64,000 nucleotides of DNA, from the NCBI GenBank assembly GCA_018304615.1, contig JAGVVV010000008.1, positions 25,741 through 89,740 of the forward strand, written 5' to 3'. The notes under the pieces were generated by a model, which made no database searches, was not told the DNA's origin, and saw only the letters and a program-made list of their open reading frames with translations. This DNA is from Candidatus Aenigmatarchaeota archaeon (GTDB lineage: Archaea; Aenigmatarchaeota; Aenigmatarchaeia; CG10238-14; SCSR01). This document shows positions 1 to 64,000 of the stretch, piece by piece. The position numbers and the translations under genes are program-made. Each line of letters opens with the position of its first letter. Within the stretch, counting starts at the first letter, position 1.

Positions 1-779
1 TTTGTTAATTTTAATTATACAGGAAAATTTAAAGGAACTGTTCAAGAACAGGCAGCACTCAGAGAGGAAGGATTAGCAAATGGTTTCATCGGTTTAACGG
101 AGAATGATATAAAATTTTGGAGAGCTTGGTATGATGAAAAAATAAATGATGCTGATGCAAGATTTGGAACCTTCATAAATGAACTAAAAAAATTGAGACT
201 TCTTGATAAAACGATAATAATAGTCTCTTCAGATCATGGGACAGAACTCTATGAACATAAGAGATTTGATCATGGGCATACATTGTATCAGGAATTAATT
301 CACGTTCCGCTAATAATTTGGGCTCCAAAATTCAATGGAATAAAACAGTCACAAAGATAGTTTCAACTTTGGATATAATGCCCACTGTACTACAGTTAGT
401 CAACATTCAACCAAATGAAACTGTAAAAGATCAGATGGGAGGAATTAGTTTAATTCCGGCGATGAAAGGAAAGGATATTGGAAGAGACGTCTATTCAGAA
501 ACTGATTATAGGCTTTATACACACAAACGAGCAATAATAACAACCGACGGCTGGAAATTTATTTTAACTTTAGCTGAGGCACCAGATAAAAAAAACGTCA
601 AAGAATTATATAATTTAAATTCAGATCCAAAAGAAACGAACAATTTGATAGATTCAGAATTAAGGATGGCATACGAATTGGAACAGAAACTTCTCAAACA
701 TCTTAAAGATATGGGAACTAACGTTGATGATCCGTGGATTATTGGATGTTCAACAGTTTACAATGAACAGTGCAAATAA
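1..779 (+). pseudogene. sulfatase-like (alkaline-phosphatase superfamily) paralog, 3' part only, reading frame disrupted; 5' end outside window
   Basis: Frame 1 (1-345: ..IIVSSDHGTELYEH..HGHTLYQELIHVPL) and frame 3 (318-779: ..STLDIMPT..DGWKFILTLAEAPDKKNVKELYNL..) are together colinear with the last ~255 aa of the 9129-10553 paralog; frames switch at ggaATaaaacagtc (~326-331); in-frame tag at 343-345 in the upstream frame; ~70% nt identity to 9780-10553 including an identical 32-mer. Confidence 0.6.
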
Positions 780-2264
780 TTAAGGATATGGAAAAATTTT
801 TACAACTTCTATATCCGTTCTATTAAAAATTGCTATTCCTTTTTCTTTAATCCATTCAAACAGATTTGTTTTCAACCTGTCTGCCACATCAATCCTATCG
901 AAATACAAGTTCTTTTGTTCTTTTGGATCTTGTTTTATGTTGTATAGTTCGAACTCTGGAACGAATATTTTTTGTCCACTTATATACCCCCACCAAGAAT
1001 TATTCATTTCAAAATCTCTACTTGTTCTATAGATAAGTTTCCATTCGCTTGTTCTAACTCCAAAATCAATATGTGGTAAGAAAGTTGTATTTGTCTTTGC
1101 AAATTCTTCCCACAGAGGACTCCTTTCTATAAAAATATATTTATTGAATTGAGGGTCTTCATTATAAATGAGGGGAACTAAACTATTGCCTTCTGCTTTT
1201 TCATATTGTGGTATTTTCAAAAAATCAAGGATTGTGGGTAAAATATCTATACTTTGTGTTTGAGTGTAAATTATTTTATGTTCCAATCCTGGATGCTTTA
1301 TTATTAGTGGAACATGAATCTCAGATTCATGAATGTCATAATGCATTATATATTTGTGTTCTCCAAGTTCTTCGCCATGAGAAGAAGTAAAAATTATAAT
1401 GGTGTTCTTCTCTAATCCAGCACTTTTCAAGATGTTGAAAAAATTACCAAGAAAATTATCCATATGTTCTATACCAGCATCGTATTTAGCTACAATAAAA
1501 TCTATGTCATCTTGGTTCAATTGAACAGGATTTTCAGAAACATTCCTCTCAAGCCATTCTCCTCTTTCATAAAGAGGATAGTATGTATAGTTATATATTG
1601 AATTGATTTCAACTAAATTGATAACCTTGTTTTTGAAAAGCCCTCTGTATTGTAGATTTTCATATTTATTTTGTATTTCTTCAGGAACATATTTTCCATA
1701 AGGTGCATGCACTGTTCCAATTGCTAACCATAAAAAGAATTTTTTATTTTTCATAACAGATATTAACTGTTCATCAATTACTGGCAAATCTCTAACATAC
1801 GAAAAATTGGAAATATGATAACCGTTTCCAAAATCTCTGAAAACTTTGAATTCTGGGGAAGTTGAAATGGCGATGGTAGTATAGTTATAAGATTTTAATA
1901 TCTCCGCGATTGTTACTGGAGGATTAGTCAATTTATACTCATTATCAGATGGCCATGGAATGATTAAACCATGTTGGTGAGGATATAAAGAGGTATGTAA
2001 AGAAAATTCGGAGACTGGTGTCAGATAGGATTGAGTAATATAGTTTTTGAACAAAATGCTTTCTGAAGCGAACCTATCTATGTTTGGTGTCGTGTTTTTT
2101 TCATATCCATATACTCCAACATGATCTGCTCGCAAACTATCTATCGAAATTAAAATAACATTACAATCTTTACAAACATAGTTGGGATTAATCTGCTGAA
2201 AATAAAAAATTAGAATTATGGAAAATATTACGAATAAAAGAAATACGATTATTTTCATTCCCAT
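780..2264 (-). CDS. sulfatase-like hydrolase/transferase (alkaline phosphatase superfamily), N-terminal TM anchor
   Basis: 494 aa; TM helix then CKDCNVILISIDSLRADH sulfatase N-terminal motif; SSHGEELGEHKY..HVPLIIKHPG metal-binding region; the canonical C/S-x-P-x-R formylglycine motif is replaced by T-P-V-S (Thr). Confidence 0.8.
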   Translation of the reverse strand: MGMKIIVFLLFVIFSIILIFYFQQINPNYVCKDCNVILISIDSLRADHVGVYGYEKNTTPNIDRFASESILFKNYITQSYLTPVSEFSLHTSLYPHQHGLIIPWPSDNEYKLTNPPVTIAEILKSYNYTTIAISTSPEFKVFRDFGNGYHISNFSYVRDLPVIDEQLISVMKNKKFFLWLAIGTVHAPYGKYVPEEIQNKYENLQYRGLFKNKVINLVEINSIYNYTYYPLYERGEWLERNVSENPVQLNQDDIDFIVAKYDAGIEHMDNFLGNFFNILKSAGLEKNTIIIFTSSHGEELGEHKYIMHYDIHESEIHVPLIIKHPGLEHKIIYTQTQSIDILPTILDFLKIPQYEKAEGNSLVPLIYNEDPQFNKYIFIERSPLWEEFAKTNTTFLPHIDFGVRTSEWKLIYRTSRDFEMNNSWWGYISGQKIFVPEFELYNIKQDPKEQKNLYFDRIDVADRLKTNLFEWIKEKGIAIFNRTDIEVVKIFPYP

Positions 2265-2289
2265 AATTTTTACCTTAATATATTTTATT

Positions 2290-3588
2290 TCAAATTACAA
2301 CTGCAGTTCCACCAGCATGCCAACTAACTCTTGGCCTAATATTAACTGTGAATATTTTTTCCAGATTGTCGTCAAGAATCATCGCGGCCCCAGGCCATCT
2401 AGGAAGAGAGTTGATGTATTTCCACATGTCCTCCATTAGATATGTCTGCATTACTGCGTTGAGAGCCATCAAATCAGCTTTAGAAGTGAGTCTATGAGTG
2501 ATAACTAAATCTGTCTGACTAAGAATATCCTGATGGATTTTGTTGGGCATCTGTGTTATCATAACCAAACTCACTCCAGGCTCTCTTCCTTCCTTTGCTA
2601 TGGTAAGAAACGGTCCTGATGAAACTGTTTCCCTATCTGATGGTGCCCAGTTGTGTGCTTCGTCTGCAATTAGCCAGACTATAGGATATTTTTTCTTCAT
2701 GACAGTGCCTTCCATTTTCGCCAGCTCCTCCTCTTTTCTAGCAACAACTCTGAACTGATAAATTTTTCTTGCGATAAGAGCAACAAGGAAGTTTCTTACT
2801 GACCACGCTCCAGAGCTTCTTAATCTGGATAAATCTACTACAGTTATCTGGCCTGGTTGGACTAAATCATCTATATTAACTCCTTCAGTTCCGAAAACAC
2901 CCCATTGATTAGCTACTGTGAGCATGTTTTCTAATGCATCCTTAACTTCAGGAGCAGTCTCTCTATCATCCCTGATTTTCGAAATTAAATCTGGAATCAT
3001 AAAATGTTGACCTGATTCAATTAATGAATTGACATTTTTCTCTAATGCAATTGAGACTGCATTCGTCCTCTCAAGATTGAAAGCCAGTCCCCATTCATCA
3101 CCTGTGAACTCCCAAGGCAAGACTGAAATTCCTGCATCAACTGGCAAACCAGATTCTTTGTACTCCTCCAATTGCTTGAAAGGAACAAGAACTTTTATAT
3201 TTTCAAACCCTTTCGGTTCCAAATCCCAATCCTTAAGAAGTTCGGCTTGTTGGTCATTAGGCCTCTTCATGCTCCAAAAAATTCCCATCGTGTCAATTAT
3301 GACCACAGAAATATTGTTCCTATATTCTTCAGGCAACATGGCAATTTCTTCTGCGATAACTCCGCCAACATAAGATTTACCAGTTCCTCTTTTCCCGGAA
3401 ACAAGGATGATGTGCGGCCTCAACAGATCAAGAAGAACTTTTGTCGTGATGTGAGCATCTTCGCCAGTTCCGACAATGTGTTTGCCGATGTATCCAACAC
3501 CCTTGTCCTGGAATTTTTGCGCATCTTCCTTAATCCTTCCGACAATTGTGTATGTCTTAACCGTCTGGTCTAGAGTTGGCATATACAT
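2290..3588 (-). CDS. P-loop ATPase of the HerA/FtsK superfamily (DUF87-like)
   Basis: 432 aa; Walker A GKRGTGKSY, Walker B VWLIADEAHNW; no HAS-barrel or nuclease partner nearby. Confidence 0.65.
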   Translation of the reverse strand: MYMPTLDQTVKTYTIVGRIKEDAQKFQDKGVGYIGKHIVGTGEDAHITTKVLLDLLRPHIILVSGKRGTGKSYVGGVIAEEIAMLPEEYRNNISVVIIDTMGIFWSMKRPNDQQAELLKDWDLEPKGFENIKVLVPFKQLEEYKESGLPVDAGISVLPWEFTGDEWGLAFNLERTNAVSIALEKNVNSLIESGQHFMIPDLISKIRDDRETAPEVKDALENMLTVANQWGVFGTEGVNIDDLVQPGQITVVDLSRLRSSGAWSVRNFLVALIARKIYQFRVVARKEEELAKMEGTVMKKKYPIVWLIADEAHNWAPSDRETVSSGPFLTIAKEGREPGVSLVMITQMPNKIHQDILSQTDLVITHRLTSKADLMALNAVMQTYLMEDMWKYINSLPRWPGAAMILDDNLEKIFTVNIRPRVSWHAGGTAVVI

Positions 3589-3621
3589 TAATTTCGTATT
3601 CTATTCATTTATTATTTGAAG

Positions 3622-3696
3622 GGGGAAGTCATCTAGCTTGGTCTAGGATTTATCCTTGGGGTGGATAACACCTGGGTTCAAATCCCAGCTTCCCCA
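3622..3696 (+). tRNA. tRNA-Pro (anticodon GGG)
   Basis: Acceptor GGGGAAG/CTTCCCC, D-stem ATCT/GGAT, anticodon stem TATCC/GGATA with loop TTGGGGT, T-arm CTGGG-TTCAAAT-CCCAG, discriminator A; folded by hand. Confidence 0.75.
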
Positions 3697-3705
3697 TCAT
3701 GCTAA

Positions 3706-5076
3706 CTAAATGTAGCCGAGCTCGCGCAGTCTAGGAAGTACGGAATTATTGAATTTGCTTTGATTGACGAACCCACCATAAATCAAACGCGACTTTGAGG
3801 AGTTGGAAAGAAAGGAATCTATAACAACTAACAGTTTTTCGAAATTTGACGAGTCTGAAATGTTTTTTAACTCGAATGGATCCAAGTTCAAATAATATAA
3901 TTCAGTGGATGAAGTCGTGGAATCCTTTATTATTTTTTTGGAATTCTGAATTACGGAAGTTTTAGAATTCAATTCGGATATTACGAAGTCTCGTTGTTGT
4001 GAGAAAAGAGGCTGACCTTGAAATTGGGAGGGAATTTGTATGTTTAAAAGTTGTAAAATTGTAGGAGCAATGTCCACTCCAGAAGCTATTTGATTAATCA
4101 CTTGACCTCTTGAATTCGGGATTAACACAATCAGAGGGACCCGAATTTCTTCATTGTAAAGATCTAATCCATGGCCAACCCTATAATGCTCACCGAATGC
4201 TTCCCCATGGTCACCAGTAATAATAATGACAGTTTTGTCAAGAAGATGTTTCCGCTGCAAAAATTCATAATCTTGCCTGAGCACAAAGTCGATAAAATTT
4301 ACAGACCCATCGTATATTGCAATTGCATCTTGAAGCTGGGTTTGAGAAAGATTCAGTTCATTCAAGTCGTCGCTGGAAAGATTCCAATTAGTTAAATCGT
4401 TAATAGAGATATTAAGTTTGTTTAATAAAACGGTAGAAATGCCAAGAGATTCAGCATTTGTATTGTTGGGTTTGTACAAGTAGTAATAATCGGCAGGCAA
4501 AAGCCATCTGCTATGGGGTTCGGAATAGTGAAGGAAAAGAAAGAATCTTTTGTCTTTATTTTGATCAATCCATTTAAATGCAAACTGATTGACACTCTCA
4601 GAGTTTCTCTTTGAGATGTTTGATAGGGCATCTTCATTGTAAACGTCAAATCCTCTATTGTATCCATAATAGGAACTCAAATAAGGCAATGTGACCACAG
4701 CAGCTGTTTGATAACCGTTTTGCTTTAAAATTTGAGGAAATGTTACGGCGTTGCTGCTCAATGTAAAGTCGAAATTGTCCTTTCCCACCAAATGCGTGGA
4801 GGGGTAAAGAGAGGTAAAAATGGAGATATGGGAAGGAAGGGTGTATGATGAAGTGGAATATGAATGTTTGAAAATGAAAGACTGATTGGAGATTTCATTT
4901 AAGAAAGGAGTCGTAGCTCTATTATAACCATACAAATTCATATGATTTGACCCTAGAGTGTCAACAGAAATTAAAATTACATTGCAGTCCTTGCAAAATG
5001 GCTTGCTTGAACTACTGAAAAATACGAATATCGAAATGGTCAGTAAAATCAAAAAGACAATGAGAAAAGATTTCAT
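3706..5076 (-). CDS. sulfatase-like hydrolase/transferase paralog, TM-anchored
   Basis: 456 aa; FCKDCNVILISVDTLGSNH; TLPSH in place of CxPxR; GDHGEAFGEH..HGLD. Confidence 0.8.
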   Translation of the reverse strand: MKSFLIVFLILLTISIFVFFSSSSKPFCKDCNVILISVDTLGSNHMNLYGYNRATTPFLNEISNQSFIFKHSYSTSSYTLPSHISIFTSLYPSTHLVGKDNFDFTLSSNAVTFPQILKQNGYQTAAVVTLPYLSSYYGYNRGFDVYNEDALSNISKRNSESVNQFAFKWIDQNKDKRFFLFLHYSEPHSRWLLPADYYYLYKPNNTNAESLGISTVLLNKLNISINDLTNWNLSSDDLNELNLSQTQLQDAIAIYDGSVNFIDFVLRQDYEFLQRKHLLDKTVIIITGDHGEAFGEHYRVGHGLDLYNEEIRVPLIVLIPNSRGQVINQIASGVDIAPTILQLLNIQIPSQFQGQPLFSQQRDFVISELNSKTSVIQNSKKIIKDSTTSSTELYYLNLDPFELKNISDSSNFEKLLVVIDSFLSNSSKSRLIYGGFVNQSKFNNSVLPRLRELGYI

Positions 5077-5107
5077 AATAATATTTAACTAAACATAAAG
5101 ATATCAT

Positions 5108-6421
5108 ATGAAAAAGCTTTTACTGCCGCTGATAATTCTTGTCATCCTTGTCATGTTGTTTTTCAAATTGAGGGAACCAGAAGGGAAAAATGTGATTGTA
5201 ACTGGGACAGGAAATCCGGGAAAAATTCTCGTCTATAAGTTTGAAGGAGTAAATATTGTCCGTAAACAGATTGATACAGGTTACAAACTAGTTCATACGG
5301 TAAAAATAGGCAATGTGAGAAATGACGGGAACCAAGTAATTGTTGCTGGTGTTTCGAATAGTTTTTATGGGCCTCCTTTCGGATGTTCTGTCCTAATTTA
5401 TCACCCAGAGAAAAATTTTGAAAAGGAAGTGGTTGATGACGTGGTGGATTTGAGATGCAAGGATGTTTCAATAGGAGATGTCGACAACGATGGGAAAAAT
5501 GAGATTGTTTTAGGCACTCATGGTGAAGGAATAATAAACGTCTACAGGTGGGAAGGAAACAAATGGGTAAAACAGGAGATAGAAAGAAACTTCATCAAAC
5601 AGATTGACGAAAAAGGAAAAACAAATCACAGAGTTCCAATCGAGAAACTCACTTATGATGCAATCGATCAAACTGCAATTCATATTGTGAAAATTGGGGA
5701 CGCCACGAACAAGGGGAAGAATGGGATTATTGCCTCGGAATCCTCTCCATTGGAGTATACAGACGGACCTCAGATAAGTTATGTGAATATTTACGAATTT
5801 GACGGGAAAAATTGGAACAGGACAACTATTCATACAGGCAAAGGTTTTCAACATAGAAGTATCTTGGTTGGTGATTTTGATTATTCGGGTGGGAATGAGG
5901 TTTTGATTGGAGCGGCACCAAGCAGATTGTTCATGTTGAGATATGATGGAAATTGGTCTTCTACTCTGATCTTCAATCAGACGATTGACAAAAATATGAA
6001 AGGGCTTGATTTCCAGGACATCTATTCGAATGGAAAGAAAGTAATAGTCCTGGCTACAGGAATTCCAAACACTCTTATTTACACTTTGGAATGGGATGGG
6101 AGAGAATTTCAGAAAAAGTTGATTGGAAATGTATCTCAAGTTTCCGAAAATTATAATGTGATTAAAAACCTGAATTACAATGCCTTGGACGTCCAGGCAA
6201 GAGATATCGACAATGACGGGAAGCTTGAAATAATAGTGGCAGGAAAAGCCGATACAAGTGTGACTTTGGACAAATTGACTCCCGAAAACAACATCTTTGG
6301 CTGGGAAGCAACTCCTTATGGTTTTCTAGTCGTCTACAAATTTGACGGGAAGAATTGGAATCCTCTTGTTCTAGACACTTATTCAGTTCTTGGAATGGAT
6401 GTCGGAAACGTCAGATACTAA
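5108..6421 (+). CDS. FG-GAP / beta-propeller repeat protein, N-terminal TM anchor
   Basis: 437 aa; repeated GDVDNDGKNEIV / GDFDYSGGNEVLIG / RDIDNDGKLEIIVAG calcium-binding FG-GAP-like motifs. Confidence 0.65.
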   Translation: MKKLLLPLIILVILVMLFFKLREPEGKNVIVTGTGNPGKILVYKFEGVNIVRKQIDTGYKLVHTVKIGNVRNDGNQVIVAGVSNSFYGPPFGCSVLIYHPEKNFEKEVVDDVVDLRCKDVSIGDVDNDGKNEIVLGTHGEGIINVYRWEGNKWVKQEIERNFIKQIDEKGKTNHRVPIEKLTYDAIDQTAIHIVKIGDATNKGKNGIIASESSPLEYTDGPQISYVNIYEFDGKNWNRTTIHTGKGFQHRSILVGDFDYSGGNEVLIGAAPSRLFMLRYDGNWSSTLIFNQTIDKNMKGLDFQDIYSNGKKVIVLATGIPNTLIYTLEWDGREFQKKLIGNVSQVSENYNVIKNLNYNALDVQARDIDNDGKLEIIVAGKADTSVTLDKLTPENNIFGWEATPYGFLVVYKFDGKNWNPLVLDTYSVLGMDVGNVRY

Positions 6422-6423
6422 CG

Positions 6424-6437
6424 CTTAAATAATATTA
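6424..6437 (+). promoter_or_regulatory. BRE/TATA-like promoter element (cTTAAATAATATta) 26 nt upstream of the tRNA-Pro fragment
   Basis: Near-identical to the element upstream of the intact tRNA-Pro(TGG) (8956-8974). Confidence 0.45.
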
Positions 6438-6456
6438 ATTAGGAAGTTCTTGTCGA

Positions 6457-6519
6457 GGGGGAGTGGTATAGCTCACTTTGGTCTAGAATGGTCTAGCATT
6501 CCAGCCTTGGGAGTTGGAG
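6457..6519 (+). pseudogene. truncated tRNA-Pro(TGG) copy: 5' part (positions 1-48) with a 15-nt insertion in the D-loop; T-arm and 3' acceptor absent
   Basis: Identical to 8994-9041 of the intact tRNA-Pro(TGG) through acceptor, D-stem, and anticodon arm (CCAGC-CTTGGGA-GTTGG) except inserted CACTTTGGTCTAGAA (contains a duplicate of TGGTCTAG); homology ends 6 nt before the stop codon of the converging 6526-7467 gene. Confidence 0.7.
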
Positions 6520-6525
6520 CCTAGT

Positions 6526-7467
6526 TCAACTCAGAAGTTCATAATCCCATTTCCATTCGGTGTTGTTTTTAGCTGTCCAAACTTTTAATTTGACTAAATC
6601 CCCTTTCTTAACTTTGAGGGCTTCCTTAACTGGAAGGATAAACGATTTCCATTCAGGATTATTGTCAAGGGAATTAATTTGAATTGTGTCGGTAAGATAA
6701 ATTTTGAAATATGCGCAAAAGCAGTTCAAATAACCATTTTTGGTTATTTTGAAAGTTTTTTCCACGAAGATGATTTTAGGAAGCGAATAAAAATTCAATG
6801 AATAAACTAATTTATCGTTGCTTAAAAACTCTGTTCTATTAGTTATTTGGATGGGATATGTCTTCTCTGACAGTTTCCTATGAAACGGCGAAAAATCGAT
6901 ACCGTATCTTTTCTGCCAGAAAAAATCGAATTCGTTTGATTCAGCCGGTGAAAACATAATTTCTATTTTTTTAGGTATCATTTTTCCATCATTTTTAAGA
7001 AATTTTCTAGCAAAGCGCATTTTGTCAATAATGCCTTCGTCGACAACACTTCCTCCTATAAGTTCCGATATGATGCAATCCACTTTGGGAATTTTTATAC
7101 GATTCAAATTTGCGCGAATAAAAGTTATATTGTTAAAATTGTTTTTGGTTGCTATCTCTTGAGCCAAATGGATGATTTTTGAATAATCGACAGCATAAAT
7201 TTTTTTAGCGCCCATATTTGCTGCGAAAAATGCAAGAATACCAGTGCCGGTTCCTACATCCAAAACAGTATCATATTTTCTTACAGTTTTCATGATAGCT
7301 TTTTTGAATTTATGAACGCGAGTTTTGTCCGAAAGCATACGTCTGTGCCCTTTCAAATTCTGGAAAGAATATTGTAGAAGGGTTTCCCTGACAAAATGTA
7401 AAGAATATAATTTTAGGAGTATATCCTTCACAATTAATTCAAATTTACCGCTGAAGCCATATGACAC
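6526..7467 (-). CDS. protein arginine N-methyltransferase (PRMT)-like class I SAM-dependent methyltransferase
   Basis: 313 aa; motif I VLDVGTGTGILAFFAA, post-I KIYAVDYS, motif II/double-E loop VDCIISELIGGSVVDEG, motif III FLKNDGKMIP, C-terminal TEWKW resembling the THW loop. Confidence 0.6.
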   Translation of the reverse strand: MSYGFSGKFELIVKDILLKLYSLHFVRETLLQYSFQNLKGHRRMLSDKTRVHKFKKAIMKTVRKYDTVLDVGTGTGILAFFAANMGAKKIYAVDYSKIIHLAQEIATKNNFNNITFIRANLNRIKIPKVDCIISELIGGSVVDEGIIDKMRFARKFLKNDGKMIPKKIEIMFSPAESNEFDFFWQKRYGIDFSPFHRKLSEKTYPIQITNRTEFLSNDKLVYSLNFYSLPKIIFVEKTFKITKNGYLNCFCAYFKIYLTDTIQINSLDNNPEWKSFILPVKEALKVKKGDLVKLKVWTAKNNTEWKWDYELLS

Positions 7468-7493
7468 TAAATAAACATTAAAGTCATTTGTTT

Positions 7494-7512
7494 TAATCTT
7501 TAAATAATATCA
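7494..7512 (+). promoter_or_regulatory. exact 19-nt copy of the tRNA-Pro(TGG) promoter element (taatcTTTAAATAatatca) ~80 nt upstream of a sulfatase-like gene
   Basis: Identical 19-mer at 8956-8974; contains TTTAAATA TATA box. Confidence 0.45.
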
Positions 7513-7590
7513 CAGTCTATATCGCTAATTTTTCTAGTTGGGAATATCCATTACTAATAAATGATAAGATAGGAAAAAGAAGTAATTTAT

Positions 7591-8940
7591 ATGAAATTGA
7601 AAATTATTATCAGAACAATTATTGTGATTTTCAGTTTATTGATATCTATACTTTTTCTAAAGTCAAGTAATGAAACCCATGATGCAGAATGTAAAAATTG
7701 CAGTGTCATTTTGTTCACTGTAGATGTTTTGAGAGTAGAAAATCTAGGTATTTATGAATATCCAAGAAACACAAGTCCGAATATTGATTCGTTTTTTAAA
7801 CAAGGTTTTATTTTTTATAATGCATTCTCTACTTCGTCCCATACTTTGCCAAGCCATGTTTCTATTTTTACCGGCAACTATCCTTCAACACACAAAATAA
7901 TGCCACGAGCTAATATGACACTTCCACATGATCAAAAAACAATCGCCGAAATTTTCAAGGTCTACGGATATCAAACACAAAGTTTCCATGGTGACGACTC
8001 TTTGGATACTAAAGGAGCTGGATTTGAAAGAGGATTTGACAATGTTTATAATCAGAGTGATAATAAACCAAAGATTTTCGATTTTCTTAAATCAGTTAAA
8101 GGTAAATTTTTCTTATCAATATACACAGAAAAATTGCACGATCCTTATTTGTCAAACATTACCTACGAAAATATGTTTGATAAAGATTATAATGGAAGTA
8201 TAATTGGTGATTATGATAAATTTGTACAATTAAAAAAAGAAAATAACATTACAGATGATTTTACACAAGAAAGGCTATTGTTTTGGAGTAAAGTGAACAA
8301 ATCAGATACCAAGGATGTAAAACACTTAATTGCACTTTATGATTCAAATATATATCAAATTGATTTGTTCTTTGGGGAACTCATTAAATATTTAGATGAT
8401 AGAGGGTTTTTGAATGATACAATTATTATACTTACATCTGATCATGGAGAACAGTTTAATGAACATGGAGATTTTCTGCATACGAAACTATATGATGAAA
8501 TTATTCATGTTCCTCTTCTAATTTATGTTCCTAAAACTAAACAGACTGTAATAAAAAATCAAGTCAGCCTTGTAGATTTGAGTCCAACAATTCTATCACT
8601 CGTTGGAATCGTACCTCCTCAAAATATTGATGGTAGGAGTTTAAAGTTCCTAATGGGTAATCCGAATGTAGAGGACAAAAATCAGGTTATATATTCTGAA
8701 TTTGCCTTCCAAAGAGCGATAAGGACTCCAGAATGGAAATTTATCAAAACGGTGAACGGGACAGTGTCATATGAGTTTTTTGATTTAAGAAACGATCCTA
8801 AGGAATTAATTAATTTATATGGGAAAAATGTCAATGAAGAAAGTTTATTTAAACAAGCTTTAGAAGGTTGGGAAGTTAAAATGAACAGTAGTTATGTTAA
8901 TGTTAAATTTCTAAATTCCACGTTTATCGGCTATCCTTGA
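7591..8940 (+). CDS. sulfatase-like hydrolase/transferase paralog, TM-anchored
   Basis: 449 aa; ECKNCSVILFTVDVLR; TLPSH; SDHGEQFNEHGDFLHT. Confidence 0.8.
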   Translation: MKLKIIIRTIIVIFSLLISILFLKSSNETHDAECKNCSVILFTVDVLRVENLGIYEYPRNTSPNIDSFFKQGFIFYNAFSTSSHTLPSHVSIFTGNYPSTHKIMPRANMTLPHDQKTIAEIFKVYGYQTQSFHGDDSLDTKGAGFERGFDNVYNQSDNKPKIFDFLKSVKGKFFLSIYTEKLHDPYLSNITYENMFDKDYNGSIIGDYDKFVQLKKENNITDDFTQERLLFWSKVNKSDTKDVKHLIALYDSNIYQIDLFFGELIKYLDDRGFLNDTIIILTSDHGEQFNEHGDFLHTKLYDEIIHVPLLIYVPKTKQTVIKNQVSLVDLSPTILSLVGIVPPQNIDGRSLKFLMGNPNVEDKNQVIYSEFAFQRAIRTPEWKFIKTVNGTVSYEFFDLRNDPKELINLYGKNVNEESLFKQALEGWEVKMNSSYVNVKFLNSTFIGYP

Positions 8941-8955
8941 ATAATTCAAAGATAA

Positions 8956-8974
8956 TAATCTTTAAATAATATCA
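8956..8974 (+). promoter_or_regulatory. tRNA-Pro(TGG) promoter (BRE/TATA TTTAAATA centred ~-27)
   Basis: Position relative to tRNA start at 8994; archaeal TATA consensus. Confidence 0.5.
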
Positions 8975-8993
8975 TTTAGCAAGTTCATCAGAT

Positions 8994-9068
8994 GGGGGAG
9001 TGGTATAGCTTGGTCTAGCATTCCAGCCTTGGGAGTTGGAGACCCGTGTTCAAATCACGGCTCCCCCA
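8994..9068 (+). tRNA. tRNA-Pro (anticodon TGG)
   Basis: Acceptor GGGGGAG/CTCCCCC, anticodon arm CCAGC-CTTGGGA-GTTGG (anticodon TGG), T-arm CCGTG-TTCAAAT-CACGG, discriminator A. Confidence 0.8.
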
Positions 9069-9128
9069 CATTTAAAAAACTGATTCATGAAGATAGCAAA
9101 GATTAAAATTGAAGAAATTAAATAATAC

Positions 9129-10553
9129 TTGATGCGAAATACTAACTTGATTATCGGATTTATCGCACTTGCAATTTTACTTGTTCTTTTGTACATGAAC
9201 TTGCCGCAGGGATATTCATGCCCTGATTGCAATGTGATAATAATTGCTTTTGACGCAGTGCAGACATCACATGTGAGTGCCTATGGGTATCCTTTACAAA
9301 CAACTCCTAACCTGAATAATTTCGCAAAAGGCGGAACATTATTCACGAATGCAATCAGTCCTGCATCTTGGACTGTTCCGACGTATATGTCTTGGTTCAC
9401 TTCCATGTATCCGTCGGAACATAAAGTGGTGAATAGATACTCTGAATATGAACCTCCGAATGTCACAATTTTAGCGAACCTAAGAAATCTGACACCTTCA
9501 GCAGTCACTCTTGCAGAAATAATGAAACAAAATGGCTTTAGTACTGTAGCCTTCACAGGAGATGCGGGAGCTCGCGGTGCTTCAGGTGATAATATAGGGT
9601 TTGATGTCTATGTAGATACTCCCATTGGGTTTAACGGTTTTGACCTCAGTGTTCCTATGGCACTCAGTTGGATCAGGAACAACACGGACAAAAAATTCTT
9701 CATGTTCCTCCACGGGTATGATTCGCATGGGCAGTACATGCCTAAAAACTTCACGAAAAAATATGATCTCAATTACACTGGAAGATTCAACGGAACAGTT
9801 GTGGAGCAAGCAGCACTCAGGGAAGAAGGATTGGCAAAGGGTTATGTTAACGTCACGGATGATGAAATTAAATTCTGGAGAGCATGGTATGATGAAAAGA
9901 TAAACGATGCAGATGCACGATTTAGAATTTTCATAAACGGACTAAATGAAATGGGATTGATGGACAAGACTATCATCATAGTCGCGTCGGACCATGGAAC
10001 AGAATTTTTTGAACATGGGAGAGTAGACCATGGGCATACATTGTATCAGGAATTAATTCATGTGCCTCTGGTTGTTAGAATTCCGAATTATTCTAACGGC
10101 AAAACTGTCACTAGTCAGGTTTCGACTTTGGACATAATGCCAACTATTTTTCAGATAGCAGGCATTCAGGTAAATGATACTGTTAAAACCCAGATAAAAG
10201 GATTCAGTTTGCTTGATGCCATGAAGGGCAAGGATGTTAGCAGAGACGTATACTCAGAGACAGATTACAGGCTGTTTACCCACAAAAGAGCTATCGTCAC
10301 GAAAGACGGTTGGAAATTTATTCTTACTTTGGCAGAAGCTCCGGATAAGAAAAATGTAAAAGAGTTGTATAATTTGAAAACTGATCCTATGGAAACAACT
10401 AACCTGATTAACTCTGAGCCGCAGACGGCATATGAGCTTGAACAAAAACTATTGAGCCATCTCAAAGAGATGGGAACTAATATTGATGGACCTTGGGTAA
10501 TCGGCTGCTCAGCTGTTTATGTTGACCAATGCAAATATTACGCACATGGATAA
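9129..10553 (+). CDS. sulfatase-like hydrolase/transferase paralog, TM-anchored
   Basis: 474 aa; SCPDCNVIIIAFDAVQTSH; TVPTY; SDHGTEFFEHGRVDHGHT; ATG at 9132 may be the true start. Confidence 0.8.
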   Translation: MMRNTNLIIGFIALAILLVLLYMNLPQGYSCPDCNVIIIAFDAVQTSHVSAYGYPLQTTPNLNNFAKGGTLFTNAISPASWTVPTYMSWFTSMYPSEHKVVNRYSEYEPPNVTILANLRNLTPSAVTLAEIMKQNGFSTVAFTGDAGARGASGDNIGFDVYVDTPIGFNGFDLSVPMALSWIRNNTDKKFFMFLHGYDSHGQYMPKNFTKKYDLNYTGRFNGTVVEQAALREEGLAKGYVNVTDDEIKFWRAWYDEKINDADARFRIFINGLNEMGLMDKTIIIVASDHGTEFFEHGRVDHGHTLYQELIHVPLVVRIPNYSNGKTVTSQVSTLDIMPTIFQIAGIQVNDTVKTQIKGFSLLDAMKGKDVSRDVYSETDYRLFTHKRAIVTKDGWKFILTLAEAPDKKNVKELYNLKTDPMETTNLINSEPQTAYELEQKLLSHLKEMGTNIDGPWVIGCSAVYVDQCKYYAHG

Positions 10554-10878
10554 CAAAGATGAAGCAGTGATGAGGAAAAGGCAGACGAAACCTGAATGGC
10601 AGTCTAGAATAGCCAGAGAGAGGATAGAGATTCTTTTCAATTTGGCAAAAAAAGAATTCAAAAAACATCCTGACAGGTCAAAAAGATATGTTGAACTTGC
10701 AAGAAGGATAGGTCAAAGGTACAATGTGAGATTTCCTAGGGAGACGAAGAGAAGCTTCTGCAAGAACTGCAATTCTATCCTGATTCCTGGGGTGTCTTCA
10801 AAAGTCAGGTTGAAAAAAGGAACAGTCTTTATTAATTGCCTGAAATGTAATAAAATTTATAGGTATCCATACTCATGA
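10546..10878 (+). CDS. rnp4: RNase P protein component 4 (Rpp21/Rpr2 zinc ribbon)
   Basis: CKNCNSILIPG..CLKCNKIYRYPY zinc-ribbon; start at ATG 10546 overlapping the upstream stop by 8 nt (alternative ATG 10570). Confidence 0.75.
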   Translation: MDNKDEAVMRKRQTKPEWQSRIARERIEILFNLAKKEFKKHPDRSKRYVELARRIGQRYNVRFPRETKRSFCKNCNSILIPGVSSKVRLKKGTVFINCLKCNKIYRYPYS

Positions 10879-11114
10879 AAGGCATATCCAAAGTCGCAAT
10901 AGGTTTGGGAACTGTTTTTATTGCCGTGTTGACTCTTTTCTGGTTGTTCGACAACATTCAAAAGTTTGCTGACAAGTGCAAGGTTGATGCCACTTCTTCT
11001 CCTGCTTGCTCTCAGCTTAATTCTTTCACTCTTTCTATGATTATAATCCTGCTGATAATAGGCGGGTTCGTGATCATGATAACAGCCACAGCATATATAT
11101 TGTTATCTGGATAA
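10875..11114 (+). CDS. small membrane protein (two hydrophobic segments)
   Basis: 79 aa, MKGISKVAIGLGTVFIAVL.. N-terminus. Confidence 0.4.
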   Translation: MKGISKVAIGLGTVFIAVLTLFWLFDNIQKFADKCKVDATSSPACSQLNSFTLSMIIILLIIGGFVIMITATAYILLSG

Positions 11115-11124
11115 TGAAATTAGT

Positions 11125-11541
11125 ATGGTCACGGCTAGAGATGTACCAGCAGGAAAATTGATATCTAAAGTTAAAGAAGAGCTGAAAAAAGTCAGCGAGA
11201 TTCAGCCACCGGCATGGATGAAATTCGTGAAGACTGGTATACACAGGGAGAGACCACCTGAACAGCCTGACTTTTGGTACATTCGAAGCGCTGCGATCAT
11301 GAGGAAACTGTATGTCAGTGGTCCTGTTGGAGTTTCTAGGTTGAGGACAAATTACGGCGGCAGAAGACGAAGGGGGTACAAGCCTGCTATTTCTATGAGG
11401 TCTGCAGGAAATTCGATAAGAAAAATCTTGCAACAGCTTGAAAAGGCTGGGTTTGCTGAGAAGGCTAAGGGTGGCAGGAAGATAACTGCAAAGGGTCAGA
11501 AGTTCCTTGATAGAATAGCCTTCGAAGTGAGCAAAGAATGA
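11125..11541 (+). CDS. rps19e: 30S ribosomal protein S19e (eS19)
   Basis: 138 aa; typical eS19 sequence. Confidence 0.85.
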   Translation: MVTARDVPAGKLISKVKEELKKVSEIQPPAWMKFVKTGIHRERPPEQPDFWYIRSAAIMRKLYVSGPVGVSRLRTNYGGRRRRGYKPAISMRSAGNSIRKILQQLEKAGFAEKAKGGRKITAKGQKFLDRIAFEVSKE

Positions 11542-11798
11542 GCGACGAGATTAATCCTGAAGAAATGAAGAAGGTCGAAGAATTAAAAAAAGTTGTCATG
11601 AAGAAAATTCTGACCAAGGAAGCGATAGAGAGACTGGGAAGGATAAGATTGGTGAAAGCTGATCTGGCAAACCAGCTCGAGTTATATTTGGTTCAGTTAT
11701 ATCAGACAGGAAAAATAAAAGGCCAAGTAACAGACGAACAGCTTAAGTTCATTCTGGAAGGATTGACTGAGAAGAAGAAGTTCAACATAATCAGATGA
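11538..11798 (+). CDS. PDCD5-family dsDNA-binding protein (COG2118)
   Basis: 86 aa; conserved archaeal neighbour of rps19e; start overlaps rps19e stop. Confidence 0.6.
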   Translation: MSDEINPEEMKKVEELKKVVMKKILTKEAIERLGRIRLVKADLANQLELYLVQLYQTGKIKGQVTDEQLKFILEGLTEKKKFNIIR

Positions 11799-11847
11799 TT
11801 TTACTGGATTTGTAAAGCTTTTTAAGTTATTTGTTCATTTAAGGTGT

Positions 11848-12453
11848 ATGAAAAATAAGCAGAAAATAATTTTCCCTGTTGCAGCACTTGTAGTATTGGT
11901 TGTTGTATTGGGAATGGGTTTCATGTCAGGTTGGTTTTCTAATCCAACGACCAAGACAGAATTTCATGAACATACTAATTTTGCAGTTTATCTCAACGGA
12001 GTTCAATATAATTTCAACCAGTCGAAGTACATGATAAACAGTAGCGATCGCGATAGCAGCATTGTTCACATGCATGATTTGAACGGCGGGACTATTCATA
12101 TAGAAGCTCCTGAAATCACTATGGGATTTTTCCTAAAAACTTTGGGAATGAGCGTTAACTCAACATGCTTCGTTCTTGATAATGGAACGGCTTATTGTAA
12201 TTCAGGAGACAAGACTTTGAAGATGTATGTGAATGGTGTGAAATCCAATCTGTTTGACAAGCAACCACTTCGCGACCTTGACAAGATTCTTATCAGCTTT
12301 GGAAATGATTCGAGTCAAGAAATACAGAAACGACTGAGCACAATTCCATCTGACGCTTGCATTCATTCAAAAAAATGTCCTGCTCCCCCTGGATATGTGG
12401 ACACTGAGAGCTTGACATGCAAAACCGGAGAAGCCGCAATCTGCTCTGGATAA
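11848..12453 (+). CDS. membrane-anchored Cys-containing hypothetical protein
   Basis: 201 aa; N-terminal TM helix; inserted between PDCD5-like gene and rpl37ae. Confidence 0.5.
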   Translation: MKNKQKIIFPVAALVVLVVVLGMGFMSGWFSNPTTKTEFHEHTNFAVYLNGVQYNFNQSKYMINSSDRDSSIVHMHDLNGGTIHIEAPEITMGFFLKTLGMSVNSTCFVLDNGTAYCNSGDKTLKMYVNGVKSNLFDKQPLRDLDKILISFGNDSSQEIQKRLSTIPSDACIHSKKCPAPPGYVDTESLTCKTGEAAICSG

Positions 12454-12503
12454 GAACTTAAATTTAAATAGAGCTAAATCAACTATATTCAAATTGGTGT
12501 CGT

Positions 12504-12743
12504 ATGAGTAAGAAAAGTAAGATTGGTTCTGCCGGAAGATTCGGTGTCAGGTACGGTCAGAAGGACAGAAGTAAAGTAGCTGACATAGAGAGGATTCAGA
12601 AGCAGGCACATGTGTGTCCTAGATGCGGTCTACCACATGTGAGTAGAGTGTCTTCTGGTATATGGAACTGCAAGAAATGCGGGAACAAGTTCGCGGGACC
12701 TGCTTATTGGCCTTACTCGGAACAGAGGAAGGAGAAAAAATAG
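12504..12743 (+). CDS. rpl37ae: 50S ribosomal protein L37Ae (eL43)
   Basis: CPRCG..CKKCG zinc ribbon. Confidence 0.85.
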
Positions 12744-12872
12744 ATGTACAAATGTGTCAAATGTAAGAAAATAGTCCAGAAACTGGACGAGAAAACAAGA
12801 TGCCCTTACTGCGGTTACAGGATTTTCGTCAAGCTCAGAGCTGAAACGTCGAACAAAGTTTTGGCAAGATAG
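12744..12872 (+). CDS. rpoP: DNA-directed RNA polymerase subunit P (RpoP/Rpb12 homolog)
   Basis: 42 aa MYKCVKCKKIVQKLDEKTRCPYCGYRIFVKLRAETSNKVLAR (CxxC...CxxC); immediately follows rpl37ae; not in ORF track (<60 aa). Confidence 0.75.
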   Translation: MYKCVKCKKIVQKLDEKTRCPYCGYRIFVKLRAETSNKVLAR

Positions 12873-12964
12873 AATTTCTTTTAAAATGAAGAGAAATTAA
12901 GCTATTTAAAATCTGTAATCAATTGATATTTATCAATCGTGTCGATGCAGTCGGAGATGGAAGA

Positions 12965-13294
12965 ATGAACGAGGACGAGGCAAAAGAATTGTTAGGACAG
13001 TTGCAAAATCTGCAGCAGCAGATGCAGAGTGTTGTTTTTCAGAAAGAGAGCTTGAAACTTCATGATATGGAGATTCACAAGGCGCAAGAAGAACTGAACA
13101 AGACGAATGAGACAAGCGCTTTCAAAATAACTGGTCAGATCATGGTCAGCAAATCCGTTGAAGAGTTGAAAAAAGAATTGACAGAAACGAGTGAAGATGT
13201 CCACCTGAATCTCAAAAGTCTTGAGAAGACAGAGGAAAGGATTAACAATAAGTTGAAAGAACTGCAAACTAAGCTAAAAGATGTAATGGCATGA
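12965..13294 (+). CDS. pfdB: prefoldin beta subunit
   Basis: Coiled-coil prefoldin beta; conserved position after rpl37ae-rpoP; start at internal ATG 12965. Confidence 0.7.
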   Translation: MNEDEAKELLGQLQNLQQQMQSVVFQKESLKLHDMEIHKAQEELNKTNETSAFKITGQIMVSKSVEELKKELTETSEDVHLNLKSLEKTEERINNKLKELQTKLKDVMA

Positions 13295-13563
13295 TGATGG
13301 AAATGACAGACATGAAACCGGTAATCAGTCTATTGGAACAAATTTTGAACGATAGGACGGTTCCAAAAAATATACGCAAAGCAGCGGAAGATTCGAAAGA
13401 TGTGTTGAGCACCAATGACAGTGATGAAGTCAGAATCAGCACAGCTATTCATATTCTTGACGAGATCATCAATGATCCGAACATGCCCATGTACACAAGA
13501 ACTAAGATTTGGAACGCAGTCAGCATTTTGGAAGAGATGAGAAGATTGTCTAAAGGAACCTAA
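13291..13563 (+). CDS. UPF0147-family conserved archaeal protein
   Basis: 90 aa; conserved neighbour of pfdB. Confidence 0.5.
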   Translation: MMMEMTDMKPVISLLEQILNDRTVPKNIRKAAEDSKDVLSTNDSDEVRISTAIHILDEIINDPNMPMYTRTKIWNAVSILEEMRRLSKGT

Positions 13564-13630
13564 TTTTTTAGGCAAATGGAGTTAACTTATTTAAAGCTTC
13601 GTGACCAAAACGATAGTATAAGGTAGTTTA

Positions 13631-13996
13631 ATGGGAATAAGAGATTTCTTCGGAAAGATGGGGATGGGCAAGGAAGAAGCGAGAGAGGAATTTCTTGAAG
13701 TCGGAGACGTCCCAGCAGAAGGTCGAGAAGTGAACGTGAAGATTGAGTCTTTGAAGGATTATTCTGACACAGACAGAGTCTTGCAGCTGCTGAGAGAGGG
13801 TTATGTGATATTTTTGAAAATCAGGGAACTGAGAGAAAAGGACATGGCTACTTTAAAGAAAGCTGTCGAGAAACTGAAAAAGACGATTTCTGCAATGAAT
13901 GGTGATGTTGTCGGAGTGGATGAAGACTTTTTGATAATTGCTCCGAAGTTCGCCAGCATCTACAGAGGGAAATCTGCTACTCCTGGGATGAAATAA
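13631..13996 (+). CDS. sepF: SepF-like cell-division protein (DUF552)
   Basis: 121 aa; VKIESLKDYSDTDRV..REGYVIFLKIRELREKD. Confidence 0.6.
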   Translation: MGIRDFFGKMGMGKEEAREEFLEVGDVPAEGREVNVKIESLKDYSDTDRVLQLLREGYVIFLKIRELREKDMATLKKAVEKLKKTISAMNGDVVGVDEDFLIIAPKFASIYRGKSATPGMK

Positions 13997-14022
13997 GAAG
14001 TGTTTGTCAAACATCAGAACTT

Positions 14023-15507
14023 TTAAGAGATTTTCTTCTCTAAAAACTCAAACAGCTTGTCTATTTTGACTCTCGCTTGCTTTGTAGTGTCTCTGTCTCT
14101 TACTGTGACGGTCTTGTCCTTCAATGTATCGTAATCCACAGTTATCGCCAACGGAGTACCGATTTCGTCTGCTCTAGCGTACCTTTTTCCTATGCTTCCA
14201 GCCTCGTCATACTCACATACAAATTCTTTCTTTAACAGTTCGAAAACTTCTTTGGCATTTTCTGATAAACCATCTTTTTTCATCAATGGGAAGATGGCGA
14301 CTTTGACTGGGGAAATCGAAGAGTCGAGTTTGAGTTTTACCTTGACTTCGTCATCCTCTTTCTCTTCACTGTAAGAATCCAGCAGAATAGTCATTATAGT
14401 TCTTTCTAGACCGAAGGAAGGTTCTATGACGCATGGTATTACTTTTTCCTTTGTTTCCTCGTCAAAATAATTCAAATCTGTTTTGCTGAATTTCATGTGT
14501 TGTTTCAAATCGAAATCTGTCCTGTTTGCGATTCCTTCGAGTTCTTTCCATCCCCAGGGGAAGTTGTATTCCACGTCCCAAGTTTCAGAAGAATAGTGTG
14601 AGAGTTCGGTTTTCAAGTGCTCCCTGATTCTCAGGTTCTCTTTTTTAATTCCGATGTTTTCAAACCATTTCATCGATTCGACAACCCAGAAGGCATGCCA
14701 AGGGGTTTTGATTATCTTTTCGCTCAACAAGTCTTTAATTTTCATCTTCTGGTGGGATTTTTTCTTCTCTTGATTAGCAGAAGTCAAGACATTCAATTCA
14801 TATTTCAAATGTTCGTTTGTCAAGAATTCGCACTTGTCGATTTTTTTCGGATGGATGAAATATTCGATCTCCATTTGGCTGAATTCCCTTGTTCTGAATA
14901 CGAAATTCCTCGGTGAAATCTCATTTCTGAACGCTTTTCCCATCTGAGCGATACCGAATGGAAGTTTCTTTCTGGAAGAGTGCTGGATGATTTTGAAATT
15001 CGTGAAAATGACCTGGGCAGTCTCTGGCCGAAGATAGGCGACATTCCCGGATTCAGCTCCGACAGAAGTCTTGAACATCAGGTTGAACGGTTGCAAAAAT
15101 TTCAATTCTCCCTTGTCATCAGGACACTTTATCTTGTGTTTTTCTATCAGTTCTTTCAGATGGTCTACAGACAATCCATCAACAGAAATCTTGAGTTCCA
15201 TCTCGACAAGATGATCAGCCCTGTATTTTTTCTTGCATTTAGTGCATCCGACCAGCGGGTCGTTGAAAGATTCCAAATGACCGCTAGCTTTCCACACCTC
15301 AGGATGAGTGATTATTGCTCCGTCGATTCCAACCATGTCGTCCCTGTCATTTACAAAGTGCTTCCACCATGAATTCTCTACATTTCTCTTCAGCTCAGAA
15401 CCATAGTTTCCATAGTCGAAAAATCCGGCGAATGTACCATAGATTTCAGAATTCGGAAACAAGATACCTCTTCTTTTACAAAGCGAAATTATCTTTTCTA
15501 CATCCAT
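14023..15507 (-). CDS. glyS: glycyl-tRNA synthetase (archaeal/eukaryotic type)
   Basis: 494 aa; class II motifs. Confidence 0.85.
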   Translation of the reverse strand: MDVEKIISLCKRRGILFPNSEIYGTFAGFFDYGNYGSELKRNVENSWWKHFVNDRDDMVGIDGAIITHPEVWKASGHLESFNDPLVGCTKCKKKYRADHLVEMELKISVDGLSVDHLKELIEKHKIKCPDDKGELKFLQPFNLMFKTSVGAESGNVAYLRPETAQVIFTNFKIIQHSSRKKLPFGIAQMGKAFRNEISPRNFVFRTREFSQMEIEYFIHPKKIDKCEFLTNEHLKYELNVLTSANQEKKKSHQKMKIKDLLSEKIIKTPWHAFWVVESMKWFENIGIKKENLRIREHLKTELSHYSSETWDVEYNFPWGWKELEGIANRTDFDLKQHMKFSKTDLNYFDEETKEKVIPCVIEPSFGLERTIMTILLDSYSEEKEDDEVKVKLKLDSSISPVKVAIFPLMKKDGLSENAKEVFELLKKEFVCEYDEAGSIGKRYARADEIGTPLAITVDYDTLKDKTVTVRDRDTTKQARVKIDKLFEFLEKKIS

Positions 15508-15538
15508 TCTCTCTTTCCTAAATTAGAGTTCTAAATAG

Positions 15539-16567
15539 TTATTTCTTGAACCAGCTTTTTAAATTGGCCTGTGTGCCTTTAGACAAGTTCTGCTGCAATC
15601 TTTCTATTCCCTTCTCTATCCTTTTCCTGGAAAAGTCGTGCTCGCCAGACATGAATTTCAGAATTTTTTCTGGATTGGGTTCCTTCCATTCGAAATCATA
15701 TTTATCTGTGGTCGGAGGTTCCATGAAAAAATTGAAAACTTCTTCTGCCTCGATATCAAAATCCCACTCGATTTTCTTTAGAACTGCATTCAACGTCTTG
15801 TTCTCCTTTACCAATTCAAGGGATCTTTTCGGACCAAATCCTTTCACACCCCCAGGGTTGTAGTCAGTTCCGATTAAAATTCCGATCAAAATCAATTGCT
15901 TTTGGTTGATTCCCAGAGCTTCCAAAACTTTTTTCAGTTCTATGATTTCTGGTTTTATTTCCACATAAACTTCTTTCTTCGGGATTTTCCTCCTCCCTGA
16001 GATTGAGAGGTTTTTTACAAGGCGTGGAGAACCGAAAAGAAGACTGTCAGCATCCTGAGAACCTGTGGCCCATACGTCACCTTTCTTGCACATAACCGAA
16101 CATTGCGCTTCGCCTTCGCTAGGAGCTTGTAACCATGGAATTCCCATGGCATCCAGAAGTTTCTTCGATTCTTCTATCATCTCATCTGTCAGCCTAGAAG
16201 CTGCCTGAGCGTATGTGATTGCCTTCTCGCCTTTTTTCAAGGCTTCGGCCCATTTTTCAGTCGCTTCTTTCTTTCTCTGCTCCCTTTCCTGGATTGTCTT
16301 TTTCTTGAACGCCGGAGGCTCGCCGTCGAAAACGAAAATTGGTTTGATTCCTGCTTCCAGAAAATTAGAGGTCCTGTAAAACAGTCCTGAAAGATGTGAT
16401 GTTATTCTTCCTTTGGAATCTCGCAAAGGCTCGCCAGTCATCCTGTCCCTGATTATTGTGATGAACTGGTAGAGGGTGTTGAAAGCGTCGATAGCGATTT
16501 TCTTCCCAGACAACTCTATCAGTTCGATTTCCTGCTTGGGAATAATCTCAGAAATTTGGACTCCCAT
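15539..16567 (-). CDS. fen: flap endonuclease 1
   Basis: 342 aa; XPG N and I domains (GEAQCSVMCKKGDVWATGSQDADSLLFG), H3TH. Confidence 0.9.
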   Translation of the reverse strand: MGVQISEIIPKQEIELIELSGKKIAIDAFNTLYQFITIIRDRMTGEPLRDSKGRITSHLSGLFYRTSNFLEAGIKPIFVFDGEPPAFKKKTIQEREQRKKEATEKWAEALKKGEKAITYAQAASRLTDEMIEESKKLLDAMGIPWLQAPSEGEAQCSVMCKKGDVWATGSQDADSLLFGSPRLVKNLSISGRRKIPKKEVYVEIKPEIIELKKVLEALGINQKQLILIGILIGTDYNPGGVKGFGPKRSLELVKENKTLNAVLKKIEWDFDIEAEEVFNFFMEPPTTDKYDFEWKEPNPEKILKFMSGEHDFSRKRIEKGIERLQQNLSKGTQANLKSWFKK

Positions 16568-16610
16568 AAAATCGGATTATGAATCTTTAGCTTTAAGGTT
16601 TGGGGTAGAG

Positions 16611-16865
16611 TTACTTCTTTTCTTCCTTTTTCTCTTCTTTCTTCTCAGCTTTTTTCTCTTCCATGGCGAGCTCTCTCTGGATTCTCAGCTCGTCCAACTC
16701 CAACCAAACGACAAACAGCCCCAGTATCGCAACTATCGGACCGACTACCCCCTTCAATACAGACAAGAAATCGTGGAGGTTGAAGTACGTCCATGCAACA
16801 CCGCCGATAAGAAGGATGACGCCGATGATTATCTTGACAGCAACATGCATATGGGTCCTAATCAA
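16611..16865 (-). CDS. small membrane protein with K/E-rich tail
   Basis: 84 aa, two TM segments, C-terminal KKEEKKEEKK. Confidence 0.4.
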   Translation of the reverse strand: MIRTHMHVAVKIIIGVILLIGGVAWTYFNLHDFLSVLKGVVGPIVAILGLFVVWLELDELRIQRELAMEEKKAEKKEEKKEEKK

Positions 16866-16909
16866 TTATAAGGAGGAAAATATATAAATCTTGATACCAA
16901 AGTGGTTTT

Positions 16910-17437
16910 ATGGTTAAGGGAATGTACCAACATCTGAGGAAAACTTGGAAGAAACCAAGAGAGAATCTCGGTCCTCTGTTGAAATCTAAGATAAGCAGTT
17001 GGAGAGAGGGTGCGACTGTGACTAGAGTGGACAAGCCTATGAGAATAGACAAGGCGAGAAATCTAGGCTACAAGGCAAAGAAAGGGTTCGTAGTTGTCCG
17101 GGTGAAGATAAGAAAAGGTGGGAGGAGGAGACCTTTGTACGGAAGGAGAGGAAGGAAACCGTCCAAAGCAGGTCTTGTTCATTTCACTCATTCCAAATCT
17201 CTGCAGTGGATTGCCGAAGAGAGGGCTGCGAAGAGGTATCAGAATCTTGAAGTTTTGAATTCTTATTATGTCGGTGAAGACGGCCAGATGAAGTTCTTTG
17301 AAGTGATACTAGTCGATCCTAACAGTCCTGAGATAATGAAAGACAAGAGGATGAAGTGGATTACTAATCCGGCAAACAGGAGAAGAGTGCTTAGAGGATT
17401 GACCTCTGCTGCCAAACATTCACGCGGATTAAAGTAG
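16910..17437 (+). CDS. rpl15e: 50S ribosomal protein L15e (eL15)
   Basis: 175 aa typical eL15. Confidence 0.85.
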   Translation: MVKGMYQHLRKTWKKPRENLGPLLKSKISSWREGATVTRVDKPMRIDKARNLGYKAKKGFVVVRVKIRKGGRRRPLYGRRGRKPSKAGLVHFTHSKSLQWIAEERAAKRYQNLEVLNSYYVGEDGQMKFFEVILVDPNSPEIMKDKRMKWITNPANRRRVLRGLTSAAKHSRGLK

Positions 17438-17469
17438 ACAAAGGTATATTCTTTTGCTTCGTGGGTTCA

Positions 17470-17486
17470 ATGCACACCTCCCGCAT
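17470..17486 (+). promoter_or_regulatory. operator-like motif ATGCaCACCTCCCGCAT (copy 1)
   Basis: 12-mer CACCTCCCGCAT repeated at 17838-17854; both copies 34-40 nt upstream of ATGs preceded by TTTAATTATGA. Confidence 0.35.
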
Positions 17487-17520
17487 AATGTTAAATAGAT
17501 TAGATTCTTTTAGTTTAATT

Positions 17521-17802
17521 ATGAGATCGGAATCCGCCGACAAAATACCTAAATACGTTTTAGGACATGGATTAAAAGTACTCGAATTTATGCAAATAAG
17601 AGGATCGGCATGTCCCGGAGATTTAGAAGAGATTTGTAGTTATGAAGGTACTACAGCATTCTTATTGTTTTACATGTTGGAGCATGAAGGTTTGATAGAA
17701 AGCGTTGATCCAGAAAATGTTAGAGGTGTTGGACACTATTTCAAAGTAAAAAGTCCCGAATTAGTAGACTATTTATCAAAAAAATTAAAGGAAAAGGAGT
17801 GA
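17521..17802 (+). CDS. small winged-helix transcriptional regulator
   Basis: 94 aa from ATG 17521; LKVLEFMQIRGSACPGDLEEICSYEGTTAFLLFYMLEHEGLIE. Confidence 0.45.
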   Translation: MRSESADKIPKYVLGHGLKVLEFMQIRGSACPGDLEEICSYEGTTAFLLFYMLEHEGLIESVDPENVRGVGHYFKVKSPELVDYLSKKLKEKE

Positions 17803-17837
17803 AACAAGAATAAATTACTGCATATGACTATTCTCAT

Positions 17838-17854
17838 ATGCCCACCTCCCGCAT
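17838..17854 (+). promoter_or_regulatory. operator-like motif ATGCcCACCTCCCGCAT (copy 2) upstream of rnp3
   Basis: See copy 1. Confidence 0.35.
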
Positions 17855-17894
17855 CTAAACTTAAACTAAATAACATAACAACACAATTTTAATT

Positions 17895-18611
17895 ATGAAA
17901 TTTTTCGACCTGCACGTACATTCCGCTTTCTCAGAAGGAACCAGCTCATTAGAGCAGTTAGCAAGCATGGCAAAGGAGTTGGGTTTTTCAGGAATCTGCT
18001 TTGCAGAATACTACAATGTGGAAGAGCACATAAAAAAACTGATGACAGAGATAGAGAAAGCGAAGGGAAAGGTCGGGATTGAAATTTTTCTCGGATTTGA
18101 AGCAAGAAACCCTAGAGAATTGTCAGCTCTGATTGAAAAAAGAAAAAGATTTGATGTCCTGCTCGCGAGAGGCGGGGATTTGAAACTAAACAGATTGGCA
18201 GTGGAAACTCCTGAAGTTGACATACTCACTCATCCTGATTACGAAAGAACCGATTCAGGTCTCAATCACATTCTGGTCAGGCTTGCAGCGAAGAACGAAG
18301 TTGCGATAGAAGTCAATTTCAGGGAAGTACTAATCACGAATGGAAGGACAAGATCAAGAATCTTATCAAACATGAAGAACAATGTCATGCTCGCGAAGAA
18401 GCTTCACGCACCGATCATCATTTCATGCGGAGCAATATCAGAATGGGAACTGAAAAGCACTCAAGAATTAATCTCTTTCGGGACACAATTAGGATTGGAG
18501 TTAGATGAAGCAAAGGCAGCGATTTCAAGGATTCCGGAAGATATTTTGAGCAAGTCGAGCGAGAGGAGAGACAAGAGGTGGATAGCTCCCGGAGTTAAAG
18601 TAATAAAATGA
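17895..18611 (+). CDS. rnp3: RNase P protein component 3 (Rpp30, PHP-like TIM barrel)
   Basis: MKFFDLHVH N-terminus, 238 aa. Confidence 0.8.
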   Translation: MKFFDLHVHSAFSEGTSSLEQLASMAKELGFSGICFAEYYNVEEHIKKLMTEIEKAKGKVGIEIFLGFEARNPRELSALIEKRKRFDVLLARGGDLKLNRLAVETPEVDILTHPDYERTDSGLNHILVRLAAKNEVAIEVNFREVLITNGRTRSRILSNMKNNVMLAKKLHAPIIISCGAISEWELKSTQELISFGTQLGLELDEAKAAISRIPEDILSKSSERRDKRWIAPGVKVIK

Positions 18612-19075
18612 AACTGCCATACCACATACCAAAAGATTTGCTAAGCATTTTCTCAAAGACGAAACTTAACGTCCAGCCTGGAGAGTATCTGATTGTCAGA
18701 TTGCCTTTGAAGTATGGGGTCATGCTGAGAGAACTTTCAAAATTCGTGAGAGAACCGTTTTTTAATTATACAGTAGAGCCACAAGAAATAACTCTGGTCG
18801 TTCATGAGAGGGATTGGAGTAATATTGGAAGAGATTTCATTGAGACGCAGATAGAGCACGGTTACAATATTATCACGATGGACGTGACTGTGGATTTAAA
18901 TGTGATAGGTTACCTTGCTGTGATTTCCAGATTGCTCGCTGACGTGGGTGTCCCCATAATGGTTGTTTCAGGCCATAGGACTGATCATATACTTATCAAA
19001 AAATATGATCTGCAGAAAGCTATTTTCGTTTTACAGGATTTGATAAATAGCTGCAAAAATATAGTAATTGTATGA
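18608..19075 (+). CDS. ACT-domain protein (COG2150-like)
   Basis: 155 aa; ..YLAVISRLLADVGVPIMVVSG.. Confidence 0.45.
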   Translation: MKLPYHIPKDLLSIFSKTKLNVQPGEYLIVRLPLKYGVMLRELSKFVREPFFNYTVEPQEITLVVHERDWSNIGRDFIETQIEHGYNIITMDVTVDLNVIGYLAVISRLLADVGVPIMVVSGHRTDHILIKKYDLQKAIFVLQDLINSCKNIVIV

Positions 19076-19416
19076 AAAATAATCTGAAAATTCTAATGCC
19101 GACTCTCAGAGAAAAAGAAAGATATGTAGCCTTTCAAGTGATTTCTGAAGATTCAATAACTTATTCGGATTTAGAAGCTGCGATCTGGAACTCGATGATG
19201 GATTTTTTTGGAGAATATGGGACTGCTAAGACTTCGATGTGGATTGTTAAGAATCTGTATGACGAACAAAATCAAATCGGAGTGATAAGATGCAACAACA
19301 AATCGGTCCAAGAAGTGATCACGGGATTGGGACTGATTTCAAGGCTCGGAGATGTAAGAGTAACTATAAAAATTTTATCCGTCTCAGGAACCATTCGCGG
19401 TTTGAAAATAAAGTAA
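19072..19416 (+). CDS. rnp2: RNase P protein component 2 (Pop5/Rpp14)
   Basis: LREKERYVAFQV motif, 114 aa. Confidence 0.75.
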   Translation: MKNNLKILMPTLREKERYVAFQVISEDSITYSDLEAAIWNSMMDFFGEYGTAKTSMWIVKNLYDEQNQIGVIRCNNKSVQEVITGLGLISRLGDVRVTIKILSVSGTIRGLKIK

Positions 19417-19490
19417 CTAACAAGTGAATACAACTTTCTTAAGTTCTATAAATGATTAAAGTAAAATTACCACATTAATTTCTGATACAA

Positions 19491-20432
19491 ATGAAAGAAA
19501 TATTAACCAATTTAGAAGATGTATCAGGTAAATTCAAAAGTGTACATATAGATAATGGCTTTGTGTTCATAAAAGTCGGAAAGTATACGGCAAAAATCAA
19601 AATTCCTTTTAGAGTTAGCAAAGAACTTGCATCTTTATATGGACATGTTTTAGGCGATGGCCATATTAAAAAAGATGAACAACACTTTCACTATGTAAAC
19701 AAAAATAAGGATTTAATTGAAGAAGTCAAATCAGAAGTCAAAAATATATTTGCCGTTGAGACCATGGAGTATTTTAGAGAAAACAAACAAATCTATGATT
19801 TGAATTTCCCGGTAGTAATTGCAAAACTGCTTGTTTTATTAGGGTTTCCAAAAGGTAGAAAATCAATTCAAATATTGTCAATTCCAGAATGGTTGAAAAA
19901 TGAATCTGTAGATATCAAAGCGGCTTTTATCAGAGCTTTATTTGATGATGAAGCGTGGGTAGAAATAAAACAGGGTGGATTTTGTATCGGCTTTGGCCAA
20001 AACAAAAATGTCAACTTATTGCAATATCACAAAAATTACATTGAAGAAATTAGGAATATTTTGAGTCAATTAGGTGTCAATTCAAGTAAAATTTTTCAAA
20101 AATCGCAAAAAGGAGATTCTATACAACTTGGTTTTAAAATTTTAGGATTACAAAATCTTACTAATTTTAATTCAAAAATAGGATTTCTCTCTGAAAATAA
20201 ACAAAAAAGATTAGAATTCGTCTTGAACAATTTTAAACAGATACAGTTCGGTAAAAAAGAAGCGAAGTTAAAAATATTGGAAAAATTAAACGTACCTATG
20301 AAAAGTAAAGAATTGGCATTTTTGCTTAATAGGGATCAAAAAACTATTTGGAAACATTTACATCAACTGCATAGAAAAAATTTAGTCACTAAAATCGGTA
20401 CTAAAAATAAAGTATTTTGGAAAAGTGTCTAA
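19491..20432 (+). CDS. free-standing double-motif LAGLIDADG homing-endonuclease-family protein with C-terminal wHTH-like tail
   Basis: 313 aa; motif 1 LASLYGHVLGDGHI, motif 2 FIRALFDDEAWVE; very AT-rich coding region; located between rnp2 and psmA. Confidence 0.7.
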   Translation: MKEILTNLEDVSGKFKSVHIDNGFVFIKVGKYTAKIKIPFRVSKELASLYGHVLGDGHIKKDEQHFHYVNKNKDLIEEVKSEVKNIFAVETMEYFRENKQIYDLNFPVVIAKLLVLLGFPKGRKSIQILSIPEWLKNESVDIKAAFIRALFDDEAWVEIKQGGFCIGFGQNKNVNLLQYHKNYIEEIRNILSQLGVNSSKIFQKSQKGDSIQLGFKILGLQNLTNFNSKIGFLSENKQKRLEFVLNNFKQIQFGKKEAKLKILEKLNVPMKSKELAFLLNRDQKTIWKHLHQLHRKNLVTKIGTKNKVFWKSV

Positions 20433-20587
20433 CGCTAAAATTTAAAAGGGCACAAATTTAAACTATTATCAACAAGTTATTACAAGGTGATTCTCAAAGA
20501 ATGAGAAAATTATTTGCATTGGTGATAGGCAATGCCTGAAATGATGCCTGAATATAATCTAGTGGCTAAAGACCACATGATGTTCAA

Positions 20588-21336
20588 ATGGGCTACGACA
20601 GGACAAATTTGCCTAGTTAATAACTAGCAAAGTCCATTTGCTGTATCGTACCCAGTCATAAAGCTGGTATGAGGCAAAATTTAGTCCTGATGGCCGCCTG
20701 TTCCAAGTAGAGTATGCTAAGGAAGCAGTGAAGAAAGGATCGACTTGTTTGGGAATAGTTTTCAAAGATGGAGTATTGCTCGCGACAATCAGACCGTCGA
20801 CTGCACTGATGGTGCCTGAATCTCTGGAGAAGATTTTCCAGATTGACGACCATCTTGGAGCAGTGGCTTCTGGATATCTCGCTGATGCAAGAGTTCTTGC
20901 AAACCAGTCTAGGGTGAAGGCGCAAGTCCACAAAATCACTTATGAAGAGCCAATAGATGTCTGGGGTGCGGCAAAAGTTTTGGGAGACAGGATGCAGATT
21001 TCGACAATTTATGCAGGCTTAAGGCCGTTCGGAGTTTCGTTCTTGATTGGTGGAGTAGATAGAACAGGTCCTCATCTAGTTGAAACAGATCCTTCTGGAA
21101 TGCTTTACGAATGGAAGGCGAATGCTCTCGGAAGAGGAGCTCCAGTAGCAAACAAGATATTCAAGCAGAGATGGAAAGATGGCCTGAGCGAGAAAGAGGC
21201 CGTGGATATTGCTCTAGATGTAATCCAGAAGACTGAAAAAGAGAAAAAGGCAAACGCTATTGACGTTGCTATAATAACAAAAGACCTGAAATTCAGAAAA
21301 TTGAGGGAAGAGGAAATCAAGAAGGCTTTAAAGTGA
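20588..21336 (+). CDS. psmA: proteasome subunit alpha, N-terminal coding region interrupted by a ~65-71-nt intervening sequence
   Basis: ATG 20588 encodes MGYDR (gate motif) then stops (taa 20618, taa 20621); conserved ..FSPDGRLFQVEYAKEAVKKGSTCLG.. continues in another frame from 20662; the rest (to 21336) is an ordinary alpha subunit. Confidence 0.75.
20599..20689 (+). repeat. imperfect 16-bp inverted repeat (stem 20599-20614 / 20672-20689, two 1-nt bulges) enclosing a 57-nt loop across the psmA exon junction region
   Basis: CAGGACAAATTTGCCT pairs with AGGCAAAATTTAGTCCTG; loop contains the in-frame stops. Confidence 0.6.
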
Positions 21337-21340
21337 TTCT

Positions 21341-22048
21341 TTGATCGGTGTCGATAAAGCTGTAATAAGTAGATTGCACGTTTCTGGACAGATATTTGAA
21401 ATTCTAGTCGATCCTGAGAAGGCCCTTCAGTTCAAGAAGGGAATGAAAATCGGTATGGGCGAGATCCTTGCTTTTCCTGGAATATATCATGACGTAAGGA
21501 ACACGAAGAGGGTTCCTGAAGGAGATTTACATAAATTTTTTGGAACTGTCGATATTGACAAGATTGCTGAGAAAATTATCCACGAAGGGCAGCTGCAATT
21601 GACTACAGAACAGAGAAGGGAAATGGTCGAACAGAGAAGAAATCAAGTAGCAAATATCATCTCCAGGAAGGGGATTAACCCGCAAACAAACGCTCCGAAT
21701 CCTCCGCAGAGGATATTGACTGCGATGGAAAAGGCTGGCATAAATATAGATCCTTTTGTTGATGCTGAGTTGCAGGTTGACAAAGTGCTGAAAGAAATAA
21801 AGGCTCTAGTTCCGATAAAGTTCGAAAAAATTACATATCAATTCAAGATTCCTTCTCAGTTTTCGGGGAAAGCATACTCAACCTTAAAAAGTTCAGGAAC
21901 CATAATTAGTGAACAGTGGCTTAATGATGGAAGCCTACAGCTGAGTCTGGAGGCGATAGCTGGAATGCAGGACGAGATATTCCAAAAGCTTTCTGGCTTG
22001 ACTCATGGCCAATTCGAATCAAAAGTACTGAAAAAGGTGGATATATGA
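21341..22048 (+). CDS. sdo1: ribosome maturation protein SBDS/Sdo1
   Basis: 235 aa; TTG start; conserved superoperon position. Confidence 0.8.
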   Translation: MIGVDKAVISRLHVSGQIFEILVDPEKALQFKKGMKIGMGEILAFPGIYHDVRNTKRVPEGDLHKFFGTVDIDKIAEKIIHEGQLQLTTEQRREMVEQRRNQVANIISRKGINPQTNAPNPPQRILTAMEKAGINIDPFVDAELQVDKVLKEIKALVPIKFEKITYQFKIPSQFSGKAYSTLKSSGTIISEQWLNDGSLQLSLEAIAGMQDEIFQKLSGLTHGQFESKVLKKVDI

Positions 22049-22704
22049 CAGAAAATTCAGTTGTTGTCCCAGGTGAATTGCTGGGAGATAGGAAAGGAAG
22101 GAAGTTAGGCCAAGGGCTCTATCTGGACGGAGAGAACGTATTTTCGAAATTCGTCGGAGTGCCTAGAATAAATGACGTTGAGATGTCTGTGGTCCCTCTT
22201 GCAGGAGTTTATCTTCCTTATTTCGGAGACAGGGTGATCGGAGTGATAGAATCTGTTGAAGTCTCAGGATGGGTTGTGGACATAAACTGTCCTTATTCTG
22301 CTTTTCTTCCATTGTCCGAAGGAGTTGAAGGGTTTGTGGACACGCAGAGAACTGACCTGACAAAATTTTTCGACATTGATGATGTTATCATGTGTGTGAT
22401 ATCACGTGTGACTAAAAATAAAACAGTCCAAGTTTCGATGGACGACCAAACTGCTAGAAAACTTGTCGGTGGGGTAGCCCTCAAAGTCACGCCGAGCAAG
22501 ATTCCAAGAATCATCGGAAAGGCGGGAAGCATGATAATGATGATTAAAGAGAAGACAAAATGCGATATCGTGACAGGACAGAACGGATTGGTTTGGATAA
22601 GAGGGGAGAACAAGGCGAAAGCAATCGAAGCCATTGTAATGATAGAAAAGGAATCGCATCTGAGCGGTCTGACAGAAAAAATTGAAAAGATGTTGGGTGA
22701 ATAA
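22045..22704 (+). CDS. rrp4: exosome complex component Rrp4 (S1 + KH)
   Basis: 219 aa. Confidence 0.8.
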   Translation: MTENSVVVPGELLGDRKGRKLGQGLYLDGENVFSKFVGVPRINDVEMSVVPLAGVYLPYFGDRVIGVIESVEVSGWVVDINCPYSAFLPLSEGVEGFVDTQRTDLTKFFDIDDVIMCVISRVTKNKTVQVSMDDQTARKLVGGVALKVTPSKIPRIIGKAGSMIMMIKEKTKCDIVTGQNGLVWIRGENKAKAIEAIVMIEKESHLSGLTEKIEKMLGE

Positions 22705-22705
22705 A

Positions 22706-23431
22706 ATGGGGCACAAATCTGATAAAAAATTAATCGTGAACGGGAAAAGAGCTGACGGCAGAGAACTGGATCAGATGAGACCTATTGAGATGCAAATCGG
22801 ACTTGTGAACAGGGCGAATGGATCTGCTTTGGTGAAGTTCGGAGATACTCATGCGATTGCAGCTGCATACGGGCCAAGAGAGCTGATGCCAAGGCACAAG
22901 CAGGAAGCAGACAGAGGAATAATAAGAACCAGATACAACATGGCTCCTTTTTCAGTCGACGACAGAAAGGCTCCAGGCTCGGACAGGAGAAGCACTGAAT
23001 TGTCGAAAGTTATCAGACTGGCTTTGCACCCTGTGGTTTTTGTACAGGACTTTCCGAAGGCTACGGTTGATGTTTACATTGAAATTTTGCAAGCAGACGG
23101 CTCGACCAGAGTAACTGGGATTAACGCTGCTTCACTGGCAATGGCAGCTGCAGGAGTTCCCATGACAGATTTAGTTACTGCATGTTCGGCTGGAAAAATC
23201 GACGGAAAACTTGTGTCCGATCTTAATGGGATAGAAGACAATTTCGGTGAGGCAGATTTGGGTTATGCCATGATCCCATCCAAAAACATGGTTACGCTTC
23301 TGCAGATGGACGGAGCCTTGACAAAGGAAGAATTGGTGACACTTTTAAATATGGCGAAAGAATCCTGCAAGAAAATCTATGAAATGGAGATGAAAGTTTT
23401 GAAAGAAAAATACGAGAAGGCGCTTGAATGA
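22706..23431 (+). CDS. rrp41: exosome complex exonuclease Rrp41 (RNase PH)
   Basis: Start at ATG 22706 (MGHKSD..). Confidence 0.8.
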   Translation: MGHKSDKKLIVNGKRADGRELDQMRPIEMQIGLVNRANGSALVKFGDTHAIAAAYGPRELMPRHKQEADRGIIRTRYNMAPFSVDDRKAPGSDRRSTELSKVIRLALHPVVFVQDFPKATVDVYIEILQADGSTRVTGINAASLAMAAAGVPMTDLVTACSAGKIDGKLVSDLNGIEDNFGEADLGYAMIPSKNMVTLLQMDGALTKEELVTLLNMAKESCKKIYEMEMKVLKEKYEKALE

Positions 23432-24189
23432 GAGAAAGATACGCATACGAATTGATCCAGAAGGGAATGAGGATTGACGAGAGGAAATTCGACGAGTTCA
23501 GAAAAATCAAAATCAGAACTGACGTGTCGAATAAGGCCGAAGGCTCTGCTCATGTGACTTTAGGAGAAACGCAAGTGATTGCTGGTGTGAAATTAAAAAC
23601 AGGCGAACCTTATCCTGACACACCAAACGAGGGGACTCTCATCGTGAATGCTGAGTTCACTCCACTAGCATCCCCTGATTTCGAATCAGGACCTCCTGGG
23701 GAAGATGCTGTCGAACTTGCCAGAGTGGTTGACAGAGGATTGAGGGAATCACATTGCCTTGATTTGGAAAAATTATGCATCACTCCAAAAGAGAAAGTCT
23801 GGACAGTTTTCGTAGACTTGCACATGATAAACCACCAGGGAAATCTCCTTGATGCATCTGCCCTTGCTGCGATTACAGCCTTGCACAATTCTCAGGTACC
23901 GAAAATAGAAGAGGATACAATTATCAGAGGGGAATATGTGAGCAAACTTCCAGTTGTTTTCACGCCAGTGAATGTGACTGTCGGAAAGATAGAAGACAAG
24001 TTCATCTTGGATCCTTTGATAGAAGAAGAAAATATCCTTGATTCTAAACTTTCTGTATCAGTTAGAGATGACGATAAGATCTGCGCACTGCAGAAGATGG
24101 GAGAACAGGGAATTAATTTTGACGATTTAGAAAAAATGTTCGATATGGCCATCAAGAAATCAAAAGAACTAAGAAAGCTGGTGAAGTGA
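23428..24189 (+). CDS. rrp42: exosome complex component Rrp42
   Basis: 253 aa RNase PH-like. Confidence 0.8.
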   Translation: MRERYAYELIQKGMRIDERKFDEFRKIKIRTDVSNKAEGSAHVTLGETQVIAGVKLKTGEPYPDTPNEGTLIVNAEFTPLASPDFESGPPGEDAVELARVVDRGLRESHCLDLEKLCITPKEKVWTVFVDLHMINHQGNLLDASALAAITALHNSQVPKIEEDTIIRGEYVSKLPVVFTPVNVTVGKIEDKFILDPLIEEENILDSKLSVSVRDDDKICALQKMGEQGINFDDLEKMFDMAIKKSKELRKLVK

Positions 24190-24357
24190 ATGGCAATTCG
24201 ACACATCACTAAAAAAATCAAACTCGGAAGGATTAGGAAGGTCAGATCTTCTCCTAGATGGGCCGACATAAAAAAATTCGGGATGAAGAGAGCTAGGACT
24301 CGAAGAATCAGTATTGATAAAGTAAAGAGATGGAAGAGAATCAGAATTAAAGTCTAA
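24190..24357 (+). CDS. rpl39e: ribosomal protein L39e-like (eL39)
   Basis: 55 aa basic MAIRHITKKIKLGRIRKVRSSPRWADIKKFGMKRARTRRISIDKVKRWKRIRIKV; precedes rpl31e as in other archaea; not in ORF track. Confidence 0.5.
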   Translation: MAIRHITKKIKLGRIRKVRSSPRWADIKKFGMKRARTRRISIDKVKRWKRIRIKV

Positions 24358-24364
24358 TTTTATT

Positions 24365-24802
24365 TTATCCTGTCTGCCAGCAAGACATCGAATTCTCGCA
24401 AGTTGCTGATACAGGCAATCCTGAGCATGTTCCCAGCACTCTTACGAATGTTGGAAGGGATGATACGTTAACTCTGGCAGTACCAACATCTCCTGGAAGA
24501 AGCGAAGTAGCAGATAATGTGATTGTAGTCATATTGTTTGGAATCAAAGCGCTAATCGCGTTAATAGTTTGCTGACTTGGATTTGAAAATGTGATATTCA
24601 ATGCACCAGCTACCACGCTAGGAGCTTTTACAAGCTCTATTACAAGAGCAGGAGTGCATTTTGCTTGAGCAGCAGATTGATTTGAGACCTGCTGTGTTTG
24701 TGTGTTTGTCAGACCTGTCAGCCAAACAGACATTATTCCTCCTATAGCTACAGTAAAAGCGATCAAGAGTACAATCGCGATCATTGGAGAAATTCCTTTC
24801 AT
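24365..24802 (-). CDS. archaeal type IV pilin-like protein (class III signal peptide)
   Basis: MKGISPMIAIVLLIAFTVAIGGIMSVW; Cys-rich C-terminus CSGLPVSATCENSMSCW; start overlaps upstream paralog stop by 1 nt. Confidence 0.65.
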   Translation of the reverse strand: MKGISPMIAIVLLIAFTVAIGGIMSVWLTGLTNTQTQQVSNQSAAQAKCTPALVIELVKAPSVVAGALNITFSNPSQQTINAISALIPNNMTTITLSATSLLPGDVGTARVNVSSLPTFVRVLGTCSGLPVSATCENSMSCWQTG

Positions 24803-25251
24803 TAAGTACCCCTCCAACAACTATAAGCTGGCCTGCAAGTGAAAGACACAGGCAAACCAGTACATACACCGCTCACTCTTACAAGTGTGGGTAATGTCGA
24901 ATAATTACCAACTGTTATGAAATATGAAGCACCTGAGCCTAGATTTGGAACGACAGATGCGTTTGTAGTGACTGTTGATCCTGAAACTACAGAAACGTTG
25001 ATGTTAATTATCTGGTTTTGACTGGGATTTGTAACTGTCACATTAATGAGATCTGTAGCAGCGGCTGTGTTGGAATCTACTCTGTCAATCATCAAGGAAG
25101 GTGTGCATTTTACTTGAGAGGAAGATTGATTTGAAACTTGCTGGGTCTGAGTTGTTGTCAGGCCAGTGATCCATATAGAGAGAACTCCTCCGATTGCTAC
25201 TGTAAAAGCAATCAAAAGAATGACTGCAATCATAGGAGAGATTCCTTTCAT
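24802..25251 (-). CDS. archaeal type IV pilin-like protein (class III signal peptide), paralog
   Basis: MKGISPMIAVILLIAFTVAIGGVLSIW; CTGLPVSFTCRPAYSCW. Confidence 0.65.
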   Translation of the reverse strand: MKGISPMIAVILLIAFTVAIGGVLSIWITGLTTTQTQQVSNQSSSQVKCTPSLMIDRVDSNTAAATDLINVTVTNPSQNQIININVSVVSGSTVTTNASVVPNLGSGASYFITVGNYSTLPTLVRVSGVCTGLPVSFTCRPAYSCWRGT

Positions 25252-25386
25252 GATATCTTTATAAAATTTGTCGAAATCGGAATATAAAGCTTTCCTACCA
25301 GATAGAAAATTTTCAGTTTGGTAAATAAGAATATAACAGAGTTATACGGAATGCGTTTTTAAATATGCCAAGCTGATATTAACTGT

Positions 25387-25644
25387 ATGGTAGACGAAAG
25401 GATACTCACAATCAACTTGAAGAAGAGGATTGTAAACGGGCCGAAATGGAGGAGAAACTCGTACGGGATGAGAATCATAAGGGAACTTGTGAAAAAGCAT
25501 GCCAAGGTGGAAAATGTGAAGATAGACAAGTCTCTGAACGAAAAAATTTGGTCTAAGAGCGCTCAAAGCCCTCCGACAATTTTCAGGCTGAAGATAATGA
25601 AAGTAGACGATAAGACGGTGAAAGCTGAACTCCTAGAAAAGTGA
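25387..25644 (+). CDS. rpl31e: 50S ribosomal protein L31e (eL31)
   Basis: 85 aa. Confidence 0.85.
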   Translation: MVDERILTINLKKRIVNGPKWRRNSYGMRIIRELVKKHAKVENVKIDKSLNEKIWSKSAQSPPTIFRLKIMKVDDKTVKAELLEK

Positions 25645-25648
25645 ACAG

Positions 25649-26326
25649 ATGAGAATCCTTCAGACAAATTTCCATGGGGATCATAATCTTGGTTTGTACG
25701 GAAAGGCATGCGGAAGATTCTGCATCATTGGGAATTTCGTGACGGAAAAAGATTTCAAAAAACTTTCTGAAATACTGGGTGTGAAGGCGTTCAGGATGAC
25801 AGCTGCGAATACTGACCTGAGCGGGATGTTTTTTGCGTTCAACTCAAACGGGATTGTGGTTCCTAAGATAATTACCGAGAAGGAGATGAGCAGGCTAAAA
25901 GTTCTGAAGAAGGAACTTGATGTTAACATCCTCGAACTGAAAACGAAATTCACAGCCATTGGAAATCTGATTCTCGCAAACGACAAAGGAGCAGTCGTAT
26001 CAAAAGTTTTCTCCAAAATTGAAGTTAATAAAATAAAGGATCTTCTGGGTGTTGAAGTAAATCATTCCACAATCGCAGGAATGCAAATGGTTGGATCTAC
26101 AGGAATCGCTACAAACAAGGGCTGTTTGATACACAGAGATGCTTCAGAAGAAGAAACTAAGAAGATTGAGGAAATTCTCAAAGTGAACGTAGACATAGGC
26201 TCTGCGAACTTCGGGTCCCCGTTCGTGGGGGCATGCATCATCGCTAATGACAAAGGTGCGGTAATAGGTGATTCGACGACTGGTCCGGAAGTAAACACAT
26301 TGATGGAAACGTTAAATCTTTTGTAA
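25649..26326 (+). CDS. eif6: translation initiation factor 6 (aIF6)
   Basis: 225 aa. Confidence 0.85.
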   Translation: MRILQTNFHGDHNLGLYGKACGRFCIIGNFVTEKDFKKLSEILGVKAFRMTAANTDLSGMFFAFNSNGIVVPKIITEKEMSRLKVLKKELDVNILELKTKFTAIGNLILANDKGAVVSKVFSKIEVNKIKDLLGVEVNHSTIAGMQMVGSTGIATNKGCLIHRDASEEETKKIEEILKVNVDIGSANFGSPFVGACIIANDKGAVIGDSTTGPEVNTLMETLNLL

Positions 26327-26328
26327 AA

Positions 26329-26502
26329 TCACTTGGGAACTTTTTTTGTCTCCATGTATTTGCAATTCCCGCAATAGAATCTGTCCTTGTGTTCTGAGAG
26401 GATGAAGCCGTCCCCGCATCTCGGACAGTATTTTTTTATCCTCTGGATTGAATCTCCTGTTACTTTGTAGAAACTACTTTGCTTGACTGGTTTGTGCTTC
26501 AC
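26329..26502 (-). CDS. rps27ae: 30S ribosomal protein S27ae (eS31) zinc-finger protein
   Basis: 57 aa from GTG: ..FYKVTGDSIQRIKKYCPRCGDGFILSEHKDRFYCGNCKYME..; overlaps rps24e 3' end by 29 nt in another frame; not in ORF track. Confidence 0.7.
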   Translation of the reverse strand: MKHKPVKQSSFYKVTGDSIQRIKKYCPRCGDGFILSEHKDRFYCGNCKYMETKKVPK

Positions 26503-26767
26503 CTTTCTTCCCCTCCTTAGATTTTTTGACTTTCACTTTCGGTTTTTCCTTGTAGATTTTTGCTTTGACAAAGGATTCATTCGTCCCTTTATGCGTGAGG
26601 ACATAATCGATTAAAACGTTTTCTTCAGGCGAGGAATATCTGGCTGCGAGTTCTTTTACAATCTCGACTTTGGAAGGAGTAGAAAGTTTAGGATGTTTAA
26701 GAGTGAGTTTGACTTCTTTTCTGTTGAAGAGTTTGTTTTCCTTTTCGTCTAGGACTTCCCATTCCAT
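26474..26767 (-). CDS. rps24e: 30S ribosomal protein S24e (eS24)
   Basis: 97 aa. Confidence 0.8.
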   Translation of the reverse strand: MEWEVLDEKENKLFNRKEVKLTLKHPKLSTPSKVEIVKELAARYSSPEENVLIDYVLTHKGTNESFVKAKIYKEKPKVKVKKSKEGKKGEAQTSQAK

Positions 26768-26771
26768 TCAA

Positions 26772-26960
26772 TCATCCCACGTACAAGGCATACTTTCCAG
26801 CCTCGTTCACCTTCAAAACTTTTGCTATCTCACTGTTAGGATCGAGAATCAGGACCATCCCCTTCCAGCTTGTGGAAAGGTTTGTGGATTTACAAAAAGG
26901 ACAAACTTTCTCATTTGTAAACCTCTTACAGTTTCTGCAGACTTGCATCTTTCTTGCCAT
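26772..26960 (-). CDS. spt4: transcription elongation factor Spt4 / RNAP subunit E''
   Basis: CRNC..CPFC zinc ribbon, 62 aa. Confidence 0.75.
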   Translation of the reverse strand: MARKMQVCRNCKRFTNEKVCPFCKSTNLSTSWKGMVLILDPNSEIAKVLKVNEAGKYALYVG

Positions 26961-27515
26961 CTATTTTCCCTTCTTTGCCTTCCTCTTCTCATCCTCAATC
27001 CATGACAAGACTCCAAGGCCGCTCTGCCTCATCGTCAACCCTATCTTGTTTTCTTCTTTTCCAAAACTGACTGCGATTATTCTTGCTCGGACCAGGTCTT
27101 TCTCTTTCAGGGTTCTTTTTGATTCTTTGCCGAGGAAAACTGAATTCTTATTGTCATAGCTCACATAATCGTCCATCAGCTGCGAGATATGAATCAATCC
27201 ATCCATAGGACCGATTCTGACAAAAGAACCAAACTCTGTGTTGTCAATCACTTCTCCGGAGGCAAGTTCCTGAAGCTCCGGCTTGTATGCTAGTATGTTG
27301 AAATTCGTGTTATAGAAAACTCCTGGATCCCCGGCTGTAATTTTCCCTTCACCAACTGAATTTATTTCAGTTACTGATAGAATCACTCCTATTCTTGGGT
27401 CTAGCAAGCCCTCCATCTGCTCGGCTATGCTCTCCTTTACTGCTTTTCCTACTTCCATGTTCAATTTTGTCGGAGGAACGCGGATCTTGTCCTCAAGAGT
27501 TACTATGCGATACAT
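26961..27515 (-). CDS. rpoE: DNA-directed RNA polymerase subunit E' (Rpb7 homolog, S1 domain)
   Basis: 184 aa. Confidence 0.8.
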   Translation of the reverse strand: MYRIVTLEDKIRVPPTKLNMEVGKAVKESIAEQMEGLLDPRIGVILSVTEINSVGEGKITAGDPGVFYNTNFNILAYKPELQELASGEVIDNTEFGSFVRIGPMDGLIHISQLMDDYVSYDNKNSVFLGKESKRTLKEKDLVRARIIAVSFGKEENKIGLTMRQSGLGVLSWIEDEKRKAKKGK

Positions 27516-27554
27516 CTAAAATCACAAATATAATTCTACCTGTATGCTTTTAAA

Positions 27555-29597
27555 TTAATGAACTAATGAATACATCACAAAAAGAGTTCCGAATGTGAGT
27601 GAGATGGTTCCTAAAAGTTTGATCAAAACATGTAAACTTGGTCCTGCAGTGTCTTTTTGAGGGTCTCCAAATGTGTCACCAACAACTGCTGCCTTGTGAG
27701 CTTCAGATCCTTTTCCTCCTAAGAATCCTGCTTCTATATACTTCTTGGCATTATCCCATGCGGCCCCTCCTGTGTTCATCAACATTGCGAGAATGAACCC
27801 TGTAAAAGTGGCACCCATTAAGAAAGCTCCAACAGTGTCAGCGCCTAGAGTAAATCCTATGACAATCGGAATTATCACAGGCATCAGACCTGGAATTATC
27901 ATCTCCTTCTGTGCTGCAATAGTGCTGATGTCGACTGCACGAGAATAGTCTGGCTTTGCTTTTCCCTGCATGAGCCCTTTGATAGTCCTGAACTGCCTTC
28001 TGACTTCCTCGACCATCTTGAACGCGGCCTTACCGACTGCTCGGATTGCGAATGAAGCGAAAAGGAATGGGACCATGGAGCCTAAGAATAAACCGACTAT
28101 GATTTTTGGTGTGGAAATGTCCAGGGATTTTACCCCAGTGATTTCAATATACGCCTGGAAAAGTAGGAGCGCAGCAAGCCCTGCAGAACCCATCGCATAT
28201 CCTTTTGTCAATGCTTTTGTTGTATTTCCAACTGAATCAAGAGGATCTAATCTTTTTCTCAAAGATTTGTCTGCACCGCTCATCTCTGCGATTCCAGAAG
28301 CATTGTCTGCAATCGGACCGAAACCATCTAAACCCAGTACCATTCCTGCCACTGCGAGCATTCCCATAGTTGCGACAGCAGTTCCGTAGACTCCCCCAAG
28401 ATGGGAGCTCACACCAGTATCAGCAGCGAACAGACCGCCGAAATAAAATGAAGCAAGAATAGCACCTGCGATAATCACAACTGGAAGAGCTGTAGTTTCT
28501 AAACTGACTGCATAACCTGTAATGATGTTTGTTGCCACACCGGTTTTTGAAGCGTTTGCAATATCTTGAACAGGTCTGTATTTAGTTCCTGTGTAGTATT
28601 CAGTTACAAGAAGAATCAACATGCTCGCAATCACTCCGACTAATGCCGAGTAATAAAGGTTGATGTTATGCAAGGTGAAGTTCACGAGGAAATAGAAAGC
28701 CACGATGAGAAAAACTGTTGTTGCTATCACTCCGTTTCTCAGAGGTTTGAATGCGTTCTGTCCTTCTTTTCCTCTGACGAAAAAGAAACCGAAGAGGGTG
28801 GCGAAAATTCCAAGAGCTCTCGCAAGTAATGGGAAAATCACGAATAGAGCGTTTCCAGTTACAAGCGCGACAAGGGAACCAAGTAACATAGCAGCAATAT
28901 TCTCTCCGGCAGTTGATTCGAATAAATCAGCACCACGACCTGCACAGTCACCCACATTATCTCCGACATTATCAGCAATCACTGCAGCATTTCTTGGATC
29001 GTCTTCTGGAATTCCGGCTTCTATTTTTCCAACAAGATCAGCTCCGACATCAGCCGCCTTTGTGAATATTCCTCCGCCAAGCTGAGCGAACAAGGCTGCG
29101 AGGGAAGCTCCGAAACCAAACCCGATTATCAACTCAGGTTTGCCGTAAAAATAATAGAGTGTCGTAATTCCGAGAAGGCTGAGCGCGACATTGAAGAGAC
29201 CCATTACCATTCCACCGTAAAATGCAATCTTCAATGGTTGCCTGGAATTCTTCCTTGCAGCAAAAGTAGCTCGGACATTTGCTCTTGTTGCCACATCCAT
29301 GGAAACGAAACCTGCGATGAGTGAAGAAGCAGCACCGAAGATAAATGCAAATGAAGTCAGAGGCATCTTGGAGGATGTGTTGAAATCGAAAGCGAAATAA
29401 AGAAGAACTGCGACTATGGCTGCAATTATTGAAATTGATTTGTACTGCCTCTTCAGATAAGCTTTCGAGCCTTGTCTGATTGCATCATGGATCTCAATCA
29501 TCTTCGGCGTCCCGCGGGGCTGTTTGTTTATGTAGAAAGCTAGTCCGAGAGCGAATGCTAAAGACACGACACCAGCTGCTAATGGAAATTCTAACAT
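27555..29597 (-). CDS. hppA: membrane-bound H+/Na+-translocating pyrophosphatase
   Basis: 680 aa; GDNVGDCAGRGADLFES motif; many TM helices. Confidence 0.9.
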   Translation of the reverse strand: MLEFPLAAGVVSLAFALGLAFYINKQPRGTPKMIEIHDAIRQGSKAYLKRQYKSISIIAAIVAVLLYFAFDFNTSSKMPLTSFAFIFGAASSLIAGFVSMDVATRANVRATFAARKNSRQPLKIAFYGGMVMGLFNVALSLLGITTLYYFYGKPELIIGFGFGASLAALFAQLGGGIFTKAADVGADLVGKIEAGIPEDDPRNAAVIADNVGDNVGDCAGRGADLFESTAGENIAAMLLGSLVALVTGNALFVIFPLLARALGIFATLFGFFFVRGKEGQNAFKPLRNGVIATTVFLIVAFYFLVNFTLHNINLYYSALVGVIASMLILLVTEYYTGTKYRPVQDIANASKTGVATNIITGYAVSLETTALPVVIIAGAILASFYFGGLFAADTGVSSHLGGVYGTAVATMGMLAVAGMVLGLDGFGPIADNASGIAEMSGADKSLRKRLDPLDSVGNTTKALTKGYAMGSAGLAALLLFQAYIEITGVKSLDISTPKIIVGLFLGSMVPFLFASFAIRAVGKAAFKMVEEVRRQFRTIKGLMQGKAKPDYSRAVDISTIAAQKEMIIPGLMPVIIPIVIGFTLGADTVGAFLMGATFTGFILAMLMNTGGAAWDNAKKYIEAGFLGGKGSEAHKAAVVGDTFGDPQKDTAGPSLHVLIKLLGTISLTFGTLFVMYSLVH

Positions 29598-29607
29598 CGT
29601 TTTTCCC

Positions 29608-29982
29608 CTAACCGATAGCTAAATGTTTCTTCGCCCTCAAATAAATAGTTTTGATTCCCTTGCTTTTTAATCTTTTTCTCAATTCCATGTCGTTTGTCGC
29701 GACGAGAGTGCCTTTGTCTGCGATGGAATGGATGACATCGTCAACATTTCCCTTTGGAGATTTCATCACATGAAAGTTGTCTGAATTAATAAATTTCAGA
29801 GACAGTTTGGCTTCGTTGCTAGATTTCTTAGTTCCTTTTGCCAAATTCTTCAGCTCTTTTTCGACAGAATCGAGAATTATGTTTTCATAAGGTTCGTCGA
29901 GAATTAGTTCTAGTTCTGCGAACAAGTCTAACTTGAACTTGATGATACTCATGATGAAATTAGTATCGTATATGATTTCCAT
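29608..29982 (-). CDS. PIN-domain ribonuclease (Fcf1/Utp24-like)
   Basis: MEIIYDTNFIM..VATNDMELRKRL.. Confidence 0.6.
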   Translation of the reverse strand: MEIIYDTNFIMSIIKFKLDLFAELELILDEPYENIILDSVEKELKNLAKGTKKSSNEAKLSLKFINSDNFHVMKSPKGNVDDVIHSIADKGTLVATNDMELRKRLKSKGIKTIYLRAKKHLAIG

Positions 29983-30035
29983 GGGAACACCTACAAAACA
30001 TTTATATAGCCTTTACTAAATGTATATAGGAAATC

Positions 30036-30443
30036 ATGAAAGGAATTTCTGCTGTCATTGCGACTATAATGATGCTTGTTATTACGATTGCCTTGGCAGG
30101 TGTTGCTTATCTTTACATCAGTGGGATTTTCACCCAGCAGACTGGAAGGATTGTTGCTCTGGAAGAGTCCGCAACATTCTGCAACACGACTGGAATATTC
30201 TTGTACGTGAAGAATACAGGTACACAATCATTCTCAAAGTCTAATTTGAACATAGGATTGCAAGGGTCCACATTACGTGATTGTAATTCTACTGCAGCAG
30301 GTGACACGGCAGTTCCTCCTGGTGGTGCATCGGTATTGTGCGAGAATTCGATTACAGGGACCTCTCAAGGATTCAACACAATCATTGTTTCTGGTAAAGG
30401 GCTTGGTCCAACGAACACAATCAGGACTCCAATAAGTTGCTAG
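30036..30443 (+). CDS. archaeal type IV pilin-like protein (class III signal peptide)
   Basis: MKGISAVIATIMMLVITIALAGVAYLY; Cys pairs in C-terminal half. Confidence 0.6.
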   Translation: MKGISAVIATIMMLVITIALAGVAYLYISGIFTQQTGRIVALEESATFCNTTGIFLYVKNTGTQSFSKSNLNIGLQGSTLRDCNSTAAGDTAVPPGGASVLCENSITGTSQGFNTIIVSGKGLGPTNTIRTPISC

Positions 30444-31627
30444 AGAATTGTCCCATATCCTATAAGACGCCATCTTCCTGCAATCAACTTAGAAATAGCG
30501 ACCCTATCGTTTTTCTCGATTATGACAGGTATTTTTAGATTCATCTCTGTCTTGTCCTTCTTCATCGAAGAGACTTTGCCTATTGACCTTGCCGTTCCGA
30601 CGTTTACCATCAGCTCGTCATTAACCTTGACAGAAACGGGTTCGTTCAATCCTACAGATCTTTGGATGATTTTTATTTGGAGATTCAGTGAAAAGGTTGG
30701 CGGCGGCAATTTTCCGACGAGCCCTGCTATGTTTCCTACAAGTGCATCAGATTTTGTCAGAGAAGGGTCGAGTGATGTCATCACTCCGAGCAGACCTCCA
30801 GGTCCGGCAATGTCCATGTTCCTGTTTGCCTTCTGAAGTCCGACTACCTCTGCTTTCAGGCTCACATATTTGTTGCCGTTGCGGATGCCTGGGCTCAACT
30901 CTATCTCGTCTCCTACTTTCAGATTCCCAGACACAAGAGCTCCTCCGACTATTCCTCCGACCAAATCCTTTGGTTTATTTCCTGGTTTGTTTATGTCGAA
31001 ACTTCTGACCACAAGCATCTTTGGATCTTTCTGAGAATCTCTTTCAGGGGTCGGGATGGTTTCTTCTATACTTTCGATAAGAGAGTCTATGTTAACCTTC
31101 TGCTGGGCTGAAACAGGAATTATCGGAGAATTTTCTAGGGAACCCCCTTTGATAAAATTTTTTATTTCATTGTAGTTTTCCATAGCCCTTTCAGGAGTGA
31201 CCAAATCTATTTTGTTCTGGACTATTATCACATTTTTTATTCCCACGACTTCCAGAGCTGTCAGGTGTTCGCGGGTTTGTGGTTGAGGGCATTTCTCGTT
31301 TGCTGCAACCAAAAGCAGGGCTCCGTCCATAAGGCTGGCGCCTGTCAAGACCGTGGCCATCAATGTCTCGTGACCTGGTGCGTCAATAAAACTGACAGTT
31401 CTCAGAATCTCTGCATCGCTAAAACAGATTGGACATTTCTCAGAGGTTATGTAGTGCCCGTTCTTGCACTTGTAGAATGTAGCGTCTGCATATCCCAACC
31501 TTATCGTAATTCCTCTCTTCAGTTCTTCAGAATGAGTGAGTGTGAGTTTTCCAGTTAAGGCTTCTGTCAGAGTTGTTTTTCCGTGCGCGACATGTCCTAC
31601 CATCCCAATGTTGATTTCTGGAATCAT
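30440..31627 (-). CDS. eif2g: translation initiation factor 2 gamma subunit
   Basis: GHVAHGKTTL G-domain plus zinc knuckle CKNGHYITSEKCPIC. Confidence 0.9.
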   Translation of the reverse strand: MIPEINIGMVGHVAHGKTTLTEALTGKLTLTHSEELKRGITIRLGYADATFYKCKNGHYITSEKCPICFSDAEILRTVSFIDAPGHETLMATVLTGASLMDGALLLVAANEKCPQPQTREHLTALEVVGIKNVIIVQNKIDLVTPERAMENYNEIKNFIKGGSLENSPIIPVSAQQKVNIDSLIESIEETIPTPERDSQKDPKMLVVRSFDINKPGNKPKDLVGGIVGGALVSGNLKVGDEIELSPGIRNGNKYVSLKAEVVGLQKANRNMDIAGPGGLLGVMTSLDPSLTKSDALVGNIAGLVGKLPPPTFSLNLQIKIIQRSVGLNEPVSVKVNDELMVNVGTARSIGKVSSMKKDKTEMNLKIPVIIEKNDRVAISKLIAGRWRLIGYGTIL

Positions 31628-31643
31628 TTTTGGAGAGAGTTCT

Positions 31644-32135
31644 TTATCCTTCTTTACCTTCCTCCCCTCCGCCTGCTTTTTCTTGCTTCACTTCTTGTTT
31701 CGGTTCTTCCTTTTTGACTTCAGGCTGTGGTTCGGCCTTCGCTTCTGCTTTGGATTTGGTTGGCGCTACTTCATCTAAGGATTTAGTTCCCATTTTCACG
31801 ACTTTCACATTCACCTGTGCGATAGAATCAGAAAGTGTGTCTCCCCTGACCATTTTCCTTTTTCTTTGGCCTTTCATGGCTGGATGGAATCCGGGTGGTG
31901 ATGACAATAAGACTTTCTTCCTGACAGGTCCTCTTACCTGAGGATGCATTGGGAAGCCGTCCCTGTCAGTTCCGCCTGTAATCTTGAAGGTATAACCAGA
32001 CAAACCGGCAAAGTCACCGTCGATCTCGTCGCCGATTTTTTTTCCTATCAATGAGTATGTCTTTGATTGATCTAATTCTACCTGATGGGTTTTCCTTGTT
32101 GATGGGTTGGAAATAACCAATTTCATTGAAGCCAT
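31644..32135 (-). CDS. rps6e: 30S ribosomal protein S6e (eS6)
   Basis: Start at MASMKLVISNP (ATG 32133-32135 on minus). Confidence 0.8.
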   Translation of the reverse strand: MASMKLVISNPSTRKTHQVELDQSKTYSLIGKKIGDEIDGDFAGLSGYTFKITGGTDRDGFPMHPQVRGPVRKKVLLSSPPGFHPAMKGQRKRKMVRGDTLSDSIAQVNVKVVKMGTKSLDEVAPTKSKAEAKAEPQPEVKKEEPKQEVKQEKAGGGEEGKEG

Positions 32136-32282
32136 TGATTCACCTGAATTCTTAATATGCATAGTTATTCTTAAATTTGTTGTTTGACTGCTGTCGGAGA
32201 AAATTCAGACTCAAATCTATGAAATACCACTGGGTTGAGTGGTAAAATAAGGTTTTATCTGCACGTAGAGAAGGATTAATTA

Positions 32283-33083
32283 ATGGAAAAGAAGGAAGTG
32301 CTGGAAATATTGAAGAATTTTGGATTGAGCGAGTATGAGGCTAAGACGTATTCTAGTCTTCTTGTAGCAGGACCATCGAAAGCGGGCGACTTGAGTTTTG
32401 AATCTGGAGTGCCGCAGTCGAAAATTTACGAGACTTTGGAGATGTTGATGGAAAGGCGGATGATAGAAGTTTTCGAAGGCAGACCGAAAGAGTATAAAGC
32501 ACTGCCACCTGATCAAACATTGAGAAATCTGATAGAAGAAAAGGAGGTCGGGATTCAGAAATTGAAGGAAGATAGCATCAATTTGACGAAAGTTCTGAAA
32601 CAAAATAAAGAGGAGAAGGAAATTTTGGAAGGAGTATGGATGGTCAAAGGCAGGAAGTTCAATGAATTCTTTGATATCCTTTCAGACATGTTCGGCAGAA
32701 CTGAGAAATATGCAATCGCGATAACAAAAAATTTTTCATATTCATCTAGATTGAGGGAAGCGATAAAAAGTTGCAAGAGGAGAAAAATTGATTTGAAAAT
32801 TATAGGGATGGGAGAGATAACTTCAGAAAATTACCTGAGAGCGAAATGGTATCATGTGAATGGAATCCCTGTTAGGGTGTTCGACACGATTGTTCACCCA
32901 AGAATTCTTGTGATAGACGGAAAAGAAGTGAACATAAGATTGGATCATGATCATACGAAGAAAAAATTTGCATTTCATTCTATTTCTTCGCAAGATCCTT
33001 CACTTGTCAAAGTCATAGACACGTACATGAAGAATCTTTGGCAGAATTCTGTTCCTGTTGATTTCAAGAAAGTTCCTTCGTAA
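32283..33083 (+). CDS. trmB: TrmB-family transcriptional regulator
   Basis: N-terminal wHTH LSEYEAKTYSSLLVAGPSKAGDLSFESGVPQSKIYETL. Confidence 0.7.
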   Translation: MEKKEVLEILKNFGLSEYEAKTYSSLLVAGPSKAGDLSFESGVPQSKIYETLEMLMERRMIEVFEGRPKEYKALPPDQTLRNLIEEKEVGIQKLKEDSINLTKVLKQNKEEKEILEGVWMVKGRKFNEFFDILSDMFGRTEKYAIAITKNFSYSSRLREAIKSCKRRKIDLKIIGMGEITSENYLRAKWYHVNGIPVRVFDTIVHPRILVIDGKEVNIRLDHDHTKKKFAFHSISSQDPSLVKVIDTYMKNLWQNSVPVDFKKVPS

Positions 33084-33088
33084 GAGAA

Positions 33089-33180
33089 TAGCGGGGCTCG
33101 GATTTGAACCGAGGACCTTCGGGTTTCTTAGATATATTTCATATGAGCCCGACGAGCACTCCAGGCTGCTCCACCCCGCT
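33089..33180 (-). tRNA. initiator tRNA-Met (CAT) with 17-nt canonical intron at 37/38
   Basis: A1:U72 acceptor pair, three G:C pairs closing anticodon stem (TCGGG/CCCGA), loop CTCATA|intron TGAAATATATCTAAGAA|A, T-arm CTCGG-TTCAAAT-CCGAG. Confidence 0.75.
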
Positions 33181-33234
33181 TTGAAACTATTATAATTTCT
33201 TCCTTAGAAACTTAAACTTAAGAATTTGAAAAAT

Positions 33235-33257
33235 ACCACTAATGGTGGTGGTTTTTT
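33235..33257 (+). terminator. hairpin ACCAC-TAATG-GTGGT followed by GG-T6
   Basis: Seen in sequence; strand/target gene unclear. Confidence 0.25.
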
Positions 33258-33396
33258 CATTCAATACCACGATATCCAGTTCTAAATTTTAATCAAATGC
33301 CTTTTCACATCTAGTTCCTATGAGCAAAAAAAGGACAGAGAAGATCTGGACCAAAATAATTTTTCTTTTCAGGAAGCTCATAGAGGAGGTTGAAAA

Positions 33397-33705
33397 TTGA
33401 TGGAATATGTAAGAAGACAGGGTTTGATTGAGAGAACCGTAAGAGGAGTGGTAAAATACGTTCCGGTAGGAACGGGGGTTTCTGTAGGGATAATCGGATA
33501 TGCACTTGCATCAAGTGGAACTTTGGTTTCACAAGGATTGTATACTCTTGTGACTGGTCACACTCAAGGAAACTCAGTAATGGATATTCTTTACAACGCC
33601 CGCAACATGGGCATGCTTGTTGGAGGAGGATCAGGCGGAGTAGCGTGGGTATTGTCTTGGAAGATGAAAAACGATTTACTAGACTGGTTTTTTGGAAAAC
33701 CTTAG
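33397..33705 (+). CDS. small Gly-zipper-like hydrophobic protein (operon gene 1 of 5)
   Basis: 102 aa; GVSVGIIGYALASSG and MLVGGGSGGVAWVLSW segments; GGAGG SD upstream. Confidence 0.5.
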   Translation: MMEYVRRQGLIERTVRGVVKYVPVGTGVSVGIIGYALASSGTLVSQGLYTLVTGHTQGNSVMDILYNARNMGMLVGGGSGGVAWVLSWKMKNDLLDWFFGKP

Positions 33706-33716
33706 GGGGTGAAAAG

Positions 33717-34034
33717 ATGAGTCAAGATTTGAGATATGTTAGAGATGGCGGAGTATTGGGTGTGATTGATGAAAATAGGGGAAAACTGGGACTCCTTGTT
33801 GGTCTTCTTGGAGGAGCATATGTGGCGACTAAAGGCCCACAAGTTGTGAGAGAGTGGAAAAGGCAAGATGCGAAAAATCTGGTCGACGAACTGAGAAATC
33901 AGGGCTACACATTAGCTCCGATAACTGGGAGTCAGCCTTCAGAACCGTATGCTGCATTGACAAATGCAATGACTGCAGCAGTCAAGCAAGGGTTCAAAGA
34001 TGGGGTAGCTGAATTGAAAGGTGGGCAAAAATGA
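33717..34034 (+). CDS. small protein with Gly-rich hydrophobic segment (operon gene 2)
   Basis: 105 aa from ATG 33717 (GGGGGTG SD); GKLGLLVGLLGGAYVATKG. Confidence 0.5.
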   Translation: MSQDLRYVRDGGVLGVIDENRGKLGLLVGLLGGAYVATKGPQVVREWKRQDAKNLVDELRNQGYTLAPITGSQPSEPYAALTNAMTAAVKQGFKDGVAELKGGQK

Positions 34035-34303
34035 GTCAAGAAAAGCCAGAGGACATACTCAAGCCTATCATCTATTCTCTTTTCAAGGCTTGTATGTCTT
34101 TTCCAGATTATATGAATGAATACAGAACTGAAGTTACAAAAAAAGAACCGTTTAAAATTGATGATGTTCTGAAAACTGTTGGGGAGATGGCTAAACCATA
34201 CGAGCAGATGATACCAGCTTCGGCTAGACTCTTTCTGAAATTGGCAAGATCCGGAGGATTGAGTTATGTGATGAAGATAGCTGAAAAGTTGGCTGGTGAT
34301 TAA
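34031..34303 (+). CDS. small acidic hypothetical protein (operon gene 3)
   Basis: 90 aa; start overlaps upstream stop (ATGA). Confidence 0.5.
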   Translation: MSQEKPEDILKPIIYSLFKACMSFPDYMNEYRTEVTKKEPFKIDDVLKTVGEMAKPYEQMIPASARLFLKLARSGGLSYVMKIAEKLAGD

Positions 34304-34652
34304 AATTGACAGGGTTCTCGAATACTGGACGAGATGGAAAGGTCTGGAAGTCACTCCAACTACAGCTCCATACTTTAGGGCGAATAAGTCTGCATACGAA
34401 GAGAGATTGAAGGAATTGCAGAGGCTTTCTGATGAAGTTATTTTAGATCCAAACCTACTTTCTTGCTATAAGGATTCTTTGTCAAATCAGATTTTTGATT
34501 CGATAATAATTCTTGGGAGACCTAACAAGAACGAAGTTCAGGAAATAATCAATTACTTGACGGCCTATGGTGCTGGAGTTGCAACTGGGGTCATAGGAAA
34601 GGAAGTGGTAGACGAGGTTTTAAACGTGAACAAAAATGAGAAGCCAGAATGA
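34296..34652 (+). CDS. hypothetical protein (operon gene 4)
   Basis: 118 aa; overlaps neighbours by 8 and 17 nt. Confidence 0.5.
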   Translation: MIKIDRVLEYWTRWKGLEVTPTTAPYFRANKSAYEERLKELQRLSDEVILDPNLLSCYKDSLSNQIFDSIIILGRPNKNEVQEIINYLTAYGAGVATGVIGKEVVDEVLNVNKNEKPE

Positions 34653-35034
34653 AATTGGAGATGATTTTGAAAAGGAAGTTGCTTTGTATTACCAAGTTCA
34701 CGCTGATTATGTTGATATAAACAGAAGGATCAAGGGACGAAGTGGCGTAATTCATGAACTCGACATATATGCCGTGAAAAAAGGACTTTTTGGAATCACA
34801 GAGACAGCTGTAGAGTGCAAGTACAAGAATAATGGGGACAAAGTGACTCAAGAAGAAGTCGCGAACTTCGTAGTGAAACTTTTGGATACATGTGTAAGAA
34901 GGGGTGATTTTGTGACGAATTCTGATTTCACTAACTATGCCAGATTGCTTGGAAATTTTCACAGATTGAGGTTGGTTGAAGGAAGAAGTTGGAACATGTT
35001 ATGCCAAAGATATGGGTTGCCGCAGAAACATTAA
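34636..35034 (+). CDS. Mrr-cat-like PD-(D/E)xK restriction-endonuclease-domain protein (operon gene 5)
   Basis: 132 aa; FEKEVALYY..GRSGVIHELDIYAV..ETAVECKYKNN..VTQEEVANFV..RRGDFVTNSDFT matches Mrr catalytic domain layout. Confidence 0.55.
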   Translation: MRSQNEIGDDFEKEVALYYQVHADYVDINRRIKGRSGVIHELDIYAVKKGLFGITETAVECKYKNNGDKVTQEEVANFVVKLLDTCVRRGDFVTNSDFTNYARLLGNFHRLRLVEGRSWNMLCQRYGLPQKH

Positions 35035-35092
35035 TCAAACAGTTTCATTAGGATTGAAGAATTTAAAGAGTAAACACGAAAAAATAATAGAT

Positions 35093-36220
35093 ATGGTAGA
35101 GAAATTCATCGTCACCCCTTGGGAAGTGAGAGGACAGATAGATTATGAAAAACTTGTAAAAGAGTTCGGGACTAAACATATAAATCAGAAACTTCTAGAA
35201 AGAATAAAGAAACATACAGGAGAACTTCATCCATTTCTTAGAAGGGGAATTTTCTTTTCTCACAGAGATTTGGACTGGATTCTTAATGAATATGAAAAGG
35301 GAAATAAGTTCTTTTTGTATACTGGGAGAGCACCGTCAGGACCAGTACACATAGGGCATTTGATTCCGTGGATTTTTACTAAATGGCTTCAGGAGAAGTT
35401 TGATGTTGAGCTGTGGTTCCAGTTTCCAGACGAGGAGAAAACATTTTTCAAAGAGAATCTGACACTTGAAGATACGAAAAAGTTTACATATGAAAATGCG
35501 CTTGATGTGATTGCTCTTGGATTTGATCCGAAGAACACACACTTTTTGATTGACACAGTTAATGCTAAAACTATGTATAAGGAGGCTGTGAAGGTTGCAA
35601 AGAAGATTACATTTTCTACGACAAAGGCTGTGTTCGGATTTTCGAATGATACGAACATAGGAGCCATATTTTACACTGCCATGCAGACTGTTCCGGCGTT
35701 TCTGCCTTCAGTTATGAAAGGGAAGAACATTCCTTGTCTGATTCCATACGCCATTGATCAGGACGCCCATTTCAGGATTTCCAGGGATGTGTTGCCGAAG
35801 TTGGGATACTACAAGCCTGCTGCTATTCACTGCATATTCTTGCCTGGCCTGGGAGGAATTGTCGAACAGGGAAAGATGTCTTCTTCAGAAGAGGAGACGA
35901 CCATTTACACTACTGATGATCCTGAGACTGTCAAAAGAAAGATAGTCAAATATGCTTTCTCCGGTGGAGCTGCTACGATTGAAGAACATAGGAAGAAAGG
36001 TGGGAATCCAGACGTAGATGTCTCTTACCAGTGGCTGACTTTCTTTGAGGATGATGATAAGAAATTGAAAAAGATTCATGATGATTACATTTCGGGAAAA
36101 CTTCTAACAGGTGAATTGAAACAAATACTAATCTACAAGTTGAACTCCTTCCTAAAAGAGCATCAGAAGAAAAGAGAGAAAGCAAAAGATCATTACGATA
36201 AATTTATTTTCAAGGATTGA
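35093..36220 (+). CDS. trpS: tryptophanyl-tRNA synthetase
   Basis: HIGH = PVHIGH, KMSKS = KMSSS; start moved to ATG 35093 (upstream extension overlaps the nuclease gene). Confidence 0.85.
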   Translation: MVEKFIVTPWEVRGQIDYEKLVKEFGTKHINQKLLERIKKHTGELHPFLRRGIFFSHRDLDWILNEYEKGNKFFLYTGRAPSGPVHIGHLIPWIFTKWLQEKFDVELWFQFPDEEKTFFKENLTLEDTKKFTYENALDVIALGFDPKNTHFLIDTVNAKTMYKEAVKVAKKITFSTTKAVFGFSNDTNIGAIFYTAMQTVPAFLPSVMKGKNIPCLIPYAIDQDAHFRISRDVLPKLGYYKPAAIHCIFLPGLGGIVEQGKMSSSEEETTIYTTDDPETVKRKIVKYAFSGGAATIEEHRKKGGNPDVDVSYQWLTFFEDDDKKLKKIHDDYISGKLLTGELKQILIYKLNSFLKEHQKKREKAKDHYDKFIFKD

Positions 36221-36226
36221 TGGTAG

Positions 36227-36814
36227 TTGCTGGACAAGTTTAATTTCTATTTTTCACCTCGATTTTATGAATTTGTCTTAAGTATTGTACATGGTAAAAA
36301 TTTCGAAAGAAGATACAAAGTCATATCGAGAAAAATAGGTAAAAGAAAGAAGGTTCTGGAGGTAGGATGTGGCACCTGCGAACTCTCTAAATTCATCGAC
36401 GAGAGTAACACTTATTACGGTCTGGATTTGAACAGAAAGTTCATGGATTATGGTAAGGGAAAAAGAGAAGGAATAAATCTTATACATGGAAACATTTTCG
36501 AGCTCAAAAAGTATCCAAAGGCTGATGTCATAGTGGCCGTGGATTTATTGCATCACATATTCCCAAAACATGAATTTTTATTGAGAAATTTGCTAAGAAA
36601 ATCCAAAGAAATCATAGTCTGCGAGCCATTCGGTGAAACCATGGCACCTTATTTTGACTTCGATGGTGTTAATCCGAACAGCTCAAAAAGAGGGCCTTTG
36701 GGATGGAAAGGGAAGTTCAAAACCAAAAAGAATCTTGTGGACTTTTTCAAATCTAACGGAGCGAAGGAAACGATTAAAATAGGTAAGGACATAATAGCGG
36801 TGTTTAAGAGATAA
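36227..36814 (+). CDS. class I SAM-dependent methyltransferase
   Basis: VLEVGCGTCEL motif I. Confidence 0.6.
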   Translation: MLDKFNFYFSPRFYEFVLSIVHGKNFERRYKVISRKIGKRKKVLEVGCGTCELSKFIDESNTYYGLDLNRKFMDYGKGKREGINLIHGNIFELKKYPKADVIVAVDLLHHIFPKHEFLLRNLLRKSKEIIVCEPFGETMAPYFDFDGVNPNSSKRGPLGWKGKFKTKKNLVDFFKSNGAKETIKIGKDIIAVFKR

Positions 36815-36839
36815 ATTTAATAGGAGTCATTGTTTTATT

Positions 36840-37547
36840 ATGAAACCGTTTATTTCGGTGATAATCCCGACTTTGAATGAGGAAAAATATATTGAGAGGA
36901 CTCTCAAATCTCTGAAAAACCAAGACTTCAACAAGAAATTCGAGATAATTGTTTCTGATTCTAGAAGCAAGGACAAGACAGTAAAAATTGCAAGGAAGTA
37001 CGCTGACAGAGTTGTAGTGATTGATAAAAGGACGGTAGGTGCAGGCAGGAATGCCGGAGCAAAGGCAGCTAACGGAGAAGTTTTGATTTTTTTAGATGCG
37101 GATACCATTCCCATGTATAATTTCATTAACAAATTTGATGAGACATTCAAAGATAAAAAAGTTGTCGCTACGACATGCCCAATACTTCCTGATTCTTACA
37201 CCAATATAGAGCTTATCGGAACGTGGCTGCTTAATATGTTCCTCTTGAAGACCTCGATTAAATTGGGGAAGCCAGTGTTTCCGGGTATTTGTTTTGCCTG
37301 CAGGAAAGATGCGTTCAATAAAGCCGGAGGATATGATGAAACTATGAAACTCGTCGAAGACATAGAATTCTCGTCGAGGCTTAGAAAGATTAAAGGAAAA
37401 TACAAATTCATCCAAGAAACTTTTGTGATATCCTCTACAAGAAGGCACAAGAAATGGGGGCCTTTGAAAATAATAAATGCGTGGCCATTTGGATATATTC
37501 AATACAAAGTTTTGAAAAAAACACCTGATTATCCGCCAGTAAGATAA
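36840..37547 (+). CDS. family 2 glycosyltransferase
   Basis: ISVIIPTLNEE..DAD motif. Confidence 0.75.
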   Translation: MKPFISVIIPTLNEEKYIERTLKSLKNQDFNKKFEIIVSDSRSKDKTVKIARKYADRVVVIDKRTVGAGRNAGAKAANGEVLIFLDADTIPMYNFINKFDETFKDKKVVATTCPILPDSYTNIELIGTWLLNMFLLKTSIKLGKPVFPGICFACRKDAFNKAGGYDETMKLVEDIEFSSRLRKIKGKYKFIQETFVISSTRRHKKWGPLKIINAWPFGYIQYKVLKKTPDYPPVR

Positions 37548-37552
37548 ACGAA

Positions 37553-38239
37553 TCAGTTGAATCTTCTAGCTAAGGCCAACTTTCTAGCTTTTATTCCAGA
37601 AACAAAGTCAAGAATAGATTTGCTTCTACCAGACAGTCTCTTCACGTTAGACAAAGCCAGTCTCTTAATTTTAAAGCCTTTTTCTAGTGCATTCAAGTTC
37701 ATTTCAGTTTCTATTTCAAAAAAATCTGCTTCGAGGCTCAGTCTCCAAAAATCCTTTTTCCTTATAACACGAAAGCCATTCAAGGAGTCTTTTGAAAGAA
37801 TAGGAGGATAATTGCAATAAATTTGGAATTCTAGGTCAGTTGTCTTGGACAGAAACCAATCGGTGAAACCAATTTCGCCACTGACGAATCTACTAAAAGA
37901 ATTGTAGGAACTTTCGTCTCCTATTACAAGATCACAGGGATTTAATAATTTTACACCTTCTGCTATTTTTTCAGAAGGGTGCTCGCCGTCTCCATCAATA
38001 AATACCAAAATACTGCCCTTGGCGACTCTTGCACCAATTTTCATTTGCAAGCCTTTCCCAGGGGGTGAACTAATAACTTTTGCACCAAGTTTTTTAGCAA
38101 TCTTGTCTGTGCCATCAGTAGAAGCATCAACTACGATAATTTCAGAACATGACTTCAATGATTTGGGTATTGTATGAATTACTTGATGAATGTTTTCTTT
38201 CTCGTTTTTAGTGGATATTATTATGCTGCACTTTATCAT
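37553..38239 (-). CDS. family 2 glycosyltransferase (dolichyl-phosphate sugar synthase-like)
   Basis: SIIISTKNEKENI..VDASTDGT..FIDGDG. Confidence 0.75.
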   Translation of the reverse strand: MIKCSIIISTKNEKENIHQVIHTIPKSLKSCSEIIVVDASTDGTDKIAKKLGAKVISSPPGKGLQMKIGARVAKGSILVFIDGDGEHPSEKIAEGVKLLNPCDLVIGDESSYNSFSRFVSGEIGFTDWFLSKTTDLEFQIYCNYPPILSKDSLNGFRVIRKKDFWRLSLEADFFEIETEMNLNALEKGFKIKRLALSNVKRLSGRSKSILDFVSGIKARKLALARRFN

Positions 38240-38281
38240 TTTGAATATAATTCAAATAGCTAGATTTATAAATTTAGATAA

Positions 38282-38566
38282 ATGGGGATAGAGAGAAAAA
38301 ATCTGATTTTCCTTTTTTTGGGAGCCCTGATCGCAATTTCTCTAGAGCAGTTTCTGTGGTGGGATTTGATAATCTCGCAAAAGACCGTCCACAATGATTT
38401 CTGGATCCTGATTTCTGAGGATGTGAAGAGCTATCAGGAAGGATCGAAGCTGGATGTGTTATACTCAACGGACATCAATCAGGCGAATCTCGTTTTAAAT
38501 ATTTGGAAAATTCTAGTTGTAATACCTGTGATTGGTTTAGGCGTATTGATTTTAAGGACGAGATGA
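38282..38566 (+). CDS. small membrane protein
   Basis: 94 aa, two TM segments. Confidence 0.35.
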   Translation: MGIERKNLIFLFLGALIAISLEQFLWWDLIISQKTVHNDFWILISEDVKSYQEGSKLDVLYSTDINQANLVLNIWKILVVIPVIGLGVLILRTR

Positions 38567-38567
38567 G

Positions 38568-39863
38568 ATGTCTAATTACAAACTGACTGAAGAAGGCGAA
38601 AAGTATCTGAAGGAAGGACTTCCTGAGAAGAATCTGGTCGTTTTCCTTAATTCTCTTCCTCAGAAGACTGCGACCATAGGAAGGACTTTCTCCAAGGTTA
38701 AGAATTATCCGATTGCTTTGAAGTGGGCGATGGAGAAAGGCTGGGTGATGAAGCAGGCAGACCAGCTGACGCTCTTGAAACCGCCTCATGAGACTGCGGA
38801 AGAGGCAGCTCTGAAGAAAATTCACGAGGGGAAGAAAATTGATGAGAAGATTTTGAATGTTTTGATGCAGAGGAATCTGGTAGTCAAAGTCAGCGAAACT
38901 TTTGTCAAAACTGAAAAGGAGCTTGCTAAGACCGGGAATGTTATTGGGGAATTGACATATGAGATGATGGTTACTGGATTGTGGAAGGGCAAGAAATTCA
39001 AGCAAGTGGATGTAGAAACTACCAGGAAAAAATTGCCGAAAAGAATTTCTCCTGGGAAAAGGCAGCCCTACAACCAGTTTCTGATGTATGTGAGAGAGAA
39101 ATTAGTAAAACTCGGTTTCAAAGAAATGACAGGGCCGACAATCGAGACCGAATTCTGGAATTTCGACGCACTCTTCCAGCCGCAAAATCATCCTGCAAGA
39201 GACTGGACGCAGATATATTCTTTGAAATATCCGAAGGAGGCAGGGAGATTGCCTGCGAAAAATATTGTCGAAAGGGTGAAGCTTACTCATGAGAACGGAT
39301 GGAGGACTGGATCTACTGGATGGGGATACAAATGGAGTTCCGAGAAAGCGTCCCAGTTGATGCCCAGAGCTCATGACACTGCCATCACCCCAAGATATCT
39401 TGTCAAAGGTGTGGACATCCCTGGAAGATATTTCGACATGGTAAGATGCTACAGGCCGGATGTGATTGACGCCACGCACGGAGTAGAATTCATTCAGACC
39501 GGAGGAATTGTCGTTGCCAAAGATCTTAATTTCAGGCATTTGCTCGGACTGTTGAAGCAGTTCGCGGTTGAGATTACCGGAATCAAGAAAGTGAAGTTCT
39601 TCACAGATTATTACCCGTTCACTGAACCCTCGGTCCAGATTTCCGGAGAGCATCCTAAGCTGGGATGGATTGAACTGGCAGGAGCGGGAATCTTCAGGCC
39701 GGAACTGACAGAACCTTTGGGTGTGAAAGAGCCTGTCATCGCGTGGGGATTTGGAATAGACAGATTGGCCATGAACGCCCTCAAGGTCAATGACATCAGG
39801 GAACTCTTCTCAAGAAATCTGGAATGGCTGAAAAATCAGGAGTTTAGATATGCCAAAGCTTGA
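38568..39863 (+). CDS. pheS: phenylalanyl-tRNA synthetase alpha subunit
   Basis: 431 aa class II core. Confidence 0.85.
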   Translation: MSNYKLTEEGEKYLKEGLPEKNLVVFLNSLPQKTATIGRTFSKVKNYPIALKWAMEKGWVMKQADQLTLLKPPHETAEEAALKKIHEGKKIDEKILNVLMQRNLVVKVSETFVKTEKELAKTGNVIGELTYEMMVTGLWKGKKFKQVDVETTRKKLPKRISPGKRQPYNQFLMYVREKLVKLGFKEMTGPTIETEFWNFDALFQPQNHPARDWTQIYSLKYPKEAGRLPAKNIVERVKLTHENGWRTGSTGWGYKWSSEKASQLMPRAHDTAITPRYLVKGVDIPGRYFDMVRCYRPDVIDATHGVEFIQTGGIVVAKDLNFRHLLGLLKQFAVEITGIKKVKFFTDYYPFTEPSVQISGEHPKLGWIELAGAGIFRPELTEPLGVKEPVIAWGFGIDRLAMNALKVNDIRELFSRNLEWLKNQEFRYAKA

Positions 39864-41496
39864 AATCTCACAATCAGATTTGTGCTCGTTAATCGGGAAA
39901 AAAATTCCAATTGAAAGTTTGAAGCAGAATATTCTTTATGCAAAGGGGGAGATAGACGGAGTTGAAGAAGATACACTAAAGGTTGATTTGAAGGATTCTA
40001 ACAGGCCAGATTTGTGGTCAGCGGAAGGAATCGCAAGGGAAATCAAAGGAAGGGTCACGAGCAAAGTAGGATTGCCTGAATATAAAATCAAAAGAGGAAA
40101 TTTGGTTGTGCATGTTGACAAGAAAGTTTCTCGTGTCAGACCTCTGACAGTCTGCGCAGTAGTGAGAGACTTGAAAATAAACAAGCAGGTCCTTTCCCAG
40201 ATGATTCAATTGCAGGAGAAAGTCGCGACGACGTTCGGAAGAAACAGGAAGGAAGTTGCCATAGGAGTTTATGATTTTCACAAGATAAAACCGCCGATCA
40301 CTTACACGACTGTCCAACCAGAAGGAATCAGATTTGTCCCCCTCGAATTCAAGGAAGAGATGACCCCGAAAGAGATTCTTGAAAGGCATCCGAAGGGGAA
40401 GGAGTTCGGCCATCTGCTGTCAGGATATAACGAGTATCCTATTTTCATAGACTCCGCGAATCAGGTCTTGTCGATGCCACCGATAATCAATTCAGACCAC
40501 ACAGGAAAAGTAGATGAAGAGACCAGAGACGTCTTCATAGAGTGCAGTGGTTACAATTTCAAGTTCCTTGTGCCTGCACTGAATGTGATTGTGTCCGCGT
40601 TGGCTGACAGGGGGGCGAAAATAGAATCGGTGAAGGTAGAGTATCACAACAAAAGCGTGATGACTCCCGACCTGCTGCCGAAGAAAGCAGTTGTTGATAT
40701 TGATTATGTAAACAAAGTCTCTGGCCTGAAATTGAAACCTAAAGACATTGTGAAATTGCTTCTGCAAGCTAGGTACAACCCCGTGATCAAGGGAAAAAGA
40801 ATAGAAGTTCATTATCCTGCGTACAGGCAGGACATCATGCATCCGAGGGACGTGGTTGAGGATGTAATCATTTCTTATGGCTACAACAAGGTGGAACCTC
40901 TTCCGATAAAGTATAAGACGCTCGGGAAAATGAACGAGATGGAAGAGGCGTCGGAAAAAATCGGAAGGATAATGTCCAAGCTGGGAATGCAGGAGATAAT
41001 GTCGTACACTTTGACTAACAAGGACCATTTGTTCAGAAAGATGAATGTCAAGGAAGAAAAAATAGTCGAGATAGAGAATCCTGTGTCTGCCAATTGGAAT
41101 ATTTTCAGGAACTGGATGATACCCAGTCTGATGGAATTCTTTTCAAACAATCAGCATGTGAAATATCCTCAGAAGATTTTCGAAATCGGAAATGTGGTAG
41201 CGGTTGATGAGAAGCAAGAGACACGAACAAGAGACATCAGAAAGCTGGCTGCAGCGATAGCTGATTCCAAGTTAGGATATCATGACATAGTTGCTGTATT
41301 GGATGGGTTCATGAGAAGTTGGAAGAAGAAATACAGATTGAGGAAGACCAGCCATTCAAGTTTCATCGAAGGAAGGATGGCTGAAATTCTTGTGGATAAA
41401 AAAACTGTTGGTGTAATAGGTGAGATTAGACCTGAGGTTCTCTTGAATTGGAAGTTGGAAATGCCTGTTTGCGTTTTTGAGCTAGAAATAGCGTAA
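39850..41496 (+). CDS. pheT: phenylalanyl-tRNA synthetase beta subunit
   Basis: 548 aa B3/4 and B5 domains. Confidence 0.85.
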   Translation: MPKLEISQSDLCSLIGKKIPIESLKQNILYAKGEIDGVEEDTLKVDLKDSNRPDLWSAEGIAREIKGRVTSKVGLPEYKIKRGNLVVHVDKKVSRVRPLTVCAVVRDLKINKQVLSQMIQLQEKVATTFGRNRKEVAIGVYDFHKIKPPITYTTVQPEGIRFVPLEFKEEMTPKEILERHPKGKEFGHLLSGYNEYPIFIDSANQVLSMPPIINSDHTGKVDEETRDVFIECSGYNFKFLVPALNVIVSALADRGAKIESVKVEYHNKSVMTPDLLPKKAVVDIDYVNKVSGLKLKPKDIVKLLLQARYNPVIKGKRIEVHYPAYRQDIMHPRDVVEDVIISYGYNKVEPLPIKYKTLGKMNEMEEASEKIGRIMSKLGMQEIMSYTLTNKDHLFRKMNVKEEKIVEIENPVSANWNIFRNWMIPSLMEFFSNNQHVKYPQKIFEIGNVVAVDEKQETRTRDIRKLAAAIADSKLGYHDIVAVLDGFMRSWKKKYRLRKTSHSSFIEGRMAEILVDKKTVGVIGEIRPEVLLNWKLEMPVCVFELEIA

Positions 41497-41751
41497 GAGA
41501 AATTTCTTGAATTTGGGACGCCTATCTAAAAATCTGAGTATTTCATGCGTCAGGTATTCTACGGCAGAATTGCCGAATCTGAGGATTACTAGCACGATTA
41601 TGTAGACGAAGCCTCCTATGATGATCAGTTGGATGAAATCTATCTTACCTACGAAAAATACTATGATTAGCGTCAGTAAGGAACCTATCTGGCCCATCAC
41701 GAAAGATTTTACGATGAAATGCAATCGTGAGTACTCTTCCGACTTGTTCAT
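41482..41751 (-). CDS. small membrane protein
   Basis: 89 aa hydrophobic. Confidence 0.35.
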   Translation of the reverse strand: MNKSEEYSRLHFIVKSFVMGQIGSLLTLIIVFFVGKIDFIQLIIIGGFVYIIVLVILRFGNSAVEYLTHEILRFLDRRPKFKKFLLRYF

Positions 41752-41756
41752 GAAAA

Positions 41757-42119
41757 TTATTTTGATTTCAGGTATTCAAATATCAACGACACGATTAGGA
41801 AAATTGAAGCAGCGGTCGAGACTGCAAAAATAGGGAGGATGAAATTCATATAGAACGGCGTCGTCCCGAGGTAGTCGAGGGTCGGCCAAGCTGAACCTGG
41901 ATAGATGGGAGAAATCTTGTTGGTCAAAGACCAGTATACGTATAGAGACGACATGTATGCTCCGGTCGCCCAGTTAATTTCCCAAAATGTTCTGATCGAA
42001 AGAGGGAAAAGCAAAGTGAACAGGCCGAGTTTGATTCTTCCTAATTTGTACTTTTTCCAAAATAAGTATGTCACGATTCCTGTCAATATGACCATGATCC
42101 CGAAAGATGTTTTGTTCAT
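41757..42119 (-). CDS. membrane protein
   Basis: 120 aa, 3-4 TM. Confidence 0.4.
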   Translation of the reverse strand: MNKTSFGIMVILTGIVTYLFWKKYKLGRIKLGLFTLLFPLSIRTFWEINWATGAYMSSLYVYWSLTNKISPIYPGSAWPTLDYLGTTPFYMNFILPIFAVSTAASIFLIVSLIFEYLKSK

Positions 42120-42278
42120 CGGCTCTCGAAAAGTTTGAGGTTGGGATTGACGATAGAAGTATAACCGTAAAATGTAGTTTGGATAAGTGTGGCGACGATA
42201 AGGAGAATGCCTAGAAGGATTATTCTTTCAGGATAGAACAGAGAAAGGAATTTTTTGTAGTAATTATCGCTCATGATT

Positions 42279-43058
42279 TTATCCGTTTAACCATTTAGCA
42301 AGCCTGTGGACGAGAGTCGGATATTCTTCTTCTGGATATTCGTACTCGAATGGTTTGTCTATCAGCCAATGAGCCAATCTCCTCACTTCAACTGCAGCAG
42401 GAGAATCAGGCATCATGCTCACAAGAGGTTTTTTCAGATGGATGCTCTGCTGGATGTAAGGATCTTCTGGAATCTCTGCGATGATAGGTGCGCCAATCAG
42501 GTCTTCTATCTTGTGGTTGGGCATCTCATGCCATCTGTTCTTCTTCCTGTTGACTACGACTCCTAGGATTTTCTTGTTCCTTCTTTTCGCTAAATCCACT
42601 GCTTTCAGTGAATCTACGACAGAAGTCATCTCAGGATTAGTCACGACAAGCATCTCGTCTGCTGCTTCTATTGCTGAGACTGCTTCTCTCCCCAAACCGG
42701 CAGCACAGTCCAAAAGAACGAAATCTGTTTTACCAATTAAATTTACTGTAACTTCAGGAAGTCTTCCCACATCAACATTCTTCAAATCATCAACTGACAT
42801 GCTTGCGGGCATCACCTTGAAACCGAGAGGATGAGGGTATGTAGCTTCCCTGATTCTTGCTTCGCCTCTGAGGACATGATGAAGGGTTTTCGCAGGCATT
42901 TGAAGGCCGACATGCATTCCTAGATTTGGGGTAGTGAGATTGGCGTCGATTGCGATTACGTCCTTTCCGAGTTGAGCAAGAGAAGCTGCTAGATTGGAAG
43001 TAAGGGTAGTCTTCCCGGAACCTCCCTTCCCAGAACTTATAAGTATCACTCTAGTCAT
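42279..43058 (-). CDS. minD: MinD/ParA-family P-loop ATPase
   Basis: SGKGGSGKTT deviant Walker A. Confidence 0.8.
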   Translation of the reverse strand: MTRVILISSGKGGSGKTTLTSNLAASLAQLGKDVIAIDANLTTPNLGMHVGLQMPAKTLHHVLRGEARIREATYPHPLGFKVMPASMSVDDLKNVDVGRLPEVTVNLIGKTDFVLLDCAAGLGREAVSAIEAADEMLVVTNPEMTSVVDSLKAVDLAKRRNKKILGVVVNRKKNRWHEMPNHKIEDLIGAPIIAEIPEDPYIQQSIHLKKPLVSMMPDSPAAVEVRRLAHWLIDKPFEYEYPEEEYPTLVHRLAKWLNG

Positions 43059-43101
43059 CCGCTCACATTTTAAATATAGAATTTATGGTATTTTAAATCA
43101 A

Positions 43102-43284
43102 TTAACTTCCGAAGAAAGTGAATACAGAGGCGACAAGATCCTTGGTTCTGTTGACGTAGTTGGCGTAAGAGTCTGTCAGGATTTTTGAGTTTGTATAGCC
43201 AGCCCAACTGCCGAGAACTATTGCAAGAACAAAAACAATCAAGATGAGTAAGACTGCGGAGATAATAACAGAAATGCCTTTCAT
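43102..43284 (-). CDS. minimal type IV pilin-like protein (class III signal peptide)
   Basis: 60 aa MKGISVIISAVLLILIVFVLAIVLGSW..; upstream in-frame extension in ORF track overlaps presenilin gene and is rejected. Confidence 0.45.
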   Translation of the reverse strand: MKGISVIISAVLLILIVFVLAIVLGSWAGYTNSKILTDSYANYVNRTKDLVASVFTFFGS

Positions 43285-43330
43285 ATTGAAATAATCTGAT
43301 TTCTGAAGATAAAAGTTTTGAATGTTCTTG

Positions 43331-44185
43331 TTAAACATACGGCAAAAGCAGTAAAATCCCGACTGCAAGGAAGATGGGAATTGGTAATCCGGGTAGTGGT
43401 TTGTTGTACTTCTCAAGGATGTAAAGTGTGAGTAGGACTCCGAGATTAATTGCAATTCCAACTATGGCTGCTCCGAGGAAACTTTTTTGGATGAATCCTG
43501 AAGCGACAAGGAGAGAGTAAAAGACGAAATCACCTGTTCCAATGGTGAATCCTCCTATTCTTGTAATAATTAAACCGAGATCAGAATAGATGAATTTCTC
43601 TTGCAAAGTTTTCTTGGGTTGTATTTTAATCAGTTTTTTCAGAGGACCGCGGAAGACGGCATAGATGTCATAAAGAGCAAAAGCTAGAGGAAGGATGTAT
43701 AAAGTAGGTGGTGATAAACTCAGAGCCAAATAAGATGCTATCTCTGTTGTCAGCAAAAGAACTGACGAAGTTACTATCAGATAATTTTTGTTGTAAAGGC
43801 CGTAGACTATCGCGAGAATGAACAAGAGTGTTATTGAAGTTGAAAGCGTGAAAAGGTCTGTTCCTGAATATCGGTTAAGAAGAACCATCAATTGCCAATC
43901 TGTAAATCCGAACAGGAAAATTAACGGTAAAATAATGACGATGAATTTGAAAACTACTCTCAGTCTGTATTTCAAGATGAAAATCAGGAATATGGTGAAT
44001 AATGCTACATAGATGACTAAAATTCCTGAGTTGGCTGAAGCCTGTGCCACATTTTCATTTCCAAATGGAGCATACTGCTCTACTGGAATTTGTGAAATGA
44101 TGAAATTTTGTGTGAATAGGACAGCGACAATCTGAGTCAGGACAAAAGTTGTTATCAGAAGTAGTTGGTTTCTTTTTTCTTTCAT
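43331..44185 (-). CDS. presenilin/signal-peptide-peptidase-like intramembrane aspartyl protease (A22)
   Basis: YD in LYDIYAVF, GxGD in IGTGDFVFYS, multi-TM. Confidence 0.65.
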   Translation of the reverse strand: MKEKRNQLLLITTFVLTQIVAVLFTQNFIISQIPVEQYAPFGNENVAQASANSGILVIYVALFTIFLIFILKYRLRVVFKFIVIILPLIFLFGFTDWQLMVLLNRYSGTDLFTLSTSITLLFILAIVYGLYNKNYLIVTSSVLLLTTEIASYLALSLSPPTLYILPLAFALYDIYAVFRGPLKKLIKIQPKKTLQEKFIYSDLGLIITRIGGFTIGTGDFVFYSLLVASGFIQKSFLGAAIVGIAINLGVLLTLYILEKYNKPLPGLPIPIFLAVGILLLLPYV

Positions 44186-44697
44186 CTTATCCTCTTGTTT
44201 TTTGTTAAATTAACTGTTTTGTAAATTTCCTTCTTGTTGATTTTCAACTCCCAAAATAAATAAACTGCAAAGAGACCCAGCGTAAAAAAGTAGAGGAATG
44301 GCATTGCGAAAAGGAAGGGCTGTCCAATCGCAGTTCCTACGAAGGAGAAATAGTCCGCCCACCAGTTGTTCACAGGAAACGGGTATTCAAATTTCCACGG
44401 CAATACAACCCGCTCTGCAATCCAGTAGGAAAAATCCTCCACTGTGACCCAGACCAGGGAAAAAATCAGTATGCGGGCTATTGCAGATTTTGCCGACAAC
44501 AGGTTGTATCTTTTCAGGGAGTACAGAACAACCAGAGAGGATACGAAATAAACAACTGCTGCATATAGATAGCCCCACGGCCAGTTTCTTGGAACACTTG
44601 GAGGAGATTTCACCAACGCCTCAAATATTCCGTAAAGAAAGCTTGTCAGAAGGATTATTGCAGTTACTCGAAGAATCATCTTTGTCTTCTTCATCAA
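44182..44697 (-). CDS. membrane protein
   Basis: 171 aa, 4-5 TM. Confidence 0.45.
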   Translation of the reverse strand: MMKKTKMILRVTAIILLTSFLYGIFEALVKSPPSVPRNWPWGYLYAAVVYFVSSLVVLYSLKRYNLLSAKSAIARILIFSLVWVTVEDFSYWIAERVVLPWKFEYPFPVNNWWADYFSFVGTAIGQPFLFAMPFLYFFTLGLFAVYLFWELKINKKEIYKTVNLTKNKRIR

Positions 44698-44727
44698 ATT
44701 ACTTTTTATTTTTTGACAAAATATACC

Positions 44728-44931
44728 TTAGGACTTTGCAAACCAGTGCGGTTGACCGGCGAGAAGCTTTGATTTAACTTTTTTCTGTTTTTCCAGCTCT
44801 GCAAGTTTCTGCTTAGCTTTGCTTTCCTCCAAATCAAAAACGCGGGAAATTTCCTTGATGACATCTTTTATTTTCAGCCCAAGTTTTTCGAATAATTTTC
44901 TCCATTCCCCATCATTTTTGTTAGATAGCAT
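44728..44931 (-). CDS. small hypothetical protein
   Basis: 67 aa K/E-rich; start abuts tRNA 3' end. Confidence 0.3.
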   Translation of the reverse strand: MLSNKNDGEWRKLFEKLGLKIKDVIKEISRVFDLEESKAKQKLAELEKQKKVKSKLLAGQPHWFAKS

Positions 44932-45035
44932 GCCCCTGCAGGGATTTGAACCCTGGACCTCCTGCTTAGAAGGCAGTTGCTCTATCCAAACTGAGCTTTC
45001 CTCGTATTACTACAAGGGCATTAGCCATCAGGGGC
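44931..45035 (-). tRNA. tRNA-Arg (TCT) with a ~30-nt intron at a non-canonical position between acceptor stem and D-stem
   Basis: Acceptor GCCCCTG/CAGGGGC, D-arm GCTC-AGTTTGGATA-GAGC, anticodon loop CTTCTAA, T-arm CAGGG-TTCAAAT-CCCTG, discriminator A; 32 nt (ATGGCTAATGCCCTTGTAGTAATACGAGGAAA) lie where 2 nt are expected. Confidence 0.6.
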
Positions 45036-45134
45036 ATTATTCTAAATTATCATAACAACTTCATTAATAAAACATTAGGTGTAGACCAAACAAAATCTGA
45101 CCTTTTTATCTACTTTATCAAACACATTCTTTTT

Positions 45135-45668
45135 ATGGAAGAGAAGATTACGTTAATAGACAGGGATGTTCTGAAAGTTCTGGCCGCAGATACTAGAATG
45201 GATATACTGAAGATTCTGGGAGAAGGAGCAAGGACTCCGTCGGACATAAGCAAGAAACTGAAGAAAAGTGATGCGACTATAGTCGAACATTTGGAAGTTT
45301 TGACTAAAGCTGGTTTAGTAACAAAGGTGGAACAGCCTGGAAAGAAGTGGGTCTTCTATACTTTGACAGACAGAGGTCAGGGAATCATTTCTTCGAAATC
45401 AAGACGTCTGATAATAATTTTGTCAACATCGATTTTGGCTATTGCAGCAAGTGTAGGAACTTATTTCTATCAAGGACAGACTTCTTTCCAAGCGATTGCC
45501 CAAAAAGAAGCAGCACCTTTGGCCAGTAATGCTGCGGGAACTACGACTTCAATAGTCTCCCAATCTCCCTACTTGTTATACGCCTCAGAATTTTTGTTGG
45601 TGGCAGGATTCATAGGCATAGTTTATTATCTGATTGAAAGACGAAGTCTAAAAGGAGGATTCAAATGA
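45135..45668 (+). CDS. ArsR-like HTH regulator fused to C-terminal TM segments
   Basis: LKVLAADTRMDILKIL..SDISKKLKKSDATIVEHLEVLTKAGLV. Confidence 0.55.
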   Translation: MEEKITLIDRDVLKVLAADTRMDILKILGEGARTPSDISKKLKKSDATIVEHLEVLTKAGLVTKVEQPGKKWVFYTLTDRGQGIISSKSRRLIIILSTSILAIAASVGTYFYQGQTSFQAIAQKEAAPLASNAAGTTTSIVSQSPYLLYASEFLLVAGFIGIVYYLIERRSLKGGFK

Positions 45669-46978
45669 AAAAGTTAATTGCAATTTTCACAATTCTGATG
45701 TTGGTTGCTTCTCCAGTTTTATCCTCGGCGCAAACAAATACCAAGCCTTATGGTACTGCATTTTATTGGCATGCTAATGATTATTACAATGTCGAGTTGG
45801 GCGGGAATGGCAATGCATTCGTCGTCGCTACTATGAACATAGAGAGCCTTTCTGACAAGAACGTCACATCATTGGTCTTGGAAATTCCTAACTACAATGT
45901 CCAGATATACAAACTCGTCCAGCAAGGTGGTTACTACTATCCGTGCCAGATAAAGCCTTGCCCTCTTGGAGAACCCAATTATCCAATCTACTACGAGCCG
46001 CAGTTTCTGAATTACACGATTGAGAATCTTGCAGAGTCGACTGTGCTGAAAAGCGATCTTGCATATCCACTGATGCCAACCCAGCAGAACACGATCTATC
46101 TTGTTTACTCCACACCGAGGATTGCAAAACAGACTTTCCAAGGTTATGAATTCACTTTCAAGACAGTCCAAGATCCGAAGGCATTGATCAGATATGTTTC
46201 TGCGAGCGTTTCTGTTCCTCAGGACATGGAACTGAAGGGAAAACCGAAGTTCGACATAAACTACAAGTCTTCTGACATCCTCGCGGCCATATCAAAGGGG
46301 AGCGCGCAAGAACTGGTGAATTCGGTAGCTTCGATAAGAGCACCTTATCCGCCTTATTATGGTGGAGACCAGTATTCGGCGCAGAATCTTCTCCCAGGAG
46401 AATCATTCACTGTCAAAGGACTCTACGGTAGTAACTTCTGGTTGCTGTACATCCAAGAAATCGTGTGGGGACTTGTGGGAATTGCAGTATTCCTTTTCGT
46501 CTTCTACTTCTTCCTGATAAGAAGGATAAGAAAAGTTTTCCAGAGGAGATATGAGGGTGGAGAAGTCAGAAGAAAGATCAACTTCTCATTAGGAAGAGCG
46601 TTGGTTGTTGGAGTGGTATCTGGATTTCTTTTTGTCGTAGCTTACTTCGGGATGACATACCTCTCAGGATTGTTCAACACAGGATATTATTATAACCAGC
46701 CGCCGACAACAATTTTGTTCTTCCTCCTGAATGCTGCAGTTCTCGTACTCTCCCTATTCGGACTTCCATACTGGCTGGGAAGAAGGAACAGGTCTGAAGG
46801 AATCGTCTCCGGAATAATTTCGATATTCGCTGCGTTGTTTTTGCTAGTGATAATTTCTATCATGTTCCCAACTCAACCGCCGATAATCTACTATGCCAAG
46901 GGTCTTCTGGAAAGTTTCGGATCTTCCGCAGGCAGTGCAGGAACAGTAACTCCTCAAACTACAGGAAATCCTTACTGA
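45665..46978 (+). CDS. secreted/membrane protein (signal peptide, C-terminal TM helices)
   Basis: 437 aa. Confidence 0.5.
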   Translation: MKKLIAIFTILMLVASPVLSSAQTNTKPYGTAFYWHANDYYNVELGGNGNAFVVATMNIESLSDKNVTSLVLEIPNYNVQIYKLVQQGGYYYPCQIKPCPLGEPNYPIYYEPQFLNYTIENLAESTVLKSDLAYPLMPTQQNTIYLVYSTPRIAKQTFQGYEFTFKTVQDPKALIRYVSASVSVPQDMELKGKPKFDINYKSSDILAAISKGSAQELVNSVASIRAPYPPYYGGDQYSAQNLLPGESFTVKGLYGSNFWLLYIQEIVWGLVGIAVFLFVFYFFLIRRIRKVFQRRYEGGEVRRKINFSLGRALVVGVVSGFLFVVAYFGMTYLSGLFNTGYYYNQPPTTILFFLLNAAVLVLSLFGLPYWLGRRNRSEGIVSGIISIFAALFLLVIISIMFPTQPPIIYYAKGLLESFGSSAGSAGTVTPQTTGNPY

Positions 46979-47041
46979 ACTCTTTTGAGAAGAGCTTTAA
47001 TTTGCTTCTAATTATAAAATTAACTAGAGGGACATGCTTAA

Positions 47042-49741
47042 ATGAAAAAATCCAAATTTGCGAAGATTGAAAAAAAATGGCAGCAGAAGTGGGAAAAAGG
47101 GAAAATATTTGAGTCGAATATTTCTAAGAAGCCAAAATTCTTTCTTACTATTCCTTATCCTTATGTCAACGGAGGTCCGCATGTCGGACACAGTTTTACC
47201 AATTTCAGAGGAGATGTTTATGCTAGATTCAAGAGGATGAACGGATTCAATGTCCTCTATCCTCAGGGATTTCATGCAACAGGACAACCGATTGTCGGAG
47301 CTATTGAAAGGTTGGACAAAAAAGATCCTGTCCAGATTTCAACTTTCAAACTGTTCGGGGCTTCTGATTCTGACATAAAAAATTTCATAAAGCACGGACC
47401 TGAGTTCACTGCAAAGTATTGGATGAAAAAATGGATCCAGACATTGAAGAAAGGTGGATTCTCGATTGATTGGAGAAGATCTTTCATCACTACAACTATG
47501 ACTCCAACTTATTCCAGATTCGTCGAATGGCAGTACAACACACTGAAGAAGAAAGGTTTTGTCGTCCAAGGAACTCATCCGGTCATCTGGTGTCCTCACG
47601 ACCAGTCGCCTACAGGAGATCATGACAGGTTGGAAGGTGAAGGAGAGAGCACGATTGAATATACAATTTTGAAATTCAGGCTGGATTCTGGCGAGGTTCT
47701 TCCATGCGGAACTCTCAGGCCTGAGACTGTATACGGAGCGACAAACCTGTGGGTGAATCCAGAAGTTGAGTATGTGAAAGCGAACGTGGGCAAGGAAACA
47801 TGGATTATCAGCAAACAGGCTGCTGGGAAGTTGGCAGACCAGTTGAAAAAGGTAAAGATAATCGGAAAAGTCAGGGGATATGAGTTGATGGGAAAGCAGG
47901 TGACAAATCCTGTGACTAGGAATAAGATAATGGTTTTGCCTGCAAGTTATGTGGATCCGGAAGCTGCGACAGGAATAGTAGTGTCGGTTCCTGCTCATGC
48001 TCCATACGACTGGGTTGGGTTGAGAGATCTCCAGCAGAATCCTGACCAGATAAAGAAATATGGATTGAACCTGGATTTGGTCTTGAAGATAAAACCTATT
48101 TCCCTGATAAAAGTTCCGGGTTTCGGAGAATTCCCAGCTGTCGAGTTAGTGGAGAAGATGAGGATAACAGACCAGAAGGATAAGATGAGGCTGGAAAAGG
48201 CGACTTCTGAACTTTACAAGGCAGAATTCCACAAGGGTGTTCTGAATAATCTGTATGAAAATTATGCAGGCAAGAGAATTTCTGAAATCAAAGAAGTTCT
48301 GATTGAAGAATTCAAAAAAATGAATGCGATAGATTCCATTTGGGAGTCTACAGGAAGGGTAGTCTGCAGATGCATGACAGTCTGTCATGTGAAGATTCTA
48401 GAAAATCAGTGGTTCCTGAAATATTCTGATCCTGAGTGGAAGAGATTGACGAAAGAATGCATTTCTCAGATGAAGTTCTATCCAGAAGAAGTCAGATCAC
48501 AGTTCTTGAACACAGTTGACTGGTTGAAGGACAAGGCATGCACAAGAAAAGGTGGTCTCGGGACACCGCTTCCTTGGGACAGGCAGTGGATTGTAGAGAC
48601 TCTCAGTGATTCGACTATTTACATGGCTTATTACACTCTTGCAAAATTGATAGATCAAAAGAACATTCCATCAAAGAAATTGACTGACGAAGTTTTCGAT
48701 TACATTTTCTCTGGAAGAGGAAACCCGATAATGATTAGCAAAAATTCCAAGTTGAGTAAGGAAGTTTTAAAAAAATTGAGAAGGGAGTTTGATTATTTCT
48801 ATCCTGTGGATTTGAGGAATTCTGGAAAAGACCTTGTCCAGCACCACCTCACTTTTTTCATCTTCCACCATGTCGCACTGTTCGACAAAAAGTACTGGCC
48901 CAAGTCGATTGGGGTGAATGGGTTTGTGAATGTTTCAGGGACTAAGATGAGCAAGTCAAAGGGGAACATCACTCCTATGGATGAGTTGATTGAAAAAGTC
49001 GGCGCTGATTTGGTAAGAATAAATGTAGTAGCTGATGCCGAAGGAATGAACGATGCCAATTGGAGAGACGAGAGCCTTTCAGGGTATGAATCCAGAATCT
49101 TATTTTTGATGAAACTTGCGAAAGATTTGAAAAAAACAAGAAGGACTTCTATTCAAATGGTTGACAAATTCTTGTTAAGCAGGATAAATGAGATGATAAA
49201 ATCCTCGGCAGGAAATTACGAGTTGATGAAGTTCAGGTCTGCTTCTCAGTTTTCTTTCTTCGACTCTGTGAACGAACTGAAATGGTATCTGGAGAGGGTT
49301 GGTGGAATCAAGAATGCGAACAGGAAAATTTTGACTGAAGCGATATCGATTGTAATTAGATTGGTAGCTCCTTTGCTTCCTCACTTGGCAGAAGAGATGA
49401 ATCAAATTATCGGCGGAAAAAAACTTGTCTCAATCTCAGATTGGCCGAAAATGGATGAGAAGAAGAGTGACAGGAAGATAATGGAGATGGAGAATGTTCT
49501 GAAGAAAACCATAGACGACATAACGAACGTTCTGAAGCTTGCAGGGAAAAAAGAAAAACTGTATCTTTACTTTGCAACAGACAAGGAGCTGGAATACTTC
49601 AACCAATCGGTGGATTTCATAAAGAAAAGATTCAAGTTTAAGAAAGTCTCGACATTCAGAAATGACGACGAGAAAAAATACGACCCGCAGAACAAATCTT
49701 CAAAGGCGAAGTTCGGAAAGCCTGGGATATTCTTAGAGTGA
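47042..49741 (+). CDS. leuS: leucyl-tRNA synthetase
   Basis: HIGH = HVGH, KMSKS present, 899 aa. Confidence 0.9.
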   Translation: MKKSKFAKIEKKWQQKWEKGKIFESNISKKPKFFLTIPYPYVNGGPHVGHSFTNFRGDVYARFKRMNGFNVLYPQGFHATGQPIVGAIERLDKKDPVQISTFKLFGASDSDIKNFIKHGPEFTAKYWMKKWIQTLKKGGFSIDWRRSFITTTMTPTYSRFVEWQYNTLKKKGFVVQGTHPVIWCPHDQSPTGDHDRLEGEGESTIEYTILKFRLDSGEVLPCGTLRPETVYGATNLWVNPEVEYVKANVGKETWIISKQAAGKLADQLKKVKIIGKVRGYELMGKQVTNPVTRNKIMVLPASYVDPEAATGIVVSVPAHAPYDWVGLRDLQQNPDQIKKYGLNLDLVLKIKPISLIKVPGFGEFPAVELVEKMRITDQKDKMRLEKATSELYKAEFHKGVLNNLYENYAGKRISEIKEVLIEEFKKMNAIDSIWESTGRVVCRCMTVCHVKILENQWFLKYSDPEWKRLTKECISQMKFYPEEVRSQFLNTVDWLKDKACTRKGGLGTPLPWDRQWIVETLSDSTIYMAYYTLAKLIDQKNIPSKKLTDEVFDYIFSGRGNPIMISKNSKLSKEVLKKLRREFDYFYPVDLRNSGKDLVQHHLTFFIFHHVALFDKKYWPKSIGVNGFVNVSGTKMSKSKGNITPMDELIEKVGADLVRINVVADAEGMNDANWRDESLSGYESRILFLMKLAKDLKKTRRTSIQMVDKFLLSRINEMIKSSAGNYELMKFRSASQFSFFDSVNELKWYLERVGGIKNANRKILTEAISIVIRLVAPLLPHLAEEMNQIIGGKKLVSISDWPKMDEKKSDRKIMEMENVLKKTIDDITNVLKLAGKKEKLYLYFATDKELEYFNQSVDFIKKRFKFKKVSTFRNDDEKKYDPQNKSSKAKFGKPGIFLE

Positions 49742-49752
49742 TTAGTGATTGG

Positions 49753-49793
49753 TGCTCCCACCGAGCATTTTACTCCAGTGTAAAAAGGAGCAT
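49753..49793 (+). repeat. ~41-nt repeat R1 (TGCTCCCACCGAGCATT..GGAGCAT), core matches tRNA 3' end
   Basis: Imperfect copies at 52062-52105 and 52819-52859; 13-nt core TGCTCCCACCG(A/G)G shared with tRNA 3' fragment at 53228. Confidence 0.6.
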
Positions 49794-49841
49794 AGAAGCT
49801 TATTAATATCTAATTATTTATGATAAATTGGAGTTCAATAT

Positions 49842-50915
49842 ATGTTAAATCAAATTTCAGAACCTCTAACTAGACTAGAAAGCATAATTAATGAATTAGA
49901 GTACATGTGGTATCCAAGGAGTCGTCAAGTCCTAGAATATCGTCCTAGAATAGAACCAAGAGTTACTGAATTGGAAATTGAGGCTACAGATTTATACAGA
50001 AAAATTCTACCTGTTGCTCATGAAATATATACCAGTTTTCCCAAACCTAAGCAAGTAAGGACAAGTAGGCAAATGGAATTGGAAAGTGTGAAAAACATGA
50101 GTGGAGCAAGTTCACATGAAGCTGGTCTGCTTGCAGATTTTGTGCGCACTGGTATACCCAAATATTTTGCCACAGAACCTAAAATGTCATTCGAAGACCT
50201 GGAAGCTGCCACAAGGGGTTTTAGGTCTATCGTTGATGAAAGTGCGAATCCAGATATGACAGACCCATACTGGGAAAGGATAAAGGGTGCTATTCTCATC
50301 GAACCTCACTGGGTTTATGATGTCCCGATGGTACTGGAAAAGGAGAACGGTCTTGGTGAATTTAAAGATTATAGAGTTCCAGAATATCAGTCTCTCGCAT
50401 ATAGCAGATTTTTCCAAAGATACTATAAAAAGCTTGTTCATAGCAATCGAGCTAGAGATAAATTCGTTAGAAACGTCCTCGAAAATCTACCTGAACCAAT
50501 TAGTATAGCTTTATCTGGTGGATTTGTCAAGGAGAGAACTAAGAAATTAGGATATATTCTAAAAAGTTTAGTTGGTGAAAAAGTGATTTTCTTTCCATTA
50601 AAAACTGTTGATCAGTTGGCTTCACTTGAGGAGGAAGAATATAAAGTTCACTGGACGTCGGTACCATTAGAGTTTCCAGTTCACAAATGGACACGAAGTA
50701 TAGGTATAAGTAGCCATCGTGGTGAAGTTGAAACGAAAAAAGTTATTGGAAAAATAAATGCAGAAGAGTTTAATCCATTTTCCCAGGATGACGCAAATCA
50801 TGTAACTCTGTTTTTCAAGGAAAATATCTTCCCTACAACAACGGCGTTTTGGGATAGTCTTATCAATTGGGGACCTGGAATTTTTTATTATTTGATATAT
50901 AAAGAGGCAGAGTAA
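49842..50915 (+). CDS. hypothetical protein
   Basis: 357 aa, no recognisable motif. Confidence 0.5.
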   Translation: MLNQISEPLTRLESIINELEYMWYPRSRQVLEYRPRIEPRVTELEIEATDLYRKILPVAHEIYTSFPKPKQVRTSRQMELESVKNMSGASSHEAGLLADFVRTGIPKYFATEPKMSFEDLEAATRGFRSIVDESANPDMTDPYWERIKGAILIEPHWVYDVPMVLEKENGLGEFKDYRVPEYQSLAYSRFFQRYYKKLVHSNRARDKFVRNVLENLPEPISIALSGGFVKERTKKLGYILKSLVGEKVIFFPLKTVDQLASLEEEEYKVHWTSVPLEFPVHKWTRSIGISSHRGEVETKKVIGKINAEEFNPFSQDDANHVTLFFKENIFPTTTAFWDSLINWGPGIFYYLIYKEAE

Positions 50916-51074
50916 TTATATTTCTCGAATATATCATTATTTCAATCTATCAGTGAGCTTAACAAGAATCGAATCTGCCTCTTGAAACTTTATACCATTT
51001 TATAATCTGAAAGGTAAGATTGATAACTTCAAGTTCATAGCAAAAATTTAAATCTATTATGTTATTACTTTTGT

Positions 51075-52055
51075 ATGGAATTTCATTTAGACCTAACTTA
51101 CCATCCAGAATCAGAAGGATTGTCATATCTTTATACTGATCCATTTTTTATTCCAATTTGGAAAAATGTCCCTTTATCTGATGTTGTGCTATTTGAAGGT
51201 GCTCCCAGAACTGACATAACCTATGAAAATTCGAGAGGTATTCTTGAACAAAATAGAATGTTGATGAGTAAATACAGATCAACATACCTTAAAGATCCAA
51301 TGTTATTTGCTAAATTAGAAAAAAGTCCACCTAAAAATGCGGATTTCTTACAATTAAAAATTTTCACAAAAAGTAGAGCTAAATTATTTTTGACTGAATC
51401 AGAATTATACGATAAAGAAACATATGAAATTATAAGAAGTATACATTCAGAAGTTGAAAGATTAAACTATATTCCATATCTTAAAAGAGGTGAATTAATC
51501 ACTGCTAGAGAAATATTACAAAAATCGCATACTCTTGATATCCAGCTTGCCAAAAAAAGAGATCCAATAATAGCATCATCACTTATTGAATTAATGAAAA
51601 AATTTGAATTGAAAAATGGTTATCTTTTATTTGGTTACTCACATGTAGGGTTATCTAAGCATCTTGAAATACCAGAAGAAAGAGTTAGGAAACTTGAACT
51701 AGGTATTCTTCCCCCTGATTATTTGAGAAGATTCCAGGAAGATGGGTATACTCTTAGCGATGATGATGCTAGACGTTTCTTATTGATAGATTTGCTTGAA
51801 CAGACTGTAGATGGCAATTATTTTGCCCGTTCGAAAAAAATAGCAGATTTAATTTATTTTCTTAATCCAGAAAATTTGGAAGAATTAGAAGATTTATCAC
51901 AACAAGAAATAGAATCAATTCACAAACCATTAATTGAAGAAGGCGAATTAAGTATTTTCTCAAATGCGGAAATTAGAGAAATATTAATTAGAATCCTTTC
52001 TCAACAACTTTCAGAAAAAAATCAATCCGCTCTGATTCCTAAAGAATGGAAATAA
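51075..52055 (+). CDS. hypothetical protein
   Basis: 326 aa. Confidence 0.5.
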   Translation: MEFHLDLTYHPESEGLSYLYTDPFFIPIWKNVPLSDVVLFEGAPRTDITYENSRGILEQNRMLMSKYRSTYLKDPMLFAKLEKSPPKNADFLQLKIFTKSRAKLFLTESELYDKETYEIIRSIHSEVERLNYIPYLKRGELITAREILQKSHTLDIQLAKKRDPIIASSLIELMKKFELKNGYLLFGYSHVGLSKHLEIPEERVRKLELGILPPDYLRRFQEDGYTLSDDDARRFLLIDLLEQTVDGNYFARSKKIADLIYFLNPENLEELEDLSQQEIESIHKPLIEEGELSIFSNAEIREILIRILSQQLSEKNQSALIPKEWK

Positions 52056-52061
52056 AAGGCT

Positions 52062-52105
52062 TGCTCCCACCGAGCATTATACTAAAGTTCAAGTTTGTGA
52101 CATAG
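52062..52105 (+). repeat. repeat R2
   Basis: TGCTCCCACCGAGCATTATACTAAAGTTCAAG.. Confidence 0.55.
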
Positions 52106-52220
52106 ATTACATGCAATTCTTCAAGGAGAGCCTGAGGTCAGGAGAGATCTCCTAGATAAGGAAGAGTAGTTGAGGTGAAGTGAATATCGTTATTTAAATC
52201 TATAGGTTCAATCATTTTTC

Positions 52221-52769
52221 ATGATTATACCTGAAAATAAAGTCATACAAAATCCGAATGACCAATATCCAACAACAATTGAATTACATCATAGGACTTA
52301 TGGTTTAGTAGAAAAGGAAGATGGTCATTATAGTGCAAAAAGAATGATAGAATTTTGGAGAAGTGAGTGGGATGGTCGATCAAGAGGTTATGAAGATAGT
52401 GGTTTGGCTTTGCACATAACGGCAATTCCGCTTGGATGGCAGAAATACGGACAAATTCCAGAAGGTTGGCGTAATTCTCGTGTAAGAGGCAGATTGGAAA
52501 ATAGAATAGGAGGGGATCTTGAAGTGCCACTCAAGGTTGTTCCAATAGAAGTAAATCCTACCTATACACCCAATGAATTTAGAAGACAGATAGATACGCT
52601 TGTAGAAAAATCTAGTTCAATTCTTTCTGATACACAAATGTTTTCGTTAGAATTAAATCAGTTGCTAATTAGTGGCTGGGCTATTGTAAATGAAGAACTT
52701 TATCATCAACTTTTCGAATATGGTATTCAAAAGTCAAATGAAAAGTTAGCAACTTTGCCCCAAGTTTGA
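52221..52769 (+). CDS. hypothetical protein
   Basis: 182 aa. Confidence 0.45.
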   Translation: MIIPENKVIQNPNDQYPTTIELHHRTYGLVEKEDGHYSAKRMIEFWRSEWDGRSRGYEDSGLALHITAIPLGWQKYGQIPEGWRNSRVRGRLENRIGGDLEVPLKVVPIEVNPTYTPNEFRRQIDTLVEKSSSILSDTQMFSLELNQLLISGWAIVNEELYHQLFEYGIQKSNEKLATLPQV

Positions 52770-52818
52770 ACAAATTGAATATGTGTGTTAAAGACCCAAA
52801 AGGTTGACAAAAAACTTT

Positions 52819-52859
52819 TGCTCCCAACGAGCATCATACTTCAGTTCAAAAAGGAGCAT
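52819..52859 (+). repeat. repeat R3
   Basis: TGCTCCCAACGAGCATCATACTTCAGTTCAAAAAGGAGCAT. Confidence 0.55.
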
Positions 52860-52933
52860 TAACTTTTGGGGGATTTTATTTACAGGCATAAAAAAGTTTT
52901 ACAACCATAAATAGCTAAACAATTGTTATTTAA

Positions 52934-53194
52934 ATGGCAAAAAATATGGGTAGTACATATATAAAAAAGGTAAAAGGGCATCACTACTTTTATTTGCAAC
53001 ATTATAATGAGGGTAAGAAGGAACAAAGATGCCTCGGACCTGTAAATGATCCATTACTATGGCCAGAAGTCCGAAGAAAATACATTGAAAATCAAGATAG
53101 ACGAAGAAAAGCATTCGATAAGAAGATTGCAACAAGTCTGGGTCTCACATTAAAAGATTTTTACAAACTTGTGGAAAGTTATCAAAGAACTTGA
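52934..53194 (+). CDS. small basic hypothetical protein
   Basis: 86 aa. Confidence 0.4.
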   Translation: MAKNMGSTYIKKVKGHHYFYLQHYNEGKKEQRCLGPVNDPLLWPEVRRKYIENQDRRRKAFDKKIATSLGLTLKDFYKLVESYQRT

Positions 53195-53227
53195 TCTTAA
53201 TTCAATTTATAACTGAAAGAAAATTTC

Positions 53228-53252
53228 TGCTCCCACCGGGATTTGAATCCGA
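53228..53252 (-). pseudogene. tRNA 3' fragment (T-arm + 3' acceptor strand + discriminator only)
   Basis: TCGGA-TTCAAAT-CCCGG-TGGGAGC-A on minus strand; no complementary 5' acceptor strand; the adjacent 53257-54054 ORF occupies where the 5' part would lie. Confidence 0.5.
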
Positions 53253-53256
53253 CTGC

Positions 53257-54054
53257 TTAACCGCCGAGTACAATCTCGAAAGATTCTACAATCGCTGCCA
53301 ACGACAGGATAAGGGCTGAAATCACCATGAGCTGGAAAGTGTCCTTGAGGATGAAAGAAAATCTGGGGGATTTCTTTCTGGTGAGTGCTGCGGAGATCAG
53401 ACCTCCTGCTACTCCGGCAATGAAATAAGCGAGTATCTCAAGGCTGCCATGTGGGAAGAAGGCCAAGACCGCTAATGGAAGTCCTTTGACTCCCCCGAGA
53501 CTCTTTGCAGCCAGTCCTATTGCCGATGCAAGAATGGAAGCGTTCCACGCAAGAATAAAAATCGCTCCTGCTCCGAACAGGAAGGAGAATAAGAATGCGA
53601 GTATGAGGACTCCAAGGTTGTTTACAAGAATCTTTGTCAAAGTGTCTGGAAAAGCTATGTTTCCTCTTACCAGGCTGATCTCCTTGATCTGGTCGCTGAA
53701 TATCTTGTCTGTGAGATCACCAGGCAGGAGTATGAAAACCACAGAAAGGGTTATTATCATGCCTCCGAAGAAGGCCGAATAGATTCTCAGAATGTCCTTG
53801 TGCCTTGCAAGAATATTGGTTCCGGCAGCAAGCGCTGCTTCCTCCTCCTCCTTTTTCTCTTCGTATCTCACTGCCCTCAACATCAAGGGAGTGACTGCTA
53901 TTGTAACAAGCAGGCTCATCATCAAGCCAGAGGAAGTCTGGAAGACAACGAACGAGATGAAGAGGCAGATGACAGAAATTATCCCTCCTAGGATGAACAT
54001 CCACTGAGGTTTCTTTAAGGCTGTTTTCAATGAAATTAGCCTTTCGAGGACCAA
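53257..54054 (-). CDS. DUF95/SpoIIM-like multi-pass membrane protein
   Basis: 265 aa. Confidence 0.5.
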   Translation of the reverse strand: MVLERLISLKTALKKPQWMFILGGIISVICLFISFVVFQTSSGLMMSLLVTIAVTPLMLRAVRYEEKKEEEEAALAAGTNILARHKDILRIYSAFFGGMIITLSVVFILLPGDLTDKIFSDQIKEISLVRGNIAFPDTLTKILVNNLGVLILAFLFSFLFGAGAIFILAWNASILASAIGLAAKSLGGVKGLPLAVLAFFPHGSLEILAYFIAGVAGGLISAALTRKKSPRFSFILKDTFQLMVISALILSLAAIVESFEIVLGG

Positions 54055-54110
54055 AAGCTCACCTTTATTAAATTTAGTATACTAGAGATAAATTACTATA
54101 AGGCGAGAAT

Positions 54111-54575
54111 ATGAAAATCAAATTTTCAAGCAAGAAATTCATGTCCATATTCTTCTTGCTCATCATGGTTGGATCTACGGTATCATTCGCAGTTATCCAG
54201 TCAGTTAACTTTTTCGGGACTCCGACGACAAATCCTAACGACATACCGAAGAGCAACATTGTCAATTATGAGGTTGATCCAACTGTCCTGGATGCGATTG
54301 TCAAAGCCGGATATACGGTGATCAAATTCTACTACAGGCCCGGATGCTTGGAATGTTCGGCTCCAAAGAGTTTGGTGGAGAATCTTGCTTTGAACAACAA
54401 GAACCAGGTGTTTTTGGAAGAGTTTGAAAATGCAAACGGGACAGTGCCTCATGCTGTAATCACCAGTTACAAGGACTCCAGAGTTTTGAACAATGCGACG
54501 ACTGATCAAATCAATACTGTCCTGTGCGACTTGATGGCTTCTCCACCGGCAGAGTTGAAGTGTGCACTGAGATAA
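54111..54575 (+). CDS. secreted thioredoxin-fold protein (CxxC = CLEC)
   Basis: Signal/TM then YYRPGCLEC. Confidence 0.45.
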   Translation: MKIKFSSKKFMSIFFLLIMVGSTVSFAVIQSVNFFGTPTTNPNDIPKSNIVNYEVDPTVLDAIVKAGYTVIKFYYRPGCLECSAPKSLVENLALNNKNQVFLEEFENANGTVPHAVITSYKDSRVLNNATTDQINTVLCDLMASPPAELKCALR

Positions 54576-54584
54576 TCTTCGAAT

Positions 54585-55763
54585 TTACACTTGTGGAACT
54601 CTCGTCCGGTAATAGTTCAAAAGATCTCGAGTTACGTTCGGTCCGAATTTTTCTTTAGATTTTTCGACAACTAAAATCGGTAGAGGGCTTAATGTATGTA
54701 AAGCACGAACATAAAATTGGCGTGGATCATTCGGTTTTACATCCTCCTCTATTAAGAAAAATACGTCTGAGTTTTCGGCAAGTACTGAATCTTTTTGACC
54801 TATCACTGAAAATTGTTTCCCTTTATATCCTTTAAATTCAAGACAAGTTGGAAGAGTATGAAACCCGCCAGAGAATGAAACTGTTAATTGCATATCTCCT
54901 GCTCTTGGGGCTGGTGCGTTAGATGAATAAACTTGGTCGGATCCGCCAGAAATTGCTTTTTTAACATTTTCAAGCATTTTGAGAGCAGCATCTGCAACAT
55001 AATCACCAGGACCTTTTCCAGGAGCTTTCATAACCCAGTGTCGTTCTACAAGATCGTTCACAGCCTTTGTATAGAATTCAGAGTTACTCGCTTCATCAAC
55101 AATCTTCCCAGTAATCTCAAATTCGTGCCTTACGAAATCTCGAAAACTCTCAGGCTTTTGGTCCAAATGCAAGAGTTGGACTACGTTTTGGAATAGGCTT
55201 GCACTTGCAAGCTCAAACATGTCACCCATTCCAGTTTCTCTGAGATTTGTAGTCTCCATTGAAGGAGGATTAATGTCTGTTGATTTGTCTTCGCCTTTTA
55301 ATTCAATTAGAGTCCCAAACTCTCGAGCAAATTTTCCAACTGTAGAATCTGGAGTTGATGTTACGGCACAAATGGTGAATCTATCTCTTCCATTTTTTTC
55401 AAAATAGTTACGAAGTTCATTAGCACATTTCTGTGGAGTATATGACTCACCACTTTGTGTGTTGAACAAAACAAGTATTTTTTCACCTTTATAGCGCGTT
55501 TGGAGAACAGGTGCGACTTCTTCCATACTATACCAAGGAATATCAGGACTGTCAAGTGGAATTGTTAGTTTCTCAGGATTGCTAATGACAAGTTGTGAGA
55601 GGGCTGTATACAAAGAAAGTTTTGATCGCTTTTCAGCAGCCGGTAAAATTACTCGGTGTCCCATAAAATAACTATAAAGATTCTCAACCCCAGAAGAATT
55701 TACAGAGAGGACATTATCAGCTACTTTATTAATATAAGGGAAAGAACAAATAGACTTTGGCAT
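54585..55763 (-). CDS. hypothetical protein
   Basis: 392 aa, no confident motif. Confidence 0.5.
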   Translation of the reverse strand: MPKSICSFPYINKVADNVLSVNSSGVENLYSYFMGHRVILPAAEKRSKLSLYTALSQLVISNPEKLTIPLDSPDIPWYSMEEVAPVLQTRYKGEKILVLFNTQSGESYTPQKCANELRNYFEKNGRDRFTICAVTSTPDSTVGKFAREFGTLIELKGEDKSTDINPPSMETTNLRETGMGDMFELASASLFQNVVQLLHLDQKPESFRDFVRHEFEITGKIVDEASNSEFYTKAVNDLVERHWVMKAPGKGPGDYVADAALKMLENVKKAISGGSDQVYSSNAPAPRAGDMQLTVSFSGGFHTLPTCLEFKGYKGKQFSVIGQKDSVLAENSDVFFLIEEDVKPNDPRQFYVRALHTLSPLPILVVEKSKEKFGPNVTRDLLNYYRTRVPQV

Positions 55764-55850
55764 CTTATCTAAAACTGAATGAATTTATTTATATTTAACT
55801 TTTACATCTACCGAATAGAAAAAATAACTAGATGAAATATCTTTAAATGA

Positions 55851-55985
55851 TTACTGTTTTAAGTCTTTCTGGAATCTCTCGATGGTTTTGATCAAGTCTT
55901 TTTCTTCTACTCTAAGGACTTCTGCGGCTTTCTTCAGTATTTTCTCTTTTTCTTTCAGACTCAACCATTCTTCTTTCGAAATCAT
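55851..55985 (-). CDS. 44-aa ORF resembling the C-terminal tail of AlaRS
   Basis: MISKEEWLSLKEKEKILKKAAEVLRVEEKDLIKTIERFQKDLKQ vs AlaRS ..KGKEKILKEAAWKLNVKEDEVPEAVQKLFNDWKK; start overlaps alaS stop. Confidence 0.3.
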   Translation of the reverse strand: MISKEEWLSLKEKEKILKKAAEVLRVEEKDLIKTIERFQKDLKQ

Positions 55986-58285
55986 TTCTTCCTCGCCTTC
56001 TTCCAATCATTGAATAATTTTTGAACTGCTTCTGGAACCTCGTCCTCTTTGACGTTTAGTTTCCATGCCGCCTCCTTCAATATTTTTTCCTTTCCCTTAA
56101 GAATTGAAATGGCGACATCTCCAGCTGAATATTCTAATCTAACAACTCCATCTTGAATTCTCTTCGTCCTAAGAATTGTGATTCCTTCAACTTCTGACGT
56201 TGATTTCACATGAGTTCCACCATCAGCCTCATGATCCATATCGCCGATGGAAACTATTCTCAGATGTTTTAATGGAATCGCTCCTCCCTGATAAATTGTG
56301 AAACCATATTTCTTTTCTGCATCCATCCTTGGCAGAATCTTCTCGGTCACTGGCAGATTTTGCTCAACTATTGAATTGGCTTCTGCCTCTATCTTCTCAA
56401 CATCAGAATCAGTAAGACTTTCGAAATGGGTTATATCCAATCTGGCCTTGTCTTCCTCCTTTTCAGACCCTGCCTGCCAGACATGTTTTCCGAGAACTTT
56501 TCTTGCAGCGGCGTTGATGATATGAGTTGCAGTGTGGTGTTTCGTGAGTTTTTCTCTCCTAGTCTTGTCGATTTGACATTCTATCTTTCCTTCTTTAATC
56601 GGGCTGGCGAGCTGGTGGATGATGACATTCTTGATTTTCTGGACATCAATCACATTAATACCATTGATAGTGCCAATGTCGTGCAACTGCCCGCCTGAAG
56701 TTGGATAAAATGCAGTCTGGTCCAGTATTAGGAATTTGCCTTCGTCAAAAGTCCTAATCACTCTGGCATCAAAATTGTAAATCACAGGATGCTCGTAGAA
56801 AAGAATATTCGTATCAGGGATATTTGAGACGTCGAAATGCCATTTGTCTTCGAGTTCTTTTTCGCCTCGATGTTTCTCTGTAAGATTTTTGTAGAAACCA
56901 GTCGGGACTTCGACTTCCAGTTCTTCAGGAGTAATTCCTTGGGAAGTGTAAAGTTTCTGGAGTTCCTCCTCGGTTATTTTTCTTCCCTTGTGGGAATCTA
57001 TGATCTTCTTGCTTCTCTCTTTGTCTTGTCTGTATCTTTTCTCTTCTATGTCCAAAATCTTATTTATCTCGTCGTCGTGTTCAGTCACCTCGGGAAATAT
57101 CTTGGATAAGGCTTTGGAATGCCAGTTGACGACATCATTCAATTTAATCTGCCATCCGAACCTGTCTATGAAACTCAGTGCTCTTCTTAGAATGACTCTG
57201 AGATTGTAGCCTCCGCCCACATTGCTCGGCAGTCCGCCATCACAAATAGCAAAAAGCAAAGCACGTGTATGATCTGAGATGGAATAAATGGCCTCCATCG
57301 GAGCAATCTTCTTTTCAAGTTCAGAAACAGAGATTTTCAATTTGTCTGCAACTTGCTTCCTTGCAGCCTTCATGTCAGGCGTCTCGTCTATGTTTAGGAT
57401 TCCAGAAATCGGAGCATACCTCTCAAAAAATTTAACGTCATAATCAACATCAGTTTCCTTTTTCAATTTCTCGACTACAACTTTCATAGAAGAATCGTAA
57501 CTTGTGGGAGTACCGTTTGAAAACCAGGTTAAATTCTCCAGACCCCAGCCGATGTCTATTACTTTCAGGGGGAGTTCTTTCATCTTCCCATTTACCATCT
57601 CGAACTGCATGAAAACTGAGGTTTCTAATTCGACTCCGCTTGCAAACTCCTCGAAACATGGGCCAAACGCAGACAGGTCTGGCATCGCCCATATGTCTTC
57701 GACGAAGATTATGTCATTCTTAGGAACATTCAGAACATTCGTGAAAAAATCGAAATGCATCTGCTCATTTTCATCTTTCCAATATACTTTCTTCTCAGCA
57801 GAGTTGAAGGCGTGCTGTCCCAGCATGACAAATGCAGTAAAGTGTCTGCCGCTCACTCCGACATTCTGTATGTCTCCGAACCTCATACACACTTGCGGAA
57901 CCAGAAGAGGGTTCTCAGGATATTCGAACGTTAAATTAGGAGAGAATCTCATGAAGTCTTGGATCGATGCCACAGTGAAGTAAAGATTTGGATGCCATCT
58001 TGAAACCACAGGGTATCTGCTTATTTTTGTGTGATTCTTTTTTGTGAAAAACTTTTCCAGTTCGTTCAGCATCTCTGTGTATTCTAAACCTTTCTTCTTC
58101 TTTATCGAATATGGTTCTCCGCACGAAGGACTCGGACAGTGTGTTCTATCAGATTGCAAAGTCCAGAATCCTCTCCCGCAATTAGGGCAGATTTTCCTCT
58201 TGAATCCCTCTTTTTCGAAAAGCTGGACTTTCCAGTGCTTGTCTGGATTTCTCTGCAATTCCTTCAGCAAATCCGCCTTTGACAT
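55982..58285 (-). CDS. alaS: alanyl-tRNA synthetase (catalytic + editing domains; no C-Ala domain)
   Basis: 767 aa; editing HxxxH (HTATHIINAAARKVLGKH) and CxxxH region. Confidence 0.85.
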   Translation of the reverse strand: MSKADLLKELQRNPDKHWKVQLFEKEGFKRKICPNCGRGFWTLQSDRTHCPSPSCGEPYSIKKKKGLEYTEMLNELEKFFTKKNHTKISRYPVVSRWHPNLYFTVASIQDFMRFSPNLTFEYPENPLLVPQVCMRFGDIQNVGVSGRHFTAFVMLGQHAFNSAEKKVYWKDENEQMHFDFFTNVLNVPKNDIIFVEDIWAMPDLSAFGPCFEEFASGVELETSVFMQFEMVNGKMKELPLKVIDIGWGLENLTWFSNGTPTSYDSSMKVVVEKLKKETDVDYDVKFFERYAPISGILNIDETPDMKAARKQVADKLKISVSELEKKIAPMEAIYSISDHTRALLFAICDGGLPSNVGGGYNLRVILRRALSFIDRFGWQIKLNDVVNWHSKALSKIFPEVTEHDDEINKILDIEEKRYRQDKERSKKIIDSHKGRKITEEELQKLYTSQGITPEELEVEVPTGFYKNLTEKHRGEKELEDKWHFDVSNIPDTNILFYEHPVIYNFDARVIRTFDEGKFLILDQTAFYPTSGGQLHDIGTINGINVIDVQKIKNVIIHQLASPIKEGKIECQIDKTRREKLTKHHTATHIINAAARKVLGKHVWQAGSEKEEDKARLDITHFESLTDSDVEKIEAEANSIVEQNLPVTEKILPRMDAEKKYGFTIYQGGAIPLKHLRIVSIGDMDHEADGGTHVKSTSEVEGITILRTKRIQDGVVRLEYSAGDVAISILKGKEKILKEAAWKLNVKEDEVPEAVQKLFNDWKKARKK

Positions 58286-58288
58286 AAA

Positions 58289-59509
58289 TTAAGATAGCCC
58301 GGCAAAGAATAAAATGCTTGGTAGGAGGAGCACTCCCATGCAATGGCTTTTCCTGATTCCGAGGAAGTTGCAAAGGAGACCTATGGAAACAGAAGTGAAA
58401 AGAATCAGCAAACCGCCAAATCCGGTCATAAGCATGACCATGGATATCAGGAAAACTATTATTACGAAAGTCAACTGCTGGTAATTTATTTTTTCCAAGT
58501 ACTTGGGGATTCTTTTTGCCATGAAAATTGTTATTAATGCAGCTATACCTGCGCTGAAACAAATGAAACCGACAAAAAAAACTACGTCGTTTGCCGACAA
58601 TCCACCCAGTATTTTTTCAATAGCCACGCTCGCACCGCTTCTCGGATTGTTCACAAGGAAAAGAGAGACGAGGGAGAATATCTCGTTTGAAATGTTAATT
58701 CCACTTAGTGTGACGAGGAAGTTTCTGGCCTCGCCAGTCGAGCCTAGATATTGGACCAATGTAGCTGCCTGAGAGACTCCAATTGCAGGTAACATGCCGA
58801 CGAGAACCCCGGCAAAAGAGCCGAGAATCACAGATTTGAACAAATTCATTTTGGAGATGTTCATTTGGTTGTCAAACTGTTGGACAGGAATTTTTGACTT
58901 TTGCGAAAAACTAATCAAAAGAAGACTCAATCCAAACAGACCACTCAAGACTGGAAACAGCACGTTCTGCTGAGAGACTATCGGGGAATTCAAAGATAAA
59001 ACTCCGAAAATTCCTGACATGAAAAATATTAGTGTGGCAGATAAAATCCTCTTGATTTTCTTTTCCGAAAGTATCATTATGATGGCGACAAGGGAGATCA
59101 CATAGTGGATGTATGGCCTGGAGAATCCGTACAGCTTGCTAAAGTAGTTTGCAAAAAAGAAAATGAAGACGAGGGTAATAAAGACAGAAAGAATTGCTCC
59201 GATTACAGTGAGTTTGATTGCCTCGTAACCCCTGCCCTCGAACAATAACTTGTGGCCTGGTAAAACTGAAAGTGCAGTTTCTTCCTCAGGAGCGCCGAGG
59301 AAAATTGACGGAATGTAGCTGATGAAAGTCTGGGTAATAGCAACTGAGATTATGAAGACTGTGAGATGCATGGGTGAAGAAAAAAACAGTGAAAGAGATA
59401 TGAACACAGGAAGTACGTTGTTGATGTGCATGCCAGGAAGTAATCCCAACCCAAATCCAACTGCAGTTCCAAATAAGCTGACCAGAATGAAGTCAATCAA
59501 GTATCTCAC
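58289..59509 (-). CDS. TctA-family (DUF112) membrane transporter subunit
   Basis: 406 aa, ~12 TM. Confidence 0.6.
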   Translation of the reverse strand: MRYLIDFILVSLFGTAVGFGLGLLPGMHINNVLPVFISLSLFFSSPMHLTVFIISVAITQTFISYIPSIFLGAPEEETALSVLPGHKLLFEGRGYEAIKLTVIGAILSVFITLVFIFFFANYFSKLYGFSRPYIHYVISLVAIIMILSEKKIKRILSATLIFFMSGIFGVLSLNSPIVSQQNVLFPVLSGLFGLSLLLISFSQKSKIPVQQFDNQMNISKMNLFKSVILGSFAGVLVGMLPAIGVSQAATLVQYLGSTGEARNFLVTLSGINISNEIFSLVSLFLVNNPRSGASVAIEKILGGLSANDVVFFVGFICFSAGIAALITIFMAKRIPKYLEKINYQQLTFVIIVFLISMVMLMTGFGGLLILFTSVSIGLLCNFLGIRKSHCMGVLLLPSILFFAGLS

Positions 59510-59898
59510 CTGAGAACTTTCACGTCAGAAGATTTTTTAGGAACAATCTGTAATTCACCCTTGTACTCTTCCAGGATTCCTTTGATAGCCAACCTCACTC
59601 CTTTAATCATTTTACTTGAATCTACTTTCTCCTTGTTTAGAAATGTTGAAAACATGACAACGTCTAATTTTCCTTCGCCGTCTTGAAGAGTGAGAAAGAG
59701 GTGGCCTGCTTTCGTTTTAGTTCTCGAAACTATTGTTCCTTCGGTGGAAATGAAATGACCAACGATGTCGGGTTTGATGGATTCGATTTCTAACTCATCG
59801 GGAGTGGTGAGAATAGATATGTAGTAAATCAAAAACAAGCCTAGCAAAGAGCATAATCCGCAGATGACAATTGTAAACTTCTTGTTTAGTGAAAACAT
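59506..59898 (-). CDS. membrane-anchored OB-fold protein
   Basis: 130 aa. Confidence 0.4.
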   Translation of the reverse strand: MFSLNKKFTIVICGLCSLLGLFLIYYISILTTPDELEIESIKPDIVGHFISTEGTIVSRTKTKAGHLFLTLQDGEGKLDVVMFSTFLNKEKVDSSKMIKGVRLAIKGILEEYKGELQIVPKKSSDVKVLR

Positions 59899-59956
59899 TC
59901 TCTTTTTTGATTCAGTAGAAAAGTCGCTGATATTGTTTTAGAACTACCGACAGTGG

Positions 59957-60538
59957 TTATTTGTCGAAATGAAGGTGGAAGTAACCGACTACCTTTTTGT
60001 TTCCCCCGAGAAGTTTGTTGAAATTTTCTACTGCCTCTCTTGTAGAATGGGTTTGGATTTTTACTCCCTTGATTTCAGCCAAATTTAAAACTTCGGAAGA
60101 AACTTGAGTACAATTGTCATTTCCAAGACCGAGAACTATGATTTCTGGATCTTCAGCAAGAAGGTAATTGAAATCCTTCAAAGAAAACAGATGCGGTGTT
60201 TTCAACCTGATGTTCTGGATTAATCCCTTGTAAGAAATTAATGTGTCGTTCTGATATGACTTGTTGTTTATCATCAGCGATCCGGTTTTCGAATGCCTGA
60301 CATTAAGGGGAGATTTGTAGTATCCGGGTCTGACAAGATGCTTCATCTTAAGGAATCTTCTCACCAGTTTGTCTCTTTTTCTGTCTCTGACGTCTGGAAT
60401 TTTCATAGAAGCTTCTATATATCTAATTAGGACGTCTTCGATAATTTTTGATTTCGGAATTTCAATGGCCAGTTTGTTTTCTCTGCGCCACTTGTCTATA
60501 ACACGTCTGATCAGTTCCTCGGATATGTCTGGCCTCAT
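59957..60538 (-). CDS. Mth938-like (DUF498) domain protein
   Basis: Start at MRPDISEE (ATG 60536-60538 minus); C-terminal IIVLGLGNDN..THSTREAVENFNKLLGGNKKVVGYFHLH. Confidence 0.5.
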   Translation of the reverse strand: MRPDISEELIRRVIDKWRRENKLAIEIPKSKIIEDVLIRYIEASMKIPDVRDRKRDKLVRRFLKMKHLVRPGYYKSPLNVRHSKTGSLMINNKSYQNDTLISYKGLIQNIRLKTPHLFSLKDFNYLLAEDPEIIVLGLGNDNCTQVSSEVLNLAEIKGVKIQTHSTREAVENFNKLLGGNKKVVGYFHLHFDK

Positions 60539-60609
60539 ATGTACAGTTATGTACAAAACCTGACTTAAAGCTTTATAAGAGACTTTTGCAAGAAGTTTCA
60601 GGTGATAAA

Positions 60610-60972
60610 ATGAATTTGAGAAGAATGGAAGGCGTATTGTTTGATTTAGGGAATTACATTGGAGGATTCGTACCCGTGGTAAAGACAGCAGCAAGTCCTT
60701 TGTCAGGATTGTTTGGAATCGCTTCAAAAGGAATGCATTACAAAGTTGAAGAAGCAATAGATCAAGATACAGAACCTTCTTACTCAACAAAAGTAGGAAC
60801 CGTTCTAACCGATTTAGGTATGACAACAACGGGAGGAGTAGCTGCTTGGCAAGGAATTAGTAGCTTGCCGAGTGATAGTTCACCAGTCGGTCTTACAACA
60901 CAGTTAGCGAAGGTATTGATAGGAGGGTACTATCTTGTAAAAGGAGTCGCTGGATTATATGTATGGAGGTGA
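60610..60972 (+). CDS. hypothetical protein
   Basis: 121 aa Gly/Thr-rich. Confidence 0.35.
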   Translation: MNLRRMEGVLFDLGNYIGGFVPVVKTAASPLSGLFGIASKGMHYKVEEAIDQDTEPSYSTKVGTVLTDLGMTTTGGVAAWQGISSLPSDSSPVGLTTQLAKVLIGGYYLVKGVAGLYVWR

Positions 60973-61013
60973 TACCTCCATTTTTTTAATATTTAAGAAA
61001 ACAATCTAATTGA

Positions 61014-61709
61014 ATGAATAAATTTAATTTCACGTTCGTAGTTTCATTAATTCCAAAAGTAATTTCTTACCTGACCTTAGGATTCGTCATCGGAGCTATC
61101 TGCGGATATTTATTATTTTATGCAAACAGACCTTTTTACGAATTCATTCTGAAATCTTGGTTCCAGAGAATTCTTTTCGGAGCAAAGTATCTTGACAATC
61201 AGTATACTCTCTGGTTTGTCATAAATAATTTCCTGGCTCTGACCCTAGCAATTGTGGGGGGAATGTTTCTTCTTATGAGTATAGGTAGGAGAAGGTTTGC
61301 ATTCTCCAACAAATTCAAATCATTTGAAAGATATCATCCTAAGGTCACTATGTTCAGCCTGTACATGCTTCCCATAGGGGCAACGTTCATCAACTCTTTT
61401 TTAATCTCCCTGTTCCTTGTTTTCACATATCTGAGCAGAGGTTACGATATATTTTTACTAAGTGTGAATGCGTTGGTTCCTCACGGGATAAATGAAATTT
61501 TCGCTCTCATACTCGCATCATCACTGGGATTGTCATATGTAAAAATTCTAGAGCCCATAATAATGAAAAAGAGGTGGGAAGAGGCCATAAAATTGGGAAA
61601 GCAGATGGTCCTTTCTAAAACTTCTTTCTATGTTTTCCTTTTCATTGCGATATTGATTCTGTTCAGCGCTTTCTTAGAAGGAAGCAAATTCCTGCTGCTA
61701 TCTAGATGA
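61014..61709 (+). CDS. DUF95/SpoIIM-like membrane protein
   Basis: 231 aa, 5-6 TM. Confidence 0.5.
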   Translation: MNKFNFTFVVSLIPKVISYLTLGFVIGAICGYLLFYANRPFYEFILKSWFQRILFGAKYLDNQYTLWFVINNFLALTLAIVGGMFLLMSIGRRRFAFSNKFKSFERYHPKVTMFSLYMLPIGATFINSFLISLFLVFTYLSRGYDIFLLSVNALVPHGINEIFALILASSLGLSYVKILEPIIMKKRWEEAIKLGKQMVLSKTSFYVFLFIAILILFSAFLEGSKFLLLSR

Positions 61710-64000
61710 TTATGAAAATTGAATCTCGATTTTTGAATCGCCGAAATCCAAACTGCCTTTATGCTTGCCTTTCAATTTTCCTATCAGAACTTCCTTGGCG
61801 CCTACTTCCTTCTTAAGGTTGATGATAAAAGTCTTGAGCAGTTTGTTTGTCATGTCGTCAGATTTCAGTGTGAGTTTTATGGATTGTTTGATGATGAAAC
61901 CATGCTTCTTCCTCAGAGATTGTATCTCTCTTGAAAGTTCCCTGTAAAGTGCTTCCTGCATCAATTTGGAGTCTAGTTGTTTTTGAATGAAAACTTTTCC
62001 GAAATCCATAGGAGCTTCGATGTATTCGTCACCTCTGGCAACAGAAGTCCTCACATCCTTTGAATTGCACATTGTCATCAGGACGCTCTTTAGATTCTTC
62101 ACCGCCTCTTTCATTTTCTTGTTTGAAGTTTGGACGAGAACCTCCTTGATAGGCCATCGCAGTTTTATCCCTGCGGTTTGCCTTACAGTCTGACAAGCTT
62201 CGACGATCTTCTTAACAACCTCCATGTCCTCTTCGAGTTTTTGATTTATCATTTTCTTATCTGGAACTGGCCAGTCGAGTAAATGAACTGATTCGACTTT
62301 GAGAGTTTTCTTTAGGACGCTCTGGTAGATTTCCTCGGACATGAAAGGGGTGAATGGTGCCAATAATCTGATTAGAGTTTCAGTTACTTTGACCAGCGTG
62401 AAGAAAGCTGCCTTCTTGTCCTTTCCGGAGTAGGTGGGCCAGACTCTGTCTCTTATCAGTTTCACATACCATCTCGAAAAGTCGTTAAGGATGAACTCCT
62501 TCAATTCTTTCGCAGACTTGTGGCCCTGGAAAGTTTTGTTGTATTCGGTTGTGTTTCTGACAAGAGTGTTCAGTTTGGAGAGGATCCATTTGTCCTCTAT
62601 TCTGAGATTCTTCGGAGACCCACTCCCAGAGACGTAAGTGCTGACAAAGTTGAAAACGTTTCTTATGACAACAAATGATTTTGAAATGTCGGCGATGTCT
62701 TCCCACTTGAAGAAGTAATCGTCCCAAGGTGCTCCGAGGAGGAAATAGAATCTCAGGACATCTCTTCCGTATTTCTTGATGACCTCTTCAGGCTCGACTG
62801 TGTTGCCCTTGCTCTTGGACATCTTTATCCCGTGAGCGTCAAGCACAAACCCGTGGAAGAGTACATTCAAAAATGGCTTTATTCCGAATGTCATTATGCT
62901 TGTGATCATGAGAGAGTTCCACCACCCTCTTATCTGGTCAGGACCTTCTAAAATGAAATCAGCAGGCCACATCTTGTCAAAAAGTTTTTTGTCAGAAGGG
63001 TAACCGAGAGATGCCCATGAGGCTACACCTGCGTCGAACCATACGTCCAAAACATCCGGAACTCTTCTCATCTCATCTCTGCAGACTTTGCATTTGAAAA
63101 CTATCTCATCAATGTAAGGTTTGTGCAAATCCTTGGGGATTTTCGGAAGTTCTTTCGTCGAACCTATTACTTTTACTTCGTTGCATTTCTTGCAGATCCA
63201 GATCGGAAGCGGAATTCCCCAGTATCTCTGTCTTGAAATGGGCCAGTCACCCAAGCTCTCGAGCCAGTTCTGGAATCTCTGCCCGGCCCATGCAGGAACC
63301 CAGTTTATTTTCTTGTTCTCGCTTAGCAATCTCTCTCTTATCTCGGTGACCTTGAAGAACCACTGTGGGACAGCCATCATCAAAAGTGGCGAGGAACATC
63401 TCCAGCAAAGAGGATAGTCATGTTCTACCTTTTCTTCAGATAAAAGTGCTCCCAAGTTTCTCAAATCTTCTATGATGAGTTTGTCAGCGGTCTTCACGAA
63501 CATTCCAGAATATTTTCCAGATTCCTTGTTGTATTTTCCATCGAAACCTAGGGGATTGACAATTGGCAGGTCGTTCTCTACTCCGACCTTGTAGTCTTCC
63601 TGTCCGTGCCCTGGAGCTGTATGAACTAAACCTGAACCGTCTTCAAGGGTGACATATTTGTCTGAAAGTACGATTCGGTGGGCGTTCTTCAGTTTTTTGA
63701 TAAATGGAAAAATGTCTCTGAGTGGGCTTTCGTATTCCAGGTCTTTCAGTTCTTTTCCTTTCATCGTTTCTAGGATTGTGAAATCTTTTATCTTGACCTT
63801 GGTCATCACGGAATCGAGAAGCTGCTTTGCGATTATGAAAATCTCATCTCCTACCTGAACTCTGGCATACTCGGCATCAGGCTTCACCATTATCCCTGTG
63901 TTTGAGGCGAGTGTCCATGGAGTGGTCGTCCAAATCACAAAATATTCGTTCTGTTTTTTCTTCAGTTTGAACTTGACAAAAATCGAAGGATCAGTCACCT
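61710..64000 (-). CDS. ileS: isoleucyl-tRNA synthetase, C-terminal ~760 aa (N-terminus beyond window)
   Basis: KMSKS = KMSKSKGN; editing/anticodon-binding regions. Confidence 0.85.
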   Translation of the reverse strand, partial: VTDPSIFVKFKLKKKQNEYFVIWTTTPWTLASNTGIMVKPDAEYARVQVGDEIFIIAKQLLDSVMTKVKIKDFTILETMKGKELKDLEYESPLRDIFPFIKKLKNAHRIVLSDKYVTLEDGSGLVHTAPGHGQEDYKVGVENDLPIVNPLGFDGKYNKESGKYSGMFVKTADKLIIEDLRNLGALLSEEKVEHDYPLCWRCSSPLLMMAVPQWFFKVTEIRERLLSENKKINWVPAWAGQRFQNWLESLGDWPISRQRYWGIPLPIWICKKCNEVKVIGSTKELPKIPKDLHKPYIDEIVFKCKVCRDEMRRVPDVLDVWFDAGVASWASLGYPSDKKLFDKMWPADFILEGPDQIRGWWNSLMITSIMTFGIKPFLNVLFHGFVLDAHGIKMSKSKGNTVEPEEVIKKYGRDVLRFYFLLGAPWDDYFFKWEDIADISKSFVVIRNVFNFVSTYVSGSGSPKNLRIEDKWILSKLNTLVRNTTEYNKTFQGHKSAKELKEFILNDFSRWYVKLIRDRVWPTYSGKDKKAAFFTLVKVTETLIRLLAPFTPFMSEEIYQSVLKKTLKVESVHLLDWPVPDKKMINQKLEEDMEVVKKIVEACQTVRQTAGIKLRWPIKEVLVQTSNKKMKEAVKNLKSVLMTMCNSKDVRTSVARGDEYIEAPMDFGKVFIQKQLDSKLMQEALYRELSREIQSLRKKHGFIIKQSIKLTLKSDDMTNKLLKTFIINLKKEVGAKEVLIGKLKGKHKGSLDFGDSKIEIQFS

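Follow-up and report, generated by a model that had tools for sequence, protein, structure and literature searches.

In the chromosome of an uncultured DPANN archaeon, 3,515 nt (positions 49742 to 53256, from stop codon to stop codon) separate leuS from a gene for a spoIIM-family membrane protein. The question that this locus raises is how the island, which holds four genes of unknown function, came to lie there among short repeats that resemble the end of a tRNA. We analysed it within a window of 64,000 nt, by which we mean the whole stretch of DNA examined. An earlier inspection of the letters alone (the sequence-only reading) had proposed serial site-specific integration into a tRNA gene and, as a second possibility, a repeated terminator or 3'-UTR element.

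The left host flank is leuS (47042 to 49741, plus strand), which carries the Pfam domains tRNA-synt_1 and Anticodon_1 together with the LeuRS editing domain, and which is 54-62% identical to its orthologues in Aenigmatarchaeota. On the right stands the spoIIM-family gene (53257 to 54054, minus strand; Pfam SpoIIM, E 2.5e-18). The two genes are syntenic and convergent in relatives as well; in about 12 other Aenigmatarchaeota their stop codons abut or are 0-22 nt apart, and neither a tRNA nor any of the four ORFs lies between them. The island is missing from 53 of 53 related loci. We judge the 3,515 bases between leuS and spoIIM to be an insertion into conserved synteny. The island is also foreign by composition: its GC content is 33.7% (window, 39.5%) and the GC3 of its genes is 17-28%, compared with 48% for leuS, in agreement with the AT-richness noticed earlier.

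Four short repeats punctuate this DNA. The sequence TGCTCCCACCG is present in four copies in the 64 kb, all of them inside the 3.5 kb, where 0.22 would be expected, and the 11-nt core CGGTGGGAGCA, read on the minus strand, is found at these four sites and at no others in the window (again with 0.22 expected). The repeats described at 49753, 52062 and 52819 are real, since the 17-mer TGCTCCCACCGAGCATT is exact at the first two positions and has two mismatches at the third, with a further relative at 53228 (three mismatches), and none of 100 shuffles reached five matches. Three of the core copies are prolonged into a repeat of about 41 nt (family identity 100, 68 and 85%), and the fourth is prolonged into a 25-nt fragment composed of a T-arm and an acceptor strand. 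A block common to the repeats and this tRNA piece had been put at 13 nt; the sharing stands, although the exact block measures only 11 nt (or 12 matches in 13).

The fragment itself (53228 to 53252, minus strand) comprises T-stem, T-loop, T-stem, the 3' strand of the acceptor and discriminator A, and includes core copy 4 (53228 to 53238). It matches the 3' end of the archaeal tRNA-Glu consensus at 23 of 25 positions across T-arm, acceptor and discriminator. An intact counterpart, which the sequence-only reading had suggested looking for elsewhere in the genome, exists on another contig of the same MAG (L121, 8871 to 9036): an intron-containing tRNA-Glu(UUC) gene that is identical at 24 of the 25 positions. 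Metagenome matches to a near-identical form of the fragment were tRNA-Glu 3' ends in 112 of 112 cases, nearly all of them within apparently full-length tRNA-Glu genes, some of which contain introns. The core is the last 11 nt of tRNA-Glu. The remnant does lack a 5' half, as had been observed: neither ARAGORN nor Rfam reports a tRNA at 53228 to 53330, even at E<=10, and a tRNA-Glu 5' motif is not above chance in the window. No relative has a tRNA gene standing at the leuS-spoIIM site.

Split and intron-rich tRNAs are a well-known trait of DPANN archaea, and the minus strand might accordingly encode a functional tRNA piece or tRNA-like RNA, either the 3' part of a split tRNA or a series of acceptor-stem mini-helices. 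The units of repeats 1 and 3 begin with GCTCCT and end with TGGGAGCA, which would mimic the tRNA-Glu acceptor stem. Moreover, the minus-strand fold of repeat 1 (z -2.1) pairs both acceptor-like ends, and CCA directly follows the core of this repeat on the tRNA-sense (minus) strand. However, A replaces G53 in the fragment, so the conserved G53:C61 pair is broken, and the features of a split tRNA half (a start in the anticodon region, a complementary leader and an intact T-arm) are absent; the start would fall at position 49, where no tRNA is known to be split. Repeat 2 has no 5' acceptor-like end, the other minus-strand folds are at shuffle level, Rfam gives no match in 49600 to 53500 at E<=10, and the same MAG holds the apparently complete tRNA-Glu(UUC). 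Split tRNA halves, tRNA-Glu included, were reportedly found in Nanoarchaeum equitans by Randau and colleagues in 2005. The resemblance lies in a DPANN host and in a stand-alone tRNA-Glu 3' piece away from its gene, whereas the piece described here consists of T-arm and acceptor strand only, with a broken 53:61 pair and no leader, in a MAG with a full tRNA-Glu gene elsewhere. We regard a functional RNA of this kind as extremely doubtful.

The flanks of the cores follow a pattern. Repeat 1 forms the left junction (49753 to 49793), with its core at 49753 to 49763 and a right arm, denoted P, at 49764 to 49793. Repeat 2 (52042 to 52102) is an internal junction with a left arm, P', at 52042 to 52061, a core at 52062 to 52072 and a P arm at 52073 to 52102, and repeat 3 (52799 to 52859) has the same arrangement around a core at 52819 to 52829 that carries one mismatch (CCAAC). 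At the right junction, a P' arm (53208 to 53227) adjoins the tRNA fragment. The right arms of repeats 1-3 are mutually identical at 17-25 of 30 positions (25 of 30 between repeats 3 and 1), compared with a background mean of 8.4 (P = 0.001 for at least 17), and the right arm of repeat 4 is at background level. Conversely, the left arms of repeats 2-4 are mutually identical at 11 of 20 positions (background mean 5.6; P = 0.012 each for at least 11), a figure that includes the comparison of the right-junction P' arm with those of repeats 2 and 3. The left flank of repeat 1 is the end of leuS, and it is at background level, with 4-8 of 20 positions identical to the other left flanks. If B and B' denote host arms and P and P' element arms, the order of the junctions is B-core-P, P'-core-P, P'-core-P and P'-core-B', which is the arrangement expected where elements with related attP sites have integrated in tandem by site-specific recombination. 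The P' arm of the right junction is A-rich on the plus strand, and therefore presents an oligo-T run on the tRNA-sense strand.

These strand relationships also bear on whether the repeat serves the plus-strand genes as a transcription terminator or as a 3'-UTR element. In keeping with such a role, all copies are found 6-49 nt downstream of a plus-strand stop codon, a TGCTC-CCACC-GAGCA hairpin is possible, and repeat 1 is terminator-like on the plus strand. Yet the T-runs on that strand are inconsistently placed, and repeats 2 and 3 score as a hairpin plus oligo-T only on the minus, tRNA-sense strand, opposite to that of the ORFs. The folds are no better than those of shuffles (plus-strand z -1.27, +0.08, -1.34 and -0.54), and the 357-codon ORF of the island has no copy after it. 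Nor does the motif follow any of the other ~60 genes of the window, and 0.9 Mb of other loci (mostly from related archaea, plus ~40 kb of this population) yielded nothing but one chance-like match. A terminator would, in addition, leave the tRNA-Glu identity and the chimeric flanks unexplained. We therefore treat this second possibility of the sequence-only reading as largely refuted and very improbable.

The segments between the cores measure 2.3, 0.76 and 0.41 kb and contain one or two genes each. All four ORFs, whose lengths of 357, 326, 182 and 86 aa are as first listed, lie on the plus strand, are mutually unrelated and have one TATA-like promoter apiece, and three of the four are orphans. 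The first, o357 (49842 to 50915), is a member of a small uncharacterised protein family with 19 remote homologues (22-36% identity in the alignment), and its AF2 model (pLDDT 81, pTM 0.79) has no fold match in PDB or BFVD, a recombinase-like fold included. The orphan o326 (51075 to 52055) matched only itself among 5.8 billion proteins, and its single-sequence structure model is unusable (pLDDT 36). For these two proteins, as for the two that follow, Pfam, PHROG, NCBIfam and PADLOC gave no significant match, the lone PADLOC lines being at noise level (E 0.025 for o357 and 0.031 for o326). No relatives and no family or phage matches were detected for o182 (52221 to 52769). The orphan o86 (52934 to 53194) likewise matched only itself, apart from weak PHROG matches of unknown function over residues 4-39 (E 0.005). 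None of these four databases showed a domain of an integrase, transposase or recombinase in the island ORFs, and Pfam was equally negative for all genes called in the window. The suggested search of viruses and plasmids found no carrier of the repeat or of the island genes.

Mobile DNA that inserts at tRNA ends usually leaves such a scar, so the feature type is ordinary, and it is the place that is unusual. Among the traits by which tRNA-targeting integrative elements are recognised, the locus has direct repeats that share an exact stretch with a tRNA gene, junctions chimeric between host (B, B') and element (P, P') arms, and a segment that is missing in related genomes and atypical in composition. 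No intact functional tRNA gene adjoins it, and no integrase could be recognised, either as a single gene or as separate Int(N) and Int(C) parts. The usual targets of archaeal integrases are tRNA 3' ends, and TKV2 targets tRNA-Glu (PMC6972569); repeated integration at one tRNA site is known to produce islands in which partial tRNAs and degenerate elements lie scattered (10.1101/2020.12.28.424599). We consider it moderately probable that the islet is a remnant or integrase-less array of integrative elements, assembled by site-specific recombination with an ectopic tRNA-Glu fragment as the target.

Under this explanation, three foreign segments would have joined in, each via an attP built around the last 11 nt of tRNA-Glu, and the core CGGTGGGAGCA would have been duplicated at every integration. 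The resulting array would read leuS - core/P - cargo1 - P'/core/P - cargo2 - P'/core/P - cargo3 - P'/core - T-arm fragment - spoIIM. By their related P and P' arms, the elements would form a single att family, although their cargo is unrelated. Oligo-T on the P' arms, in the tRNA sense, would suit an element that normally lands in a working tRNA-Glu gene and must restore the 3' end and terminator of that gene. The recombinase, most likely a tyrosine integrase, would have been lost or would act in trans. We infer how the segments recombined, how many events there were and in which order, and this fate of the integrase. Sites of this class are also used elsewhere: downstream of real tRNA-Glu genes we found 10 direct copies of the 11-mer, compared with 0 upstream-direct and 1 downstream-inverted (~2.2 expected per class), and among them are two segments that lack an integrase, one of 1.4 kb with two ORFs (L103) and one of 0.3 kb with one ORF (L147). 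The first gene after the real tRNA-Glu in the same MAG is likewise an AT-rich orphan (GC3 0.26). What survives of the original proposal of serial integration is the att-like tRNA-Glu repeats, the chimeric flanks and the foreign cargo devoid of a recognisable integrase; what is unsupported is the assumption that a tRNA gene ever stood here. With no sign of such a gene at this site and the real tRNA-Glu elsewhere, the target must therefore have been an ectopic fragment, or else the array came as a block. Several observations weigh against integration at this site: no intact tRNA adjoins the array, the block of identity is merely 11 nt for three of the four copies (att sites are typically ~40 nt; 10.1101/2020.12.28.424599), and the island and window provide no integrase. 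In addition, neither an empty site, including one of the same species, nor an excised circle nor an alternative cassette order was seen among the contigs recovered from several samples, all of which have the same order.

Arrival as a block is the first of two rivals. The array may have formed elsewhere, at the real tRNA-Glu gene of its own or a donor genome, and entered by a single illegitimate insertion of 3.5 kb, such that no site-specific event ever took place at the leuS-spoIIM locus. Relatives have essentially no spacer to serve as attB. The fragment ends 4 nt from the spoIIM stop codon and the C-terminus of SpoIIM is 2 aa longer here than in relatives, so the right boundary may lie within the last codons. 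Across all contigs the island is the same, with no SNPs, and the near-identity of the fragment to the MAG's own tRNA-Glu would also fit. Against this stands the appearance of the outer junctions as B-core-P and P'-core-B', which a random cut would produce only by coincidence; a P' arm is missing only from the leftmost copy and a P arm only from the rightmost. Furthermore, no copies of either arm are present at the real tRNA-Glu locus in the 1.4 kb available downstream. We consider a single block insertion unlikely. An empty site of the form leuS-TGA...GGTGCTCCCACCGGGATTTGAATCC...spoIIM, if it existed, would make the tRNA fragment older than the cargo.

The second rival holds that the one- and two-gene segments are mobile, integrase-less circles with an attP of ~60 nt, which are stacked, much as in an integron, at any copy of the tRNA-Glu 3' end, the ectopic fragment included, by a recombinase whose gene lies elsewhere. 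Both arms are intact on all three segments, a condition that random decay of larger elements would rarely leave, and the segment sizes, shared orientation and single promoter per ORF fit as well. An assembly fork coincides with the last base of the repeat 2 core, with a contig of another assembly (L081) terminating exactly at 52072, and one assembly recovered the o182 segment by itself as a 797-bp contig. Similar integrase-less mini-segments, such as L103 and L147, adjoin tRNA-Glu in unrelated archaea. However, the arms of L103 and L147 are unrelated to those of the island, no integrase was found, and no circular junction or alternative order was seen. Integron cassette arrays and CALINs resemble the island on the surface, with single-gene units in one orientation, head to tail, a recombination site at the end of each unit and no recombinase inside the array. 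Unlike them, the island has no IntI next to it, its repeats do not show the attC architecture (RYYYAAC ... GTTRRRY), each ORF has a TATA-like promoter, and the site is a piece of tRNA. An active system of this type has, in our estimation, a small chance of being correct.

The preferred explanation, an array of integrative elements at an ectopic fragment, has its relatives among the tRNA-targeting tyrosine-integrase elements of archaea, namely the SSV-type ('type I') and pNOB8-type ('type II') elements and TKV2 of the pT26-2 family in tRNA-Glu (PMC6972569). Shared with these are direct repeats identical to a tRNA 3' terminus, here that of tRNA-Glu, AT-rich foreign cargo, and a P' arm that would restore a tRNA-like 3' end with oligo-T. 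The island differs in having no intact boundary tRNA and no whole or split integrase, in an identity block of 11 nt rather than tens of nt, and in elements of 0.4-2.3 kb rather than 5-40 kb. The tycheposon islands of Prochlorococcus are seeded at tRNAs and built by repeated integration (10.1101/2020.12.28.424599), and Cortez et al. 2009 (PMC2718499) describe clusters of atypical orphan genes derived from integrative elements. In such islands, each new integration at a shared att site displaces the older elements inward, leaving partial tRNAs, degenerate elements and orphan cargo, much as seen here; they are anchored on a full-length tRNA with integrase genes or fragments, whereas this islet lies between two abutting housekeeping genes with neither.

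The mobile elements of DPANN archaea are poorly charted, and the small genomes of these organisms hold many orphan genes of obscure origin. This locus offers a coordinate-level example of how such genes may enter an Aenigmatarchaeota chromosome, via an att site copied from tRNA-Glu, where they are retained with no integrase present. It also shows that a detached piece of a tRNA can be the mark of an integration site, and perhaps the site itself; annotation pipelines that check only beside full tRNA genes would miss such sites. For now, the islet is a well-documented instance of a familiar process. Should the small segments turn out to be mobile units, they would constitute a new archaeal cassette system, bringing integron-like gene capture to DPANN and other archaea by means of a recombination site that mimics a tRNA end, oligo-T terminator included.

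In the window, a metagenome contig from an uncultured archaeon of the Aenigmatarchaeota (DPANN), the 3,515-nt island at positions 49742–53256 lies between leuS (plus strand, 47042–49741) and the convergent gene spoIIM (minus strand, 53257–54054), and comparison of gene order shows it to be an insertion. Searches (tblastn) with the window proteins against 53 related loci show that Aenigmatarchaeota keep the order leuS, convergent spoIIM, a gene for a 154-aa protein and then, usually, alaS further along, with the stop codons of leuS and spoIIM abutting or no more than about 20 nt apart in about 12 genomes. No tRNA is present between the two genes in these relatives, and none of the 53 loci encodes a relative of the four island ORFs by tblastn. 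The nearest species-level relatives are Aenigmatarchaeota metagenome-assembled genomes (MAGs) whose LeuS proteins are 54–62% identical, and one closer MAG, JAZDPU01, has a LeuS with 84% identity. Because the C-terminus of the window SpoIIM matches the end of its relatives to within two residues, no 5′ part of a tRNA is hidden there. A few loci of other Aenigmatarchaeota (L003, L006, L025 and L054) carry unrelated inserts of 0.26–1.4 kb in the same convergent gap, all of them free of tRNA fragments and boundary repeats, and the gap seems tolerant of insertions.

The sequence-only reading had described three repeats, at 49753, 52062 and 52819, and a related tRNA-like piece on the minus strand at 53228–53252, and all of these coordinates proved correct when re-checked in the sequence. 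The sites at 49753 and 52062 match the motif TGCTCCCACCGAGCATT without mismatch, while 52819 differs from it at two positions and 53228 at three; none of the shuffles yielded as many as five matches. A minus-strand 11-mer, CGGTGGGAGCA, is confined within the 64 kb to the four island sites, where 0.22 occurrences are expected. The block common to the repeats and the tRNA-like piece is exact over 11 nt and not the 13 nt proposed, and repeats 1–3 lengthen into a 41-nt family with identities of 100, 68 and 85%. Also borne out were the sizes of the four plus-strand ORFs, here called o357 (357 aa, 49842–50915), o326 (326 aa, 51075–52055), o182 (182 aa, 52221–52769) and o86 (86 aa, 52934–53194), and the AT-richness of the island, whose GC content drops to 27–37% against about 40–48% in the flanks. 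Third-position GC (GC3) is 17–28% in these ORFs, compared with 48% in leuS.

As the sequence-only reading had held, the tRNA-like piece has no 5′ half: ARAGORN and Rfam return no tRNA at 53228–53300, even at E ≤ 10, Rfam finds no truncated tRNA in the isolated 37-nt piece, and no 5′ half or split partner occurs anywhere in the window. The identity of the fragment comes from one metagenome scan with TGCTCCCACCGGGATTTGAAYCC, in which all 112 matching loci proved to be tRNA-Glu 3′ ends, nearly all within what look like complete archaeal tRNA-Glu genes. These genes have UUC or CUC anticodons, some contain introns, and their 3′ end reads ...CCGGGTTCAAATCCCGGTGGGAGCA. The window piece, TCGGATTCAAATCCCGGTGGGAGCA, departs from the CCGGGTTCAAATCCCGGTGGGAGCA-type consensus at two positions, both in the 5′ strand of the T-stem.

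The genome’s real tRNA-Glu gene is found on one of these loci, L121. The tetranucleotide profile of L121 correlates with that of the window at 0.965, inside the window’s own range, and of three L121 proteins tested, one is identical to MBS3055087.1 (J4452_01185) while the other two fall into clusters of at least 90% identity with J4452_01170 and J4452_01240. NCBI lists the island genes under the tags J4452_01880 and J4452_01885, in a MAG named ‘Candidatus Aenigmarchaeota archaeon’, and L121 and the window are parts of one genome. The tRNA-Glu(UUC) gene at 8871–9036 (plus strand) of L121 seems to have two or more interruptions and escapes detection at the Rfam gathering score. Its last 25 nt, TCGGGTTCAAATCCCGGTGGGAGCA, are identical to the window fragment at 24 of 25 positions, and since the lone difference hits G53, the fragment is without the conserved 53:61 pair; it is a decayed copy rather than a working piece. 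The gene directly 3′ of the real tRNA-Glu (9152–10171) is an orphan with no Pfam match and a GC3 of 0.26, like that of the island genes, and therefore an element may be integrated at the real tRNA-Glu as well.

A tRNA-Arg(TCT) gene at 44931–45035 (minus strand) of the window has its 5′ acceptor strand, GCCCCTG, about 30 nt from the D-arm, a gap that looks like a non-canonical intron around position 8/9. The gene was missed by ARAGORN and is covered by Rfam at model positions 9–63 only, and the syntenic tRNA-Arg(TCT) of relatives is of the ordinary form. At 780–10553, five sulfatase-family genes, many for a small DPANN genome, are grouped around two tRNA-Pro genes.

To dissect the junctions, the four copies were aligned with their flanks, and arm identity was scored against random island segments. 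In the 30 nt to the right of the core, repeats 1–3 share 17–25 positions among themselves (background mean 8.4, P(≥17) = 0.001), whereas repeat 4 shares 8–12 of 30 with the others, which is the background level. In the 20 nt to the left, repeats 2–4 share 11 positions in each comparison (background mean 5.6, P(≥11) = 0.012), and it is repeat 1 that is at background, with 4–8 of 20. With B and B′ denoting host arms, P and P′ element arms, and the core being the last 11 nt of tRNA-Glu, these identities give an array of the form B-core-P, P′-core-P, P′-core-P, P′-core-B′, in which the P arm beside the core reads AGCATnnTACTnnAGT. Such a layout arises when circular elements with related attP sites (P′-core-P) integrate successively at one attB (B-core-B′), for which the empty-site junction would read ...GATTGGTGCTCCCACCGGGATTTGAATCC.... 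Tandem duplication as the origin of the array is ruled out because the three segments carry unrelated cargo, and there is no paralogy among the four ORFs.

In the best-supported account, which we consider reasonably probable, the island records serial site-specific integration of three small elements, with related att sites and unrelated cargo, at a copied tRNA-Glu 3′ end, the recombinase having been lost or acting in trans. The 25-nt tRNA-Glu fragment could have come to lie between two abutting stop codons in two ways. By one, the array would have been built at another place and inserted whole, which in our judgement is rather unlikely; by the other, a founding insertion that was not site-specific would have given a pseudo-attB that was reused later.

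Every P′ arm, read in the tRNA sense, has an oligo-T run 4 nt past the core, a placement by which the arms look adapted to give a real tRNA-Glu gene back its 3′ end and terminator; TTTT is present within 15 nt downstream of about 45% of the real tRNA-Glu genes in the sample. This suggests that the usual target of the elements is the tRNA-Glu gene itself. A consensus scan finds repeats 2 and 3 to be terminator-like, on this strand only. We reject as highly improbable the proposal that the repeats serve as terminators: of the window’s other genes, some 60 in number, none is followed by the motif, a further 0.9 Mb from other loci, chiefly of related archaea but with some 40 kb of this population, contains no copy, none lies 3′ of o357, and the plus-strand folds are no better than shuffles; the proposal also leaves the tRNA-Glu identity and the chimeric flanks unexplained. 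Read in the minus sense, repeats 1 and 3 (49753–49793 and 52819–52859) open with ATGCTCCT, which is also how the 5′ acceptor strand of tRNA-Glu starts, and close with TGGGAGCA, such that the 41-nt unit could form an acceptor-like stem. Repeat 2 has no such arrangement, and the minus-strand folds are weakly better than shuffles (best z −2.1). We regard a functional tRNA-like RNA as extremely improbable.

Among population data, the island occurs in contigs of several samples in the same order at 99.7–100% identity, the ENA contig ERZ27254763:k141_2401292 has a gene identical to the window LeuS, and exact-protein look-ups with leuS, spoIIM, o326, o182 and o86 find one arrangement only. The one metagenome scan gave real tRNA-Glu genes only and missed an island-bearing JGI contig (L084) that should match, so that its lack of an empty site carries no weight. 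Strain SNPs of the flanks do not extend into the island. In one strain (L082), 13 substitutions fall within 85 nt of the 3′ part of leuS (49033–49117), with none in the adjacent island, a cluster that looks like a short recombination tract.

In assembly ERZ28563803, the island is divided among three contigs sharing overlaps of exactly 55 nt (the first reaching 52072, the second covering 52018–52814 and the third starting at 52760), and the first shared 55-mer stops precisely where the core of repeat 2 does (break 52072/52073). An independent Logan assembly has a contig that begins at the 30-mer ending at 52814 (break 52814/52815); the loci concerned with the two breaks are L081, L217, L209 and L211. 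These breaks suggest alternative continuations at both points in the population, which we offer as a lead only; no alternative paths were recovered at the breaks. A more novel possibility, in which each small segment is a mobile cassette in its own right, is rather unlikely in our judgement.

The cargo genes have few relatives. Among 5.8 billion proteins, o326 and o86 match only themselves, as did o357 in a word-indexed search, after which a full HMMER search gave 19 remote relatives. These form a conserved, unnamed family of about 280–320 aa (alignment A1) with motifs such as SWPKPKQxR, ENRNPDxTDPYW and KVIFFP. The AF2 model of o357 is confident (pLDDT 81, pTM 0.79) and gave no significant match in a fold search of PDB and BFVD, nor did the o357 sequence match PDB. 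A profile-derived scan found no o357 relatives in viral contigs, and the surroundings of the relatives, either short contigs or a chromosomal run of hypothetical genes, hold no tRNA, repeats or integrase. The four ORFs have no significant match in Pfam, PHROGs, NCBIfam or PADLOC, the last yielding only noise-level matches to defence genes, and neither the island (blastn) nor three of its ORFs (tblastn) match phage and plasmid collections. A viral origin was rejected on these results and on an IMG/VR scan with TGCTCCCAMCGAGCAT, which gave 20 single matches with no likeness past the 16-mer, hence chance matches. No integrase, recombinase or transposase is among the precomputed Pfam matches for called genes at 1–62,055, and the last 2 kb of the window is part of a gene for a 953-aa aminoacyl-tRNA synthetase. 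A lone ORF of 313 aa at 19491–20432 (plus strand), with genes for RNase P proteins on one side and for a proteasome subunit on the other, has a weak LAGLIDADG_3 match.

The tRNA-Glu end carries similar traces elsewhere. When one mismatch to the 11-mer is allowed, its copies in the 112 tRNA-Glu loci number 10 in direct orientation downstream, none in direct orientation upstream and one inverted downstream, with about 2.2 expected in each class. In other archaea, a 1.4-kb segment of L103 (87–1504) holds two ORFs and a 0.3-kb segment of L147 (2075–2393) one ORF of 75 aa. Each lies between a tRNA-Glu and an 11-nt repeat of that gene’s 3′ end, whose left boundary is that of the island core, and neither segment contains an integrase. 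One L103 ORF looks SET-domain-like by eye. In L178, three tandem units of about 69 nt (about 7470–7700) each end with AGGTGGGAGCA. The 3′ ends of tRNAs are the usual sites of archaeal integrases, with a conserved palindrome from the T-stem; integration leaves the tRNA undisrupted, and TKV2 of Thermococcus has tRNA-Glu as its site (PMC6972569). When a single tRNA site of Prochlorococcus is used repeatedly, each new arrival displaces the earlier elements inward, and tRNA pieces and degenerate elements are left behind (10.1101/2020.12.28.424599). Orphan genes have also been proposed to stem mainly from integrative elements (PMC2718499). The island is of a known kind, an islet of integrative-element remnants with partial-tRNA repeats, and what is unusual here is its ectopic site, its 11-nt core and its very small units devoid of an integrase.
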